The notes below the pieces were generated by a model. The model was given only the letters and a program-made list of their open reading frames with translations. It was not told where the DNA came from and did not search any database. From Candidatus Eiseniibacteriota bacterium (GTDB taxonomy: Bacteria > Eisenbacteria > RBG-16-71-46): a stretch of DNA of 64,000 bases. The stretch spans positions 64,001 through 128,000 of the forward strand of contig JBGPFC010000005.1 in the NCBI GenBank assembly GCA_041483195.1, given 5' to 3'. The translations under genes were made by a program, and so were the position numbers. Below, piece after piece: positions 1 through 64,000 of the stretch (within the stretch, counting starts at the first letter, position 1; every line of letters begins with the position of its first letter).

Positions 1-107
1 CCTGGGGCGTTCAGTTCCATCCCGAATCGGTGCTCACCCGGCCCGGTCTCAAGCTGATCGAGAATTTTCTGACGCTATGCCGTCAACACAGGAGTGCTCA
101 GCTTTGA
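1..107 (+). CDS. trpG: Anthranilate synthase/aminodeoxychorismate synthase component II (glutamine amidotransferase), 3' end only
   Basis: Frame from nt 3 reads [23 protein letters not shown]...* with the class I GATase H-x-E motif; stop TGA 105-107 overlaps the trpD TTG; not in the ORF track. Confidence 0.9.
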
Positions 108-1111
108 TCCAGTCGGCGATCGGACGTGCCGTGATGCGGGACCACCTCACGCGCGACCTCGCGCGAGCTGCGATGGACCAGATCCTGGCGGGAGAGGCCA
201 CGCCCGCGCAGATCGCGGCGCTCGCCGTGGCGCTGCGCATGAAGGGCGAGGTCCCGGACGAGATCGCCGGGATGGCCGACGCGATGCGCGGCCGGATCGC
301 GCCGATCCGCACGCGGCGCAGCCCGCTGATCGACACCTGCGGCACCGGCGGCGACAACGCCGGCACCTTCAATATCTCGACCACGGTGGCGATCGTGACC
401 GCTTCGTGCGACGTCGCCGTCGCGAAGCACGGCAATCGAGCGGTCTCCTCGCGCACCGGCAGCGCCGACGTGCTCGAGACGCTGGGCGTCCGGCTCGATC
501 TCACGCCGACGAGCGCCGGCCGTTCACTCGACCTGCTCGGCATCACGTTCCTGTTCGCTCCCCACTATCACACCGCGCTGCGGTACGCGGCGGGACCGCG
601 ACGCGAGATCGGCGTGCGCACGGTGTTCAACGTGCTGGGCCCGCTCACCAACCCCGCGGGGGCCACGCGCCAGCTGCTCGGGGTGTACGCCGATCCGCTG
701 GTGCGGACCGTGGCCGACGTGCTGAAGGATCTGGGCAGCGAGCGGGCCTGGGTGGTGCACGGCCGCGACGGCCTCGACGAGCTCACGGTGTTCGCGAAGA
801 CCCACGTCGCAGAGCTGAAGGACGGCGCGATCCAGGAGTTCGAGATCGATCCCGCCGCGCTGGGGCTGGCCCACACCGACCGCGCGGGCGTCGCGGGCGG
901 CGACGCGGCGGCGAACGCCGCGAAGGTGCGCGCGGTGCTGGCTGGCGAAAAGGGCGCGGCGCGCGACATCGTGGTGCTCAACACGGCCGCCGCGCTGGTC
1001 ACCGCCGGCGTCGCACCCACCATCGAGGACGGCGTGACGCGCGCCGCCCGGGCGATCGACAGCGGCCGGGCCGGCGAGAAGCTCGCCGAGCTCGCCGCCT
1101 TCCGCGGCTGA
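104..1111 (+). CDS. trpD: Anthranilate phosphoribosyltransferase
   Basis: [34 protein letters not shown] and GLDE motifs; TTG start at 104 preferred (AGGAG upstream, TTGA overlap with trpG); ORF track start is 77. Confidence 0.97.
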
Positions 1112-1145
1112 TCTCCGGCACGGCGTTCAGACCGACGAGGCGCAC

Positions 1146-1958
1146 ATGGCGAATCCGGGCACCGATGTCCTGAGCCGCATCGCCGGGGACCGACGCCGGG
1201 GCGTCGACGCCATGCAGCGCGCCGTGCCCGGACACGTGCTGCGCGCGCGCATCGGCAAGATCCAGCCCGCGGGACGGCTCGAGCGGGCGCTGCGGCGCGG
1301 CGCGCGCGAGGCGCCGCTGCGGCTGCTGTGCGAGATCAAGCGCGCCTCACCGTCGCGCGGCGTGCTGCGCGAGTCGATCGACCCGGCCGCGATCGCGAAG
1401 GCCTACGCCGATGGCGGGGCGGCCGCGATCTCGATCGTGACCGAGCCCGATCACTTCCGCGGCGATCTCGAATGGATCGGCGCGGCGCGCGCGGTCACCG
1501 CGCTGCCGCTGCTGCTCAAGGATTTCGTGCTCGACTCCTACCAGATCCTCGATGCGGCGGCGCGGGGCGCCGACGGCGTGCTGTTGATCGCGGCGCTGCT
1601 GTCCGGAGTCCAGCTCCAGCGCCTCATCACCGAGGCGCGCCTGCTGGGCCTCGATTGCCTGGTCGAGATCCACGACGCCATCGAACTGCGCGCGGCATTG
1701 GTGGCCGGCGCCACCCTGATCGGGATCAACAACCGGAACCTGCGCACCTTCGAGGTGGATCTCGGCACGTCGATCGCGCTGCTGCCCCAGGTGCCGCCGC
1801 TGGTCACGGCGGTCGCGGAAAGCGGAATCTCGACCGCGGCCGACCTCGGCCGGCTCCGCGCGACCCGCTGCGACGCGGTGCTGATGGGCGAGGTGTTCAT
1901 GACGAGCGCCGACCTGGCGGGCACCCTGGCCGGCCTGCGCGCCGCGGCGGGGGGCTGA
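1146..1958 (+). CDS. trpC: Indole-3-glycerol phosphate synthase
   Basis: EIKRASPSRG, LLKDF, GINNRNL and AESGI motifs; operon position. Confidence 0.96.
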   Translation: MANPGTDVLSRIAGDRRRGVDAMQRAVPGHVLRARIGKIQPAGRLERALRRGAREAPLRLLCEIKRASPSRGVLRESIDPAAIAKAYADGGAAAISIVTEPDHFRGDLEWIGAARAVTALPLLLKDFVLDSYQILDAAARGADGVLLIAALLSGVQLQRLITEARLLGLDCLVEIHDAIELRAALVAGATLIGINNRNLRTFEVDLGTSIALLPQVPPLVTAVAESGISTAADLGRLRATRCDAVLMGEVFMTSADLAGTLAGLRAAAGG

Positions 1959-1959
1959 T

Positions 1960-2616
1960 GTGGCGGGCGTTCCGGGCCGCAGGCGAACCCTGGTCAAGGT
2001 GTGCGGCATCACGCGCCTCGATGACGCGCGGGCCGCGCTCGAGGCCGGCGCCGACTGGCTCGGGTTCGTCGTGCTGGGCGAGAGTCCGCGGCGGATCGCA
2101 CCCGAGCGCGTGGCGGCGATGATCGCGACGCTGGGCGAAGCGGTCGCCGTCGCGGTGATGGTGTCGCCGACGCCCGAGCAGGCGCTCGCGCTCGCGACCC
2201 GCGCCGGGGCCGGACGCGTGCAGGTGCATCGCGTCGATGCGTCCGGCTGGCCCGCGACCTTTCCGCTGCCCGCGTCGTTCGCGGTCCCGGTCGCGCGCGA
2301 CGGCTCGATCGCGGAGGCACTCCCGCCGATGCGTCATCTGGTGATGCTCGACAGCGCGCACCCGCAACTCGCGGGCGGGACCGGCGAGACGTTTCCATGG
2401 GAGACCGCGCGAATCGTCGCGGCGACGCGGCCGTTGCTGCTCGCGGGCGGGCTCGATGCCGACAACGTCGGGGCGGCGCTCGATCGGGTGCGGCCGTTCG
2501 GGGTGGACGCCTCGTCGGGCCTCGAGCGCGCGCCGGGCGTGAAGGACCACGACCGGGTGCGGCGCTTCGTCGCCGCCGTGAGGGAATGGGATGAGCGCAA
2601 CCCCGACCGCGGCTGA
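1960..2616 (+). CDS. trpF: Phosphoribosylanthranilate isomerase
   Basis: [21 protein letters not shown] and GVDASSGLE motifs. Confidence 0.95.
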
Positions 2617-3790
2617 GGCTCGCGGTCACTTCGGGCCGTACGGCGGGCGCTTCGTTCCCGAGACGCTGATCTTCGCGCTCGATCAGCTCGAGGACGAGTA
2701 CGCGCGCGCGCGCGCGGACGCGGGCTTCGAGCGCGAGCTCGCAGAGACCCTGCGCGATTTCGCGGGACGCCCGACCCCGCTGTTCGAGGCCCGCCGCCTC
2801 GGCGAGGCCGCGGGCTGCCGGGTGTTTCTCAAGCGCGAGGACCTGTTGCACACCGGCGCGCACAAGATCAACAACACGGTGGGCCAGTGCCTGCTCGCGC
2901 GCCGCATGGGCAAGCCGCGCGTCATCGCCGAGACCGGCGCCGGGCAGCACGGCGTCGCGACCGCCGCCGCCGCCGCGCGCTTCGGGCTCGTGTGCACGGT
3001 GTACATGGGCAGCGAGGACGCGCGCCGCCAGCACCTGAACGTGGAGCGCATGAAGCTGCTGGGCGCCGAGGTCCGCGAGGTGGACGCCGGAAGCCGCACG
3101 CTCAAGGACGCGATCAACGAGGCGCTGCGCGACTGGGTCACGCGGGTGCGCGACACGCACTACGTGCTGGGATCGGTGCTCGGCCCGCACCCGTTCCCGA
3201 CCATCGTCCGCGATTTCCACAAGGTGATCGGGATCGAGGCGCGCGCGCAATTCGAGGCGCAGGCGGGAGGGCTGCCCGACGCGCTGGTCGCGTGCGTGGG
3301 GGGCGGCAGCAACGCGATCGGCCTGTTCCACGCGTTCCTCGGCGAAGCGTCGGTCCGCAAGGTGGGGGTGGAGGCGGGCGGACACGGACTCGCGAGCGGC
3401 AAGCATGCCGCCCGCGTCCCGGAGCACAGCGTGGGCGTGCTGCACGGCACCCGCACGCTGGTGCTGCAGGACGAGCACGGCATGATTCGCGAGACGCATT
3501 CGGTCTCGGCCGGTCTCGACTATCCGGCACTCGGCCCGGAGCACGCGTGGCTCGCGGATCAGGGCCTCGCGGAATACTCGAGCGCCCGGGACGACGAAGC
3601 CCTGGCGGCGTTCGAGACACTCGCGAAGCTCGAGGGCATCCTCCCAGCGCTCGAGACCGCGCACGCGCTGGCCTGGGTGCTGCGCGAGGGGAAGACCCTG
3701 GGCGCCGACGCGCGGGTGATCGTCAATCTCTCCGGGCGCGGCGACAAGGATGTGAGCGAGGTGCTGCGCGTGACGTGGCGCGCCGGATGA
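2591..3790 (+). CDS. trpB: Tryptophan synthase beta chain
   Basis: [15 protein letters not shown] (PLP lysine), [23 protein letters not shown] and LSGRGDKD motifs. Confidence 0.98.
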
Positions 3791-4497
3791 GGCGCGGCCC
3801 GCGCGTGGGCGCGATGGCGGCGCTCGCGATCGGCTGCGCGAGCGCAGTCCTGTTCGCGGTCGCGATCGGGGGTTGCTCGAAGCGGCGGCCGCACAAGTCC
3901 GTGCCCACCCAGCCGGCGCCACCGGCGGTGCCGCTGGCGACCACTCCCGAGGAAGCGGTGCGGCTGATCGAGTGGAGCTGGAACAACCGGAGCGTCCCTG
4001 GACTTCGCACGGTGCTCAGCAACGATTTCGCGTTCGGCTGCGCGCCGGCGGACACGGCGGGGAACCACTATCCCGGCCACGCCCTCATGCGCGCGGACGA
4101 GCTCACGTCCGCGCAGCACCTGTTCGTGGACGGAACCGTGAGCGAGCTGCCCGCGAGCCATATCACGGTCACGTTCGATCCCAACCTGGTTCCGGTTCAG
4201 GATGGGCGGCCCGGCAAGCAGGACATGACCTACCATCTCGAGATCGTGACGTCGATCGTGGTGGCGATCGACACCGACATCGAGGCGTTCCGCCTCACCG
4301 GCAGCGCGCGCTTTCACGTGGTGCGCGGGGATTCCGCGATCATCCCGGCGGACCTCGCGGCCGCGGGGGTGATACCGGACGCGCATCGTTGGTACGTCGA
4401 TCTCTGGGAGGACGAGAGCGGGGGCCCGCGTCCCGGGCTGGCCGCGATGCCGGCCCGGAGTGCGACGCTGTGCCAGGTGATGGCGCTCTATCGATGA
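3787..4497 (+). CDS. Hypothetical lipoprotein, possibly NTF2/SnoaL-like fold
   Basis: ATG at 3787 overlaps the trpB stop (ATGA); signal peptide with lipobox-like IGGC, Pro-rich linker, then a globular domain ([17 protein letters not shown]...LSNDF...[10 protein letters not shown]); real part of track ORF 2887..4497. Confidence 0.75.
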
Positions 4498-4563
4498 GGG
4501 CGCACCCCGCGCGAGGAAGCCGGCGCGGTTTCGCGCACCGGCGCGCGGCACGCCGCGCCGCGC

Positions 4564-4593
4564 GTGACGCGCCTCGCGACGGTGTGCTATAAA
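4564..4593 (+). promoter_or_regulatory. Putative sigma70 promoter of tRNA-Arg
   Basis: GTGACG (4564) followed by extended -10 TGcTATAAA (4585-4593), about 11 nt upstream of the tRNA. Confidence 0.55.
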
Positions 4594-4604
4594 CACTGGC
4601 CGCT

Positions 4605-4681
4605 GCGCCCGTAGCTCAATTGGATAGAGCGTTAGCCTCCGGAGCTAAAGGTTACAGGTTCGATTCCTGTCGGGCGCACCA
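4605..4681 (+). tRNA. tRNA-Arg (anticodon CCG)
   Basis: GCGCCCG/CGGGCGC acceptor stem, D arm TAGCTCAATTGGATAGAGC, anticodon arm TTAGC-CT-CCG-GA-GCTAA, T loop GGTTCGATTCC, encoded CCA. Confidence 0.98.
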
Positions 4682-4714
4682 GTCCTTCCTTCCGCCGATC
4701 TCCGGCACGACCCC

Positions 4715-5758
4715 ATGACGAACCCACCGGGCACGCACGACCGCTTCGAGCCCCACGCCGCGAACGCGATGGCGTCGATGTTCGACGGCGTCTCACCGCG
4801 CTACGACCTGCTGAATCGCCTGATGACGCTGGGCCAGGATGGCGCGTGGCGGCGTGCGATGGCGGGCGCCGTTCCGGAGCGCGCGCGGATCGTGCTCGAT
4901 CTCTGCACCGGGAGCGGGGTGTCGCTCGCGGGACTCCGCCGTCCGGGCCGCACCGTGCTCGGCATCGACGTGAGCGTCGCGATGCTCGAGCGGGCGGACG
5001 CCGAGCAGGGCGGCGGGGGCTGGGCTCCGCGCCTCGCGTGCGCAGACGCATTCCGGCTTCCGCTGCGCGACGCCTCACTCGATGCGATCACGATCGCGTT
5101 CGGAATTCGCAACCTGCGACCTCGTGCAGCTGCGGCCCTCGAGATCGCCCGCGTGCTGCGGCCCGGCGGCACGCTCGCCGTGCTCGAAGCCGCCGCGCCC
5201 CGGCCCGGGCCGTTCGCGCCCTTCCATCGGTTCTGGATCCGGCACCTGATCCCGCTGCTGGGACGCCTCTCGCCCGATCCCAGCGCGTACCGCTATCTGA
5301 GCGAGTCCATCTTGGAATTCGGCCCCGGCACCGATCTCGAACAGGCCTTGCTCGGGGCCGGCCTCGTGGTCGCGGGCCGGCGATCCTTCCTGCTGGGGGC
5401 CACCCGTCTATGGATCGTTCGGCGCCCGGTGGCCCATGGTGAAAAAGCAGCCGTGCCGCCCGCGACCGTGCAGAATGCGATTCTCGACTCGGGGAGCGGG
5501 GGAGAGTTCCCGCAGACCGATCCCGGGGCCGGTGCCGAGTACCGGGCCTGGACGATCGCCCAGCTCGCGGTGGCGATCGCACTGCTCGGGGCGCTGGTCG
5601 CGGGGCTCGCGTTGTTCCTGAAGTCCAGCGCCCGCTTGCCGTTGGACTCGCGGGGCCGGGCCCTGGCGCTGGTCCTCCTCATCCTCGGCACCCTCTTCAG
5701 CGCGGCACGCGTGCTCGCCCTGTTGCGCCGGATGATCGCCCCGCCCTCGCGGCGCTAA
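4715..5758 (+). CDS. ubiE: UbiE/MenG-family SAM methyltransferase with C-terminal two-TM extension
   Basis: MFDGVSPRYDLLNRLMTLG, VLDLCTGSG, AFGIRN, RVLRPGG and AYRYLSESI motifs; about 100 extra residues ending in two hydrophobic helices. Confidence 0.85.
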   Translation: MTNPPGTHDRFEPHAANAMASMFDGVSPRYDLLNRLMTLGQDGAWRRAMAGAVPERARIVLDLCTGSGVSLAGLRRPGRTVLGIDVSVAMLERADAEQGGGGWAPRLACADAFRLPLRDASLDAITIAFGIRNLRPRAAAALEIARVLRPGGTLAVLEAAAPRPGPFAPFHRFWIRHLIPLLGRLSPDPSAYRYLSESILEFGPGTDLEQALLGAGLVVAGRRSFLLGATRLWIVRRPVAHGEKAAVPPATVQNAILDSGSGGEFPQTDPGAGAEYRAWTIAQLAVAIALLGALVAGLALFLKSSARLPLDSRGRALALVLLILGTLFSAARVLALLRRMIAPPSRR

Positions 5759-5773
5759 GCCGTTCAAAGTTCC

Positions 5774-5789
5774 CGGCATAAGGGTTGCA
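5774..5789 (+). promoter_or_regulatory. Putative sigma54 (-24/-12) promoter
   Basis: CGGCAT-AAGGG-TTGCA has the GG-N10-GC spacing of YGGCAC-N5-TTGC(A); intergenic, about 47 nt before the cyclase ATG. Confidence 0.65.
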
Positions 5790-5835
5790 CAATCGTTCGT
5801 GGACGAGTCCAACACTCTGACCATGAAGGCGGACG

Positions 5836-6846
5836 ATGCTCGCCAGGGAACGAATTCTCGAGACGCTGCTCGACCTCTCGAACCGGACCAGTGGACGGTC
5901 CCGTCCGGTGCTGCTCGAGAAGGTGCTGCGCAGCGGGCTCGCGCTCGCGGAATGCGACGGAGCGGTCGCGCTGACCGCTCACGCGCGCCGTCACGAGCGG
6001 CTGGTGCTCACCCGCAGCGCCCGCGAACCGCAGCTGGTCGAGGTGTCGCGTCAGGGCAGCGACTTCACCCGCAGCCTCCTGCGTAACGGCATGCCGGTCG
6101 TCAGCCCCGACCTCGCCGACGACGGCCGCATCGGCGAAGAGGACCATTGTCCCGGGATTCAGCCCGGCCCCGCCCTCTACGTGCCGCTCTGGCAGCGCGA
6201 GCAGGCGAGCGGCTACCTGGCCCTGTTCCGGCACCGTGGCCAGCAGCGATTCACGAACGAGGAGACGCGCATGGCGTTGTTCCTCGGCGCGTGGACCGGG
6301 ATGGCGATCGAGAACCTGCGGCTGGCGGAGAGCCTCGAGAAGCTCGCGGTCACCGACGATCTCACGCAGGTCTACAACTATCGATTCCTGAAGACCGCGC
6401 TCCGCCGCGAGATCAAGCGCGCCGGACGCTTCGGGCAGGAGCTGGCGCTGGTGATGATCGATGTGGACAACCTGAAGGCCTACAACGACCGATTCGGCCA
6501 CGTGCGGGGCAGCTTCCTCCTCAAGGAGGCGGCCCAGCTGGTCGCCGAGCAGGTGCGGTCGTTCGACCTGCTCGCCAAGTACGGCGGCGACGAGTTCACC
6601 ATCATCCTCCCGCAGACCGATCGCGAAGGCGCGATGGTCGTCGCAGAGCGTGTCCGGGCGGCGATCGCCGGGCACGGGTTCCCCAATGCGCCGGACGGGA
6701 CCATCACGATCAGCCTCGGGGTCGCGACGTTTCCCGAGGATGCCGACGACGCGAGCAGCCTGATTCAGGCGAGCGATCGCGCGCTGTACATCGCGAAGCA
6801 GCGCGGGCGCAATCGAGTCGAGTCGTTGTGGACGCAAACGGTTTGA
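5836..6846 (+). CDS. GAF-GGDEF diguanylate cyclase
   Basis: N-terminal GAF; TDDLT, DVDNLKAYND.FGH, intact YGGDEF and RSFD I-site. Confidence 0.95.
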   Translation: MLARERILETLLDLSNRTSGRSRPVLLEKVLRSGLALAECDGAVALTAHARRHERLVLTRSAREPQLVEVSRQGSDFTRSLLRNGMPVVSPDLADDGRIGEEDHCPGIQPGPALYVPLWQREQASGYLALFRHRGQQRFTNEETRMALFLGAWTGMAIENLRLAESLEKLAVTDDLTQVYNYRFLKTALRREIKRAGRFGQELALVMIDVDNLKAYNDRFGHVRGSFLLKEAAQLVAEQVRSFDLLAKYGGDEFTIILPQTDREGAMVVAERVRAAIAGHGFPNAPDGTITISLGVATFPEDADDASSLIQASDRALYIAKQRGRNRVESLWTQTV

Positions 6847-6874
6847 CCGCTCCGGCACGGATGCCGGCGCAGCT

Positions 6875-6904
6875 TTGACCCTCGCGGGCGGCCGCTGCTA
6901 GACT
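6875..6904 (+). promoter_or_regulatory. Putative sigma70 promoter of the sugar-modification operon
   Basis: TTGACC-N18-TAGACT with a TG extension, in the intergenic gap. Confidence 0.55.
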
Positions 6905-6968
6905 CCGCGACCCCGGACGTGAAGGATGCGTCCGGTTCTTTGTCTCTGTGGGAAGGGAGGACCGAGGC

Positions 6969-8006
6969 GTGGCGGATCCGATCGGGATCGCGGTGGTGGG
7001 CACCGGCGACTGGGGCGCGAACCTGGTGCGCAACTTCGCACGCCTCCCGGGCGCGCGTCTCGCGGCGGTGTGCGACAGCGATCCGAAGCGGCTCGCCGCC
7101 ACCGCGGCCCAGTACCCCGGGGTGCGCGCGCTGAGCGCCATCGAAGAGGTCGCGGCCGACCCCGAGGTGCAGGGCGTCGTGGTGAGCGCCTCCGCGGTGA
7201 GCCACCATCCGCTCGCCCGCGTCCTGCTGGAGGCCGGCAAGGACGTGTACGTCGAGAAGCCGCTCACCCTCGAGGTCGCGCACGCCGAGGAACTGGTGCG
7301 GATCGCGCGCGAGCGCGGGCGAATCCTGATGGTCGGCCACCTGTTGCTCTACCATCCGGCGGTGCGCTACCTGAAGGGCATGATCGACCGGGGCGAACTG
7401 GGCGACCTCTACTACATCTACTCGCAGCGCGTGAACCTGGGCAAGGTGCGGCGCGACGAGAACGCGTTGTGGAGCTTCGCGCCCCACGACCTCTCGGTGA
7501 TCCTCCACCTGCTCGACATGGAGCCGATCGACGTGGTCGCGCGCGGCTCGGCGTTTCTCCAGGGACGCGTCGAGGACGTCGTGTTCGTCGATCTGCGCTT
7601 CCCGGGCGGCAAGCTCGCCCACGTCCACGTCTCGTGGCTCGATCCCCACAAGCTCCGCAAGTTTACGGTGGTCGGCAGCCAGAAGATGGTGGTCTTCGAC
7701 GACATGGAGGCGAGCGAGAAGGTGCGGATCTACGACAAGGGCGTGGACCGTGCTGGCGAGGTCGTGTCCTACGGCGATGCGCTCACCGTGCGCAGCGGCG
7801 ACATCCTGATCCCGAAGCTCTCGCTCCAGGAACCGCTGACGATCGAGTGCAAGCACTTCGTCGAGTGCGTTCGCGAGCGCCGGGTCCCGCTCACCGATGG
7901 CGAGGGCGGGCTGCGCGTGGTCAAGGTGCTGGCCGCCGCGCAGGCGTCGCTCGAGCAGGGCGGGGCGCCGGTGCCGCTCGCCCGCGCCGCCGCGGCGGTG
8001 CGATGA
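6969..8006 (+). CDS. Gfo/Idh/MocA oxidoreductase (WbpB/WlbA-like sugar 3-dehydrogenase)
   Basis: GTGDWG Rossmann motif, YVEKP, APHD; GTG at 6969 follows GGGAGG; track start is 6948. Confidence 0.88.
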   Translation: MADPIGIAVVGTGDWGANLVRNFARLPGARLAAVCDSDPKRLAATAAQYPGVRALSAIEEVAADPEVQGVVVSASAVSHHPLARVLLEAGKDVYVEKPLTLEVAHAEELVRIARERGRILMVGHLLLYHPAVRYLKGMIDRGELGDLYYIYSQRVNLGKVRRDENALWSFAPHDLSVILHLLDMEPIDVVARGSAFLQGRVEDVVFVDLRFPGGKLAHVHVSWLDPHKLRKFTVVGSQKMVVFDDMEASEKVRIYDKGVDRAGEVVSYGDALTVRSGDILIPKLSLQEPLTIECKHFVECVRERRVPLTDGEGGLRVVKVLAAAQASLEQGGAPVPLARAAAAVR

Positions 8007-8761
8007 GCGCCGCGATCGATCCCGGCGCGCGCGTCGGATCCGGCACCGTCCACGGCGAGGGCTGCGTGATCGCGGCCGGCGTGGTGATCGGATCGGGCTG
8101 CGTGCTCGGACATCACGTCGTCATCCACGCCGACACCGTGATCGGAAACGGGGTGCGGATCGACGACCACGCCACCCTCGGCAAGCGCCCGATGCGCGCC
8201 GCGAATTCCGCGACCACCCGCGAGCAGGAGCTGCCGGCGCTCACGATCGGAGACACCTGCATCGTCGGGACCGGCGTGGTGCTGTATCGCGGGGCGCGGA
8301 TCGACGCGCGGGTGTTGATGGCCGACCTGTGCACGGTGCGCGAGAACGTGACCATCGGGCGCGGGACGATCGTGGGGCGCGGCGTGACGGTCGAGAATTT
8401 CTGCACGGTGGGCCGCTATTGCAAGCTCGAGAGCGAGTGCTACATCACGGCTTACTCCGCGCTCGAGGATCGCGTGTTCGTTGCGCCGGGCGTCGTGACC
8501 TCGAACGACAACTACGTCGGGCGCACCGCGGAGCGATTCAAGCACTTCAAGGGCGTGACCGTGAAGCGGGGAGGACGGATCGGCGCCGGCGCCGTGCTGC
8601 TGCCGGGAATCACGATCGGAGAGGATGGCCTGGTCGCTGCCGGCTCGGTCGTGACCCGCGACGTGCCGGCGCGCACCATCGTGATGGGGTCTCCCGCGCG
8701 GGTGTGGCGCGAGGTGCCGGTCGAACAGTTGCTCGAGAACCAGGGCTGGGTGGACGCGTGA
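8003..8761 (+). CDS. Hexapeptide-repeat N-acetyltransferase (WbpD/WlbB-like)
   Basis: Left-handed beta-helix repeats, VFVAPGVVTSND, IGAGAVLLPG, AGSVVTRDVP..GSPAR; ATGA overlap with the upstream gene; real part of track ORF 6926..8761. Confidence 0.9.
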   Translation: MSAAIDPGARVGSGTVHGEGCVIAAGVVIGSGCVLGHHVVIHADTVIGNGVRIDDHATLGKRPMRAANSATTREQELPALTIGDTCIVGTGVVLYRGARIDARVLMADLCTVRENVTIGRGTIVGRGVTVENFCTVGRYCKLESECYITAYSALEDRVFVAPGVVTSNDNYVGRTAERFKHFKGVTVKRGGRIGAGAVLLPGITIGEDGLVAAGSVVTRDVPARTIVMGSPARVWREVPVEQLLENQGWVDA

Positions 8762-8786
8762 GCGTCGGAGAAGGGGGAACGTTGCG

Positions 8787-9917
8787 ATGACCGCCATGCC
8801 GACCAAATCCGCCATGAACGTGCCGCTGCTGGACCTCAAGGCGCAGTATGCGGACATCCGACACGACATCGACGAAGCCGTGCGGCGCGTCATGGAGAGC
8901 ACCCGCTTCATCGGCGGCCCCGAGGTGAGCGGCCTCGAGGAGGAGATCGCGCGCTACTCGCAGTGCGCCCACGCCGTGGCCTGCGCCTCTGGCACCGATG
9001 CGCTCCTGCTCGCGATCTGGGCGCTGGGGCTGGGACCGGGCGACGAGGTCGTCACCAGCGCGTACTCGTTCTTCGCGAGCGCCGGCACCATCGTGAACAA
9101 CGGCGCCACGCCGGTATTCGTCGACGTCGATCCGCGCACCTACAACCTGGACCCGCATCGCCTCGAGGCGGCGTTGACCCCGCGGACCAAGGCGGTCATG
9201 GCGGTCCACCTGTTCGGGCAGTGCTCCGACATGACGGCGATCAAGGCCATCTGCGACAAGCACAAGGTGTGGCTGATCGAGGACGCCGCGCAGGCGATCG
9301 GTTCGGAGTGGGAGGGAAGGCGGGCCGGCTCGATGGGCGACTACGGCTGCTTCTCGTTCTTCCCATCGAAGAACCTGGGCGCGATGGGGGACGGGGGCAT
9401 GATGGTGACCCAGAACGCCGACTACGCGGATCGCGTGCGACTGCTCCGCGAGCACGGCGCCCGGCCCAAGTACCACCACGGCATGGTCGGGACCAACTCG
9501 CGGCTCGATGCGCTCCAGGCCGCGATCCTGCGCGTCAAGCTCCGCCACCTCGATCGGTGGAGCGAGGGCCGCGCGAAGAACGCGGGGCTCTACGACCGCC
9601 TGTTCGAGGGCTCGCGGGTCGGCCGGCCGTATCGCGATCCGCGCGCGCGCCACATCTACAACCAGTACGTCATTCGCGTGCCCCGGCGCGACGAGCTCAA
9701 GACCTGGCTCGGCGAGCGCGGCATCGGCACCGAGGTCTACTATCCGATCCCGCTGCACCTGCAGAAGTGCTTCGCGTCGCTCGGACACAAGGCGGGCGAC
9801 ATGCCGCATTCGGAAGCCGCGGCGCGCGAGACGCTCGCGCTCCCGATCTACCCGGAGCTCACGGAGGACCAGATCCGTTACGTCGCGGCCAGCGTGCGCG
9901 ACTTCACGGACGCCTAG
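8787..9917 (+). CDS. DegT/DnrJ/EryC1/StrS PLP aminotransferase (WbpE/WlbC-like)
   Basis: SGTDAL, IEDAAQA, SFFPSKNLG (PLP lysine) and NSRLDALQAA motifs. Confidence 0.95.
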   Translation: MTAMPTKSAMNVPLLDLKAQYADIRHDIDEAVRRVMESTRFIGGPEVSGLEEEIARYSQCAHAVACASGTDALLLAIWALGLGPGDEVVTSAYSFFASAGTIVNNGATPVFVDVDPRTYNLDPHRLEAALTPRTKAVMAVHLFGQCSDMTAIKAICDKHKVWLIEDAAQAIGSEWEGRRAGSMGDYGCFSFFPSKNLGAMGDGGMMVTQNADYADRVRLLREHGARPKYHHGMVGTNSRLDALQAAILRVKLRHLDRWSEGRAKNAGLYDRLFEGSRVGRPYRDPRARHIYNQYVIRVPRRDELKTWLGERGIGTEVYYPIPLHLQKCFASLGHKAGDMPHSEAAARETLALPIYPELTEDQIRYVAASVRDFTDA

Positions 9918-9997
9918 CACCACATCGCCACGCGGCGCGCCCTCACCTACCCGCCCTGAGGCGGCGCGCCGGCTCGAAACTCCGAGGCGCATCGACC

Positions 9998-11989
9998 GTG
10001 CCCCACTCGTCGATGCTCGAGTCGGTATCCATGGATGGCTTGCGGCACGACGCGCTGCGCGAGTTGTTGCGGCGGGTGGACGAGGTGCGCGGACTCTCCG
10101 AGCGCTCCGACGTCCCGACCGCGCTCGTTCCCGGCGACACCGACGCGCTGATCCGCACCCTGAGCGAGCTGGTCGAGGAGCTCGAGCGGAGCCATCGCCG
10201 CCTGATCGAGACCAACGTCCAGCTGGTCTCGCTGCGCGAGGTCGCGAGCAGCATGGTGAGCGCGCTGGATGCGGGTGAGACCACCCGCACCGTCACGCGC
10301 TACCTGTGCCGCGCGTTCGGTTTCGAGGACGTGTTCCTGCTCCTGATCGATCGCGAGGCCGGCCGGCTGGAGGGTACCTGGACCCATCGCGCGGGGGAGC
10401 GCGAGCACAGCCATGCCCTCGACCTGCCGCTGCTCGGCGACCACGGCTCGCTGACCCGCGCGCTCTGGCTGAACCGCACCGTGGTACAGCACGCGCCGCG
10501 CTTCCACCTGCCCGCGCTGCTGCCCGACGGCCACCCGCTGCAGGACACGTTCGAGGGGCTGGGACAGGTGGTCAGCGTCCCGCTGCAGCGGAGCCATCTG
10601 GTGCTGCCCGCGACCGAGCCCCACGAGCTGTGCGGGGCGCGCTGCATCCTGGGCGACGCCACGCTGCTCGCCCCGCCCCCGGGCCCGTCCGCTGAGCACT
10701 GGGCGCTGGAGCGCGAGGAGCGCCAGCAGCACTGCCTGCAGTGCGACCTGCTCCCGGTGCTGGGGGTGATCGGCATCGCGCGCCGCGCGGCGACGCTCCC
10801 GGAGGACGGGGGGGACGCGACCCTGCTCGAGTCGATCGCGCTCTCGGTGGCCCCGGTCGTTGAGAACGCCCGGCTCTACCAGGAGCTGCGGCGGAGCGAG
10901 CGCTTCCGCGAGCACGTGCTCGACAGCATGTCGAGCGCGCTGGTCGCGGTCAACATGAAGGGCGAGATCCTGACGTTCAATCGTGCGGCCGAGGAACTAC
11001 TCGGGTACCCGGAGGCGGAAGTGCTGGGGCAGCCCTTCGGCGCGTTGTTCGGCGGCGAGGGCGAGGCCCTGCTGCGCTCGACCCTGGAGCACGGCCGCGA
11101 GACCCGGCGCGAGGAGACCGTGTTGCGCGCCCGCGACGGCGCGCCGGTCCCGGTGAGCCTCACGACCTCGCTGCTGCGCCAGGAGCGCCGCAACATCTAC
11201 GGCGCGATCGCCACCTTCGTGGACCTGACCCCCATCAAGCGCGCGGAGGAGCACGCGCGCCGCCTCGACCGGCTCGCGGCGCTCGGACGCTTCACGTCGA
11301 GTGTCGCGCACGAGATCCGCAATCCGCTCACCGGCATCGCGGCCGGCGTGCAGTATCTCACCCGCCGCCTCGGCGTCGACGACCCGCAGCGGGAGAATCT
11401 CGACTTCATCCAGAGCGAGATCAAGCGCCTCGACCGCATCCTCCAGGACCTGTTCGACATCACGCACCCGCGTGAATTGCGGCTCGAGGTCACGCCGGTC
11501 GAGGACGCCGCCCGGCGCGCGATCCACTGCGTCGAGGCGTTGAGCGCGGAACGCGGGGTGACGATCCGGCTCGAGGTCGCGCCGCGCACGCCGGCGGTCG
11601 CGCACGACGCCGAGCAGATCGAGCAGGTGCTCATCAACCTCATCAAGAACGGGATCGAGGCCTCGCCCACGGACGCGCCGCTCGACGTCGTGCTCGGCCC
11701 GTCCGCGGCGCCGGCGCGCGGCAGCACCGGTTCACCGCGCCCGCGCCCCTCGGCGCCCGGTATCGTGCTGCGCATCCAGGACCGGGGCTGCGGCATCCCC
11801 TCCGAGCACCTCCGCACGGTATTCGAGCCCTTCTTCACGACCAAGCCCGGCGGCAGCGGGCTCGGTCTGTACATCAGCCACGACATCGTGAAGCGACACG
11901 GCGGCAGCATGACCGTGCTCAGCGAGGCAGGACGCGGCACCACCTTCGTGGTCGAGCTGCCGCTGGAACACACCGGAGGGAACCCATGA
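9998..11989 (+). CDS. Cytoplasmic sensor histidine kinase (coiled coil-GAF-PAS-HisKA-HATPase)
   Basis: VAHEIRNPL H-box, NLIKNG N-box, DRGCGI, FFTTK, GSGLGL; PAS (FNRAAEELLGY); no TM segment; start uncertain (9998/10013/10031). Confidence 0.92.
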   Translation: MPHSSMLESVSMDGLRHDALRELLRRVDEVRGLSERSDVPTALVPGDTDALIRTLSELVEELERSHRRLIETNVQLVSLREVASSMVSALDAGETTRTVTRYLCRAFGFEDVFLLLIDREAGRLEGTWTHRAGEREHSHALDLPLLGDHGSLTRALWLNRTVVQHAPRFHLPALLPDGHPLQDTFEGLGQVVSVPLQRSHLVLPATEPHELCGARCILGDATLLAPPPGPSAEHWALEREERQQHCLQCDLLPVLGVIGIARRAATLPEDGGDATLLESIALSVAPVVENARLYQELRRSERFREHVLDSMSSALVAVNMKGEILTFNRAAEELLGYPEAEVLGQPFGALFGGEGEALLRSTLEHGRETRREETVLRARDGAPVPVSLTTSLLRQERRNIYGAIATFVDLTPIKRAEEHARRLDRLAALGRFTSSVAHEIRNPLTGIAAGVQYLTRRLGVDDPQRENLDFIQSEIKRLDRILQDLFDITHPRELRLEVTPVEDAARRAIHCVEALSAERGVTIRLEVAPRTPAVAHDAEQIEQVLINLIKNGIEASPTDAPLDVVLGPSAAPARGSTGSPRPRPSAPGIVLRIQDRGCGIPSEHLRTVFEPFFTTKPGGSGLGLYISHDIVKRHGGSMTVLSEAGRGTTFVVELPLEHTGGNP

Positions 11990-13410
11990 GCAAGGCCAAG
12001 ATCCTGGTCGTGGACGACCAGGATTCGATCCGACACTTCGTGAGCAAGGCTTTCGAGGCCGAGGGCTACGACGTCCAGACCACGGGCTCCGTCCGCGAGA
12101 CGCGTGAGGCGCTCGAGGCCGGCATCCCCGATCTCGCCGTGCTCGATCTCAAGCTGCCGGACGGCTCCGGCCTCGATCTGCTGCGCGAGATCAAGCGACT
12201 GGACCCCGACGTGGGCGTGATCCTCATGACGGCGTTCGGCGAGCTCGAGACCGCGGTCGAGGCCATGCACGCCGGTGCGTACTGGTTCGTGAAGAAACCG
12301 TTCCAGAACGAGGAGCTCATGGCGCTCGCGGCCCGCGCCCTCGACTCGCAGAAGATGCGGCTGGTGCTGCGGCGGCTGCGTCATCAGGCGTTCGCCGACG
12401 AGGACTTCCTCCACTCGTCGTCGCCCGCCATGCAGGAGGCCTACGCGATCGCGGAGCAGGTGGCGCGCGGGGACACCACCAGCGTGCTGATCGAGGGGGA
12501 GAGCGGGACCGGCAAGGAGTACTTCGCCAATCTCATCCACCGCATGAGCGCCCGGCACGACCAGCCGTTCGTCGAGATCAACTGCGCCGCCATCCCCAGC
12601 GAGCTGCTCGAGAGCGAGCTGTTCGGCCACGAGAAGGGCGCGTTCACGGATGCCCGCGCCCAGAAACAGGGCCTCATGGAGCTGGCGAGCGGCGGGACGC
12701 TGTTCCTCGACGAGATCGGGGAGATGAACCCGATGCTGCAGGTCAAGCTGCTGCGCGTGCTCGAGCGCCGCATCTTCAAGCGGGTCGGCGGCACCAAGGA
12801 CATCAGCGTCAACCTGCGCGTCATCTCGGCGACCAACCAGAACCTCGAGAAGATGGCGCGCGAGGGCGGGTTCCGCGAGGACCTCTACTACCGGCTCAAG
12901 GTCGTGCCGCTCTACGTGCCGCCGCTGCGGGAGCGCAAGGAGGACATCATCCCGCTCTCGCGCCTCTTCATGGACCGCTTCTCGCGGCAGTTCCGAAAGC
13001 CGTTCCGCGACATCACCCCGGCCGCCGAGCGACTGCTGCTCGACTACCCGTGGCCTGGCAACATCCGCGAGCTGAAGAACCTGTTCGAGCGCACCGTGCT
13101 GCTGGAGGCGGCCGAGATGCTCGAGCCGCAGCACCTCAAGCTGGTGTCGCGCTCGCGTCCGGCGGCGGAGAGCACGCTCGGCCAGCGCATCGACGAATTC
13201 ATGAACGGCACGCTTCCGGCGGAGGGGGTTCCCTTCGAGGCGGTGGTCGAGGAGCTGGAGCGCGCCTTGATTCTGCGGGCCTCGTATGCTACCAAGTGGA
13301 ACCAGAGTCGCACCGCGGACCTGCTGAACCTGAAGCGCGACAAGCTGCGCTACCGCATGAAGCTCTACGACCTGCACCCGGAGAACGGTTCCGCCACGCT
13401 CTCCCCCTAG
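11986..13410 (+). CDS. Sigma54-dependent response regulator (NtrC/AtoC family)
   Basis: REC domain (VVDD, LDLKLPD), Walker [15 protein letters not shown] loop, [17 protein letters not shown]-terminal Fis-type HTH. Confidence 0.96.
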
Positions 13411-13419
13411 GCCCACCGC

Positions 13420-13932
13420 TTGCCGAACCGCCTGACGAGCATCGTCCTGATGGGTATCGCGCTCGTCGCCGGTTCGTGCGCGTACGGCACCAGCACCGCG
13501 CTGCTGCCGGCCCACCTCAAGTCGGTGGCGATCCCCGCCTTCGAGAACACCACGTCCGACTACACGCTCCAGCAGGAGCTGACCGACGCGGTCGTGACGC
13601 GATTCGTACAGGACAATCACCTGCGCATCGTGGACGAGCACACCGCGGACGCGGTGGTGCGCGGCAAGATCATCGGATACAAGAACTCGGTGTTCGGGTT
13701 CTCCACCGAAGCCCGCGCCCAGGAATACCGGGTGACGATCACGGTCTCCGTCGTCTTCAAGGACCAGGTGAAGAACCGCGAGATCTGGAGCGAACCCAAC
13801 CTGGTGAAGACCGCGAACTATTACGTGCAGGACGTCCCCGGCCAGACCGCGAAGACCGAGCTCGACGGGCGCAAGGAAGCCGTCCAGAAGATCGCCGATG
13901 AAATCCTCAGCCGGTCGGTCGAGAGCTGGTAG
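13420..13932 (+). CDS. lptE: LptE-family LPS assembly lipoprotein
   Basis: Lipobox AGSC followed by AYG, LPAHLKSVAIPAFEN, ADAVVRGKI; adjacent to holA and leuS. Confidence 0.85.
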   Translation: MPNRLTSIVLMGIALVAGSCAYGTSTALLPAHLKSVAIPAFENTTSDYTLQQELTDAVVTRFVQDNHLRIVDEHTADAVVRGKIIGYKNSVFGFSTEARAQEYRVTITVSVVFKDQVKNREIWSEPNLVKTANYYVQDVPGQTAKTELDGRKEAVQKIADEILSRSVESW

Positions 13933-14956
13933 CGGCGCGGCCGCCGCGGCGCGCCCCTCCGCGGCCCCCGCCCGGAACCGCGCGGTTCCCGCGCTGCCCA
14001 CCGCCGAGCTGTTCGAGCGTTTCGATCGGGGCGCGTTCCCTTCCACGCTCTACGTCGAGGGGCCGAGCGAGCCGCTGAAGGCCGCCCTGCTCGCGGAGCT
14101 GCGCCACGCGTGGGCCGCCGCGACGCCGCAGTCGCCCGCTGCGCGCGTATTGCGCGCCGCCGAATCGAGCGCCGAGGAAATCCTCGCGATCTTCCAGGGC
14201 GCTTCGCTGTTCAGCCCGCGCGATCTGGTGATCGTCCTCGAGGTGGAAGACCTCGCACGCAGCGAGAAACGTGCGACCGCCCTCGCGCAGGGGCTCTCGC
14301 GCCCCGCCGGCGAATCGACGCTGGTGCTGGTCGAATCCGCATCCGACGCCGCGCGCAAGTCACTGGACGAGGTGCGGTCCGCATGCGCCGCACGGTGGAT
14401 CGCGTGGCCGGCGCCGCGCGCCGAGCTGCGCGCATGGGGCGCGCGCCGCCTCGCCCGCGAGCGGGTGGAAGCGGAGCGCGGAGCGCTCGAAGCGGTGGTC
14501 GAGGCGTGCGAGGGCGACGCGCTCGCATTCTTCAACGAGCTCGGCAAGCTGATCGCGCTGGCCGCGCCGGGCGGACGTCTCGGAGCGGACGACGTCGCGG
14601 CCGTGCTCCGGCCGGCACTCGGCGCCGAGCTTCCGGAATACCTCGCCGCGGTCGCGCTCGGCCAGCCGGCGATCGCCTCTCAGCGGCTGGGCCGCCTGCT
14701 GGCGGCGGGAGTGGGCGAGGGGGCGGTCCTCTTCTCGCTCTCGAACCTGGTGGGCGGCGCGCTCGGCGGCTGGGCGCGCAGCCCCGATCTGAGTGCCGCG
14801 CTGCGGCGCAGGCTCCCGCCGCGGGCGCTGAGCCGCGCGCTGGACGCGATGTATCGCGCCGAGGCGGCCTGGAAGGGCGGCCGCGCGGACGTGGTGGCGG
14901 TGCTGGAGCAGGCGACGCGCTCGGTGTGCGCCCCGGACCTTCCCGGAGATCGCTGA
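13898..14956 (+). CDS. holA: DNA polymerase III delta subunit (divergent)
   Basis: Follows lptE; LYVEGPSE, SLFSPRDLVIV, GDALAFFNELGKL and C-terminal AEAAWKGG match the HolA pattern; start uncertain. Confidence 0.8.
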   Translation: MKSSAGRSRAGSGAAAAARPSAAPARNRAVPALPTAELFERFDRGAFPSTLYVEGPSEPLKAALLAELRHAWAAATPQSPAARVLRAAESSAEEILAIFQGASLFSPRDLVIVLEVEDLARSEKRATALAQGLSRPAGESTLVLVESASDAARKSLDEVRSACAARWIAWPAPRAELRAWGARRLARERVEAERGALEAVVEACEGDALAFFNELGKLIALAAPGGRLGADDVAAVLRPALGAELPEYLAAVALGQPAIASQRLGRLLAAGVGEGAVLFSLSNLVGGALGGWARSPDLSAALRRRLPPRALSRALDAMYRAEAAWKGGRADVVAVLEQATRSVCAPDLPGDR

Positions 14957-15031
14957 TCCCTCCGCCGCCGGCGTGACGGCCGCCGCCGCTGCGGTTATTC
15001 TCCGAGTCTCACCCCTCTCACGGGATCGGTC

Positions 15032-17482
<2,451 letters not shown>

Positions 17483-17487
17483 CGGCC

Positions 17488-17519
17488 GGGCGCGGGAGGG
17501 ATTCGGGCTTCCCGCGCCC
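17488..17519 (+). terminator. GC-rich stem-loop after leuS (possible terminator, no U-tract)
   Basis: GGGCGCGGGAGG-N8-CTTCCCGCGCCC, a 12-bp stem just after the stop codon. Confidence 0.5.
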
Positions 17520-17572
17520 GCCGGCCCGGATCTCGAACGACTCGCGGGCGGCGGCTCTGTCGCACGGTCGTA

Positions 17573-17600
17573 GGTTTACATAATAACTCTTATGCGACAT
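17573..17600 (-). other. dif: Chromosomal dif site (XerC/XerD recombination site)
   Basis: Minus strand ATGTCGCATAA-GAGTTA-TTATGTAAACC: 11-6-11 layout with conserved CGCATAA/TTATG inner cores; AT-rich in a GC-rich intergenic gap; gene polarity switches nearby. Confidence 0.9.
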
Positions 17601-17692
17601 GCACCCCGGAGCCCGGGCAGCGGCCTTCGCGGCCATTCGCCCCCGATCCGCGCCGCCACGGCCCTCGCCCTCCGATCCGCTATGCTGCCCTC

Positions 17693-19051
17693 ATGCGATC
17701 CATCAACCCCACGACCGGCCGGCTGATCGCCGAATATCCCGAGCATGGGGCCGCGGCGGTCGACGCACGGCTCGCGGCCGCGCGCACGGCGCAGTCGGCG
17801 TGGCGGGGATCCGAGCCCGCATTCCGCGCCGGCCGCCTCCTCGAGGCGGCGCGCCTCCTGCGGCAACGCCGGTCCGAACTCGCCGGGCTCATGACCATGG
17901 AAATGGGAAAGCCCATCGCCGCCGCCGAGGCCGAAGTCGAGAAATGCACATGGGTCTGCGAGCACTACGCTCAGCATGGAGCGCGCATGCTCGAACCCGA
18001 GACGATCGCGACCGACGCATCGCGCAGCCTGGTGCGATACGAGCCGCTGGGCCTGGTGCTCGCGGTCATGCCGTGGAATTTCCCGCTGTGGCAGGTATTC
18101 CGGTGCGCGGCGCCGGCGCTCGCCGCGGGTAACGGCGTCGTGTTGAAGCACGCCTCGAACGTGCCGGGCTGCGCGCTCGCGATCGAGTCGGTGTTCGAGG
18201 CGAGCGGCCTGCCACCCGGGTTGTTCACGACGCTCCTGGTGCCGTCGTCCGCCGTCCCATCCTTGATCGCGCATCCCGCGATCGCCGCGGTCTCCCTGAC
18301 CGGCAGCGAGGCCGCGGGCGCCGCGGTCGCGGCAGCTGCCGGGATGTCGATCAAGAAGACGGTGCTCGAGCTCGGCGGCTCGGATCCGTTCATCGTGCTC
18401 GCCGACGCCGATCCCGAGCGGGTCGCGGAGCATGCGGTCGTTGCGCGCACCCTCAACAACGGGCAGAGCTGCATCGCGGCCAAGCGCTTCATCGTCGAGG
18501 CGAAGGTCGCGGCCCGCTTCGAGCGCGCGATGATCCGGCGCATGTCGGATCTCGTGATGGGCGATCCCGCCGATCGCGCGGTGCAGATCGGGCCGCTCGC
18601 CCGCGGCGACTTGCGCGAAGAGCTCCATGCGCTGGTCTCGGACTCGATCGCAGGCGGCGCGGCGCTCCGCCTGGGCGGACGCATCCCAGAGGGTCCCGGC
18701 TTCTTCTACCCGCCGACTGTCCTCGCCGGCGTCGCGCCCGGGATGCCGGCGTTCGACGAGGAAACGTTCGGCCCGGTGGCGGCGCTCACGGCGGCGCGTG
18801 ACGCGGACGATGCCATCGCGCTGGCGAATCGCTCGCGATTCGGTCTCGGCGCGAGCGTGTGGACGGCGGACCCCGCGCGCGGCGAGGCCCTGGCCGCGGA
18901 GATCGAGGCCGGAGCGGTGTTCGTGAACGGCATCGTGAAGTCCGACCCGCGGCTCCCGTTCGGCGGCATCAAGCGATCGGGATTCGGGCGCGAGCTCGCC
19001 GTGCATGGCATCCGTGAGTTCGTGAACGCGAAGACGGTCTGGGTGCGCTGA
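17693..19051 (+). CDS. NAD(P)-dependent succinate-semialdehyde dehydrogenase-like aldehyde dehydrogenase (Sad/GabD-like)
   Basis: MPWNFP, LKHAS, LTGS, ELGGSD, NGQSCIA (catalytic Cys), EETFGP and PFGGIKRSG motifs. Confidence 0.93.
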   Translation: MRSINPTTGRLIAEYPEHGAAAVDARLAAARTAQSAWRGSEPAFRAGRLLEAARLLRQRRSELAGLMTMEMGKPIAAAEAEVEKCTWVCEHYAQHGARMLEPETIATDASRSLVRYEPLGLVLAVMPWNFPLWQVFRCAAPALAAGNGVVLKHASNVPGCALAIESVFEASGLPPGLFTTLLVPSSAVPSLIAHPAIAAVSLTGSEAAGAAVAAAAGMSIKKTVLELGGSDPFIVLADADPERVAEHAVVARTLNNGQSCIAAKRFIVEAKVAARFERAMIRRMSDLVMGDPADRAVQIGPLARGDLREELHALVSDSIAGGAALRLGGRIPEGPGFFYPPTVLAGVAPGMPAFDEETFGPVAALTAARDADDAIALANRSRFGLGASVWTADPARGEALAAEIEAGAVFVNGIVKSDPRLPFGGIKRSGFGRELAVHGIREFVNAKTVWVR

Positions 19052-19097
19052 GGCTCTCCGGCCCGCGCGGCCGGGGTCCCTCCCGCACCGCGCCCGC

Positions 19098-21170
19098 CTA
19101 GCGGCGTGGCGCGGCGGGCAACTGCGCGGCGGCCGGGAACTTCCTGCGGAGCGCGTCCACCCAGCCGTGTGCCTCCGCGTCGCGCGCACCCTCATCGCCG
19201 GAGATCGAGAAGTAGTGCTCGAACGATGCGACGGCCTCGAGATAACGCTCGTGCTGCAGCTGCACCATGCCCCAGCGGCGCCACGCCCCCGGCCACTCCG
19301 GCGCGAGCGCCCGCGCCGCGTACGCCTCGACCAGCGCGGGGGCTTCCGACGGAGCGGTGACGAGATAGAGATCCGAGAGCAGCGCGTGCGCCCCGGGGTC
19401 GAGCGCGTGGGCGGTGATGGCCAGCCGCGCCACCCCCAGCGCGCCAACGGTGTCGCGCGCGCGCAGGGCCGCGAGCGCGCGCGCGAGCTCGGGGGCCGGC
19501 CCCGGAGCCGGGGTGACTCCCGCGCGACGCAGCGCCTCGATCGCGGAAGCGCGATCGCCTCCATCGAGATCGATCCACGCCAGCCAGTACTGCGCCAGCG
19601 GATCTTCGGGAGTCTTTCCGATCTGGTAGAGGAGCGCCGCGCGCGCCGAGGCCGGCCGGTCACTCACCAGCGAGCCGGAGGCGAGCCGGTAGAACACATC
19701 GCCATCGGCTTCGCTCTCGCTCAACGAGTCGTCGCGGACTTCGAAGAAGAAGAGCGGCCCGCGCGTCGCCTTCTCGGCATCGAAGTCGGTCGCGAAGTAC
19801 GAGCGCAGGCTGGTGTCCCGATACGACCAGCGCACGACCGGCCCGTCGCCGGTTTGAAATCCCACGTTTCCCGCGAGCCCGGCGAAGAACAGCGTGCTGC
19901 GCGGCGGAACGACCGGGCGGGCCGCGCGGAGCTGCCTCAGGTAACGCTGCACCGTGCTCGAGGCGCGCGCGATGTAGAAGCGGTTGATGTGCGAACGGGC
20001 GCTCCACGCGTCGCGCACTGGCGCGAATTGGTCGAGCGCCGACGATCGCGCGGAGCCCGACGCGACGATCGCGACCACCGCCAACGCGAGGGCCGGGGGC
20101 CGCGGCGCGAGCCACGCGCCGAGCGCGAGCGCCACGCCACACAGCGCGAAGAGATAGTAGTAGGCGCTCCAGATCGCGGCGACCGGCGCGATCGGCAGCG
20201 TGCCCGCGAGCGCCCACACCAGCCCCACCGCGATCGCGCGCGCGGCGCGCGGCCCGCCCCGCGAAGCTCCGCGCGCGGGAGCGACCCAGGCCAGCGCGGC
20301 CAGCACGATCGCGAGCGGAACCACCGGCGGCCGCGCGCCCGCGAGCCGCGTGAATCCTCCGGTGCGCCATTCGAGCCCGACCGAGACCTGCGCGAGATGC
20401 GCGAGTGCGGCCAGCGCGCCGCCCGGGGTGATCGCCAGCGCATCGCCCGGGCCCCCGCGCGCCCGCGCTGCGACGAACGCCAGCAGCCCCCATGCGCCCA
20501 CCGCGATCCCGAGCGGCCACCCGCGTCGCGCCGCACGCGACCACGATTCACCGGGGCGCGCCTCCGCGATGACCGCGACCACCGGCGCGAGCAGCACGAC
20601 CTCCTTCGAGAGCGCGGCGAGCAGCAGCGCCGCGCCCGCCAGCGCTCGCCGCCCCGCGATGTGAAGCCGGATCGCGGCGAGCGCGCCTGCCACGGCGAGC
20701 AGGTCCTGGCTCCCGCTCGCCCAGCGCACCGGCACGTCCGCCGCGTAGTGCATGGCCAGCAACCCGGCGGCGATCAGCGCGGCGCGCGCGCCGGCGAGCC
20801 GGCGTGCCACGGAGTACGAAAGCGCGAGCACCGCCAGCCACAGGCCTAGATTGACGGCGTGAAAAACGGCGGGTGATTCGCCTCCCGCGCGCGCGACCAG
20901 CCAGAAGTAGAGCTGCCGTGAGACCGGCCGGTGGAAGTTTCCGATCGGATCGGGGGCGAGCAGGGCGGCCAGCCACGCGCGGCCGCGCACCGCATCGAGG
21001 AACAGGAAGTCGTCCGCGAAGAACGGGAGGCGGAGCGCCGGCCACCCGAGCCAGGCGGCGGCCGCCAGCAGCATGAGCAGCGCGAGCGGCGCACGCCACC
21101 CGCGATCGGCCCGCGTCGCGGGCGGCGCGGCGCTCGCTCTGCCGCCCGCGACCGCCGGCTCGCGGATCAC
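19098..21170 (-). CDS. Multi-pass GT-C-type glycosyltransferase-like membrane protein with C-terminal TPR repeats (TMTC-like)
   Basis: FFADDF, FHRPVS, FHAVNL, VRWASG and LLSKE followed by many TM helices and TPR-like helices; GTG at 21170 overlaps the GH57 stop; real part of track ORF 19098..22508. Confidence 0.72.
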   Translation of the reverse strand: MIREPAVAGGRASAAPPATRADRGWRAPLALLMLLAAAAWLGWPALRLPFFADDFLFLDAVRGRAWLAALLAPDPIGNFHRPVSRQLYFWLVARAGGESPAVFHAVNLGLWLAVLALSYSVARRLAGARAALIAAGLLAMHYAADVPVRWASGSQDLLAVAGALAAIRLHIAGRRALAGAALLLAALSKEVVLLAPVVAVIAEARPGESWSRAARRGWPLGIAVGAWGLLAFVAARARGGPGDALAITPGGALAALAHLAQVSVGLEWRTGGFTRLAGARPPVVPLAIVLAALAWVAPARGASRGGPRAARAIAVGLVWALAGTLPIAPVAAIWSAYYYLFALCGVALALGAWLAPRPPALALAVVAIVASGSARSSALDQFAPVRDAWSARSHINRFYIARASSTVQRYLRQLRAARPVVPPRSTLFFAGLAGNVGFQTGDGPVVRWSYRDTSLRSYFATDFDAEKATRGPLFFFEVRDDSLSESEADGDVFYRLASGSLVSDRPASARAALLYQIGKTPEDPLAQYWLAWIDLDGGDRASAIEALRRAGVTPAPGPAPELARALAALRARDTVGALGVARLAITAHALDPGAHALLSDLYLVTAPSEAPALVEAYAARALAPEWPGAWRRWGMVQLQHERYLEAVASFEHYFSISGDEGARDAEAHGWVDALRRKFPAAAQLPAAPRR

Positions 21171-23311
21171 GCGCTCCACATCGACGCCCCGAAACTCTCG
21201 TCGGGAACGGAAAAGCGAATCAGATCCCCGCCCGGCAGGTGATCCACGGGCGCGCCGCCATCGAGCACCCGGACCATCAGCTCGACCGGTTCCCCGGCCG
21301 AGAGTCCGAGCGCTGCGAATGGCACCCCCAGCTCGAGCACATCCTCGATCACGCAACGCGCCCCCGGAACGGGCTGCGGCTCGCCGGCTCCCGCGTCGCG
21401 GGTGATGACCGTGGTCCCGCGCTCCAGGCGCCGCACCTCGAGCCGCACCGGGCGCGGCGTCAGGAATTCGAGCGCGAGGCCGAACGCGCCGTCGGGCGGC
21501 CCGTTCTCGACGAAATCGAGGCGCATGAAGAACTGCGCGGTGTCGAACCCGAAGTAGAGATCGCGCGCGATCCCGGCGCCGCGGTGCATCGAGCTTCCCC
21601 CCGCCCCCAGCCGGAACCGGCCCGCGGGATGCCACTCGTAGAATTGCGTGCGCCGCCCGTCCAGCACCGGATGCACGAGTCCGATCGGAGCCCGATACGA
21701 ATCCCGAGCCACCGCCGGCCGGGCGACGGGGACCTGCAGCCATGCCGGCGCCACGCGGCCCGCGCGCTCGTAGGTCGCCTGCAGGTGCTCTCGAAACAGG
21801 AGGTCGAACACCGGCTGGTCGGGGGTGTGATGATCGTCCCCGAACCACCAGAACCAGTCCGACCCCTCCGCCGCGTACAGACTCTCCCACGCCGCGGGAT
21901 GCGTCGCGTCGGAGGTCCGGCCCTCGACCAGCGCGCGCCGCGCGCGCGTCAGGAGTTCCCACGCGCGGTTCTTCTCCGGATGTCCGATCCAGACGTGGAG
22001 ATCGGCGTCGATCCAGGAGCCCGTGTGCAGCGCCGGCAACGGGTCCCGGGCCGCGGCCTCCGCGATCGTCTCGGACGGCGTGCGGGTGCGGATGTCGGGT
22101 GCGGTCGCGAGCGCCGCGTAGAGCGACTCTAGAAATGGGCCGCCGTCGTCCGCGTACTGCTCCCAGCAATTCTCCCCGTCCAGGATCACGACCACCAGCG
22201 GCGGGCGCTCGCCGCCGAACTCGCGCCCGACGCGGCGCACCCGCGAGATGAAATCGGCCGCCGCCTCGTCGGGCCGCCAGTGCGAGTACACGAAGCCGAT
22301 GCGATCGCTCAGCTCGTGATCGCGGAACAACAGCGTCACGTCGCCGGCGCGCGTCGCGAATCGCCACGGCCGGTAGAGCGCGGCGCGACGTCGTTCCGCA
22401 GGCGGCAGCGAGTGCCAGAGCACGCCCTCGTCGCTCGCGAGCCACCGGACGCCCTGGCGGGCCGCGAGCTCCGCGACCTCCGGACTCACGCTCCCCTCGG
22501 GCGGCCACATCCCCGCGGGCGGCGCGCCGAACACCTGAGCGTGGCGCGCGCGAGCGCGCGCGATCTGTCGGGCCGCATCCTCCGCACCGTCGAGACCCTC
22601 GGCGGGGACCGCGAGATCGGGACGCGCGCGGCGCGCCGATGCGAGATCGATCAGCAGCGGCAGGATGGGATGATAGTACGCGGACTCCGAGAGCTCGATC
22701 TGGCCGCGCTCCGCGAGCGCGCGATACGCCGGCAGAACCTCGGCCAGCAGCCGGCGATGGAGCGCGAGCAGATCATCGCGCGATTCCAGCGTGAAATCGC
22801 CGGGGCGCGCGAGCGCGCGCGCCGCCTCCGGTTCCGCGTGATAGAGCGGATCGAGCCACGCGAGCAGAAACCAGCATTCGAGCGCCAGCAGATCCTCGTC
22901 GTCGGGGAGCGTTCTCGGTGTCGCGCGGCGCCCGCGTTCGGACCGCCGCACCAGCGCCTCGAATCGCGGCCAGCGCTCGAGCGCATGGCGCGGCGCCACG
23001 GCGCAGCGCGCGGCGACTTCGGCGCGCTCTTCGTCCGCGAGCGCCGAGACCGGACGCGCGAGGAGATCGAACAGCGCATCTGGAGCCCCGGCGGCCGCGG
23101 CCTCCAGCTGATCGAGCAGCGATGGCACGAAGTTGAAGGCGGCACGCAGCCCGGGGTAGCGCTCCAGGCGGCGCGCCATGTCGAGGTAGTCCTTGGTGGC
23201 GTGAAGCCGCACCCACGGCAGCAGCGAGCGGCCCGATCGAGGGCTGCGGTAGTCCGGCTGATGGTGGTGCCAGAGGAAGATCAGATCGACCGGTGAGGCC
23301 GGCTCGCTCAC
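21167..23311 (-). CDS. Glycoside hydrolase family 57 (amylopullulanase-like)
   Basis: LWHHHQP, WVRLHATKDY, YYHPILP, GMWPPEGSVS (nucleophile E), ILDGENCWE (acid/base D), AEGSDWFWW. Confidence 0.93.
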   Translation of the reverse strand: MSEPASPVDLIFLWHHHQPDYRSPRSGRSLLPWVRLHATKDYLDMARRLERYPGLRAAFNFVPSLLDQLEAAAAGAPDALFDLLARPVSALADEERAEVAARCAVAPRHALERWPRFEALVRRSERGRRATPRTLPDDEDLLALECWFLLAWLDPLYHAEPEAARALARPGDFTLESRDDLLALHRRLLAEVLPAYRALAERGQIELSESAYYHPILPLLIDLASARRARPDLAVPAEGLDGAEDAARQIARARARHAQVFGAPPAGMWPPEGSVSPEVAELAARQGVRWLASDEGVLWHSLPPAERRRAALYRPWRFATRAGDVTLLFRDHELSDRIGFVYSHWRPDEAAADFISRVRRVGREFGGERPPLVVVILDGENCWEQYADDGGPFLESLYAALATAPDIRTRTPSETIAEAAARDPLPALHTGSWIDADLHVWIGHPEKNRAWELLTRARRALVEGRTSDATHPAAWESLYAAEGSDWFWWFGDDHHTPDQPVFDLLFREHLQATYERAGRVAPAWLQVPVARPAVARDSYRAPIGLVHPVLDGRRTQFYEWHPAGRFRLGAGGSSMHRGAGIARDLYFGFDTAQFFMRLDFVENGPPDGAFGLALEFLTPRPVRLEVRRLERGTTVITRDAGAGEPQPVPGARCVIEDVLELGVPFAALGLSAGEPVELMVRVLDGGAPVDHLPGGDLIRFSVPDESFGASMWSA

Positions 23312-23339
23312 GCTCGTCTCCTCACCCGCCACCCGCGCG

Positions 23340-24008
23340 CTACGATGCTCCCGAGGTGAGCTCGCCCAGGTGAGTGCGCGCGCTGTTCGCGTACGAGGTC
23401 TCGCCAAACTCGTCGAGCAGGCGCCGCAGCAGGCGCTGCGCCTCGACGGGCTGATGGAGGGTCCGCTCGCAACGCGCCGCGGAGGCGAGGAATTCGGCGG
23501 AGGATTCGCGGTCGAACTTTCCGACCAGCGATTCGTAGAGGTCGGCCGCGGCCTTCGCCTGCCCCGTGCTCTCGAGCGCGTAGGCGTAACTGCGGCGCAC
23601 CGCGTCGCTCACCGCTCCGGTCTTCACCCGGTCCAGGAATCGGCGGTAGTAGTCGACGGATCCCTTGAAGTCGCCATTCCAGAAAGAATCGTCGCCCGCG
23701 AGACGCAGAGCGTCGGTGCCGCTGGGCGTCGAGCCGAACTGCTCGGCGACCTGTTTGGCCACCTGCAGCGAGCGGGTGTACTCGCCCTGCCAGAAGAGAA
23801 TGTTGCTCTCCGCGAGCTGTCCGGCCGCCTCCGCCTCCGCCGCCGCGCGCGCACGCAGGGTGAAAAAGGCGATGGCCGCGATCGCGGCGAGCGTTCCCAC
23901 CACCGCGAGCGCGATACGATTGTACTGGGTCCAGAACGCCGCGATCTGATCGAGGATCTGCGCTCCGGGATCCGCGATGTGCGCTCTGCGCTGCGAGGCT
24001 AATGACAA
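23340..24008 (-). CDS. Membrane-anchored TPR protein (YfgM-like)
   Basis: One N-terminal TM helix then TPR helices; TTG start with GGAGG upstream. Confidence 0.78.
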   Translation of the reverse strand: MSLASQRRAHIADPGAQILDQIAAFWTQYNRIALAVVGTLAAIAAIAFFTLRARAAAEAEAAGQLAESNILFWQGEYTRSLQVAKQVAEQFGSTPSGTDALRLAGDDSFWNGDFKGSVDYYRRFLDRVKTGAVSDAVRRSYAYALESTGQAKAAADLYESLVGKFDRESSAEFLASAARCERTLHQPVEAQRLLRRLLDEFGETSYANSARTHLGELTSGAS

Positions 24009-24101
24009 GCTGGGCCTCCACTTCGAATGCTCATTTCGCGCGATCCGTGAGAAGGTGCCGAAACCGGGAGGCAGGAACCCTAGCGGCTCGCGCCGGCACC
24101 G

Positions 24102-25232
24102 TCAAGCCGGACCGCACTGGACGCACACGACCGCGCCACGTGTCCGCACCAGCATCTCGGCCGGTTGCCCGCAGCTCGGGCATCCCGGCAGCGCGGGAGT
24201 CCCGCGCGCGACATCGACCCGGCTCACGAGGCGGACGCGCACCGCGCCCGCGCGCAATTCCTGTTCGAGATCGGCGACCGGCCATGACCACTCCGAGATG
24301 CCCCATACCCGCAGCTCGGTGCGGAGCGCCCAGCGCTGGCGCACCTCGGCGGCCCGGCGCTCCCATTCGAGCTTGAGCGAGGTCGCGTCGCCATGCTCGA
24401 TCTCGGACTCCTCCCCGTTGGTGCCGCTGCGCCGCCGCAGCCGTTCTTCCTCCTCCTCGATCCGCGCGGAGAAGAAGGCTCCGAGCCGGCCGAGCTCGTC
24501 GTCGCGCAGCTTCGACACCGCCCGTTCCCATTCCTGTTCGCGGCCGTCGAGGAGCCCGTCGAAATGGCGGCGCGCGTGCCGCATCCATTCTCCGCGCCCC
24601 GAGGCGTCCAGCGCGTCGCCGATCTGATAGAGGCCCTCGCGCGCGCGCACGCCGGGCAGATCGGAGTCCTTGTGGCTCTCGAGCAGTTCGCCGGCGGCGT
24701 CGAGCAACAGCACCCACGCCTCCTGCGATGGCAGCCCGCCCCAGCGCGTCACCACGCCGTGAAACGCGACCCGCCGCTCGTAGCGCACCGGACCGAGGCG
24801 CGCCGGGCCCCACACCAGACCGCGCACCTTGCACACCGACGCGAACCCGTCGTCGGGAGCGCCGGGCACGCGGGCGAGGGCGGTGCGACGCGTGCACAGC
24901 GGGATCTCGAGGGCCGCGTCGAGGATCCTGCGCCCCGCGCCGCTGCCGGGAGCTGTGAACCACGCGCCCCGCGGCAGCGTGGCGCGTTGCGGATCGAACA
25001 CCAGCCGCACGCGCTGGCGGCGCCAGCGGCGCCTGAGCGCTGGCGAGAGCTCGACCTCCCAGTCGCCGCGCGCGGCGGGGCTCACGCTGCATCCGGTCGA
25101 CGCGAGCCAGCGGCCGACGAATTCCCGCCACTCGGGCGGCAATGCCGTCGGGGCGACTCCGTGCGGCACGCGTGTGACGCTCGGCGCCGGCTTGCGCTTC
25201 CGGCGCGACGGGACCTGGGCGATGACGCTCAT
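24102..25232 (-). CDS. Hypothetical SNF2-partner protein (YqhG-like) with coiled coil and C-terminal Zn ribbon
   Basis: ATG at 25232 overlaps the helicase stop; acidic coiled coil (ELGRLGAFFSARIEEEEERL); CPSC...CVQC at the C-terminus. Confidence 0.7.
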   Translation of the reverse strand: MSVIAQVPSRRKRKPAPSVTRVPHGVAPTALPPEWREFVGRWLASTGCSVSPAARGDWEVELSPALRRRWRRQRVRLVFDPQRATLPRGAWFTAPGSGAGRRILDAALEIPLCTRRTALARVPGAPDDGFASVCKVRGLVWGPARLGPVRYERRVAFHGVVTRWGGLPSQEAWVLLLDAAGELLESHKDSDLPGVRAREGLYQIGDALDASGRGEWMRHARRHFDGLLDGREQEWERAVSKLRDDELGRLGAFFSARIEEEEERLRRRSGTNGEESEIEHGDATSLKLEWERRAAEVRQRWALRTELRVWGISEWSWPVADLEQELRAGAVRVRLVSRVDVARGTPALPGCPSCGQPAEMLVRTRGAVVCVQCGPA

Positions 25233-27166
25233 TTCTTTTCGTCCTCCAGGCCCGGGAACAACCAGCTCTGCCGGTCTTTCTGCTTCTGGTACAGCCGCCG
25301 CGCCACGACCAGGTGCTGCGCCAGCTCCGCGAAGCGGCGCTTGCGCACCCGCGGGTTGGTGGACTCGGTCCAGCGCTTGAACACCTCGTCCTCGAAGGAG
25401 CCGTGCGGCTGCCAGGTTCCGAGGATCTCCTCCATCTCCCCCACCACCAGCTCGAACATTCGGATCTTGCGATCGAGGATCTCGAGCACGTAGGCCTCGA
25501 TGGTCCCGCGCGCCGCGAGGTTGATGACGCGCACCGGATGCTCCTGGCCGAGCCGGTGCACGCGGCCGATGCGTTGTTCGACGCGCATCGGATTCCACGG
25601 CAGATCGAAGTTGATGACGATGCGGCAGAACTGGAGATTGCGCCCCTCGCCGCCGGCCTCGGTGCTCACCAGAATCGGAGCGGATCCCCGGAAGCGGTCG
25701 AGGGCCTCCTCCTTCTCGCGCCAGCCGAGCTCCCCATGGAACACGGCGGGCTCGATCCCCTGCGTGCGCAGCGCGCCGACGATGATCTCCTGGGTCGAGC
25801 GGAACTGCGTGAAGATGATGCTCTTCTCATCGCCGATCGCCCCCAGGCAGCGCAACAGCGATCGCACCTTGCTGGGAGTGCGGCTCGCTTCGGCGGCCCG
25901 CGCGGTCAGGAGTTTCAGCCTCCGCACGTCGAGGCCGTCGGGATTCTGGCTGAGCTTCTCGAGGGTCGAGGCCGCCGCCGCCCACGACGATCCCATTTCC
26001 TTCTGCAGCACCATGAGCGTAAAGTAATGCGGACGCCCGGGGCCGGCGTCGCCGTGCACAGCGTCGGCGACGAAGTCGCTGACCTGTCGGTAGAGCAGCC
26101 GCTCCGGCGGGGTCTGCGGAACCCACATCGTCTCGACCTTCCGCGGCGCGAATTCCAGGTCGGTGTCGGCGCGGCGGGTGCGAATCATCACCGACTCGAG
26201 CAGCGCCCGGAGTCGCGGCGTGTTGCGAGGCGTACGCTTGTCGTGACCCGTGAGGAAATCGCGGCGGAACTGCGAGAACGTTCCCACCGTCCCGGGCCGC
26301 ACCAGCGTCGCCAGGTTGTAGAGCTCGCGCATGTCGTTCTGCACCGGGGTCGCGGTCGCGAGCAACAGGTAGCGCGGGTTCAGGTCGTTGAGGAACTTCC
26401 AGCCGAGGGTCAGGTGGTTGCGAAGGCGGTGCGCCTCGTCGACGACCACCATGTCGTAGTTCGCGCCACGCACGCGCCGGCGATGGCGCTCGTGCCGGGC
26501 GGTCTCGAGCGACGAGATGACGAGAGGATGCCTGCCCCACTGTCCGGCCGGCCCACGCGACACCACGAAATCGAGCTCGAATTTCTCCCAGAGCTCCGCC
26601 CGCCATTGCTCGCACAGCGAGGCCGGCACCAGCACCAGCACGGTTCGCACCGCGCCGCGCAGCAGGTACTCCTTGAGCACGATCCCCGCCTCGATGGTCT
26701 TGCCGAGGCCCACTTCGTCGGCGAGGATCGCGCGCCCGTTCAGATCGCGCATGACCTTGAGACACGCCTTGATCTGGTGGGGAAAGCGCTCGACCCCGCG
26801 CAATGAATCGAGCGAGATGAGACGATCGCTTCCGACCCATCCCGCCCAGCGCTCGGCTTCGGCATGCAGCGTGAAATGCCCGGGCGGAACGCAGGCGTCC
26901 GCGATCCAGCTCTCGAGCAGCGCGTCCGCCTGGGGATGGAGCACGCGGGAGCGGTCCGTCGGCCGCGGGCTCTCGGGCGTCGATGGCACGTTGGTGTCCA
27001 CCATCTCCCACTCGCGCTGCGCGGAGAGCCGGCGCAATTCGCCGCCGAACACCACCTCGAGCACCTCCCGCCCGCGATCGGTGTGCACCTCGACGACCAG
27101 GCCCTCCCCGAACTGGGGGTGGCGCAGCCGCTGTCCGATCTGGTAACGGGTCGCCGTCAGCTCCAC
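25229..27166 (-). CDS. SNF2-family ATPase (YqhH/RapA-like) with N-terminal Tudor/SH3-like domain
   Basis: ILADEVGLGKT, VVDEAH, TATP, STEAGGEGRNLQ and EQRIGRVHRLGQ motifs; N-terminus YQIGQRLRHPQFGEGLVVEV. Confidence 0.92.
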   Translation of the reverse strand: MELTATRYQIGQRLRHPQFGEGLVVEVHTDRGREVLEVVFGGELRRLSAQREWEMVDTNVPSTPESPRPTDRSRVLHPQADALLESWIADACVPPGHFTLHAEAERWAGWVGSDRLISLDSLRGVERFPHQIKACLKVMRDLNGRAILADEVGLGKTIEAGIVLKEYLLRGAVRTVLVLVPASLCEQWRAELWEKFELDFVVSRGPAGQWGRHPLVISSLETARHERHRRRVRGANYDMVVVDEAHRLRNHLTLGWKFLNDLNPRYLLLATATPVQNDMRELYNLATLVRPGTVGTFSQFRRDFLTGHDKRTPRNTPRLRALLESVMIRTRRADTDLEFAPRKVETMWVPQTPPERLLYRQVSDFVADAVHGDAGPGRPHYFTLMVLQKEMGSSWAAAASTLEKLSQNPDGLDVRRLKLLTARAAEASRTPSKVRSLLRCLGAIGDEKSIIFTQFRSTQEIIVGALRTQGIEPAVFHGELGWREKEEALDRFRGSAPILVSTEAGGEGRNLQFCRIVINFDLPWNPMRVEQRIGRVHRLGQEHPVRVINLAARGTIEAYVLEILDRKIRMFELVVGEMEEILGTWQPHGSFEDEVFKRWTESTNPRVRKRRFAELAQHLVVARRLYQKQKDRQSWLFPGLEDEKK

Positions 27167-27177
27167 CTGGGCGCTCC

Positions 27178-27792
27178 CTAATAGCTCGCGTAGAACACGA
27201 GGCCGGCGGACAGCTGCACGTCGTGATTGACGACGCCATCGAGAAACACGGCGTGGTAGCGCGTGCTGAGATCGACCGCCCAGCTCTGCCAGAAGAAGTA
27301 CTCGATCTCGCCTCCCCCGCTCAGGAAGATGCCGTCGCCAACGCCCTTGCCCGACAGCTGGGTCTCGCCGTCGTTCAGCTTCTGGGTGATCTGCGCGAGC
27401 CCGATGCCGGCGCTCAGCATGCGAACGTTGCGGGTGCGCGTGCCGAACATCTGGTAGATCTCGGCGCCGGTCGCCAGGATCGCCGCGGACTTCGGCGCGA
27501 AGGTGCTGTCGGGCGGCTGCTGGACGCGAACGTCGAACCCATGCCGCTCGAACGTGAGACCCACCGCGCGCTCGTACCGCATCCGGTAGCGCATGCGAAC
27601 CGCGAAGCCGCCCCCCGAGCCGAAGTCGTCGCCGATGTCGCCCGACTTGAGCAGCGTCCCGAATTGACCCAGCATGCCGAAGCCCACCTGCCCCGGCCGC
27701 GGTAGCACGACGGTGGCCGCGTGCGATCCGCTTCCCACTGCGAGTCCAGCTGCGATCGCGAGCGCGATCATCGTTCGACGGTTTCCCGTCAT
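27178..27792 (-). CDS. Small outer-membrane beta-barrel protein
   Basis: Signal peptide, alternating amphipathic strands, aromatic C-terminus (GLVFYASY); real part of track ORF 27178..28032. Confidence 0.78.
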   Translation of the reverse strand: MTGNRRTMIALAIAAGLAVGSGSHAATVVLPRPGQVGFGMLGQFGTLLKSGDIGDDFGSGGGFAVRMRYRMRYERAVGLTFERHGFDVRVQQPPDSTFAPKSAAILATGAEIYQMFGTRTRNVRMLSAGIGLAQITQKLNDGETQLSGKGVGDGIFLSGGGEIEYFFWQSWAVDLSTRYHAVFLDGVVNHDVQLSAGLVFYASY

Positions 27793-27820
27793 GCGACTCT
27801 CCTTCTGGGTGGACGTGCCC

Positions 27821-28741
27821 TCAGGGTCGAGGGTGGAAGGTGCGATGCACCTCCCGGAGATAGGCCCGGTCGAGATGGGTGTAGATCGCGGTGGTCTTGA
27901 CCGACGCGTGCCCGAGCAGCTCCTGGACGACGCGCAGATCGGCCCCGCCTTCGAGCAGATGGGTCGCGAACGAATGGCGGAGCGCGTGCGGATGCACGCG
28001 GGTCGCGATCCCCGCCGCTCGCGCGTGGCCATGCAGGATCTTCCAGAATCCCATCCGGCTCAGCCGCCCGCCGCGCGCGTTGGTGAACAGCGCGTCGTGG
28101 TGCGCGCGCGCGCAGAGCGTGGGGCGCGCGCGTTCGAGGTATTCGCGCAGCGCGGACTCCGCGGCGCGGCCGAACGGAACCTGCCGTTCCTTGTTGCCCT
28201 TGCCGGTCACCGTCACGCCGCGCGTCCGAAGCTCGAGGCTCCGCCGATCGAGCGCGCACAACTCGGAAACGCGCAGCCCGCTCGCATAGGCCAGCTCCAG
28301 CATGGCGCGGTCGCGCAGCGCGAGCGGAGACTCCCCATGCGGCTGGCCCAGCAGTCGCTCGATCGCCTCGAACGGGAGCGCGTGCGGAAGCCGCCGCTCC
28401 GGCCGGGCCGCGGGGAGCCGCGCGATCGGATCGTCGGGCCGTGCCCCGGTGCGCTCGAGGAACGCGTGATACCCGCGCAGCGAGGACCTGCGCCGCGCGA
28501 CGGTGCTGCCCGCGAGCCCGCGCTTCACGAGCGTCGCGAAGTAGCCGTCCACGAACGTCGCCGTCGCCTCCGTCCAATCGGCGAGCCGGTGCTGGCGCGC
28601 GAAGCCCAGGTAGTCGGAGAGATCGCGCGCGTAGCCGTCGAGCGTGTGGGCGCTCAGGCGGCGGCCGGTGCGCAGCTCATCGAGGTAGCGATCGACGAGG
28701 AGGTCGAGCCCGCTCCCGGGAGCCGGCGCGCGCATGCTCAT
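27821..28741 (-). CDS. xerD: Tyrosine recombinase XerD
   Basis: SAM-like N-terminal domain; ASGLRVSEL, GKGNKERQVP, LSRMGFWKI, HALRHSFATHLLEGGADLRVVQELLGH, TAIYTH; ATGA overlap with uvrC. Confidence 0.9.
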   Translation of the reverse strand: MSMRAPAPGSGLDLLVDRYLDELRTGRRLSAHTLDGYARDLSDYLGFARQHRLADWTEATATFVDGYFATLVKRGLAGSTVARRRSSLRGYHAFLERTGARPDDPIARLPAARPERRLPHALPFEAIERLLGQPHGESPLALRDRAMLELAYASGLRVSELCALDRRSLELRTRGVTVTGKGNKERQVPFGRAAESALREYLERARPTLCARAHHDALFTNARGGRLSRMGFWKILHGHARAAGIATRVHPHALRHSFATHLLEGGADLRVVQELLGHASVKTTAIYTHLDRAYLREVHRTFHPRP

Positions 28742-30609
28742 GCCGGCCTCCGCACCCGATGGGGTTCCGGCCCCGGCGCGGAAAGCGCCGCGGGTTCCGC
28801 GGGATCCGCCAGCTGCACCGCGATGCGGGCCGCGAGCGCGAGCGGGACGCGCGCGCGCCGGGCGATGTCTTCCGGCGCGACCGCGCGCAGCCCGGCGATC
28901 GATCCGAACTCGCGCAGCAGCGCGGCGCGCCGGGCGGGGCCGACCCCCGGGACCCGGTCGAGCGCGCTCGTGGTGCGCGCCCCGCCGCGCAACAGCCGAT
29001 GGTAGCCGAGCCCGAACCGATGCGCTTCGTCGCGCAGGCGCTGGAGCGTGTGCAACGCCCTGCTGCGCCTCGGGAGCCGGAGCGCCGGCGCCGTCTCCCG
29101 CACCACCGTCTCCTCGCGCTTGGCGAGACCGATCAGCGCGACCGGGCGGGTGGTCACCCGATCGAGCGCCGCGCGGGCGGCGCCCAGCTGCCCCACCCCG
29201 CCATCCACCATGACCAGGTCCGGGCGCGGCAGCTCCCCCGACTCGACGCGGATCCAGTAGCGCTCGACCGCTTCGCCGATCATCGCGAAGTCGTCGGGGC
29301 CCGGATGGCGGATGCGCATGCGCCGGTAGAGCCCCTTGCGCGCGACGCCGTTCTCGCTCGCCACCACGGCGGCCACCGCACTCTCCGCTCCGAAGTTCGA
29401 TACGTCGAAGCACACCACGCGATGGGGCGGCGCCGCGAGATCGAGCGCCTTCTGCAGCTCGAGCACGTCGGGCGCGAAGCGCGCCCGTCGCCCGGCGCGT
29501 CGCGCCTCGAGATCCTCGAGCGCGTGCGCCGCGTTGCGCTCGGCGGCCGCGACCAGCTGGCGCTCCCGCCCGCGGCGCGGCACCACCACCTCGACCGCGT
29601 GCCCGGCGCGTCGCGCGAGCGCGGCGCCCAGCACCGCGGCGCCCGCCGGCAGGTCGCCGGCCGCGATGCGGCGCGGCAGCTCGAGACGCGGCAGGTAGTG
29701 CTGGCTCAGGAAGCTCTCGAGCAGCGCCGGACCGTCGAGCGCGTCCGCGCGGTCGATCATGCGGGACTCCTTGCCCACCACGCGCCCGCCGCGCAGCAGG
29801 AGCACCGCCGCGGCCGCGCGCCGCCCGTGCCGCGCGAGCCCGACGATGTCGGTGTCGCGGCCGGAGCGGGCGACCACCTTCTGCGGCACGCGCGCGCGTT
29901 CGAGCATCTGGATCTGGTCCCGGCGGCGCGCGGCGGTCTCGAATTCGCGCGCCGCCGACGCGGCGTCCATCTCGTCCCGCAGCCGGCCGAGGAGCTCGTC
30001 GTCGCGCCCGGTGAGGAACAGGAGCAGGCCATCGACCATCCGCCGGTAGCCGGCGGCATCGATGGCCGCGCGGCTGTAGCAGGGTCCGGCGCAGCGCCGG
30101 ATGTGATAGTAGAGACAGGGCCGGTCGGCACGCCGGTAGTCCTCGAAGTTGCGGCAGGTGCGGAGCGGAAAGATGCGCCGGATCTCGCGCAGCGTGCGCC
30201 GCAGTCGCTTGACGTCGACGTAGGGCCCGAGGTAACGCGCGCCGTCGTCGCGGACGTGGCGCGTGACGGCCACGCGCGGGAATTCCTCATGCACGCTGAT
30301 TCTTACGTATGGAAAACTCTTGTCGTCCTTCAACAGGATGTTGTAATGGGGCCGGTGCTGCCGGATCAGGGTCGATTCGAGGAGCAGCGCCTCGACCTCG
30401 GTGTCGGTCAGGATGCTGTCGACGTCTGCCGCCAGGGACATGAGCTCCTGCAGGCGGGAGTCGCCGAGGTCGCTCGCGAGGTAGCTGCGAACGCGCTGGG
30501 CCAGGCTCTTCGCCTTGCCGACGTAGAGCACCCGTCCGGCGGCGTCCTTGAAGAGGTAAACCCCCGGAGCCGCGGGGAGATTCAGCACTTTTTCGCTCAA
30601 AGCGCTCAC
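28738..30609 (-). CDS. uvrC: Excinuclease ABC subunit C
   Basis: GVYLF..YVGKAKSL (GIY-YIG), Cys cluster C..CLYYHIRRCAGPC, UVR domain, FDVSN, DLVMVDGG, RDEAHRF, HhH motif. Confidence 0.96.
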   Translation of the reverse strand: MSALSEKVLNLPAAPGVYLFKDAAGRVLYVGKAKSLAQRVRSYLASDLGDSRLQELMSLAADVDSILTDTEVEALLLESTLIRQHRPHYNILLKDDKSFPYVRISVHEEFPRVAVTRHVRDDGARYLGPYVDVKRLRRTLREIRRIFPLRTCRNFEDYRRADRPCLYYHIRRCAGPCYSRAAIDAAGYRRMVDGLLLFLTGRDDELLGRLRDEMDAASAAREFETAARRRDQIQMLERARVPQKVVARSGRDTDIVGLARHGRRAAAAVLLLRGGRVVGKESRMIDRADALDGPALLESFLSQHYLPRLELPRRIAAGDLPAGAAVLGAALARRAGHAVEVVVPRRGRERQLVAAAERNAAHALEDLEARRAGRRARFAPDVLELQKALDLAAPPHRVVCFDVSNFGAESAVAAVVASENGVARKGLYRRMRIRHPGPDDFAMIGEAVERYWIRVESGELPRPDLVMVDGGVGQLGAARAALDRVTTRPVALIGLAKREETVVRETAPALRLPRRSRALHTLQRLRDEAHRFGLGYHRLLRGGARTTSALDRVPGVGPARRAALLREFGSIAGLRAVAPEDIARRARVPLALAARIAVQLADPAEPAALSAPGPEPHRVRRPA

Positions 30610-30747
30610 GGGCGCCTCCGTACCACCAGTGGGGATACGCGAAGCAAGGACACTACACCCCTGGAGTGAACCCCGCAATCGCCTTCACGCATCCGCGACG
30701 GCGCGCGCCGCGGCCCGGCGTTCGCCGCGCGCGCAGACCCTGCGGCC

Positions 30748-30777
30748 TTGACACCACGCGCGCCCCGCTCGTATCGT
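30748..30777 (+). promoter_or_regulatory. Putative sigma70 promoter of rpsT
   Basis: TTGACA-N18-TATCGT about 40 nt upstream of rpsT. Confidence 0.55.
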
Positions 30778-30819
30778 CGCCGGGCTTTTCAGCGATGACG
30801 ATCCCCAAGGAGGAACTGC

Positions 30820-31077
30820 ATGCCGCATCACAAATCCGCGGCCAAGCGGGTGCTGACGAACGAGAAGGCCCGGCAGCGCAATGTCGCGGCCCGGACTCGT
30901 CTCCGCTCCGCCCTCAGGCTGGTGCGGGCCGCGACGACGCGCGCCGAAGGCGACGCCGCGTATCGCGCGGCGGTCAAGATGCTCGACCGCACCGCATCGA
31001 AGGGCATTATCAAGAGGGAGACCGCCAGCCGGCAGAAATCGCGGCTGGCCAGCTTCACCCAAAAGCTTCCGGCCTGA
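30820..31077 (+). CDS. rpsT: 30S ribosomal protein S20
   Basis: MPHHKSAAKR...LDRTASKGIIKRETASRQKSRL; strong AAGGAGG Shine-Dalgarno. Confidence 0.96.
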   Translation: MPHHKSAAKRVLTNEKARQRNVAARTRLRSALRLVRAATTRAEGDAAYRAAVKMLDRTASKGIIKRETASRQKSRLASFTQKLPA

Positions 31078-31084
31078 GGCCGAG

Positions 31085-31513
31085 ATGCGTTCGACCGTGG
31101 CCGCGCTGCTCGCGGCCAGCCTCACGCTCACGCTCGTTTCGCCGGCCGCCTGCGCTCCCGCGCTGGCGGCCGATCCATTTACGGAAGTCCCGCTCCCTCC
31201 CCCGACCCGGCACGCTTACGGCTGGGCGATCCTCACCTTCGTCGCGGGCGCCGGTCTGATCGGCACGTCATTCGGACTCTCGGACCACGCCAATCAGGAA
31301 TATGCCGAATACCGGCGGGCCACCGATCCGGGGCGCATCTCCAGCCTCTACGACGCGGCTGTGCACGACGACCGGCTCTCGACGGCCTCCTTGCTCGCCG
31401 GCGAGGTCATGATCGGGGCGAGCCTCTACATCGGATTCCTGCGCAGGACCGACGCGCCGCGACTCTCCATCGCATTGGGGCCGGAACGATGCGCCCTGGC
31501 GCTGCGCTTCTAG
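31085..31513 (+). CDS. Hypothetical secreted/membrane protein (signal peptide, two hydrophobic helices, C-terminal beta-hairpin ending in Phe)
   Basis: MRSTVAALLAASLTLTLV signal; AEYRRA amphipathic helix between hydrophobic segments; ends RLSIALGPERCALALRF. Confidence 0.7.
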   Translation: MRSTVAALLAASLTLTLVSPAACAPALAADPFTEVPLPPPTRHAYGWAILTFVAGAGLIGTSFGLSDHANQEYAEYRRATDPGRISSLYDAAVHDDRLSTASLLAGEVMIGASLYIGFLRRTDAPRLSIALGPERCALALRF

Positions 31514-32742
31514 TCCTCGCGCTGCTCGCGGGGTGCAGCAGCCGCGAGCATTCCAATCCATTCGACCCATTGAATCCCGTCACGCGCGGCCGCCCGGCCG
31601 GCTTCGCGGCCATCGCGGGCTCCGGTCTCGTGCAATTGCGCTGGACGCCGCCGCCGATCGAGGGGGATTTCGGATACCAGGCCTACCGTCGCGCGCAGAA
31701 CGACAGCGTGTTCCGGCCGGTGGGCATGCTGCTGCCGGGCAGTCAATCGTCGCTGCTCGACTTCGGGCTCACGAATGGGCTGCGCTACGACTACCGCCTC
31801 TACTTCGTGTTTTCGGGCGTGCTCGGGGGTCTGCCGGCGGAGGATCACTCGACGCCGGGATTCCTGCGGCCGTGGCTCGCCGATCTCGCGCGTCACTCGC
31901 TGATCGAGCTCACGCCGGACGGGCGGCAGATCGCCTTCGAATCGAGCGGCTTCTACGGACCGACCGGCGTGGCCGCGGACCCGCGCACCGGCTGGGTGTG
32001 GCTCTGCGACACCTACGACGGCCGGGTGCTCGGCTACGACCCGGTGCGCGCGACCCGCGTTTCGATCTCCGGACTCTCCGAACCCGTGGCCGTCGCGCTC
32101 GATCCGATCGACGGAAGCCCGTGGGTGTGCGACCAGGCACGCGGCGGCGTGTATCACTTCACGACCGGCGGCGCGCCGGGATCCCCCGCGCAGCTCGCGC
32201 CGATCGACACGCCGATCGGCATCGCGATCGATCCTTCGGGCGCCGCGGTCTGGGTGTGCGAGCGCGGCGCCAATCACGTCCGCCGCTACGCGCGCGACGG
32301 CACGCCGCTCGGGAGCGCCAACGTGACGGCGCCCTCGCGGGTCGCGGTGGATTCCGCCAACGGCGACGCGTGGGTCACGAGCTTCGACGGCCGCGCGATC
32401 GTGCATCTCTCTCCGGCCGGGGCGGTGCTCGCGACGCTCACGGACGCCTCCGGCCCGATCGGGATCGCGGTCGATGCGCCGCGAGGGCGCATCTGGGTCG
32501 CCGATGCGCGCGGCGGCGGCGTGATCGCCTTCCGCCGCAGCGGGCTCGTCGAGCTCCGCGTCGGCGGGCTGCCCGGCGCGCGCGAGGTGGCGGTCGACCT
32601 ACCGACCGGTGAGGCCTGGGTCACGGTGCCCGGCCTCGGCGAGGTGGTGCGTATCGCACCCGACGGGACCGTTCTCGAATACCTGCGCGGCCTCTCCGAT
32701 CCCTACGGCATCGCGCTCGATCCCGGCCGCCACGTGCCATGA
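31489..32742 (+). CDS. Lipoprotein with FN3-like domain and NHL-type beta-propeller
   Basis: Lipobox LAGC, NPFDP motif, VQLRW..YRR..LTNG.RYDY FN3 pattern, about seven P.G/AVA.D...G.VWV repeats. Confidence 0.85.
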   Translation: MRPGAALLVLALLAGCSSREHSNPFDPLNPVTRGRPAGFAAIAGSGLVQLRWTPPPIEGDFGYQAYRRAQNDSVFRPVGMLLPGSQSSLLDFGLTNGLRYDYRLYFVFSGVLGGLPAEDHSTPGFLRPWLADLARHSLIELTPDGRQIAFESSGFYGPTGVAADPRTGWVWLCDTYDGRVLGYDPVRATRVSISGLSEPVAVALDPIDGSPWVCDQARGGVYHFTTGGAPGSPAQLAPIDTPIGIAIDPSGAAVWVCERGANHVRRYARDGTPLGSANVTAPSRVAVDSANGDAWVTSFDGRAIVHLSPAGAVLATLTDASGPIGIAVDAPRGRIWVADARGGGVIAFRRSGLVELRVGGLPGAREVAVDLPTGEAWVTVPGLGEVVRIAPDGTVLEYLRGLSDPYGIALDPGRHVP

Positions 32743-32770
32743 TCGCGCGCCGCGGTCGGGTCGACGCGAC

Positions 32771-35620
32771 TCAGTAGTTGAAGCCGATTCCGAACTGCTG
32801 GCGCGGTTGCTTCGAGAATTCGCGGAAGTCGGTCGTGGTCCAGGCGTAGTCCCAGCGCAGCGCCGGATAGTATCCGCCCCCGATGAACACCGAAAAACCC
32901 GCGCTGCCGAGATGCTCGTCGAAGATCCGGTCCCAGCCCCATGCCGCATCGGCGAACACCGCGCCGTTGATGGTGGGGAACACCCAGGGCGCCGGGATCG
33001 CCAGCGTGAGCCCGCGCACCAGCGGGAATCGCACTTCCTGCTCGATCAGCACGGTCTGGAGTCCCGAGAGCCGGCGGCGCTCGTACCCGAGCAGCGAGAA
33101 GTTTCCGCCGAGGAAGAAGCGTTGCGCGTCGCGGCCGACGCTCGACTGCGCCTGCAGCCGGGAGGCGGTCACGATGCCGGGCAGCGGCAGCCGATAGTGG
33201 CGGAACTCCGCGAGCAGCGTGCCGAAGTCGCCGGCGCCCGAGGTGAGGTCGCGGGTGAACCCTGCGGACATGAAGAAGCGCGACCCCACGCTGGGCCCGA
33301 GCTCGGTCCAGCGCGTGTTGTCGTGCGCGAGCGTGAGGAAATCCGAGACCAGGTCGACATCCTGCGTGTCGCCGCTCTGCAGCCGGTGGTCGCTCGCGTG
33401 CCGCACCAGCACCGAGCCCTCGAGCCGGGTGAACTTGTCGAACGGATAGCTGGCGAGTCCCACGATCCCGATCCGACGCTCGCGCCGGATGTCGTCGAGC
33501 TCCGCGTCGTAGATCTGCGTCAGCCTGAACACCCCGAGCCCGAAGTTGAGGCGGCGGCTCTGATTCAGGTAGGTCACGCCTCCTTCGAATCCGTCCCAGA
33601 AATTCCCGAAGCGCTCGCTGTCGTTCGCGAGAAAGATGTAGAACTGCTCGTTTCCGAGCACGTCGCTGAGCGCGATCTGGCCGCCTCCGCCCCCGCTCCC
33701 GACTCCGGGGTCGTAGCCCACGGTGTTCTGCACCAGATCGAGGCCGAGGTGGCGCTCGTAGCGCTGGGGCGCGGCCACGTCGTAGACCGCTGCGACCGGA
33801 ACGGCGGGCGCCGCCTCGGGCTCGGGCTCGGCCGCCAGGGTGTCGGGGTCGAACCGGAGCGCGTAGGTCTGGAACGTGATCGCCTGCTCGGCGGTGAACA
33901 GGAGACCGCGCCCGCCGGGCATCCAGTCCGGATCCATCACCGGGCCCTGCAGCCGCGTGACGCGCCGGGCCTCGCGCGCGGGCTCGGCGTCCCGGACCCA
34001 CAGGTCGCTGATGCCGCTGCGGGTGGAGCGGAACGCGAGCCAGCGTCCATCGTGAGAATAGACGGGCTGGCGGTCGTCGCCGGCCGGCGGATGGCTGAGC
34101 GGCTCGATCGCCCCGCTCTCGAGGGAGATCCGCCACAGCGCGTAGCCGCCGTCGCGCCCGCCGCGATCGGACGCGAACGCCACCCAGCGTCCATCCGGCG
34201 ATACGTCGGGCTCGACGTCGTCGAAGTCGTCATCGGTCAGGCGCTCGAGTCGCACCCTCCCGCGCGGCCAGCGTGCGCGGTAGAGATCGGACCGGCCCCC
34301 ATAGTCCTGCGCCGAGAACACGATCGCGGAGTCGCCAGGCGCCAGGCACGGGTCGTTGACCGCCACCAGGCTGGGAAACGCGAGCCGCCGCACGACCCGC
34401 CGGCGGCGCGGGTCCACGATGTAGAGCGCATCGCGGCCGCCGTGCTTGGAGGACAGCACGATCAACCCCGAGGTCGAGACTCCCGGCCGATCGCGGAACA
34501 GGTGGAACGATTCGAAGGTCGGCGACAGCCCCCCCCGCAACAGGCGGACGTCGCGCCGCGGTCCGCCGCGGCCGGGCTCGTTCAGCATGAGGTCGACGCC
34601 CGTCACGTTGGCCGCGAAGTAGCAGAAGCGTACCGTGGTGTCGGCGGAGTCGGCGGCCGGCAGCGCCCGCGGACCGAGGTTGTAGTGCCCGCGCTGCGTC
34701 ATGCGCCGCGCGATCTCGGCCGGGGTGGTGGTGGTCGCGACCACCGGATAGTAGCGGCGCTTGGTCGCCTCGAACCACTCCTCGTCGAGCCGCGCGAGCG
34801 GCACGCCCAGGGTGATGCGGAACACGGTCTCGAAGTCCTCGGCCCGATACCAGTTGTCGAACAGGTCGAAGACCTTGTCGCGGCCGTGACGCGCCGCGAG
34901 CCACAATAGAAATGACTGGCCCTCCTTGTACATGAGCACGGTGCCGGTGATGGACTCGCTGTGCGTGAGCGGGCGTGCCGCGCCGGTGAGCACGGCGTCA
35001 CGCAGCAGGCCCTCCGCCTCCTCGTCCCAGTGCGTGCCGCAGTACTCGGCGAGGCCCTCGATGAACCAGAGCGGCGGGAGGTAGTTCTGCGTACGGTGGT
35101 GATCGTGCATCACGCGCGTCACCTTCTCGAGCATGTACGCGTGGGTGAGCTCGTGTCGTGCGACCCAGCACAGGCGGGTCCACGAGCCGGTGTGGGGAAT
35201 GAGCACGCGTCCCTTGATGAGCTCGGTCAGGCCCCCGGTCGCCTCGGAGATCAGGCCGGGACTCGCGTTGGTCTGCTGGAACAGGTGGTGCACCGAGTAG
35301 AGCAGGATTGGAATGCGCCGCTTCGGCTCGAGCCGGAAGCGCCCGTCGTACTCGACGCACACGCTCTCCGCGAAGGCGGCGAGCCGCCGCGCCAGACTCT
35401 CTTCTTCAGCGTAGTAGTGGAGTCTGAGGTGCGGGGTCTCGAGCACCGCCCAGTCCAGCGGATCGTACTGGACCTTGTTCTTGCCGAACCCCTGCGCCCC
35501 GGCGGGCACGGCGCTCGCGGCGGCCGCGAGGGCGGCGAGGATCAGGGCCGCGGCGACACGCGGAATGCGCAATTCGACTCCGACACGGGGAATGGACCTG
35601 AGCTCAGCGGCCCTTCGCAC
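32771..35620 (-). CDS. Zn-metallopeptidase (gluzincin/MA) - PD40/TolB-like propeller - Omp85-type barrel fusion protein
   Basis: Signal peptide; HELTH plus WFIEGLAEY; SPDGRWVAFASDR and SHDGRWLAFRS repeats; barrel with FFLGG..LLGY loop and terminal FGIGFNY; start uncertain. Confidence 0.85.
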   Translation of the reverse strand: MRRAAELRSIPRVGVELRIPRVAAALILAALAAAASAVPAGAQGFGKNKVQYDPLDWAVLETPHLRLHYYAEEESLARRLAAFAESVCVEYDGRFRLEPKRRIPILLYSVHHLFQQTNASPGLISEATGGLTELIKGRVLIPHTGSWTRLCWVARHELTHAYMLEKVTRVMHDHHRTQNYLPPLWFIEGLAEYCGTHWDEEAEGLLRDAVLTGAARPLTHSESITGTVLMYKEGQSFLLWLAARHGRDKVFDLFDNWYRAEDFETVFRITLGVPLARLDEEWFEATKRRYYPVVATTTTPAEIARRMTQRGHYNLGPRALPAADSADTTVRFCYFAANVTGVDLMLNEPGRGGPRRDVRLLRGGLSPTFESFHLFRDRPGVSTSGLIVLSSKHGGRDALYIVDPRRRRVVRRLAFPSLVAVNDPCLAPGDSAIVFSAQDYGGRSDLYRARWPRGRVRLERLTDDDFDDVEPDVSPDGRWVAFASDRGGRDGGYALWRISLESGAIEPLSHPPAGDDRQPVYSHDGRWLAFRSTRSGISDLWVRDAEPAREARRVTRLQGPVMDPDWMPGGRGLLFTAEQAITFQTYALRFDPDTLAAEPEPEAAPAVPVAAVYDVAAPQRYERHLGLDLVQNTVGYDPGVGSGGGGGQIALSDVLGNEQFYIFLANDSERFGNFWDGFEGGVTYLNQSRRLNFGLGVFRLTQIYDAELDDIRRERRIGIVGLASYPFDKFTRLEGSVLVRHASDHRLQSGDTQDVDLVSDFLTLAHDNTRWTELGPSVGSRFFMSAGFTRDLTSGAGDFGTLLAEFRHYRLPLPGIVTASRLQAQSSVGRDAQRFFLGGNFSLLGYERRRLSGLQTVLIEQEVRFPLVRGLTLAIPAPWVFPTINGAVFADAAWGWDRIFDEHLGSAGFSVFIGGGYYPALRWDYAWTTTDFREFSKQPRQQFGIGFNY

Positions 35621-36374
35621 TCAGCACGTCGTCGAGAGTATACGCTCCGGGCCGGGCCTCCGCCACGAATCGCGCGGCCGCGAGCGCGCCATGCGCGAAC
35701 GCGCCGCGGTCCGATGCGACGTGCCGCAATTCGAGCCACTCGCCCTCGCCGGCGAGCAGCACGGCGTGATCGCCGACCCAGGAGCCGCCGCGCACCGCGT
35801 GGATGCCGATCTCGGCCGCGGGCCGCGGGCCGGTGCGCCCCGAGCGTCCCTGGCGCAGCGCCCCGCTGCCGAGGCCCCGGCTCGCGGCGGCGTCCGCCCC
35901 GAGCAGCAGCGCGGTCCCGGAGGGGCTGTCGAGCTTGCGCCGATGGTGGCGCTCGACGATCTCGATGTCCCAGTCCCTGGGGAGCGCGGAGAGCGCGGCA
36001 TCCAGCGCGCGCCGCAGCGCCGCGACGCCCAGGCTGAAATTCGCGGACCTGAGGACCGGCACCCGGGCGGCGGCGGCCGCGATCGCGGCCTCCCCCGCCG
36101 CGTCGAGCCCGGTCGTCCCCGAGACCAGCGCGGCTCCGCGCGCGGCGCACAGCTCGGCGCAGGCGCGGCATCCCTCCGGGCTGCTGAACTCCACGACGAC
36201 GTCGCCGCGTGCCGCGAAGTCGGCGAGGGTATCGCTCCAGCCCCCGCGATCCGCGGGATGCCGGTCCGCGCGATCCACGCGTCCCTTCACGGCGAAGTCC
36301 GGGGATGCGAGCGCGGCTTCCTCGACGGCGCGGCCCATGCGTCCCGCCGCGCCCACCAGCACGAGCGCGATCAC
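35604..36374 (-). CDS. dapB: 4-hydroxy-tetrahydrodipicolinate reductase
   Basis: GAAGRMG, GTTG, ANFSLG and ERHHRRKLDSPSGTA motifs; GTGA overlap with dapA. Confidence 0.95.
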   Translation of the reverse strand: MIALVLVGAAGRMGRAVEEAALASPDFAVKGRVDRADRHPADRGGWSDTLADFAARGDVVVEFSSPEGCRACAELCAARGAALVSGTTGLDAAGEAAIAAAAARVPVLRSANFSLGVAALRRALDAALSALPRDWDIEIVERHHRRKLDSPSGTALLLGADAAASRGLGSGALRQGRSGRTGPRPAAEIGIHAVRGGSWVGDHAVLLAGEGEWLELRHVASDRGAFAHGALAAARFVAEARPGAYTLDDVLSAKGR

Positions 36375-37282
36375 TCGGGTGGGGCGGTCCGCGCGCCGGA
36401 TGTCACGGCGGTCGCGAGCCGGATCCCGGACGCGCCCGCGGCGGCTTCGAGCGTCTTCCGCGTCGCGGGCTCCACCGGCACCAGCGGCAACCGCAGCTCG
36501 TTCTCGATGAGCCCCATCATGGCGAGCATGCACTTGACGGGTCCGGGATTGGACTCCACGAACAGCGCCTTGAACAGCGGCAGCAGCCGCCGATGCACGG
36601 CCTGCGCTTCGGCGATGCGTCCGGCGCGCGCGTGATCGCAGAGCGCCCGCATCTCGGCGGGCGCCACGTTGCCCGCGACCGAGATCACTCCGGTCGCCCC
36701 CACCGCGATCATGGGCAGCGTGAGCGAGTCGTCCCCCGAGAGCAGCGTGAATGGGGTGCGCGCGCAGATCGCGCTCGCCTGATCGAGGCTGCCGGAGGCC
36801 TCCTTGATCGCCACCACGTTGGGCAGCTCGCGCAGCTGCTCGATGGTCTCGGGCAGCGTGTTGGTGGCGGTGCGCCCTGGCACGTTGTAGATCACGAGCG
36901 GAAGCTTGGTGCTCTTCGCGATCGCCGTGAAGTGAGCGATCTGTCCCTTCGGCGTTGGCTTGTTGTAGTAGGGCGTCACGATCATCGCGCCGTCGAGTCC
37001 CAGCTCCTCCGCCATCCGGGTGAGGACGATGCTGTCGGCGGTGGCGTTGGTCCCGGTCCCCGCGATCACCGGGACGCGCGAACGCACCCGCTCACGCGCG
37101 AAGCGCCACAGGGTGCGGCGCTCGTCGACGCTGCAGGTCGCCGCCTCGCCGGTCGAGCCCGAGACGACCAGCCCCTCGGCCCCTCCCTCGATCATGAAGT
37201 CGATGATCTGCGCCGTCGCTTCGAGGTCGATCGCGCCGTCCCGGAACGGCGTGACCATCGCCACCGTGAGTCCGTCGAACAT
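36371..37282 (-). CDS. dapA: 4-hydroxy-tetrahydrodipicolinate synthase
   Basis: AMVTPF, GSTGE, PYYNKP, YNVPGRT, IKEASG, LSGDD and ESNPGPVK motifs. Confidence 0.96.
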   Translation of the reverse strand: MFDGLTVAMVTPFRDGAIDLEATAQIIDFMIEGGAEGLVVSGSTGEAATCSVDERRTLWRFARERVRSRVPVIAGTGTNATADSIVLTRMAEELGLDGAMIVTPYYNKPTPKGQIAHFTAIAKSTKLPLVIYNVPGRTATNTLPETIEQLRELPNVVAIKEASGSLDQASAICARTPFTLLSGDDSLTLPMIAVGATGVISVAGNVAPAEMRALCDHARAGRIAEAQAVHRRLLPLFKALFVESNPGPVKCMLAMMGLIENELRLPLVPVEPATRKTLEAAAGASGIRLATAVTSGARTAPPE

Positions 37283-37293
37283 GGTCGTCCCTT

Positions 37294-38127
37294 TCAGTCG
37301 CGTCCGGCCGCCACCTCGGCCGGCTCGATCCATTCGCCCGCGAACGAGATCTCGGCCGGGCCGCTCAGGCCCACGTCGTAGCCCGTCGCACTCTCGCGAT
37401 ACGTCACGCGCAATTCGTCGCCGCCCGCGGTCAGCACCCGCACCGGCGAGCCGTGGCCATGGGCGGCGGCCCACAGCGCAGATGCGATCGCCCCGCTCCC
37501 GCACGCCAGCGTCTCGGCCTCGACGCCGCGCTCGTAGGTGCGCATCGCGACGCGCCCGGGCTCGAGGACCGCGACGAAATCCACGTTCGCGCCGCCCGCG
37601 CCGAGCTGTGGGTGACGGCGCAGCGCGCCGCCCCAGGTCCCGACCGAGACCCCGTCCACGCGATCGACCGGCACCACGAAGTGCGGCACGCCGGGCGTGA
37701 TCAGCGTCCCGGCGAACACCCGATCCACGGCCTCGAGACTCATCGCGCGCCCGCGTTCCACCCGCCCGAACTGCAGCTCGATCGCGCCGCCCTCGGGCGC
37801 GCGTCGCGCGCTCTGAACGCCGGCGGCGGTGCGAAATCGCACCTCCCCCGCGCGGCCCAGCCCCAGGTCGAGCGCGAGCCGCGCCACGCAACGCGCGCCG
37901 TTGCCGCAGTAATTCGCCGGCCCGCCATCCGCGTTGAAGTAGCGCATGGCGAAGTCGAGCTCCGGATCGCGCTCGAGCAGCAGCACCCCGTCCGCGCCGA
38001 CGCCGCGGCGCCGGTCGCACAGCCGCCGCACCAGCGGCCCGATCGCGTCGGGCAGAAACGCCGTGCGGTGGTCCACCACCACGAAGTCGTTCGCCGCGCC
38101 GTGCATCTTCCGGAACGCAATGTTCAC
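37294..38127 (-). CDS. dapF: Diaminopimelate epimerase
   Basis: KMHGAANDF, GVGADG, YCGNG and ERGVEAETLACGSG (both catalytic Cys). Confidence 0.96.
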   Translation of the reverse strand: MNIAFRKMHGAANDFVVVDHRTAFLPDAIGPLVRRLCDRRRGVGADGVLLLERDPELDFAMRYFNADGGPANYCGNGARCVARLALDLGLGRAGEVRFRTAAGVQSARRAPEGGAIELQFGRVERGRAMSLEAVDRVFAGTLITPGVPHFVVPVDRVDGVSVGTWGGALRRHPQLGAGGANVDFVAVLEPGRVAMRTYERGVEAETLACGSGAIASALWAAAHGHGSPVRVLTAGGDELRVTYRESATGYDVGLSGPAEISFAGEWIEPAEVAAGRD

Positions 38128-38132
38128 GCGGT

Positions 38133-39212
38133 TCAGGGTACTCCCGCCGGACGGCGCAGCACCAGCGTCAGCCCGGTCAGGTCGTCGGCGGGCTCGACTC
38201 GCATGACGAGCGGCGCGCTGGCGGGCTCGTCGGCCGGGCGGTACGCACGGTTCTTGTCGCGGTCACGGAACGCGCGCAGCCTCCATGTCCCCGATGTGAT
38301 CTGGAAGTCGAACCCACCCCGGTCGTCGACCGCCTCGAGCCGGCGGACGGTCGAGTCGGTATCGCTCACGGCGAAGATCCGCACGATGCCCAGGCTGTCT
38401 CCGAGCGAGTCGAGCACGGCGCCGCGCAGGCGCGCCGGGGCGCGCGGGTTGATCACGCGCAGCAGCAATCCCGAAGCGGTGGGTTGCTCGCGGGTGAGCT
38501 CGAACGTGGTGTCCACCGGGGCGAGGATGTCGGCGTCCGGCTCGAACGAGCGGTTGCCGTTCAGGTCCGCGAAGGCCCAGAGCCGGTAACGGCCGGGCAC
38601 CGCGAGACCCGGCACTCGAAACTGCCCGTTCCCGTCGGCGAGTCCGAGCGCGTCGAAGTCGCGGGCGGTGCTGTCGGGGCCCCGCCCGCGGGCTGCGTCG
38701 TAGCACCACAGGTAGGTCCCGGCCGCGCTGAACCCGCGGGCATCGACCTTTCCCGCGATCAGGCCGTGCGGAAAACTATCGGCGGTGCTGAACACGATCG
38801 CGGTGCCGGCCCCCAGCGGATTGCCGTGCCGGTCGCGCGCCTCGCCGCCCACGAACAACGTGTAGGTCTGCGCCGGGGCCAGCGGATGCGCGAGCACGAG
38901 CGCGAGCGTGCGCCCGCTCCAGCGTCGCTGCCGGATCTCGACCCGCGGGGCGAGCGCCACCGATTCACCGGTCGAGCGCGGCTCCATGCCCTCGCTGAAC
39001 GTGATCGTGAGCCGCGCATCGCGCGCGACCCGCGAAGCGCCGGAATCGGGGGCGCTCGCGATGACGCGCGGCGGCTCGAGATCGGGCGGACCTCCCGATG
39101 GCGGACCCTTCTTCGCGCAACCGCCGAGTGCGATTCCGAGCGCGAGCAGGGTGCCGGTGGCGCGCGGGGCGCGCGATGTGAAATGAGCCACGGCGGCATC
39201 GTGCATGGTCAC
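38133..39212 (-). CDS. Ig-like (Big_5-type) domain lipoprotein
   Basis: Lipobox LGGC followed by AKKGPPSGGPPD, ITFSE and YRLWAFADLNGN repeats. Confidence 0.8.
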   Translation of the reverse strand: MTMHDAAVAHFTSRAPRATGTLLALGIALGGCAKKGPPSGGPPDLEPPRVIASAPDSGASRVARDARLTITFSEGMEPRSTGESVALAPRVEIRQRRWSGRTLALVLAHPLAPAQTYTLFVGGEARDRHGNPLGAGTAIVFSTADSFPHGLIAGKVDARGFSAAGTYLWCYDAARGRGPDSTARDFDALGLADGNGQFRVPGLAVPGRYRLWAFADLNGNRSFEPDADILAPVDTTFELTREQPTASGLLLRVINPRAPARLRGAVLDSLGDSLGIVRIFAVSDTDSTVRRLEAVDDRGGFDFQITSGTWRLRAFRDRDKNRAYRPADEPASAPLVMRVEPADDLTGLTLVLRRPAGVP

Positions 39213-39296
39213 CGCGCACCCGTCAACCGCTGCGGCGCGCGGCCGGGCGCGGCGCTCTGCTGCGTCCCGCGCCGGGAGCGGATCGGCGCGCCCCGC

Positions 39297-40181
39297 TCAG
39301 GCGCGTGGATGCGCCTGGCCGTATGCCTTGCGCAATCGCGTCTGCGAAACGTGCGTGTAGATCTGGGTCGTCCCCAGCGAGCGGTGCCCGAGCAGCTCCT
39401 GGATCGCGCGCAGATCCGCGCCGCGATCCAGCAGGTGGCTCGCGAACGAGTGGCGCAGCGCGTGCGGCGTGACGCCGATCCCGCCCGCGACCTCGGCGAG
39501 CCGGCGGCGCACGACCCGCTGCACCGTGCGTCCCGAGAGCCGGCTCCCGCGCGGGCCGCGGAACACCGGCTCGTCGGGGCGTCCGGTCGACCGGCCGCCC
39601 GCGCCCAGGAATCGATCGAGCGCGCACAGGGCGGTGTCGCCGGCCGGCACCACGCGCTCCCGCCGTCCCTTGCCGCGAACGCGCAGCAGCCCGCCGGGCG
39701 CATCCACGTCGCCACGGTTGAGGCCGACCAATTCCGAGAGCCGGAGCCCCGCCCCGTACGCGAGCTCCAGCAGCGCGCGGTCGCGCAGGGTCGCCGCGTC
39801 GGTCGCATCGAGCCGGTCGAGCGCGCGCGAGAGATCGAGCGAAGGCAGCGTGCGGGGCAGCCGCCGCGGCAGGCGGGGCGCGCGCAGGCCGCGCGCGGGA
39901 TCGTCCGCGATCACGCCGCGCCTCACGCAGAATCGCGAAAAGCTGCGCCACGCCGCGAGCGCCCGTGCCGCGCTGGCCGCGGCGTGACCCGAGCGATAGA
40001 GATCGCGCTGGCCCTGCTCGAGGAGCTCGCGCGTCCAGAGCGCGGGATCGACGGGGCGCCCCTCGCCCGCCGCGCGGTCGAGGACCCGCGTCACGTCGCG
40101 ACGGTAGGCGTCGAGCGTGTGAGGCGAAGCGCGCCGCACGGCCGCGAGTTCCGTGAGAAACAGATCGAGCGCCGCGCGCAT
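39297..40181 (-). CDS. xerC: Tyrosine recombinase XerC
   Basis: SPHTLDAYRRD, GLRLSEL, GKGRRER, PHALRHSFASHLL, LGH, TTQIYTH, AHPRA; directly downstream of topA, a common synteny. Confidence 0.9.
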   Translation of the reverse strand: MRAALDLFLTELAAVRRASPHTLDAYRRDVTRVLDRAAGEGRPVDPALWTRELLEQGQRDLYRSGHAAASAARALAAWRSFSRFCVRRGVIADDPARGLRAPRLPRRLPRTLPSLDLSRALDRLDATDAATLRDRALLELAYGAGLRLSELVGLNRGDVDAPGGLLRVRGKGRRERVVPAGDTALCALDRFLGAGGRSTGRPDEPVFRGPRGSRLSGRTVQRVVRRRLAEVAGGIGVTPHALRHSFASHLLDRGADLRAIQELLGHRSLGTTQIYTHVSQTRLRKAYGQAHPRA

Positions 40182-40212
40182 GGGATCCCTCCCGTCTTCG
40201 CCGCCGGCCGCG

Positions 40213-42801
40213 TCAGTCCGCGACCGGCTCCGATTGCGTCTTGTAACCGCAGCCCGGCTTCACGCAACGCACCGCCAGGCCCTTGCGGGTCTCCTTCTCC
40301 ACCAGGAACGGCGCGCCGCACTGCGGGCAGGGCGTGAGACGCGGGCGGTCCCACACCGCGAACTTGCACTCGGGATAGCGCGTGCAACCGTAGAAGACCT
40401 TGCCGCGCCGGCTGCGGCGCTCCGCGATCTCGCCTTGCCCGCATTCCGGGCACTTGATGCCGAGCGTGAATGGCCGCGTGTACTTGCAGTCCGGGCGCCG
40501 CGAGCACGAGACGAAGCGGCCGTAGGGGCCGTTGCGGGCGACCAGGGTCGAGCCGCACAGCTCGCACGTGCCCTCGACCGGGGTCGGCAGCTCCGCGTCG
40601 TCGACCGGACGCGTGAACTTGCATTCGGGATAGCCCGGGCAGGCGAGGAATGGGCCGCGACGGCCGAACTTCTTGACCAGCATCTTCCCGCAGTTGGGGC
40701 ACGCGATCTGGGTCGCCTCCTCCACTCGTTTGCGGTGATGCTGGCTGGCCTTCTCCGCGCTCTGGAGATCCTTGTGGAATGGTCCCCAGAAGTCGTGGAC
40801 GACGCGATGCCACTCCTGCTTGCCCTCCTCGATCCCGTCCAGCTCTTCCTCGAGCGCGGCCGTGAAGTTCACGTTGAACACATCGGGAAAGGTCTCGGTC
40901 AGCAGGCGCTTCACCGCCATGCCGAGATCGGTGGGCCTCAGCCTGCCCTTCTCGCGCTCGACGTACTCGCGCGTCGTGATGGTGCCCACGATCGTCGCGT
41001 AGGTGCTGGGCCGTCCGATGCCGAGCTCTTCGAGGATCTTCACCAGCGACGCCTCGGAGTAACGCGGCGGCGGTTGCGTGAAATGCTGCTCGGGCCGCAC
41101 CGGCTCGATGGCCGCGGCCTCGGCGACCGGAGCCAGCGGCGGCGCGAGCTCGAGCCGCTCGCCCTCGCGCAGCTCCGGCAGGCGTGATTCCGAAGCGTCG
41201 TCGTCCTCGTCGACGCCGTACAGCTTCTGGAATCCCGCGAACTTCAGCACCCGCCCCGACGCCCGCAGGCCGAGCCGGCCGGCCTCGATCTCCACGGTGG
41301 TCGCGAGATACTCGGCCGAAGCCGCCTGCGACGCGACCGCCCGCTTCCAGATCAGATCGTAGAGTCGGTACTGCTCGTCCGTGAGAAACGGACGCACCAC
41401 TTCGGGCGTGCGATCGACGGCGGTCGGCCGGACCGCTTCGTGCGCATCCTGCGCGCTCTTCTTGCCCTTGAACTGGCGCGGGGAGTCCGGCACGTATTCG
41501 GGGCCGAGCCGCGCGCCGAGCCAGGCGCGCATGTCGGCGATCGCCTCGCCCGCGAGCCGCGGGGAATCGGTGCGCATGTAGGTGATGAGACCCACGCTTC
41601 CCTCGGCCCCGAGCGCGGCGCCTTCGTACAGCTGTTGCGCGATCGCCATGGTGCGCTGGCTCGAATACCCGAGGCGGTTGAAAGCGGTCTGCTGGAGGGT
41701 GCTGGTGATGAACGGAGCGCGCGGATGCACCTGCCGCGGCGAGGTCTCGACGCTTCGGACGCCCGCCGTCGCCGTCGCCAGCTCGGCGGCGAGCGCGCTC
41801 GCCCGGGCTCCGGCGTCCGCGCCGCGCAGCTGGCCCTGCTCGAGATCCTCCTCGGCCACCCTCGTGAGGCGCGCGGTGAACCGGTCGCCGCGCTCGGACT
41901 GGTAGTCGGCCTCGATCGTCCAGTATTCCTCCGGCACGAACGCCAGGATCTCCTCCTCGCGCTCGCACACCAGCCTCAGCGCCACGCTCTGGACGCGTCC
42001 CGCCGAGAGCCCATAGCGCACCGTGCGCCACACGAACGGGCTCACCTTGTAACCCACGAGCCGATCGAGCACGCGGCGCGCCTGCTGCGCGTTCACGAGA
42101 TTCATGTCGAGCTCGCGCGGCTGCTCGAGCGCGAGCTTCACCGCACGCTCGGTGATCTCGTTGAAGGTGAGGCGCAGCAGCGGGCGTCGCGCGCTCTTGA
42201 GCGCGCCCGCCAGGTGCCACGCGATCGCCTCCCCCTCGCGATCGGGGTCGGGTGCGAGGAAGATGCGGTCGGCGTTGCGCGCGGCGGCCTTGATCTTGGC
42301 GAGCGCCTGGCTCTTGCCGCGGATCGGAACGTATTCGGGCTCGAAGTCGTTCTCGAGGTCGACGCCGAGCTTGCTCTTGGGGAGATCCATGATGTGACCG
42401 TTGCTGGCCATCACCATGTATCCGCGGCCGAGAAACTTGGTCAGGGTGCGTGACTTGGTCGGCGACTCGACGATCACGAGCGACTTGAGGCCGGCCGCGG
42501 CCGCGCGCGCCCGCGGCTTCGCCGCGGCCTCACCGGAACGCCCGGCAGACGAGGTCGCGACCGCCTTGCCGGGCTTCTTCGCCGGCCGGGCCTCGGCCTT
42601 CGTGGCGCGCGGCGCGGCCGGCTTCGCGGCGGGCTTCGCCTTCGCGCCCGCCTTGCCCCGGGCCGTGGCCTTCGCGCGCGGCGTGGCCGCAGCCTCGGAC
42701 ACCCGGGGCTTCTGGGCGCGGGATGCGCGTGCCCCCGCCGCGGCCTTGCGGGATGCGCGCGCGCCCTTCGGCGCGTCAGTGCGTCTGGTCGAAATCGCCA
42801 T
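40213..42801 (-). CDS. topA: DNA topoisomerase I with Lys/Ala-rich N-terminal extension and four Zn ribbons
   Basis: IVESPTK, DPDREGEAI, SAGRVQS, ITYMRTDS (catalytic Tyr), AHEAVRP, GIGRPSTY; ATG at 42801. Confidence 0.97.
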   Translation of the reverse strand: MAISTRRTDAPKGARASRKAAAGARASRAQKPRVSEAAATPRAKATARGKAGAKAKPAAKPAAPRATKAEARPAKKPGKAVATSSAGRSGEAAAKPRARAAAAGLKSLVIVESPTKSRTLTKFLGRGYMVMASNGHIMDLPKSKLGVDLENDFEPEYVPIRGKSQALAKIKAAARNADRIFLAPDPDREGEAIAWHLAGALKSARRPLLRLTFNEITERAVKLALEQPRELDMNLVNAQQARRVLDRLVGYKVSPFVWRTVRYGLSAGRVQSVALRLVCEREEEILAFVPEEYWTIEADYQSERGDRFTARLTRVAEEDLEQGQLRGADAGARASALAAELATATAGVRSVETSPRQVHPRAPFITSTLQQTAFNRLGYSSQRTMAIAQQLYEGAALGAEGSVGLITYMRTDSPRLAGEAIADMRAWLGARLGPEYVPDSPRQFKGKKSAQDAHEAVRPTAVDRTPEVVRPFLTDEQYRLYDLIWKRAVASQAASAEYLATTVEIEAGRLGLRASGRVLKFAGFQKLYGVDEDDDASESRLPELREGERLELAPPLAPVAEAAAIEPVRPEQHFTQPPPRYSEASLVKILEELGIGRPSTYATIVGTITTREYVEREKGRLRPTDLGMAVKRLLTETFPDVFNVNFTAALEEELDGIEEGKQEWHRVVHDFWGPFHKDLQSAEKASQHHRKRVEEATQIACPNCGKMLVKKFGRRGPFLACPGYPECKFTRPVDDAELPTPVEGTCELCGSTLVARNGPYGRFVSCSRRPDCKYTRPFTLGIKCPECGQGEIAERRSRRGKVFYGCTRYPECKFAVWDRPRLTPCPQCGAPFLVEKETRKGLAVRCVKPGCGYKTQSEPVAD

Positions 42802-43258
42802 GCCCGAGCATCTCCCCGGCCCCGCCGTCGTCGCCCTGGAGCGCGACCCGCGTCGCCACCTCGCGAGCGAGGTCCACGTCCACCGGGCGCACTCCACAGT
42901 CGCCCAGCATCTCGAGCACCCGTTCGAATTGCCGCGGGGTGAGCGAGCCCCCGCGCCGCAGCTTGATGAGGTAGCCCCAGGCCTCGGGGCTCAGCGACTC
43001 GCGTTCCTCGGCACTCAGGACCCGGAGCGCATCGCGCCCGGGCGCGCTCTCGAGCGCCGCCTCGAATCCCTGGCCGGAGTCACGGCTCAGGATGCGCAGC
43101 ACCATGCAGGCGGACTGGACATCCTCTGGCGTGAAATCCCCCTCCTCGATGCTCTCGCCGAGCGTCTCGAGCGCAAGATCGTCGCCCTCCACGAAACTCT
43201 CGAGTCGCTCTCCGATCAGGCGGAGCAACCGCTGCACCGCGTCGCGCTCCTCGCTCAT
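42776..43258 (-). CDS. smg: DUF494/Smg-family protein
   Basis: [28 protein letters not shown] and [10 protein letters not shown]; immediately upstream of topA; ATGA overlap with secA. Confidence 0.8.
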
Positions 43259-46200
43259 GTGCCGCTCCCCACGCCCTCGTCGATCAGCATGTGACATTTC
43301 TTGTATTTCTTCCCGCTGCCGCACGGACACGGATCGTTGCGACCCACCCGCGGACCGCTGCGAACCGGCGCGGCCCGCGGCGGACCCTGGTCGGCCGTCT
43401 CCGCGCGCTCCCCGCCCCCCGGGCCGCCGGCTTCCGGCGCGCCGGCGAACACCTGCGCCTCGGCGTGCTGAGCCACCAGCTGCCGGGGACGCGGCCTCCG
43501 CTCGATCTCGTGCATCGCCTCGGGCGCGAGCTGCACGCGGAACAGGCGTTGCACGAACTCCTCGCGCACCTCGCGCACCAGCGTCTCGAACAGCGTGTAC
43601 GCTTCCTTCTTGTACTCGATGAGCGGATCGCGCTGGCCGTACGCGCGCAGCCCGATGCCGCCCTTCAGGTGATCGAGCTCGTAGAGATGGTCGCGCCAGT
43701 GCTCGTCGAGGGTGAACAGGTAGAGGTGCCGCTCGAGCTCGCGCAGCACCGGCGGCGAGAATTCGATCTCCCGCGCGCGGTAGGCCTGCTGCCCGATCTC
43801 GACCGCGCGCTCTCCGAGCGCGTCGGCGTCGGGCGCCTCCTCGAGGTCGGCCGCGGTTACCGGACGCATCAGCAGGTAGGACAGCTCCTCGGCCAGCGCC
43901 TTCCAATCCCACTCGTCGCGGTGACCGCCCCCGCTCCCGGTCGTCTTGTCGGCCCGCTCCAGCACCGACTCCTCGATCGCGTCGAGCACGATCGCGCTGA
44001 TGTCGTCCGAGAGCAGCGCCTTGTTGCGCAGGTCGTACACCACCGTGCGCTGCTGGTTCATGACGTTGTCGTACTCGAGCAGGTGCTTGCGGATGTCGAA
44101 GTTGTGCGCCTCGACCCGCTTCTGCGCGCGCGAGATCGCGCCGGTCACGAGCGGATGCTCGATGACCTCGCCCTCCTGCACCCCCATGCGCTGCATGAGC
44201 CCCGAGATGCGCTCGCTCCCGAACAGGCGCATCAGGTCGTCTTCGAGCGAGAGGAAGAAGCGCGAGGAGCCGGGATCGCCCTGGCGGCCCGCGCGCCCGC
44301 GCAGCTGGCGGTCGATGCGCCGCGACTCGTGCCGCTCGGTGCCGAGGATATGGAGGCCGCCGAGGTCGGGCACGCCGGCGCCGAGCTTGATGTCGGTGCC
44401 GCGCCCCGCCATGTTGGTGGCGATCGTCACCGCCGCGCGCTGCCCCGCCTGCGAGACGATCCCCGCCTCCTGCTGGTGGTACTTCGCGTTCAGCACGTTG
44501 TGCTTGACCCCGCGCCGCTTCAGCATGCGCGAGAGCAGCTCGCTGACCTCGACGCTGATAGTCCCGACCAGCACCGGCTGGCCGCGTTCGTGGCAGGCCA
44601 CGATCTCGTCGATCACGGCGTTGTATTTTTCGCGCTTGGTGCGATAGACGACGTCCTCTTCGTCCTTCCGCACGCAGTCCTTGTGGGTCGGGATCACCGC
44701 GACGTCGAGCTTGTAGATCTCGAAGAATTCGGTGGACTCGGTCTCCGCCGTGCCCGTCATGCCCGCGAGCTTCTCGTACATGCGGAAGAAATTCTGCAGG
44801 GTGATGGTGGCGAGCGTCTGGGTCTCGCCCTCGACCCGCACCCCCTCCTTGGCCTCGATCGCCTGGTGCAGACCCTCCGAGTAGCGGCGTCCCGGCATCA
44901 GCCGGCCGGTGAACTCGTCGACGATCAGGACCTTGCCATCCTGGACCACGTACTCGACGTCGCGTTCGTAGAGCGAGTACGCCTTGAGCAGCGCCTGGAT
45001 GTTGTGGATGCGCTCGTTCTTGGAGGCGTAGCCGCGGTAGATCTCGTCGCGGAGCTTGATCTTCTCCTCCGCTCCCAATTCCTCGTTGCCCTCGAGCTCC
45101 GAGAGCTGGCCGGCCAGGTCGGGGACCACGAAGCGATCCGGATCCTGGGGCGACATCTGCTCGCGCCCCTTCTCGAGCAGGTCCACGTTCCGCGCCTTCT
45201 CGTCGATCGCGTAGTAGAGGTGTTCGTCGATCTCGTGCAGCCGCTTGTCGCGCAGATAGTCGAGCTCGACCTTGGTGGTGAGGTTCTTGAGTCCGGGCTG
45301 GTCGCTGACCAGTTTCGTGAAGCGCTTGTGCTTGGGAGCGGCGCGCTGGACCTGGAGCAGCTTGATGCCCGCCTCGTACTCCTGCTTCGGATCCTTCAGC
45401 AGCGTCTCGGCCTCGGACAGCAGCTCGTTCACGAGCGTGGTCTGCACCTTCACCACGCGCTCGACCAGCGGCTTCAACTCATCGAACGCCTGATCGCTGT
45501 GCTCGACCGGGCCCGAGATGATGAGCGGCGTGCGGGCCTCGTCGACCAGCACCGAGTCGACTTCGTCGACGATCGCGTAGGTGAACCCGCGCTGGACCCG
45601 GTGCTCGGGGCGCACCGCCATGTTGTCGCGGAGGTAGTCGAACCCGAACTCGTTGTTCGTGCCGTACGTGATGTCGCACGCGTACTGGTCGCGCCTCGCC
45701 GGCGGGTCCATGCCCTGCTGGATGCAACCGACGGTGAGCCCCAGCCGCCGGAAGATCTCCCCCATCCACTGGCTGTCGCGCAACGCGAGGTAGTCGTTGA
45801 CCGTGACCAGGTGCGCGCCGCGCCCGGAGAGCGCGTTGAGATAGAGCGGCATCGTGGCGACCAGGGTCTTGCCTTCCCCGGTGGCCATCTCGGCGATCCG
45901 CCCCTCGTGGAGCATGACCCCGCCGATGAGCTGGACGTCGTAAGGGACCATGTCCCAGGTGATCGGGATGCCCACGACCTCCCAGGGCTGGCCGCACAGC
46001 CGGCGGCACGCCTCCTTGACGGCGGCGAACGCTTCGGGCAGAAGCGCATCGAGCGCCTCGCGCTCGGCCGCCCGCCGCTCCGTGGCGTCCTCGATCCCGG
46101 AAAGCGCCTCGGCGAGCCGGGCCTTGAACTCCGTGGTTTTCGCGAGCAGCGCCCCGTCGGACAGCGCGCCGAATTCCCCTGCGAACGTGTTGATGGCTTC

Positions 46201-46275
46201 GACGAAGGGCTCGACCCGCTTGACGTCGCGGTCGTGCTTGGATCCGAAGATGGACTTGAGGAGTGATTCGAACAT
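43255..46275 (-). CDS. secA: Preprotein translocase subunit SecA
   Basis: [33 protein letters not shown] and [22 protein letters not shown] motifs. Confidence 0.98.
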
Positions 46276-46419
46276 GGACCTCAGGATAGATGCGCTGTCA
46301 AGCGGGGACTGTCGTTCCGGGCGCCGCGGCGTCCGTCCATGCCGGCAAACCGCGGCCCGGCAAAGCGACGCGGCCCGATGCTCCGCATCGGGCCGCGCGA
46401 ACTCCGGGCGAAACGCCGC

Positions 46420-46623
46420 TCACATCCGCCTGATCACGTGGGCCGCCTCCGCGCCCCGATCGCTCGTGCGAATCTCGAACTCCACGGCCTCGCCTTCGTG
46501 CAGTGTGCGGAAGCCGTTGCCTTCGATCGACGAGTGATGGACGAAGACGTCCTGCTCTCCCTCCGCGGTGATGAATCCGTATCCCTTCTGGTCGTTGAAC
46601 CACTTCACCGTACCACGCGCCAT
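46420..46623 (-). CDS. csp: Cold-shock protein
   Basis: [15 protein letters not shown] and DVFVHHS (RNP1/RNP2); GGAGG Shine-Dalgarno. Confidence 0.96.
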
Positions 46624-46702
46624 GGAGCGTCCTCCCTGTGGAGCCCTGGCCCCTCGAAGGGCCCTGGACCGTCGCTAGGGTGGGGCCGCGAACCCGCGAC
46701 GG

Positions 46703-47641
46703 TCAAGAGGGTTTCGAGCCCGGATTTTCGCGCCCCGGCACGGCCCGGGGCCGAGCCGACCAGCGCGCGTGCAGCTCCAGCGCCTGCGGATGCTCCGGCT
46801 CCCGCTCGATGACCAGCGCGAGCTGCTCGGCGGCCTGGATGCGCATCCCGAGCGCTTCGAGCGCCCGCGCGAGATCGACCCGCGCGTCGTGATACTCGGG
46901 ATTGATCTCGAGCGCGCGCCCGAACGACGCCACCGCGTCGTCGCAGTGCCCCTGCCGGAGTTCGGCGCGGCCCAGCAGCGCGTGGAGATCGGGGTAGAGC
47001 GGATGCTCCATGATCGCCTCGCGCAGCAGCTGCATGGCGCCCGGCACCTCGCCCTGCTCGACCAGCGCGTGAAAGCGCTGGAGCCGCTGCTGAAGCGCGG
47101 GGTTCGACAGCCGGAGCGCGCGCTGGAACAATGCCTGCGCCTCCTCCCAGTCGGCCCGCTCGAGGCGCTGCATGCCCTGCTGGAACGCGCTCTCCTCCGC
47201 GATCGCGGATTCCCGCGAAAGCGCGCGCAGCGATTCGAGCGCCTCCCCCAGGCGTCCCTCGCGGGCATCGAGCAGCGCGCGCTCCAGCCGCGCGGCCGCG
47301 TAATGAGGATTGATCGCGAGCGCGCGGTCGAGCGACTGGCGCGCTTCCGCGCGCCGCTTCAGGCGGAGCAACACGCACGCACGCTGGAAGTGGAGATCGG
47401 CGTGACGGGGCCGGACTTCGAGCGCGAGTCCGAGCGCGTGTTCGGCCGGGGCCAGATCACCGGCGGAGTCCGCCATGCGGGCCACTTGAGCGAGCGCGTC
47501 CACCGCCCCGCCGGCATCGTGGCCGGGCGTGCGCAGCACCGGCGCGATGCGCTCGATCGCCTCGGTGAAGCGCCCCTGCAGCGCGAGGCGCAGCGGCTCC
47601 TCGAACGGGGAGCGCGCGGGCTCGATCGGGCGCGGCGTCAT
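46703..47641 (-). CDS. Tetratricopeptide repeat protein
   Basis: Repeated ALxINPxY..AR TPR motifs; ATG at 47641 overlaps the upstream stop. Confidence 0.82.
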   Translation of the reverse strand: MTPRPIEPARSPFEEPLRLALQGRFTEAIERIAPVLRTPGHDAGGAVDALAQVARMADSAGDLAPAEHALGLALEVRPRHADLHFQRACVLLRLKRRAEARQSLDRALAINPHYAAARLERALLDAREGRLGEALESLRALSRESAIAEESAFQQGMQRLERADWEEAQALFQRALRLSNPALQQRLQRFHALVEQGEVPGAMQLLREAIMEHPLYPDLHALLGRAELRQGHCDDAVASFGRALEINPEYHDARVDLARALEALGMRIQAAEQLALVIEREPEHPQALELHARWSARPRAVPGRENPGSKPS

Positions 47642-48303
47642 CCGTGATTCCAGAGCAGCTTCATGGCGTAGCCTGCGAACAGGGTGATCCCGAGGTTGTC
47701 GTCGAGGGGTATCGGCAGGAGCTCGATCAGACTTGCGACCACAGCGCCGGCCAGGGCCGGGCCCAGCGGCAGCCGCCCGAACGCCGTGACGAATGCGGCC
47801 CACGCGAGGCAGACCAGCAGGCATGCGACGAACCCTTCGAGCGACTTGTTGAACAGGCGGTGACGACCCCAGGCGCGGCCGACGATCGCGGCGACCGCGT
47901 CGCCCAGCACGGTGAACCCCAGCGCCGCCGCCGCCACCGGCTGCGGAAAGATCTCGATCGCGAGCAGCGCGGCGAGCAGCAGATAGGTCGATCCCAGCAG
48001 ATTCAGCTGCTCGTGCTCGCGGATCATCTGCCCGAAGAAGCGGCGGAAGAATCCTTTCACCCGCGGCTCGTGCAGCCGGAGCAGATCGAGCGTGATCGCG
48101 CCCACCACCAGGGCGATGAAGAACAGACGGAACTGCGCGCGGCCGCGTGGCCATGGCAAGACCTGGTAGAGCAGCTCCAGCGGCAGCACCACGAAACTGA
48201 GATGAATCGCCTTGCGGCGCAGCTCGGTCAGGACGTGCGGCGCGCGCAGTGGAGCGAGCGGGTCGGGAGGCGGAGCGGCGCCGGGAGTGTGCACGCCCGT
48301 CAT
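47638..48303 (-). CDS. CTP-dependent polyprenol/diacylglycerol kinase family membrane protein (dolichol/phytol kinase-like)
   Basis: ELRRKAIH, GDAVAAIVG, KSLEG and DDNL motifs; multiple TM helices. Confidence 0.85.
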   Translation of the reverse strand: MTGVHTPGAAPPPDPLAPLRAPHVLTELRRKAIHLSFVVLPLELLYQVLPWPRGRAQFRLFFIALVVGAITLDLLRLHEPRVKGFFRRFFGQMIREHEQLNLLGSTYLLLAALLAIEIFPQPVAAAALGFTVLGDAVAAIVGRAWGRHRLFNKSLEGFVACLLVCLAWAAFVTAFGRLPLGPALAGAVVASLIELLPIPLDDNLGITLFAGYAMKLLWNHG

Positions 48304-48372
48304 CTTATGTCATCCGTGGCGGTGTCGCGGAGCGTGGGCCGCGGCCCCGTTCCGCGGGCGGCGTGAGCGGGA

Positions 48373-50457
48373 TCATTCCCCGGCGCTCGATCGAGGTCGC
48401 AGCTCGCGGTAGGCCTGGCGGCCGGACAGGATCTTCTTCGCGTAATCGCGCGCGTCCGAGTTCGCCCCCAGCTCGCAGAGCAGCGCGTCGCCGCCCCGCT
48501 CGACCAGCGATCGCCACGCGGTCCCGAGGGTCGACGGCCCCGCGTTGTACGCGCACAGCGCGGCGACCACGTCGCCGTCGAAGCGGTGGAGCAGGCGTTC
48601 GAGATAACGCACCCCGAGCCGCACGTTGATCGCGGGATCGAACAGCGACGACTCGGACGGCGCGGCCACGTGGAGCTCGCGCGCCACCTCGCGCGCCGTC
48701 GCGAGCTTGAGCTGCATCAGCCCGAGCGCGTCGCGGGCCGACCGGGCGCGGAGATCGAAGCGGCTCTCCTGCCGCACCAGCGCCGCGAGCAGCGCCGGCT
48801 CGAGACCCGGTGCATGATCGGCCGCCGCCGAGAGCAGCCGGCCGAACGCCGGCGGATACGCCCACGGGGTCGTCGCCCACTGGGTGGCGGGCGGCCCCGC
48901 CGCCGGCATGCGCAGGGCGCGCTCGGCGTAGCCGGTGCCGGTCGCCGGCCGGCCCATTTCGAAAGCGAGCCGGGAGGCCGCGAGCAGATCGCCCGGCGCC
49001 GGACCGCCCGCTCCGGCGCGGGCGTCGCCGGCGGCCCAGCGCGCGATCAGGAACAGCGCCTCCTCGCCAGCGCCCGCCGCGGCGAGCGCCTGCGCGGCGC
49101 GCACCACGGCGCAGCCCGCGGCGCCGCAACTGTCCTCTGCGACCCGGCCGGGCCAGGCCGAGAGGCCGAGCGTCTCGCGCGCGGCGACCGCATAGAAGGA
49201 GTACCCCGGACGCGCCGCGATCGTGGCGAGCACCGAATCGGAGGCCGCGCGCTCCGCGGCCCGCCCCGCGATCGCACGCCAGAACCGCGAAGCCTCGTCG
49301 GTTGCCAGCGCCCACACCACCCGCGCCGAATCCGCGCGCCCGCTCGCGAACAACATCAGCCCCGAGCGGAACACGCCGTCGGCACGCCGCATCCGTCCGA
49401 GTTCCGCGACGGCCGCGAAGCTCAAGCCCGCGGATTCCCACCGCCCCGCATCCTCGGCCGCGCGCCCCCGCTCCCACAAAGCAGTCTCCTGCTGCGTGGG
49501 GTCGCGGGCGAGATCGGCGGACGCTCCGAACGCTGCGATCGCGGAATCCGGCCGGCCGGCGTCGCGGTGGATCCGCGCGAGCTCGAGCAGGGCGCGCGCG
49601 CGCGCCGAATCCGCGCGCGTCGACCCGATCGCGACGCGCACCGCGGCCTCGGCCGCGACGAAGTGACGGGCGCCGCGCTCGACTTCGGCGAGCCGCTCGG
49701 CGAGGGCCGGTCTCGCCTCCGGCTCGGACCCGGGGAGCGCGCGCCGGAGCCGCCGCGCCGCCGACGCGCGATCCCCGCGCAGCACGTCCGCCTCGGCGGC
49801 CGCGATCTCGTCCGCCACCGCGAGCGTGTCGCCGCGCGCGCGGAGCAGGGTATCGAGCGTCCCGAGCGCGCGTGCCGTCGGCGGCTGCGACGGATACACG
49901 CGGAGCGCCTGCCGCGCGAACTCCATGGCGCGCGTCGTGTCGCGGAGCGCCGCGCGCAACCGCACGCGGAGCGCGAGCCATGCCGCCCGCTCCGGATCGG
50001 GCCATCCGTCGCGCGACGCGGCCTCGAGCAGCGAATCCGCTCGCGAGGCTTCCCCCCGCGCGAGCGCCAGGTCGGTGCGCGGGCGGAGCGCCTCCCACGC
50101 CCAGACCGAGGCGGCGAGATCGGGCTGCGCCCACAGTGAGTCCGCGCGAGCGGTGTCGCCGGCCGCGAGCGCGAGCGTCGCGAGATGGTGGAGCGCGGCC
50201 GCACGCAGCGCGGGCTGGCCCGAGGCGGTGGCCCAGAACGCAACGCTGTCGGCGGCGCTCATCCGCGGCGCGGGGGGGCCCCAGATCACCGCGCCGCCCG
50301 GGCCCTCGCGGGGGGGCCCGAGCGCGAACGGGATCGATGACGCCGAGTCGGGCGACGCGATCTTCGCGGCGCCGGCCGCGCCCGCCCGCGCGATCGGAAC
50401 GGGTGCGAAGGCGACGATCAGCGCCGCGCTCATGCGCAGGACGCCGAGCCGCTTCAT
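48373..50457 (-). CDS. slt: Soluble lytic transglycosylase (Slt70-like, TPR plus SLT domain)
   Basis: Signal peptide, helical repeats, RQESRF, GLMQL, AYNAG; ATGA overlap with guaA. Confidence 0.88.
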   Translation of the reverse strand: MKRLGVLRMSAALIVAFAPVPIARAGAAGAAKIASPDSASSIPFALGPPREGPGGAVIWGPPAPRMSAADSVAFWATASGQPALRAAALHHLATLALAAGDTARADSLWAQPDLAASVWAWEALRPRTDLALARGEASRADSLLEAASRDGWPDPERAAWLALRVRLRAALRDTTRAMEFARQALRVYPSQPPTARALGTLDTLLRARGDTLAVADEIAAAEADVLRGDRASAARRLRRALPGSEPEARPALAERLAEVERGARHFVAAEAAVRVAIGSTRADSARARALLELARIHRDAGRPDSAIAAFGASADLARDPTQQETALWERGRAAEDAGRWESAGLSFAAVAELGRMRRADGVFRSGLMLFASGRADSARVVWALATDEASRFWRAIAGRAAERAASDSVLATIAARPGYSFYAVAARETLGLSAWPGRVAEDSCGAAGCAVVRAAQALAAAGAGEEALFLIARWAAGDARAGAGGPAPGDLLAASRLAFEMGRPATGTGYAERALRMPAAGPPATQWATTPWAYPPAFGRLLSAAADHAPGLEPALLAALVRQESRFDLRARSARDALGLMQLKLATAREVARELHVAAPSESSLFDPAINVRLGVRYLERLLHRFDGDVVAALCAYNAGPSTLGTAWRSLVERGGDALLCELGANSDARDYAKKILSGRQAYRELRPRSSAGE

Positions 50458-51992
50458 TCCCATTCGATCGTCGCGGGCGGCTTGCTGGTGCAGTCGTAGA
50501 CCACGCGGTTCACGCCCCGCACCTCGTTCGCGATGCGGCTCGCGACGCGCGCGAGCAGGCTCGCCGGAAGCCGCGTCCAGTCGGCGGTCATTCCGTCGCT
50601 CGAGTTCACGGCGCGCAGCGCGATGACCTTCTCGTAGGATCGCTCGTCGCCCTTGACGCCGACGGTCTGCACCGGCAGCAGCACCGCGAACGCCTGCCAG
50701 GTGCGTCCGTACCATTTCGCGCGGCGCAGCTCCTCGATGAAGATCGCGTCGGCGTTGCGCAGCACCTCGAGATCCGCCGCGTTCACGGCGCCCAGGGTGC
50801 GCACCGCGAGCCCCGGACCCGGGAACGGATGGCGATCCACCAGATGATCGGGCAGCGAGAGCGCGCGGCCCAGCTCGCGCACCTCGTCCTTGAACAACCA
50901 GCGCAGCGGCTCCACCAATTTCAGGTGCATGCGCTTCGGGAGCCCCCCCACGTTGTGGTGGCTCTTGATGACCTGCGCGCCCCAGCCCGCCGAAGCGCTC
51001 TCGATCACGTCCGGGTAGAGCGTGCCCTGCGCGAGGAATTCGACGGGCCCCGCGCGCCGCGCCTCCTCCTCGAACACCGCAATGAACTCGGCGCCGATGA
51101 TCTTGCGCTTGCGCTCGGGATCGGTGACCCCGGCCAGCGCGCCGAGGAATCGTTCGCGCGCGTCCACCACCCGCAGGTCGAGCCCGCGCTTCTCCCCCAG
51201 CTCGCGCGCCACCTCCTCCGCCTCGCCGAGCCGCAGCAGGCCGTGGTCCACGAGGACGCAGTGCAGGCGCTTGCCCACCGCGCGATGGCAGAGGGTCGCG
51301 ACCACCGAGCTGTCCACGCCGCCCGAGAGGCCGCACAGGATGCGGCCCTTTCCCACCTGCGCGCGAATGTCGGCGACCGCGCGGCGGAGAAAACTCTTCA
51401 TGCTCCAGCCGCCCCTGAGGCCCGCGATCTCGAACAGGAAATTGGAGAGCACCCGCCTGCCGTACGGCGAATGCACCACCTCCGGATGGAATTGAATGAG
51501 ATGAAACGGGAGCTGCTCGTGCATCGCGGCGGCGAACGCGCAGTTCGAGGTGTGCGCGATCCGCGTCCAGCCCGACGGGAGCGCCTGCACTTCATCCCCG
51601 TGGCTCATCCATGCACGAAATCGCTTCGGCACGCCCGTGAACAGCGGCGAGCGGCGATCCTGCACGAAGGTGGCGGTCCCGTATTCCGCCCGCTCGGCCT
51701 TCGCCAGCACCCCGCCCATCAGCTGCATCGTCGCCTGGAAGCCGTAGCAGATTCCGAGCAGCGGCCGGCCGAGGCCGTAGATGCCGGGATCGGGCATGGG
51801 CGCCTCCGCGCGATAGCCGGAGGCCGGCGAGCCGCCGAGGATCAGCGCGCTCGGACGCTTCGCCTCGATCGCGGCGAGCGGCGTGTTGCCCGGCACGATC
51901 TCGGAGTAAACCCCCAGCTCGCGCACGCGCCGCGCGATGAGCTGCGTGTACTGCGAGCCGAAATCGAGGATGAGAACCAGTTCGCGGGGCAA
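50454..51992 (-). CDS. guaA: GMP synthase (glutamine-hydrolysing)
   Basis: LDFGSQY, GICYG, QFHPE, SGGVDS, IKSHHNVGG and KPPATIEWE motifs; TTG start with AAGGAG upstream. Confidence 0.98.
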   Translation of the reverse strand: MPRELVLILDFGSQYTQLIARRVRELGVYSEIVPGNTPLAAIEAKRPSALILGGSPASGYRAEAPMPDPGIYGLGRPLLGICYGFQATMQLMGGVLAKAERAEYGTATFVQDRRSPLFTGVPKRFRAWMSHGDEVQALPSGWTRIAHTSNCAFAAAMHEQLPFHLIQFHPEVVHSPYGRRVLSNFLFEIAGLRGGWSMKSFLRRAVADIRAQVGKGRILCGLSGGVDSSVVATLCHRAVGKRLHCVLVDHGLLRLGEAEEVARELGEKRGLDLRVVDARERFLGALAGVTDPERKRKIIGAEFIAVFEEEARRAGPVEFLAQGTLYPDVIESASAGWGAQVIKSHHNVGGLPKRMHLKLVEPLRWLFKDEVRELGRALSLPDHLVDRHPFPGPGLAVRTLGAVNAADLEVLRNADAIFIEELRRAKWYGRTWQAFAVLLPVQTVGVKGDERSYEKVIALRAVNSSDGMTADWTRLPASLLARVASRIANEVRGVNRVVYDCTSKPPATIEWE

Positions 51993-52060
51993 GACACTCC
52001 TTCTATCGATGCGTGAAGCGGGGGACTTCATGACGAAGCGCCGGACGGGAACGGGCCCGC

Positions 52061-53650
52061 TCAATGCCGGAACGTCCTCCGATCGGTGAAGCACATGGCG
52101 ATGCGATGCGCGTCGCAGGCCGCGATCACCTCAGCGTCGCGCATCGAGCCGCCGGGCTGCACCACGGCCGCGATACCCGCGGCGGCGGCGTGCTCGATGT
52201 TGTCGGCGAATGGAAAGAACCCGTCGCTGGCGAGCGCCGCGCCGCGCAGGTCGTGCTCGGAGCGCCGCGCCTTCATGAGCGCGACGTCCACGGCGTCCAC
52301 GCGGCTGGTCTGGCCCGAGCCGAGCCCGATCAGCGCCTCACCGCGCGCGATGGCGATGGCGTTCGAGCGCGCGGAGGCCGCGATCTCCCATGCGAAGCGC
52401 ATCGCGAGCATCTCCTCGGCGGTCGGCGGGCGAGCCGTGACGGTCTTCCATTCTGGCGCGGGATCCGAGGCCTCGCCCTCCAGCAGAGCCCACATGCCCG
52501 TGAGGCGCAACGACCACGGGTCGAGCGGCCGAACGTCCTCCGCAGCAAGCCGTAACGCCCGGAGGTTCTTCCTCGACTTCAAGGGGGTCTCCGCGGCCTC
52601 CGCGAACCCGGGCGCGGCCACGCACTCGACGAAATGCCTCGCGAGCCGGGCCGCGGTCTCGCCGTCGAGCTCCCGGTTGAACGCGACGATGCCGCCGTAG
52701 GCCGAGAGCTCGTCGGAGCGCAGCGCGGCGTCCCACGCGCCGGCGAGCGATGGCGCGCATGCCGCGCCGCATGGCTGAGTGTGCTTCACGATCACGCACG
52801 CCGGCCGTGCGAAGCGTGAGACCAGGGCGACCGCCGCCTCGAGGTCGAGGAGATTGTTGTACGAAAGCTCCTTGCCCTCCCGCCACGCCTCGAGCGCTGC
52901 GGCCTCCCCCGCACGCGCGTAGAGCGCGGCGGGTTGATGCGGGTTCTCGCCGTAGCGCAGGCCCCGCGCGCGCTCGAGCGCGAGGAAGTAGACGGCGGGC
53001 GGCGCCGCGGCGACCGCGCCGGCCGGTTCGCCTTCGCGCGCCAGTCGCCGGGCTTCGTCGCGCCGGGCGAGCTCGCTCGCGATGACGGCGTCGTATCGCG
53101 CGGTGCGCGCGAACGCCTTCATCGCCCACCCGCGGCGCGCCTCGAGCGTCACGCCCTTCGCGAGCGCGGCGAGCACCTCCTCGTACTGACTCGGGTCGTG
53201 CACCACGATCACGTCCCGAAAGTTCTTGGCCGCCGCCCGCAGCAGCGCGACGCCGCCGATGTCGATCTCCTCGATCGCTCCCGCCTCGTCGAGTGACGCC
53301 GCGCGCGTCTCGAACGGATAGAGGGAGACCGCGACCAGATCGATGGGCTCGAGCCCGCGCTCCGCGAGCGCCGCGAGATCGGCCGGCGCGTCGCGCCGCG
53401 CGAGGATCGGCGCGTGCACGTCGGGATGGAGCGTCTTCACTCTCCCGCCCAGCAGCTCGCCGAAGCCGGTCCGGCCTTCGAGCGGAGTGGCGGCGACGCC
53501 GGCCGCGGAGAGTTGAGAGGCGGTGCCGCCCGAGGCGAGGATGCGCGTGCCGCGCGCCGTAAGCGCGCGTGCGAACTCGGCGGCGCCGCGCTTGTCGTGG
53601 AGCGAGAGCAGCGCCACGCGCGGCCAGGCGGCGGGGGCCCGATCGGTCAC
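52061..53650 (-). CDS. purH: Bifunctional AICAR transformylase/IMP cyclohydrolase
   Basis: GGRVKTLHP, IDIGG, AAKN, LRYGENPHQ, ASDGFFPF, QPGGS and RTFRH motifs. Confidence 0.96.
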   Translation of the reverse strand: MTDRAPAAWPRVALLSLHDKRGAAEFARALTARGTRILASGGTASQLSAAGVAATPLEGRTGFGELLGGRVKTLHPDVHAPILARRDAPADLAALAERGLEPIDLVAVSLYPFETRAASLDEAGAIEEIDIGGVALLRAAAKNFRDVIVVHDPSQYEEVLAALAKGVTLEARRGWAMKAFARTARYDAVIASELARRDEARRLAREGEPAGAVAAAPPAVYFLALERARGLRYGENPHQPAALYARAGEAAALEAWREGKELSYNNLLDLEAAVALVSRFARPACVIVKHTQPCGAACAPSLAGAWDAALRSDELSAYGGIVAFNRELDGETAARLARHFVECVAAPGFAEAAETPLKSRKNLRALRLAAEDVRPLDPWSLRLTGMWALLEGEASDPAPEWKTVTARPPTAEEMLAMRFAWEIAASARSNAIAIARGEALIGLGSGQTSRVDAVDVALMKARRSEHDLRGAALASDGFFPFADNIEHAAAAGIAAVVQPGGSMRDAEVIAACDAHRIAMCFTDRRTFRH

Positions 53651-54582
53651 CGTGGCTTGCCCATCAATCGCCGCAGCGCCTCGAGATAGCGCTCCTGCGT
53701 GCGGATCACGATCTCCGCGGGCAGCGCCGGCGCCGGCGGATCGTGATTCCAGCCGCTTCGGTCCAGCCAGTCGCGCACCACCTGCTTGTCGAACGAGTGC
53801 AGCCGTCCGTTCTCGAACTCCTCGCGATCCCAGTAGCGCGACGAATCGGGGGTGAGCGCCTCGTCGATCAACACCCGATCGTCGCCGATCGTCCCGAATT
53901 CGAACTTGGTGTCGGCGAGCACCAACCCCCGCGCCCACGCCCAGGCCCGCGCCTCCTCGTAGATCGCGACGCTCCTCGTGCGCAGCGCATCGGCAGTCGC
54001 CGCGCCGATCAACTCGCTCATGCGCTCGAAGCCGATATTCTCGTCGTGCCCGGCGTCGGCCTTGGTGGCCGGCGTGAAGATGGCGGGCTCCAGCCTCGAC
54101 CCGTCCTTCAATCCCGCGGGGAGCGCGATGCCGCACACCGCGCCGCGCTCGCGGTACTCGCGCCAGCCCGATCCGGTGAGGTAACCGCGCACCACGCACT
54201 CGATGTCGGTGCGCCGCGCGCGCCGCACCAGCTGGGCTCGCCCCGCCAGCAGGCCGGCGTGCGCGTTGAACGGCGGCGGAAACACGCGCGGATCGTCGGT
54301 CACGAAGTGATGAGGGGAGGCGGTCGTCAGCGACCGCATCCAGAATGCCGAGATGTGAGAGAGGATCGCGCCCTTCCCCGGGATCGGGGTGGGCAGGATC
54401 GAGTCGTACGCCGAGAGCCGGTCGCTCGCGACGATCACCAGGTGATCGGGCCCGGCCTCGTAGATGGAACGCACCTTGCCGCGGCGCCAGGGTTCGAGGC
54501 CCGGGATGCGCACCTCCATGACGGCGCGCGCGGGGTCGAGCAACTCGGATGGAACCGCGATGCGGGTGCTGGTGACGTCCAT
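53647..54582 (-). CDS. purC: SAICAR synthetase
   Basis: GKVRSIY, SDRLSAYD, ECVVRGY, DTKFEFG and DEALTPDSSR motifs. Confidence 0.96.
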   Translation of the reverse strand: MDVTSTRIAVPSELLDPARAVMEVRIPGLEPWRRGKVRSIYEAGPDHLVIVASDRLSAYDSILPTPIPGKGAILSHISAFWMRSLTTASPHHFVTDDPRVFPPPFNAHAGLLAGRAQLVRRARRTDIECVVRGYLTGSGWREYRERGAVCGIALPAGLKDGSRLEPAIFTPATKADAGHDENIGFERMSELIGAATADALRTRSVAIYEEARAWAWARGLVLADTKFEFGTIGDDRVLIDEALTPDSSRYWDREEFENGRLHSFDKQVVRDWLDRSGWNHDPPAPALPAEIVIRTQERYLEALRRLMGKPR

Positions 54583-54622
54583 GGTCTCTCCTCCCGCCCT
54601 CTCGCGCCGGCGCGGCCGACGG

Positions 54623-55378
54623 CTATCGAGGTACCCGACTCCCCGTCCTGCCGATCTCGAAGTGAGCCGGGAGCCACCCCGGAAGCTGCTCGATGCGCGC
54701 GAGCGATGCAATGCCCGCCTCGCCGTAGTCCCCGTATGGATCGATGAGCACGAAGTGCATCGCCGCCGCGCGTGAACCGGCTTCGTCAACGGAGCGAATG
54801 TCTCCAACGTAGAGCGCGTGCCCGGGCGCGACCCCGAGCCGGCCGAGCGCGATTCGGAAGATCGCGGGATCGGGCTTTTCAACGCCGACCAGCTGCGAGT
54901 CCACCACGAACTCGAGCCCCGCCCGCACGCCGCACTGCTCGAGATGCCATTCCGCGCGGCCGTCGGAGTTCGAGACGCATGCGCACCGCATGCCGAGCGC
55001 CGAGAGCCCATCGAGCGCATCGCGCGCGCCCTCCATGGGCCGCGTCCACAGGCCCTCGCCGAGCTGCCGCGCGAACCAGCGGCCGATCACCGCCTCGCGA
55101 GCGGGCGCCTCGACCCCCGCCGCCTCCAGCATGCCGCCGAAGTAGGCGCGCGTGTCGCCATGCGTCCCGAGCGGCGGATGCGGCTCGCCATCGCGCCGCG
55201 CGTGACCGCGGCTGCGGTCGTAGGCGCGGCGCCCCGCGATCTCGGCGCGGCGCAGCGCCTCCGCCCCGAGCGGCGTGCCGAGGGCACCCACCTGCTCGGC
55301 CATCCACTCGAAGTCGAGCCGCAGCAGGGTACCGCCCGCGTCGAACACGACCGCGTCGAGCCGCGGCCGCTCAGCCAT
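54623..55378 (-). CDS. HAD-superfamily hydrolase
   Basis: FDAGGTL, VSNSD, EKPDP and YVGD..VD motifs. Confidence 0.9.
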   Translation of the reverse strand: MAERPRLDAVVFDAGGTLLRLDFEWMAEQVGALGTPLGAEALRRAEIAGRRAYDRSRGHARRDGEPHPPLGTHGDTRAYFGGMLEAAGVEAPAREAVIGRWFARQLGEGLWTRPMEGARDALDGLSALGMRCACVSNSDGRAEWHLEQCGVRAGLEFVVDSQLVGVEKPDPAIFRIALGRLGVAPGHALYVGDIRSVDEAGSRAAAMHFVLIDPYGDYGEAGIASLARIEQLPGWLPAHFEIGRTGSRVPR

Positions 55379-56033
55379 GCGTGGCCTCGCCCGCGCGCGC
55401 GTCCGATGCTTCGGCGGATTCGAACACGACGCGCCGTCCGTCGCGACGCCATGATTCCCGCAGCATGCGCCGCACCGTCGCGGGAAACAGACGATGCTCC
55501 GCCTCGTGCATGCGCGCCTCGAGCGCCGCGAGTGAATCGTCGTCTCGCACCTCGACGGGAGCCTGAGCGAGAATCGGTCCGGCGTCGAGCGCGTCGTCCA
55601 CCAGGTGCACGGTGCAGCCCGTCACGCGCACCCCGTGGTCCAGCGCCCTGCGGATGGCGTCGAGTCCCGGGAACGCGGGGAGCAGGGACGGATGAATGTT
55701 CAGGACCCGATCCGGAAACGCATCGAGCAGCGGCCGATGCAGGCGGCGCATGAATCCCGCGAGCAGCACCAGCTCTGCGCCGTGCGCACGCAGCGCATCG
55801 ATCCAGGGGCGCTCGTCCTCGAGACGGGTGCGATAGCCGCCGGTCGGCGGCGTGAGGCTCTCGATGCCGAAACGGCGCGCGCGCTCGATCACCGGCGCAC
55901 CCGGTCGGTCGCACAGCAGCAGGGCGATTCGTCCACCCAGCTCTCCGCGCGCGGCCGCGAGGGCGAGCGCTTCGAAGTTGCTGCCCGTGCCCGAAGCGAG
56001 CACCGCGAGCGTGGCGGGTGAAGAGAAGTGCAC
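55371..56033 (-). CDS. purN: Phosphoribosylglycinamide formyltransferase
   Basis: LASGTGSNF, LAGFMR, NIHPSLLP and GCTVHLV..LDAGPI motifs. Confidence 0.96.
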   Translation of the reverse strand: MHFSSPATLAVLASGTGSNFEALALAAARGELGGRIALLLCDRPGAPVIERARRFGIESLTPPTGGYRTRLEDERPWIDALRAHGAELVLLAGFMRRLHRPLLDAFPDRVLNIHPSLLPAFPGLDAIRRALDHGVRVTGCTVHLVDDALDAGPILAQAPVEVRDDDSLAALEARMHEAEHRLFPATVRRMLRESWRRDGRRVVFESAEASDARAGEATHG

Positions 56034-56041
56034 GCCGCAAT

Positions 56042-58453
56042 CTACCAGCGGGCCGGAGGGCGGGCAAGCGTCGCGCCGCATCGCGCGGCGGATGATGGCG
56101 CCGTCTCGACGCCCGCGGCTCGCACGCCGCGCCGCCAGTCGAGCGCCGTCGCGCCGGCGTCCGACATCTCGAACCACAGCGCGCCTTCACGGTCGGTGCG
56201 ATGGATTCGCGCGCCGCTCGCGAGCAGCCGCGCCACCGCGCCGGCGTCGGGATGGCCGAACGGATTGTGCATGCCGCACGAGATCACGGCGTCCCCCGCA
56301 CGAAGTCCCCGCAGGAACGCGGCGCCGCTGGAGGAGCCGGAGCCGTGATGCGCGACCTTGAGCAGCGCGATGCCGGGCGCCACCCGCAGCGAGGCCTCGG
56401 CCGCGCTGTCGGCATCCGCGAGCAGCAGCGCGCGTCCGCGTGCGGCGCCCGCCTCGATGACGAGCACGGCGCCGTTGTCGGTGCGGATCTCCGCCGCCTC
56501 CGCGTCCCCGGGACGTGGCGGCCACAACACGACCAGCGGCGGCGCCGAGCGGAGCGTGTCGCCGCGCGCGCGCGGCTCGGCGCCGAAGCGCCGCGCGGGG
56601 CCCGCGACCAGCGGCAACGGAGCGGGCGCCAGGATCCGCATCACGTGCACGCCGCGACGCACCGCGTCCGCGCCCCCGGTATGATCGCCGTCGTCGTGCG
56701 TGAGCGCGAGCGTCTCGAGCCGGCGCACCGCGGCCCAGCGCATGAAGGGCAGCACGACGCTCTCGCCCGCGTCAACGTGCGGGGTGCGCGGGCCCGCGTC
56801 GATCAGCCACCATCCGTCCTCGAACCCGAGCGCGAGCGCGTCGCCCTGTCCCACGTCGAGCGCGACCAGCCACCAGCGACCCGCGGGGGGAGCGAGCGGC
56901 CGCACGGTAGACGCCAGCAGCAGCGCGATCGCGACCAGCGTCGCTCCCAGACCCCCGGTCGCGACGCGCGCGCGAGGCGCAGCTTCCCGCGCGCGCTCCA
57001 GATCGCGGGGCGTGGAGACCGCGATCGCGATCAGCGCGGCTCCCGCGCCGGCGACGATCGTGACGCCGGGCTCGCATCCGACTCCGACCATCGCGCCCGG
57101 CGCGCGGGCCGCGAGGGTCGCGATGCCGCGCAGCGCGGCGGCGAGCGCGTTACAGGCGTCGTACCACGGCGCGCCCGCGCCCGGCAGCGCGCAGTCCATG
57201 AGCGACGCCAGCCACGCCGCGGTGAGCAGCAGTCCCGAGACCGGGACCGCAACCAGATTCGCGAAAGCGCCCACCCACGAGATCGCGTGAAAGCGCGCCA
57301 TCAGGAGCGGCATCGCGGTGAGCTGCGCGCTCAGGGTCGGAAGCAAGGGCGCCGCGAGGCGCCGCCAGCGTCCGCAGCGCGCGCCCAGCCACGGACCCAC
57401 GGTCACGAGCCCGAGCACCGCCCCGAACGATAGCTGGAAGCCGAGGTCGCCCGACCAGCCCGGGGCGACCGCGAGCAGCGCGAGCGCGGAGAGCGCCAGC
57501 GCCTGCAGCGGATCGAGCGCGAGATCCATCACGCGCGCCCACGCGAGCAGGGCCTCGCCCGCCGCCGCGCGCGCGAGCGAGGGCAGGGGACCCGCGAGCG
57601 CGACGTACCCCAGCGCGCACAGCCCCCCGGCGAGCGCCCGGGCGCGCGGTCCCCCGCCCAGCGTCCCGCAAGCTGCGCGAGCGAGCGCCGCGAGCCATGC
57701 CACGTGCAACCCCGAGAGCGCGAGCAGGTGGATGATGCCAGCGGCGCGCAGCCGCGCGTTGAGCGCAGGCGAGAGCGCAGAACGATCGCCGACCACGAGC
57801 GGCACCACCAGCTCGCGCGACTCGGGAGTGAGATGGATCGCGAAGCGGCGCTCGAACGCACGACGCCAGCGCGCGGCGGTCGCGCGCGGCAGCGCGTACA
57901 CGCCTCGCCCGCGAGACGCCACCGCGTCGGGCGCGTGCCCGCTCGCGACCAGCCCCCCGGCCTCCGCCACCGCGCGCGCATCGAATCCGCCCGGGTTCCG
58001 CAAAGCTGAGGGCGGATCGAGCAGGGCGAGGGCCTCGATCGCGTCGCCCCATTCGGCGCCGCTGCCGGCCGGCAAGCGAACGCGCACCCGCGCCCCGCGA
58101 GGAAGCGGCGGCGCCGAGCCGCTCACCGCGATGATCGCGACCGGCTCATCCGATTCGCGAAGCGGCGGCTCGACCACCCGTCCCCGGATTCGAATCAGCG
58201 CGCCGGGTGGCGCGAGCGCGAGCCGCGCGCGCTCGAGAGCCAGATGATGCGCGGCGCCGCGCGCTCCGCCCGCGAGCGCGAGCGCGAGGACGAGGGCGAG
58301 CGTCCCGGTGCGATCCGGCGACCGCCACGCGATCAGGGCGAGCGGCATCAACGCCGCGAGCGCGGCGAGCGCCGCGGCCGGCGAGCGCCCCGGACCGCAC
58401 ATCATTCCGAGCCACACCGCGATCGCCGCCGGCACCGCGCATCGCCCGCCCAT
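56042..58453 (-). CDS. comEC: ComEC/Rec2 DNA-uptake channel
   Basis: NPGGFD, HLLALSGLHV, GFQLSF and MBL domain DVGQGD, THDDGDH, KVAHHGS, NPFGHP. Confidence 0.93.
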   Translation of the reverse strand: MGGRCAVPAAIAVWLGMMCGPGRSPAAALAALAALMPLALIAWRSPDRTGTLALVLALALAGGARGAAHHLALERARLALAPPGALIRIRGRVVEPPLRESDEPVAIIAVSGSAPPLPRGARVRVRLPAGSGAEWGDAIEALALLDPPSALRNPGGFDARAVAEAGGLVASGHAPDAVASRGRGVYALPRATAARWRRAFERRFAIHLTPESRELVVPLVVGDRSALSPALNARLRAAGIIHLLALSGLHVAWLAALARAACGTLGGGPRARALAGGLCALGYVALAGPLPSLARAAAGEALLAWARVMDLALDPLQALALSALALLAVAPGWSGDLGFQLSFGAVLGLVTVGPWLGARCGRWRRLAAPLLPTLSAQLTAMPLLMARFHAISWVGAFANLVAVPVSGLLLTAAWLASLMDCALPGAGAPWYDACNALAAALRGIATLAARAPGAMVGVGCEPGVTIVAGAGAALIAIAVSTPRDLERAREAAPRARVATGGLGATLVAIALLLASTVRPLAPPAGRWWLVALDVGQGDALALGFEDGWWLIDAGPRTPHVDAGESVVLPFMRWAAVRRLETLALTHDDGDHTGGADAVRRGVHVMRILAPAPLPLVAGPARRFGAEPRARGDTLRSAPPLVVLWPPRPGDAEAAEIRTDNGAVLVIEAGAARGRALLLADADSAAEASLRVAPGIALLKVAHHGSGSSSGAAFLRGLRAGDAVISCGMHNPFGHPDAGAVARLLASGARIHRTDREGALWFEMSDAGATALDWRRGVRAAGVETAPSSAARCGATLARPPARW

Positions 58454-58583
58454 GCCGCTGCCGAGCGAAAGAGGCGTGCCAGCGTGCGCCGGGCGCGACG
58501 CCCGTCCCGCGCAAGGACTTGCCAGGAAGCAACGGGCGGCCGCCCTCCACGACGAGGACGGCGGCCGCCCCGGAAGCGTCAGC

Positions 58584-61334
58584 TCAGCGTTTGACGGTCG
58601 CGGGCGGAGCCGCCATCTGCGCGCTCAGGATCTCGGTGAAATATTCGTCACCGGTCTGGATCGACGCGCTCATGTAATAGCGAACCAGCCCGTGCTCGTC
58701 GAACATCCCGGGCGGGTACATGGCGACCCCCACGACGCCGGTCGGAGCCTTGAGCATGACCATCTGATAGCGCCGCCACGGACCGTCGGGGGCCTGCACG
58801 TGCAGCCACATCTCGCGCACCTCGGTATCGCTCACGCCCTCCAGGCTGCCCGAGATGACGACCGGGGCATCCAGCGGGATGCGCGCCGGCGGAGCGAGCG
58901 CGCTCAGCGACGGACGGTCGAGATTGAGCCCGAGCTCGAAGGTCGCGAACCGCTGGTTGCCGCCGGGAAGATCGATGACCTGGACCGGCGCGCCCTCGCC
59001 CTGGTACTCGACGCGGACGCTGTGCGGCCCGCGCGGCAGCTCGAGCGGAAGCGGCGTGAGCCCGCGCTTCTCTCCATCGATCCACACGGTGGCGCCGGTG
59101 AGATCCTGCGTACCTCTCTCGTCGGTCAGGTTCGCGCGCACCTCGATGACACCCGTGGCGGGCGAGGTCATCGGTCGCGCGATCACCTCGACGGTCTCCC
59201 CCACGCGCACCGGGACCGTCTCGCTCCACGACGGCATGCCGGGCCCCGAGAAGCGCAGCTCGTGCGGCCCGGGTACCACGCTGTCGGCCTTGACCGGCGC
59301 GAACCCGATGCTCTGTCCGTCGAGCGTGACCGCGATCGGCAGGGCGGCGTCCGCGCTGTGCACAGAGACCGATCCCCAAAGCGGCGCATCGAGAACGACC
59401 CGATCGCCGCGCTCGCCGCGCACGTCGAATCCCGCGCTCCCGAGGTCCGAAAGCGAGAGCGTGACGCGGTGCGTGCCGGGCGCGAAGTCGATGGTCGCCG
59501 GAGTGCGACGCGCGAGGTCCTTGCCGTCGGCGGCGATCCACGCTCCCTGCGGGCGGCTGTTCACCGTGACCTCGTAGCGTGCGCCGCCGACACCGATCGC
59601 TCGCAGCGCGTGAAGCAACGAAGGACGGCGGCCGTCTGCCCCCTCGCGATTCTCCTGCAGGCTGCCCACCAGCCAGCCTCCGGCGAACAACGCGACGAAC
59701 AGCACGACCCAGGCCCACGGCTTCTTCCAGAGCGGGCGCTCGAATTCCATCTCGCTCGCCGATGGCCATGCGGGTCGCAGCGGCGGATGCGCGGCGGGTG
59801 GCGCGGCTTCGGAATCATCCGCCCACGGAACGGCCTCCCGATCGGGCGCGGCCGGGAAAGCCTCGTCGGCCGCGCCGGGTGCGGCGAACGGCGCATGGAT
59901 CGGCGCGGCCGGAACCGCAGGCGCCGCATCCGGCGCTTCGATCGGAGCGATCGTGATCTCCGCCGCCCGCGGCGGCGCGCCATGCGAAGGCGTTGGCGGC
60001 AGCATCATCGGCGCGTGAGTCTCGATCGCGATCGGGATGGGCGGCGCGACGCTCTCGCCGATCACGCGCGGATGCAGCTCGATCTCCGACCCGACCGGTT
60101 CGATCTGCATCCCCAACACGGGTCGCGCGGGGGATACCGGGCGATCCGACTCACGCACGAGCCAGTCCGCGGCGTCCTGCGCGAGCGACGGCGGCTCGGG
60201 CGTGGGCGGGATCAGGTCGGGCAGATCGGATGGCGTCGCGAGCGCATCGCCCGGCATTCCTTCGGGGACCGATGCGAACTCCGGCTCGCGTCCCTCGAGC
60301 TCATCGGATGGAATCTCTCGAGTCTGGCGCGCCGCGCGATTCCACGGCCAGACGCGCTCGATCCACGCACGGAACACGCTGCGGCGTCGGACGTGGTCCA
60401 CGTCGGATTCCGGCGAGTCCGAAGCTTCGCCCTCGGCGCTCGATTCCGCGGCCGCATAGACCGCAGGCGGCGCGGGGCTCGCGCCCGACAGGCGCGCGAG
60501 CGCGGCGGACGTGTCGCGCGCGGCGATTCCACGCATGCGCTCCTCTTCGCCGGCCGGCAGTTGAGGAAACAGCATGGCATCGCGCAGGCTCGACTCGCCC
60601 GCCGCGACCGGCGCCGGGACGGGGGCGAGCCCGCCGCCCGGCGCGACTGCGATCGGATCGGGCGCGCGCGGAGCGGGCACGGTCATCGGGCGGGCGATGG
60701 ACGGGGACGCCACCTCCGCGCGGGATGGAGCCTGAGGCGCCTCGCGCTCGTCCGGCCACTCCGCGACGACCGTCACCGCGGGACCCTCTGGATCGTGCGG
60801 ATCCGCGGCATACGTGAGGCACACCCGCACGCGGTGAGTGGCGTCGACACCGAACGCGCGCGCCTCGCTCCCCGAATCGTCGCGCACCCGCACCCACTCG
60901 ATATCGGCGAGCTCCCCGTTCAGCCACACTTCTGCCACCGCCTCGCCGATCCAACCGAATCCCACCTCGCGATCGCCGTCCACGAAGGCGAGGGTGCTGG
61001 GATGGGGCCCCTCCGCGCGGACCCACACCTCGCTGTGCGAGAACAGGAGTCCTGCCAGGGCGTGATGGAGCAGGGCGGGGATGGGCCGAGGGCCGGTGTC
61101 GGTGCGAGATGTTTCCCGCGCGACCCCGATCAGATCGCTGAGCCAGCCCTCCACCTCGGACGCGGTGTATCCCGATGGGACACCCAGGAGCAGCAGCTCG
61201 CATGAGGCGCTGCGCGCCCCGGCGCTCAAAACCTCGCCGCGAACCCGGGCCGAAATGTTCCACTGCCGGGTGGCCACATGAGCCACGTTCATCGAGGGGC
61301 TCCCTCCCCGAGCGACTGCCTTCGCTTCCATCAT
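58584..61334 (-). CDS. Single-pass membrane protein: divergent cytoplasmic N-domain, Pro-rich linker, TM, three PEGA domains, C-terminal beta domain
   Basis: TM WAWVVLFVALFAGGWLV; PEGA repeats (VNSRPQGAWI..TPATI..PGTHRV; GATVWIDGEKRGLTPL..GPHSV); start uncertain (61334/61292). Confidence 0.82.
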   Translation of the reverse strand: MMEAKAVARGGSPSMNVAHVATRQWNISARVRGEVLSAGARSASCELLLLGVPSGYTASEVEGWLSDLIGVARETSRTDTGPRPIPALLHHALAGLLFSHSEVWVRAEGPHPSTLAFVDGDREVGFGWIGEAVAEVWLNGELADIEWVRVRDDSGSEARAFGVDATHRVRVCLTYAADPHDPEGPAVTVVAEWPDEREAPQAPSRAEVASPSIARPMTVPAPRAPDPIAVAPGGGLAPVPAPVAAGESSLRDAMLFPQLPAGEEERMRGIAARDTSAALARLSGASPAPPAVYAAAESSAEGEASDSPESDVDHVRRRSVFRAWIERVWPWNRAARQTREIPSDELEGREPEFASVPEGMPGDALATPSDLPDLIPPTPEPPSLAQDAADWLVRESDRPVSPARPVLGMQIEPVGSEIELHPRVIGESVAPPIPIAIETHAPMMLPPTPSHGAPPRAAEITIAPIEAPDAAPAVPAAPIHAPFAAPGAADEAFPAAPDREAVPWADDSEAAPPAAHPPLRPAWPSASEMEFERPLWKKPWAWVVLFVALFAGGWLVGSLQENREGADGRRPSLLHALRAIGVGGARYEVTVNSRPQGAWIAADGKDLARRTPATIDFAPGTHRVTLSLSDLGSAGFDVRGERGDRVVLDAPLWGSVSVHSADAALPIAVTLDGQSIGFAPVKADSVVPGPHELRFSGPGMPSWSETVPVRVGETVEVIARPMTSPATGVIEVRANLTDERGTQDLTGATVWIDGEKRGLTPLPLELPRGPHSVRVEYQGEGAPVQVIDLPGGNQRFATFELGLNLDRPSLSALAPPARIPLDAPVVISGSLEGVSDTEVREMWLHVQAPDGPWRRYQMVMLKAPTGVVGVAMYPPGMFDEHGLVRYYMSASIQTGDEYFTEILSAQMAAPPATVKR

Positions 61335-61396
61335 CGGTGCGCGCTTCGCCGCAAGCTATCCAAGCCCCATTCAAGTGTCAATGGCCGATGGACTTG

Positions 61397-61411
61397 TGGC
61401 ATGGGACTTGC
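61397..61411 (+). promoter_or_regulatory. Putative sigma54 (-24/-12) promoter upstream of mltD
   Basis: TGGCAT-GGGAC-TTGC with exact GG-N10-GC spacing in the divergent intergenic region. Confidence 0.6.
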
Positions 61412-61496
61412 CGCTACGTATGTGGCCCGGTTCGAATCCCGGGACTTGCAGGCAGCACCCACCGCTCGGATCAGGCGAAGTGGCGGATTGCAGATT

Positions 61497-61511
61497 GCAT
61501 CTTGCATGCCG
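61497..61511 (-). promoter_or_regulatory. Possible second sigma54-like promoter facing the PEGA gene
   Basis: Minus strand CGGCAT-GCAAG-ATGC; correct spacing but a weaker -12 element. Confidence 0.35.
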
Positions 61512-61572
61512 AATGGGTAGCTTCCCGCGGACTGTGCGCGCCGCATTCACGGTCTCACCCGGGGATTTCGAT

Positions 61573-63468
61573 TTGATCCAGGCTCGGATTTCCATCCTGC
61601 CGGTCGTCTCGCTCGCGGCAATGCTCGCGTTCGGGCCCGCGCGCGCGGCCGAGTACTCGTTGCCGGCCGGGCCGCAGGCGCCGGCGGCGGGCGCGCCGAT
61701 CTCCCCGGCCGCGATCGGCGACAGCGCGATGGCCGACAGTCCCATCGCGAGCGCGCGCTCCGCGTACCAGGCGGCATGGGCGCTCAAGCAAGCCGGCGAC
61801 TACGCATCCTCCATCTCGACCTGCGATCAGGCGCTCTCGGACATCACCGACGTGTTCGCGCGGAGCCCGGACGCGACCACCTGGCGCGAGCTCGCCGACC
61901 TGCGTTCTCGCATCGGCGGGGTACGCGACGGCGCGAAGCACGCGCTCGAGTCGGAGAAGAATGATCCGGGCAACGCGGCCGACGCGAACGTGCTCAACGC
62001 GCCGGCGGTCGATACGATCGAGCCCCAGTTCAACGCCGACGTCTATCGATGGATCGAGTTCTTCACCGGGGCGGGGCGTTCCGTGTTCGAGCGATGGCTC
62101 AAGCGTTCGGGCCGCTACATGGACCTGTTCCGAGCGGTCCTTCAGAAGGAAGGGCTTCCCCCGGATCTGGTGCACCTGGTGTTCGTCGAGAGCGGCTTCA
62201 ACCTCAATGCGCGCTCGGTGTCGGCCGCGGTCGGGCCCTGGCAGTTCCTCCGCTCCACCGGGCGCCTGTTCGGGCTCACGGTGAACCAGTGGGTGGACGA
62301 GCGGCGCGACCCGGAGAAGTCCACCGTCGCGGCCGCGCGCTACCTCAAGCACCTCTACTCGATCTTCGGCGACTGGCCGCTCGCGCTCGCTTCGTACAAC
62401 GCGGGCGAGGGCACGGTGCTGCGCGCGATCAAGTCGCAGGGCACCACGAACTACTGGGATCTCAGGCTACCGCGCCAGACCGAGGAGTACGTGCCGCAGT
62501 TCATGGCGGTGCTCGCCATCTCGCGGGACCCCGAGAAGTACGGGTTCGACGCGATCGAGGTCGAGGACCCGATGGCGTTCGACGAGATCGCGTTCCAGGG
62601 CCCGGTCGACCTGCGCGCCATCGCGAAGCTCGCCGAGTGCTCGTACGATGAACTCCGCACGCTGAACCCGGCGGTGCGCACCCACGCGGCGCGGGGAGCG
62701 AACGGCGTCACCACGCTGCGCGTGCCGCAGGGCAAGGGCGAGATCCTCATGCAGCGGCTCCAGCAGGGCGCGCGCCTCCCCGCGGTCGATCTCACGCTCA
62801 AGCACCGCGTGAAGCGCGGCGAGACCCTGCAGGGCATCGCGAACCAGTACCACGTCAACGCCGAGCAGCTCGCGCGCGCCAACGGCATCGGGCGCAAGCA
62901 TCCGCTGCGGCTCGGCACCACGCTCACCGTCCCCGCGAGCATGCGCTCGCCATCGCTCGAGGTGGTCGCCTCCGATGATCCCCGCGCGTCGACCGGTTAC
63001 GTGCCAGAGCGCAACATCCGGCCGTCCGCGCAGCTCGACGGCGCATCGACCGCCGAGGGCCGGATCACGGTCACGGTGAGGCGCGGCGAGACGCTCGCGC
63101 AGATCGCCGACCGCTACGGCGTGTCGGTGGACGACATCCGCCGCTGGAACCGGCTCAAGACCACATCCGTTCGCCGCGGAACGCGACTCAAGCTGCGCAC
63201 CGGCGATGCGCTCGTGAGCGAGAACACCGCCGCGGACAGCGCACAGATCGCGTCGCTTCCGGTGCGAGCTTCGCGGCGGTCGAGGGGCTCGCACCACGCG
63301 GCGAGCGCCGCGCCCGATGCGAGCGGCACGATCGTCGTGCGCGCCGGCGACACGCTGGGCGATATCGCGCGCCGCAACGGAATCTCGCTCGCGGCGCTCA
63401 AGCGCGCCAACAGCCTGACCACGAGCCGCATCCGGGCCGGCCAGCGGCTCCGCCTCCCGGAGGGCTAG
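61573..63468 (+). CDS. mltD: MltD-like lytic transglycosylase with LysM domains
   Basis: Signal peptide from TTG 61573; VESGF, GPWQF, DERRDPEKST, ASYNAG; three clear LysM repeats; track start 61375 is probably too long. Confidence 0.92.
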   Translation: MIQARISILPVVSLAAMLAFGPARAAEYSLPAGPQAPAAGAPISPAAIGDSAMADSPIASARSAYQAAWALKQAGDYASSISTCDQALSDITDVFARSPDATTWRELADLRSRIGGVRDGAKHALESEKNDPGNAADANVLNAPAVDTIEPQFNADVYRWIEFFTGAGRSVFERWLKRSGRYMDLFRAVLQKEGLPPDLVHLVFVESGFNLNARSVSAAVGPWQFLRSTGRLFGLTVNQWVDERRDPEKSTVAAARYLKHLYSIFGDWPLALASYNAGEGTVLRAIKSQGTTNYWDLRLPRQTEEYVPQFMAVLAISRDPEKYGFDAIEVEDPMAFDEIAFQGPVDLRAIAKLAECSYDELRTLNPAVRTHAARGANGVTTLRVPQGKGEILMQRLQQGARLPAVDLTLKHRVKRGETLQGIANQYHVNAEQLARANGIGRKHPLRLGTTLTVPASMRSPSLEVVASDDPRASTGYVPERNIRPSAQLDGASTAEGRITVTVRRGETLAQIADRYGVSVDDIRRWNRLKTTSVRRGTRLKLRTGDALVSENTAADSAQIASLPVRASRRSRGSHHAASAAPDASGTIVVRAGDTLGDIARRNGISLAALKRANSLTTSRIRAGQRLRLPEG

Positions 63469-63477
63469 CCGCCCGCT

Positions 63478-63513
63478 CCGCGCGCCGCCCGTTCGCCGGC
63501 GGCGTTCGCGGTT
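63478..63513. terminator. GC-rich hairpin between convergent mltD and glgC
   Basis: CCGCG-CGCCGCC...GGCGGCG-TT-CGCGG imperfect inverted repeat. Confidence 0.4.
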
Positions 63514-64000
63514 TCAGTGCATCGACTCCGGGCCGTCCACCACGCCCCCGGCGGGCACGTGATCGCCGAAGTCGGCCTCGGTCACGAACGCTCCGATCCG
63601 CGCGTTGCGCCCGATCCGGATGCCTGCCGGCAGCTGCGCGCCCTTCCCGACCACCGTGAGTCCATGCGCGAGATGGTCGGGGCACGCGCGATTCGGAGCG
63701 GCGGCGTCGCCGTGCCCGATGATCGCGCCGTCCCCGATCCGCACCTGCTTGTCCACGATCGCGCGATCGAGGACCGCGTTCCGGCCGACGAACGTGTCAT
63801 GCATGACGATGCTGTCCCTCACGATCGCGCCGGCCGACACCGTCACGCCCGGGAACAGGATCGAGCGCACCACCTCTCCCGCGACGCGGCTGCCGTTCGC
63901 GACCAGGCTGCGCGCGGCGCGCCCGCCGTGCTCGATCATGACCGGCGGACGGTCCGCGCTCTGGGTGTGGATCACCCAGTCGGGATCGTTCAGATCGAGC
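63514..64000 (-). CDS. glgC: Glucose-1-phosphate adenylyltransferase, C-terminal part (runs off the window)
   Basis: LDLNDPDWVIHT..RPP, GEVVRSILFPGV, DSIVMHD, RAIVDK and GLTVVGK beta-helix region. Confidence 0.88.
   Translation of the reverse strand, partial: LDLNDPDWVIHTQSADRPPVMIEHGGRAARSLVANGSRVAGEVVRSILFPGVTVSAGAIVRDSIVMHDTFVGRNAVLDRAIVDKQVRIGDGAIIGHGDAAAPNRACPDHLAHGLTVVGKGAQLPAGIRIGRNARIGAFVTEADFGDHVPAGGVVDGPESMH

Follow-up and report, generated by a model that had tools for sequence, protein, structure and literature searches.

Positions 17573-17600 of the window, as the whole 64-kb stretch of DNA analysed here is called, carry on the minus strand the 28-mer ATGTCGCATAA-GAGTTA-TTATGTAAACC. 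This sequence is very probably (with a probability of about 0.9) the chromosomal dif site of an uncultured high-GC bacterium whose gene order is nearest to that of Candidatus Eisenbacteria contigs. Its predicted role as a chromosome dimer resolution site, put forward in the original prediction, is supported by several features of the sequence, namely its architecture, its arms, its position in relatives, the Xer genes encoded in the same window, and the local gene polarity and GC skew. As such, it is an ordinary dif site and an expected housekeeping element, not a new type of system, and it alters no concept.

Direct extraction of the minus strand from 17600 to 17573 gives ATGTCGCATAAGAGTTATTATGTAAACC, which is identical in sequence, strand and position to the 28-mer originally described. 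It has an 11-6-11 architecture, in which two 11-bp arms with partial inverted symmetry surround a 6-bp centre.

17573..17600, minus strand: probable dif site, 28 bp, recognised by its sequence, its uniqueness in the window and the occurrence of its arms in 119 other sites
17600-17590, read on the minus strand: XerC-side arm ATGTCGCATAA, assigned by analogy with E. coli dif
17589-17584, read on the minus strand: central region GAGTTA
17583-17573, read on the minus strand: XerD-side arm TTATGTAAACC, assigned by analogy with E. coli dif

When positions 7-12 are paired with positions 17-22, five of the six dyad pairs are complementary. The palindrome criterion for dif, as worded in the part of Kono et al. 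(2011, PMC3025954) used here, is more than four dyad pairs, and the 28-mer has five.

The site is located in an intergenic gap of 210 bp, a length that agrees with the earlier claim, between two genes of the plus strand.

15032..17482, plus strand: leuS (leucyl-tRNA synthetase), with Pfam matches to the editing domain, tRNA-synt_1 and Anticodon_1
17693..19051, plus strand: aldehyde dehydrogenase gene, product nearest to succinate-semialdehyde dehydrogenase (Aldedh, 448.9 bits)

It lies 90 bp past the leuS stop codon and 93 bp 5' of the start codon of the dehydrogenase gene, the product of which reaches 557.9 bits with its best NCBIfam model, under the equivalog cut-off of 730. The 28-mer is the sole AT-rich patch of this gap, and since the window has a G+C content of 71%, the block is conspicuous. 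With up to three mismatches allowed, the full 28-mer occurs once in the 64-kb window, as does its 17-base core TCGCATAA-N6-TTATGTAAA, and neither is matched in any of 100 dinucleotide-preserving shuffles. A looser 12-base core with up to two mismatches matches the position of the site only, where 0.11 matches in the 64-kb window are expected. These single matches imply that the 64 kb hold no second, degenerate dif-like site. An Rfam scan of the whole window returned only a tRNA-Arg at 4605-4678, and the site matches no known RNA.

The remainder of the gap and its right flank contain a few further elements, among them a hairpin.

17483..17523, plus strand: GC-rich hairpin directly 3' of the leuS stop codon (-35.7 kcal/mol, z -2.16; an equally stable fold is reached by 5 of 200 shuffles)

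This hairpin, which is separate from the dif site, may represent the end of the leuS transcript. A scan of 17400-19200 for promoters and terminators detected neither a sigma-70-like promoter nor a T-run terminator, the leuS hairpin itself having no T-run. ARAGORN called a tRNA-Leu (gag) at 17794-17871 on the minus strand, inside the coding region of the aldehyde dehydrogenase; Rfam at the gathering threshold reports no tRNA at these positions, and the call is probably a false positive. Functional repeats around the site were considered and rejected, the matches being GC-rich and at chance level. The arms of a 35-nt imperfect inverted repeat (17484-17518 and 19060-19094) are GC-rich hairpin regions at gene ends, and their similarity is probably due to chance.

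The arms of the 28-mer are widespread among bacteria. A scan of genome contigs with TCGCATAA-N6-TTATGTAAA gave at least 120 loci, with one match per locus and each locus from a different assembly, as judged from the accession prefixes. Among the matches listed, the record titles span more than a dozen phyla and name Burkholderiales, Xanthomonadales-type genera, Rhodobacterales, Desulfuromonadales, Desulfobulbaceae, Myxococcales/Polyangiales, Bacillota, Bacteroidetes/Melioribacteraceae, Kiritimatiellae, Victivallales, Planctomycetota, Fibrobacterota, Omnitrophota, Aminicenantes, Latescibacterota, Methylomirabilota, Gemmatimonadota, Spirochaetia and Candidatus Eisenbacteria. Full 28-mers were recovered for 119 of the matches listed, leaving out locus L103, which ends within the stored flank; the 17 core bases are identical in these 119 sites of other genomes. 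At the variable outer positions, the bases found in the window are mostly the common ones. The frequencies of the window's bases in the 119 sites among the matches listed are as follows.

Outer position 1: A, 84 of 119
Outer position 2: T, 50 of 119
Outer position 3: G, 50 of 119
Outer position 27: C, 49 of 119
Outer position 28: C, 9 of 119
Spacer position 12: G, 28 of 119, common
Spacer position 13: A, 39 of 119, common
Spacer position 14: G, 3 of 119, rare
Spacer position 15: T, 4 of 119, rare
Spacer position 16: T, 101 of 119, common
Spacer position 17: A, 107 of 119, common

The site had been described as a peculiar pairing of a Proteobacteria-like XerC arm with a Bacillus-like XerD arm. 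The description is literally right, but the pairing is not peculiar: given that the scan yielded at least 120 loci, this combination of arms is the common, pan-bacterial form of dif. The same applies in part to the GAGTTA spacer, which had been called non-canonical. Its two middle bases are indeed rare in the 119 sites among the matches listed, but its other four are common. The commonest spacer among these matches is TGTATA (28 of 119), next to dozens of others; GAGTTA is absent from the 119 sites, and no relative with an identical 28-mer is found among them. Spacers thus vary freely, and only the two middle bases of GAGTTA are uncommon. This rare dinucleotide should be irrelevant to recombination between sister sites, because the two partners would be identical. 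The recurrence of the core once per genome in many phyla, at skew switches, provides a useful control, but earlier surveys imply as much.

The window encodes two intact Xer paralogues near the site, at distances close to the 10 kb (xerD) and 22 kb (xerC) of the original prediction.

27821-28741, minus strand: XerD-like tyrosine recombinase, 10.2 kb from the site
39297-40181, minus strand: XerC-like tyrosine recombinase, 21.7 kb from the site

In comparison with NCBIfam, the XerD-like protein scores 321.3 bits with the XerD model TIGR02225 (cut-off 329.6) and 308.1 bits with the XerC model, and it passes the tyrosine-recombinase subfamily model NF001399 (332.3, cut-off 279). Its alignment with E. 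coli XerD (1a0p, E 7e-59) spans the full length. The ATG of its gene overlaps the stop codon of uvrC (28735-28741), an arrangement suggestive of translational coupling in a uvrC-xerD operon. The XerC-like gene is located upstream of dapF and downstream of topA in the block of minus-strand genes. Its product reaches 296 bits with the XerC model TIGR02224 (cut-off 335.15), 257 bits with the XerD model and 266.6 with NF001399 (cut-off 279), exceeds the Pfam cut-offs for Phage_integrase (133.5 bits) and Phage_int_SAM_1 (47.8 bits), and is likewise alignable from end to end with 1a0p (E 1.3e-50). As the scores fall under the XerD and XerC equivalog cut-offs, the proteins are named XerD-like and XerC-like and are not certified equivalogs. 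The two are paralogues with 40% identity, and in their alignments with E. coli XerD both have the motifs of Arg (GLRxSEL), Lys (KGxKER/KGRRER), His-x-x-Arg, His (LGH) and Tyr (IYTH). In the tyrosine recombinase family, the R, K, HxxR, H and Y residues of these motifs are catalytic.

Close linkage of xer and dif is uncommon in a sample of 80 loci with long flanks. Among the matches listed, a Xer-like gene lies within 10 kb of the motif in four of these 80 (L055, 5256-6053; L061, 13861-14721; L040, 17615-18190; L028, 4001-4420).

The gene map, for which genes were called from codon-position GC bias together with Pfam and NCBIfam matches, places the site beside a change in transcription polarity. 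Every gene that can be called to the left of the site lies on the plus strand, as had been claimed: trpD, trpC, trpF and trpB, followed by genes for a methyltransferase, a GGDEF protein, a GFO/IDH/MocA oxidoreductase, a hexapeptide transferase, a DegT aminotransferase, a PAS histidine kinase and a sigma-54 response regulator, and by lptE, holA and leuS. To the right, the plus-strand aldehyde dehydrogenase gene is followed by a run of minus-strand genes from 19098 onwards. This run comprises the genes for a membrane protein of no family match, a GH57 protein, a TPR protein, a SNF2 helicase, an outer-membrane-like protein and the XerD-like protein, then uvrC, dapB/A/F, the XerC-like gene, topA, secA, cspA, guaA, purH, comEC and a gene for a PEGA protein. 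The point of convergence and the exceptions within the minus-strand run are listed here.

19052..19097, no strand: transcription convergence point, at which the end of a plus-strand gene (19051) faces the end of a minus-strand gene (19098)
30820-31077, plus strand: rpsT, an exception in the minus-strand run
31489-32742, plus strand: NHL-repeat protein gene, an exception in the minus-strand run
about 55.3-55.75 kb, plus strand: short stretch with plus-strand codon bias, a possible third exception

Between 19.1 and 61.3 kb, all genes but three had been placed on the minus strand; two clear plus-strand genes bear this out, and the third exception amounts to a short stretch of codon bias. The polarity switch had been placed at the site itself. 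The switch exists, but it is found 1.5 kb to the right, at 19051/19098, and the aldehyde dehydrogenase gene is the only plus-strand gene between it and the site.

The strand bias of the window is very strong, with 15 of 15 called genes on the plus strand up to 19051 and two to three plus-strand genes in the next 42 kb (to 61334). This is above the usual bacterial level, for what is a single window. The first gene of the minus-strand block (19098-21164), which faces the dehydrogenase gene, encodes a hydrophobic, Ala/Leu-rich product of about 650-690 amino acids with a TPR-like tail, which has no Pfam match at E<=1e-5 and no NCBIfam match at E<=0.01. The AT skew of the plus strand reaches 0.16-0.30 at 19001-23000 and at 55001-60000, over the membrane-protein and GH57 genes and over comEC and the PEGA-domain gene, respectively, and elsewhere remains mostly within +/-0.1.

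The GC skew changes in the same region. On the plus strand of the window, it amounts to 0.012 left of the site and to -0.028 right of it. The cumulative G-C curve reaches its maximum at 9407, remains on a plateau (132-175) as far as about 20 kb, and from there declines steadily, reaching -796 at 64 kb. The maximum thus lies 8 kb to the left of the site, and the absolute skew does not exceed 0.03. Because the plateau from 9.4 to about 20 kb contains the site, the latter lies inside a turning zone and not at a sharp apex. The skew of the coding strand is 0.03 for the 36 genes co-oriented with the inferred replication forks versus -0.012 for the four opposed genes; with only four opposed genes, replication skew and coding skew are inseparable in this window.

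A comparison with the 48 loci among the matches listed in which the motif is flanked on each side by 4 kb or more places the window with the majority. In 40 of these 48 loci, the plus-strand GC skew drops from left to right (binomial p 3e-6), and the remaining 8 are without the expected drop. The sign changes from plus to minus in 28 of the 48 and in the opposite direction in four. In the 40 loci with a drop among the matches listed, the motif was counted on the plus strand in 20 and on the minus strand in 20, so dif seems free to take either orientation with respect to the replichores.

The candidate KOPS GGGNAGGG points towards the site seven times and away from it three times in the 64-kb window, a difference that is not significant. 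Codon strings such as GCTGCT and GCTGGT account for the k-mers with a strong flip at the site; they flip because the gene strand flips too, and k-mer polarity is therefore uninformative either way. A KOPS-like polar motif was thus not demonstrated in the 64-kb window. No ftsK gene was found in the 64-kb window. The site presumably lies in the region in which the two replichores meet, and it would also mark the terminus of the whole chromosome.

Among the matches listed, the best neighbourhood protein matches of the window are to Candidatus Eisenbacteria contigs. On one of these, L060, the gene order is histidine kinase, sigma-54 regulator, lptE, holA, trx, trxB, thioredoxin-TPR, leuS, dif and a convergent GH57 gene, and the window shows the same order. 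The proteins are 44% (histidine kinase, over 188 residues), 55% (sigma-54 regulator), 46% (lptE), 44% (leuS) and 39% (GH57) identical, and holA of L060 was identified by Pfam. The motif follows the leuS stop codon of L060 by 75 bp. Between the site and GH57, the window carries two genes that L060 lacks there, namely the aldehyde dehydrogenase gene and the membrane-protein gene at 19098-21164. On L008, a TPR gene points to the motif on one side and leuS, with 43% identity, on the other. A third Eisenbacteria contig, L070, has lptE and no leuS beside the motif. The motif is thus adjacent to leuS in two of the three Eisenbacteria contigs (L060 and L008, not L070) among the matches listed. On the Latescibacterota contig L021, the motif lies 79 bp after GH57.

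The conserved portion of these loci is confined to the site. In a 148-bp alignment of the window with L008, L060, L070, L025 and L021, invariant columns occur almost only inside the 28-mer, and the flanks cannot be aligned. Both 11-bp arms of L008 are identical to those of the window, and a single arm base differs in L060 and likewise in L070; in the window, L060 and L008, it is the XerD-side arm that is oriented towards leuS. LeuS itself is only 43-44% identical between the window and the latter two. A block that is constant in position, orientation and sequence at about 45% protein identity can be regarded as the footprint of a functional site. The check proposed with the original prediction, conservation of the 28-mer in relatives, accordingly gave a positive result for the arms and for the position after leuS in L060 and L008, and different spacers. 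The four Eisenbacteria-like sites have four spacers between nearly constant arms: TCTATA in L008 (6094-6121), TATCTA in L060 (2355-2382), GAATCA in L070 (7634-7661) and GAGTTA in the window.

Readings other than that of a dif site at the terminus have to be weighed against these data. It is unlikely that the 28-mer is a genuine dif site at which the forks do not meet and that the polarity flip merely reflects two co-directional gene blocks facing each other by chance. The weak skew, the 10-kb plateau without a sharp turn and the maximum at 9407 would be consistent with this explanation, as would the confounding of skew and gene strand and the statement, in the part of Kono et al. (2011, PMC3025954) used here, that termination need not fall strictly at dif. 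However, the same motif lies between left-high and right-low skew in 40 of the 48 other loci among the matches listed, transcription converges at the site in L060 and L008 as well, and the skew of the window stays negative for 44 kb beyond about 20 kb.

The surroundings of the site, with the trp operon, holA, leuS, uvrC, topA, secA, guaA and purH as core housekeeping neighbours and no phage or plasmid genes in the window, argue against a Xer target of a mobile element or a secondary replicon, such as an IMEX junction or a plasmid site of the cer/psi type, and this origin is very improbable. An integrated element would leave two sites; only one is present, no second dif-like site with up to three mismatches being found in the 64 kb, and this counts against an IMEX. 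The two genes that the window has in excess of L060 between the site and GH57 might be taken as inserted DNA, and the imperfect inverted repeat mentioned above does bracket the site and the dehydrogenase gene. Yet its 71% complementarity is at chance level in DNA of 71% GC, in which 105 such pairs occur in 8.5 kb, and distant relatives have the site in the corresponding position behind leuS. Finally, the location 93 bp 5' of the dehydrogenase start codon and the status of the 28-mer as the only AT-rich patch in the gap could suggest an operator or promoter of this gene, or a near-palindrome arisen by chance in AT-rich sequence, in either case without Xer function. Hardly any weight can be given to this explanation in view of the 0 of 100 shuffles that match, the lack of a sigma-70-like promoter in 17400-19200, the retention of the 28-mer beside leuS in relatives without the dehydrogenase gene, and the same arms in 119 sites of other genomes among the matches listed. 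A chromosomal dif site in the terminus region is thus the preferred reading.

This dif site is only mildly unusual, in that xerD is also located near dif, the linkage of leuS and dif is deeply conserved, and the middle dinucleotide of the spacer is rare. It is conceivable, albeit rather improbable, that the terminus forms an unusually fixed module, in which dif has stayed behind leuS across a deep divergence (lptE-holA-leuS-dif-GH57), both xer genes are kept within about 22 kb, their supply or dosage is tied to the replication of the terminus, and the spacer drifts freely. If this were true, the four spacers in four genomes could act as a species barrier to elements that exploit Xer recombination. 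In practical terms, the dif site is a landmark of the terminus region in an uncultured high-GC genome. In metagenome assemblies of the phylum it can be used to set the orientation of contigs and replichores, and it gives dif surveys a further entry at the phylum level.

The proposed mechanism follows the XerC/XerD/FtsK paradigm established at E. coli dif, as outlined in the parts of Kono et al. (2011, PMC3025954) and Le Bourgeois (2007) drawn on here. As in E. coli and B. subtilis, the XerC-like protein (39297-40181) would bind the arm ATGTCGCATAA, and the XerD-like protein (27821-28741) the arm TTATGTAAACC. If replication produced dimeric sister chromosomes, their two dif sites would be joined at the septum, presumably by an FtsK-type translocase. 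A Xer heterotetramer would then exchange strands at the borders of the 6-bp GAGTTA, giving rise to two monomers. We infer the arm assignment, the dependence on FtsK and the recombination activity from these related systems.

For comparison with known systems, the E. coli and B. subtilis dif sequences taken as reference were those printed in the Methods of Kono et al. (2011, PMC3025954). The window and E. coli dif are identical at 17 of 28 positions, with 7 of 11 in the XerC arm and 8 of 11 in the XerD arm. The stretches CGCATAA (positions 5-11 of the XerC arm) and TTATGT (positions 1-6 of the XerD arm) are shared. Differences affect the four outermost bases in the XerC arm, three bases in the XerD arm and the centre, which is GAGTTA in the window and TGTATA in E. 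coli. Like the E. coli system, that of the window combines a 28-bp site of the 11-6-11 type with partial dyad symmetry, two paralogous recombinases and a local change in skew and polarity around the site; unlike in E. coli, both xer genes lie within 22 kb of it. The match to B. subtilis dif comprises 19 of 28 positions, with 10 of 11 in the XerD-side arm and 6 of 11 in the XerC-side arm. The recombinases acting on the B. subtilis site are RipX and CodV.

Other bacteria rely on a single recombinase, as in the XerS/difSL system of streptococci and the XerH/difH system of Helicobacter. These systems perform the same task, dimer resolution, with tyrosine recombinases, whereas the window encodes two paralogues of the XerC/XerD type and has a site of the classical XerCD form. 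The recombinases of the window score 98.7 and 78.7 bits with the XerS model (cut-off 267) and match XerH (5jjv) weakly, with E 1e-17 and 4e-12.

Computational prediction of dif sites has been performed before, by Carnoy and Roten (2009), as cited in the part of PMC3025954 used here, and by Kono, Arakawa and Tomita (2011, PMC3025954), who, according to the same portion of the text, predicted dif in 641 organisms of 16 phyla, near GC-skew shift points. The phylum of the window is absent from the compared part of Table 1 of this 16-phylum survey, and in a literature search, in which 81 papers named the phylum, no paper paired Eisenbacteria with XerD or with a dif site. The parts of Kono et al. 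(2011) considered here further report a tendency of xerC to be close to dif and of xerD to be close to the origin. The site of the window is the same kind of object as the sites predicted there, near a skew shift and with xerC close by; contrary to the trend for xerD, its XerD-like gene lies 10 kb from dif.
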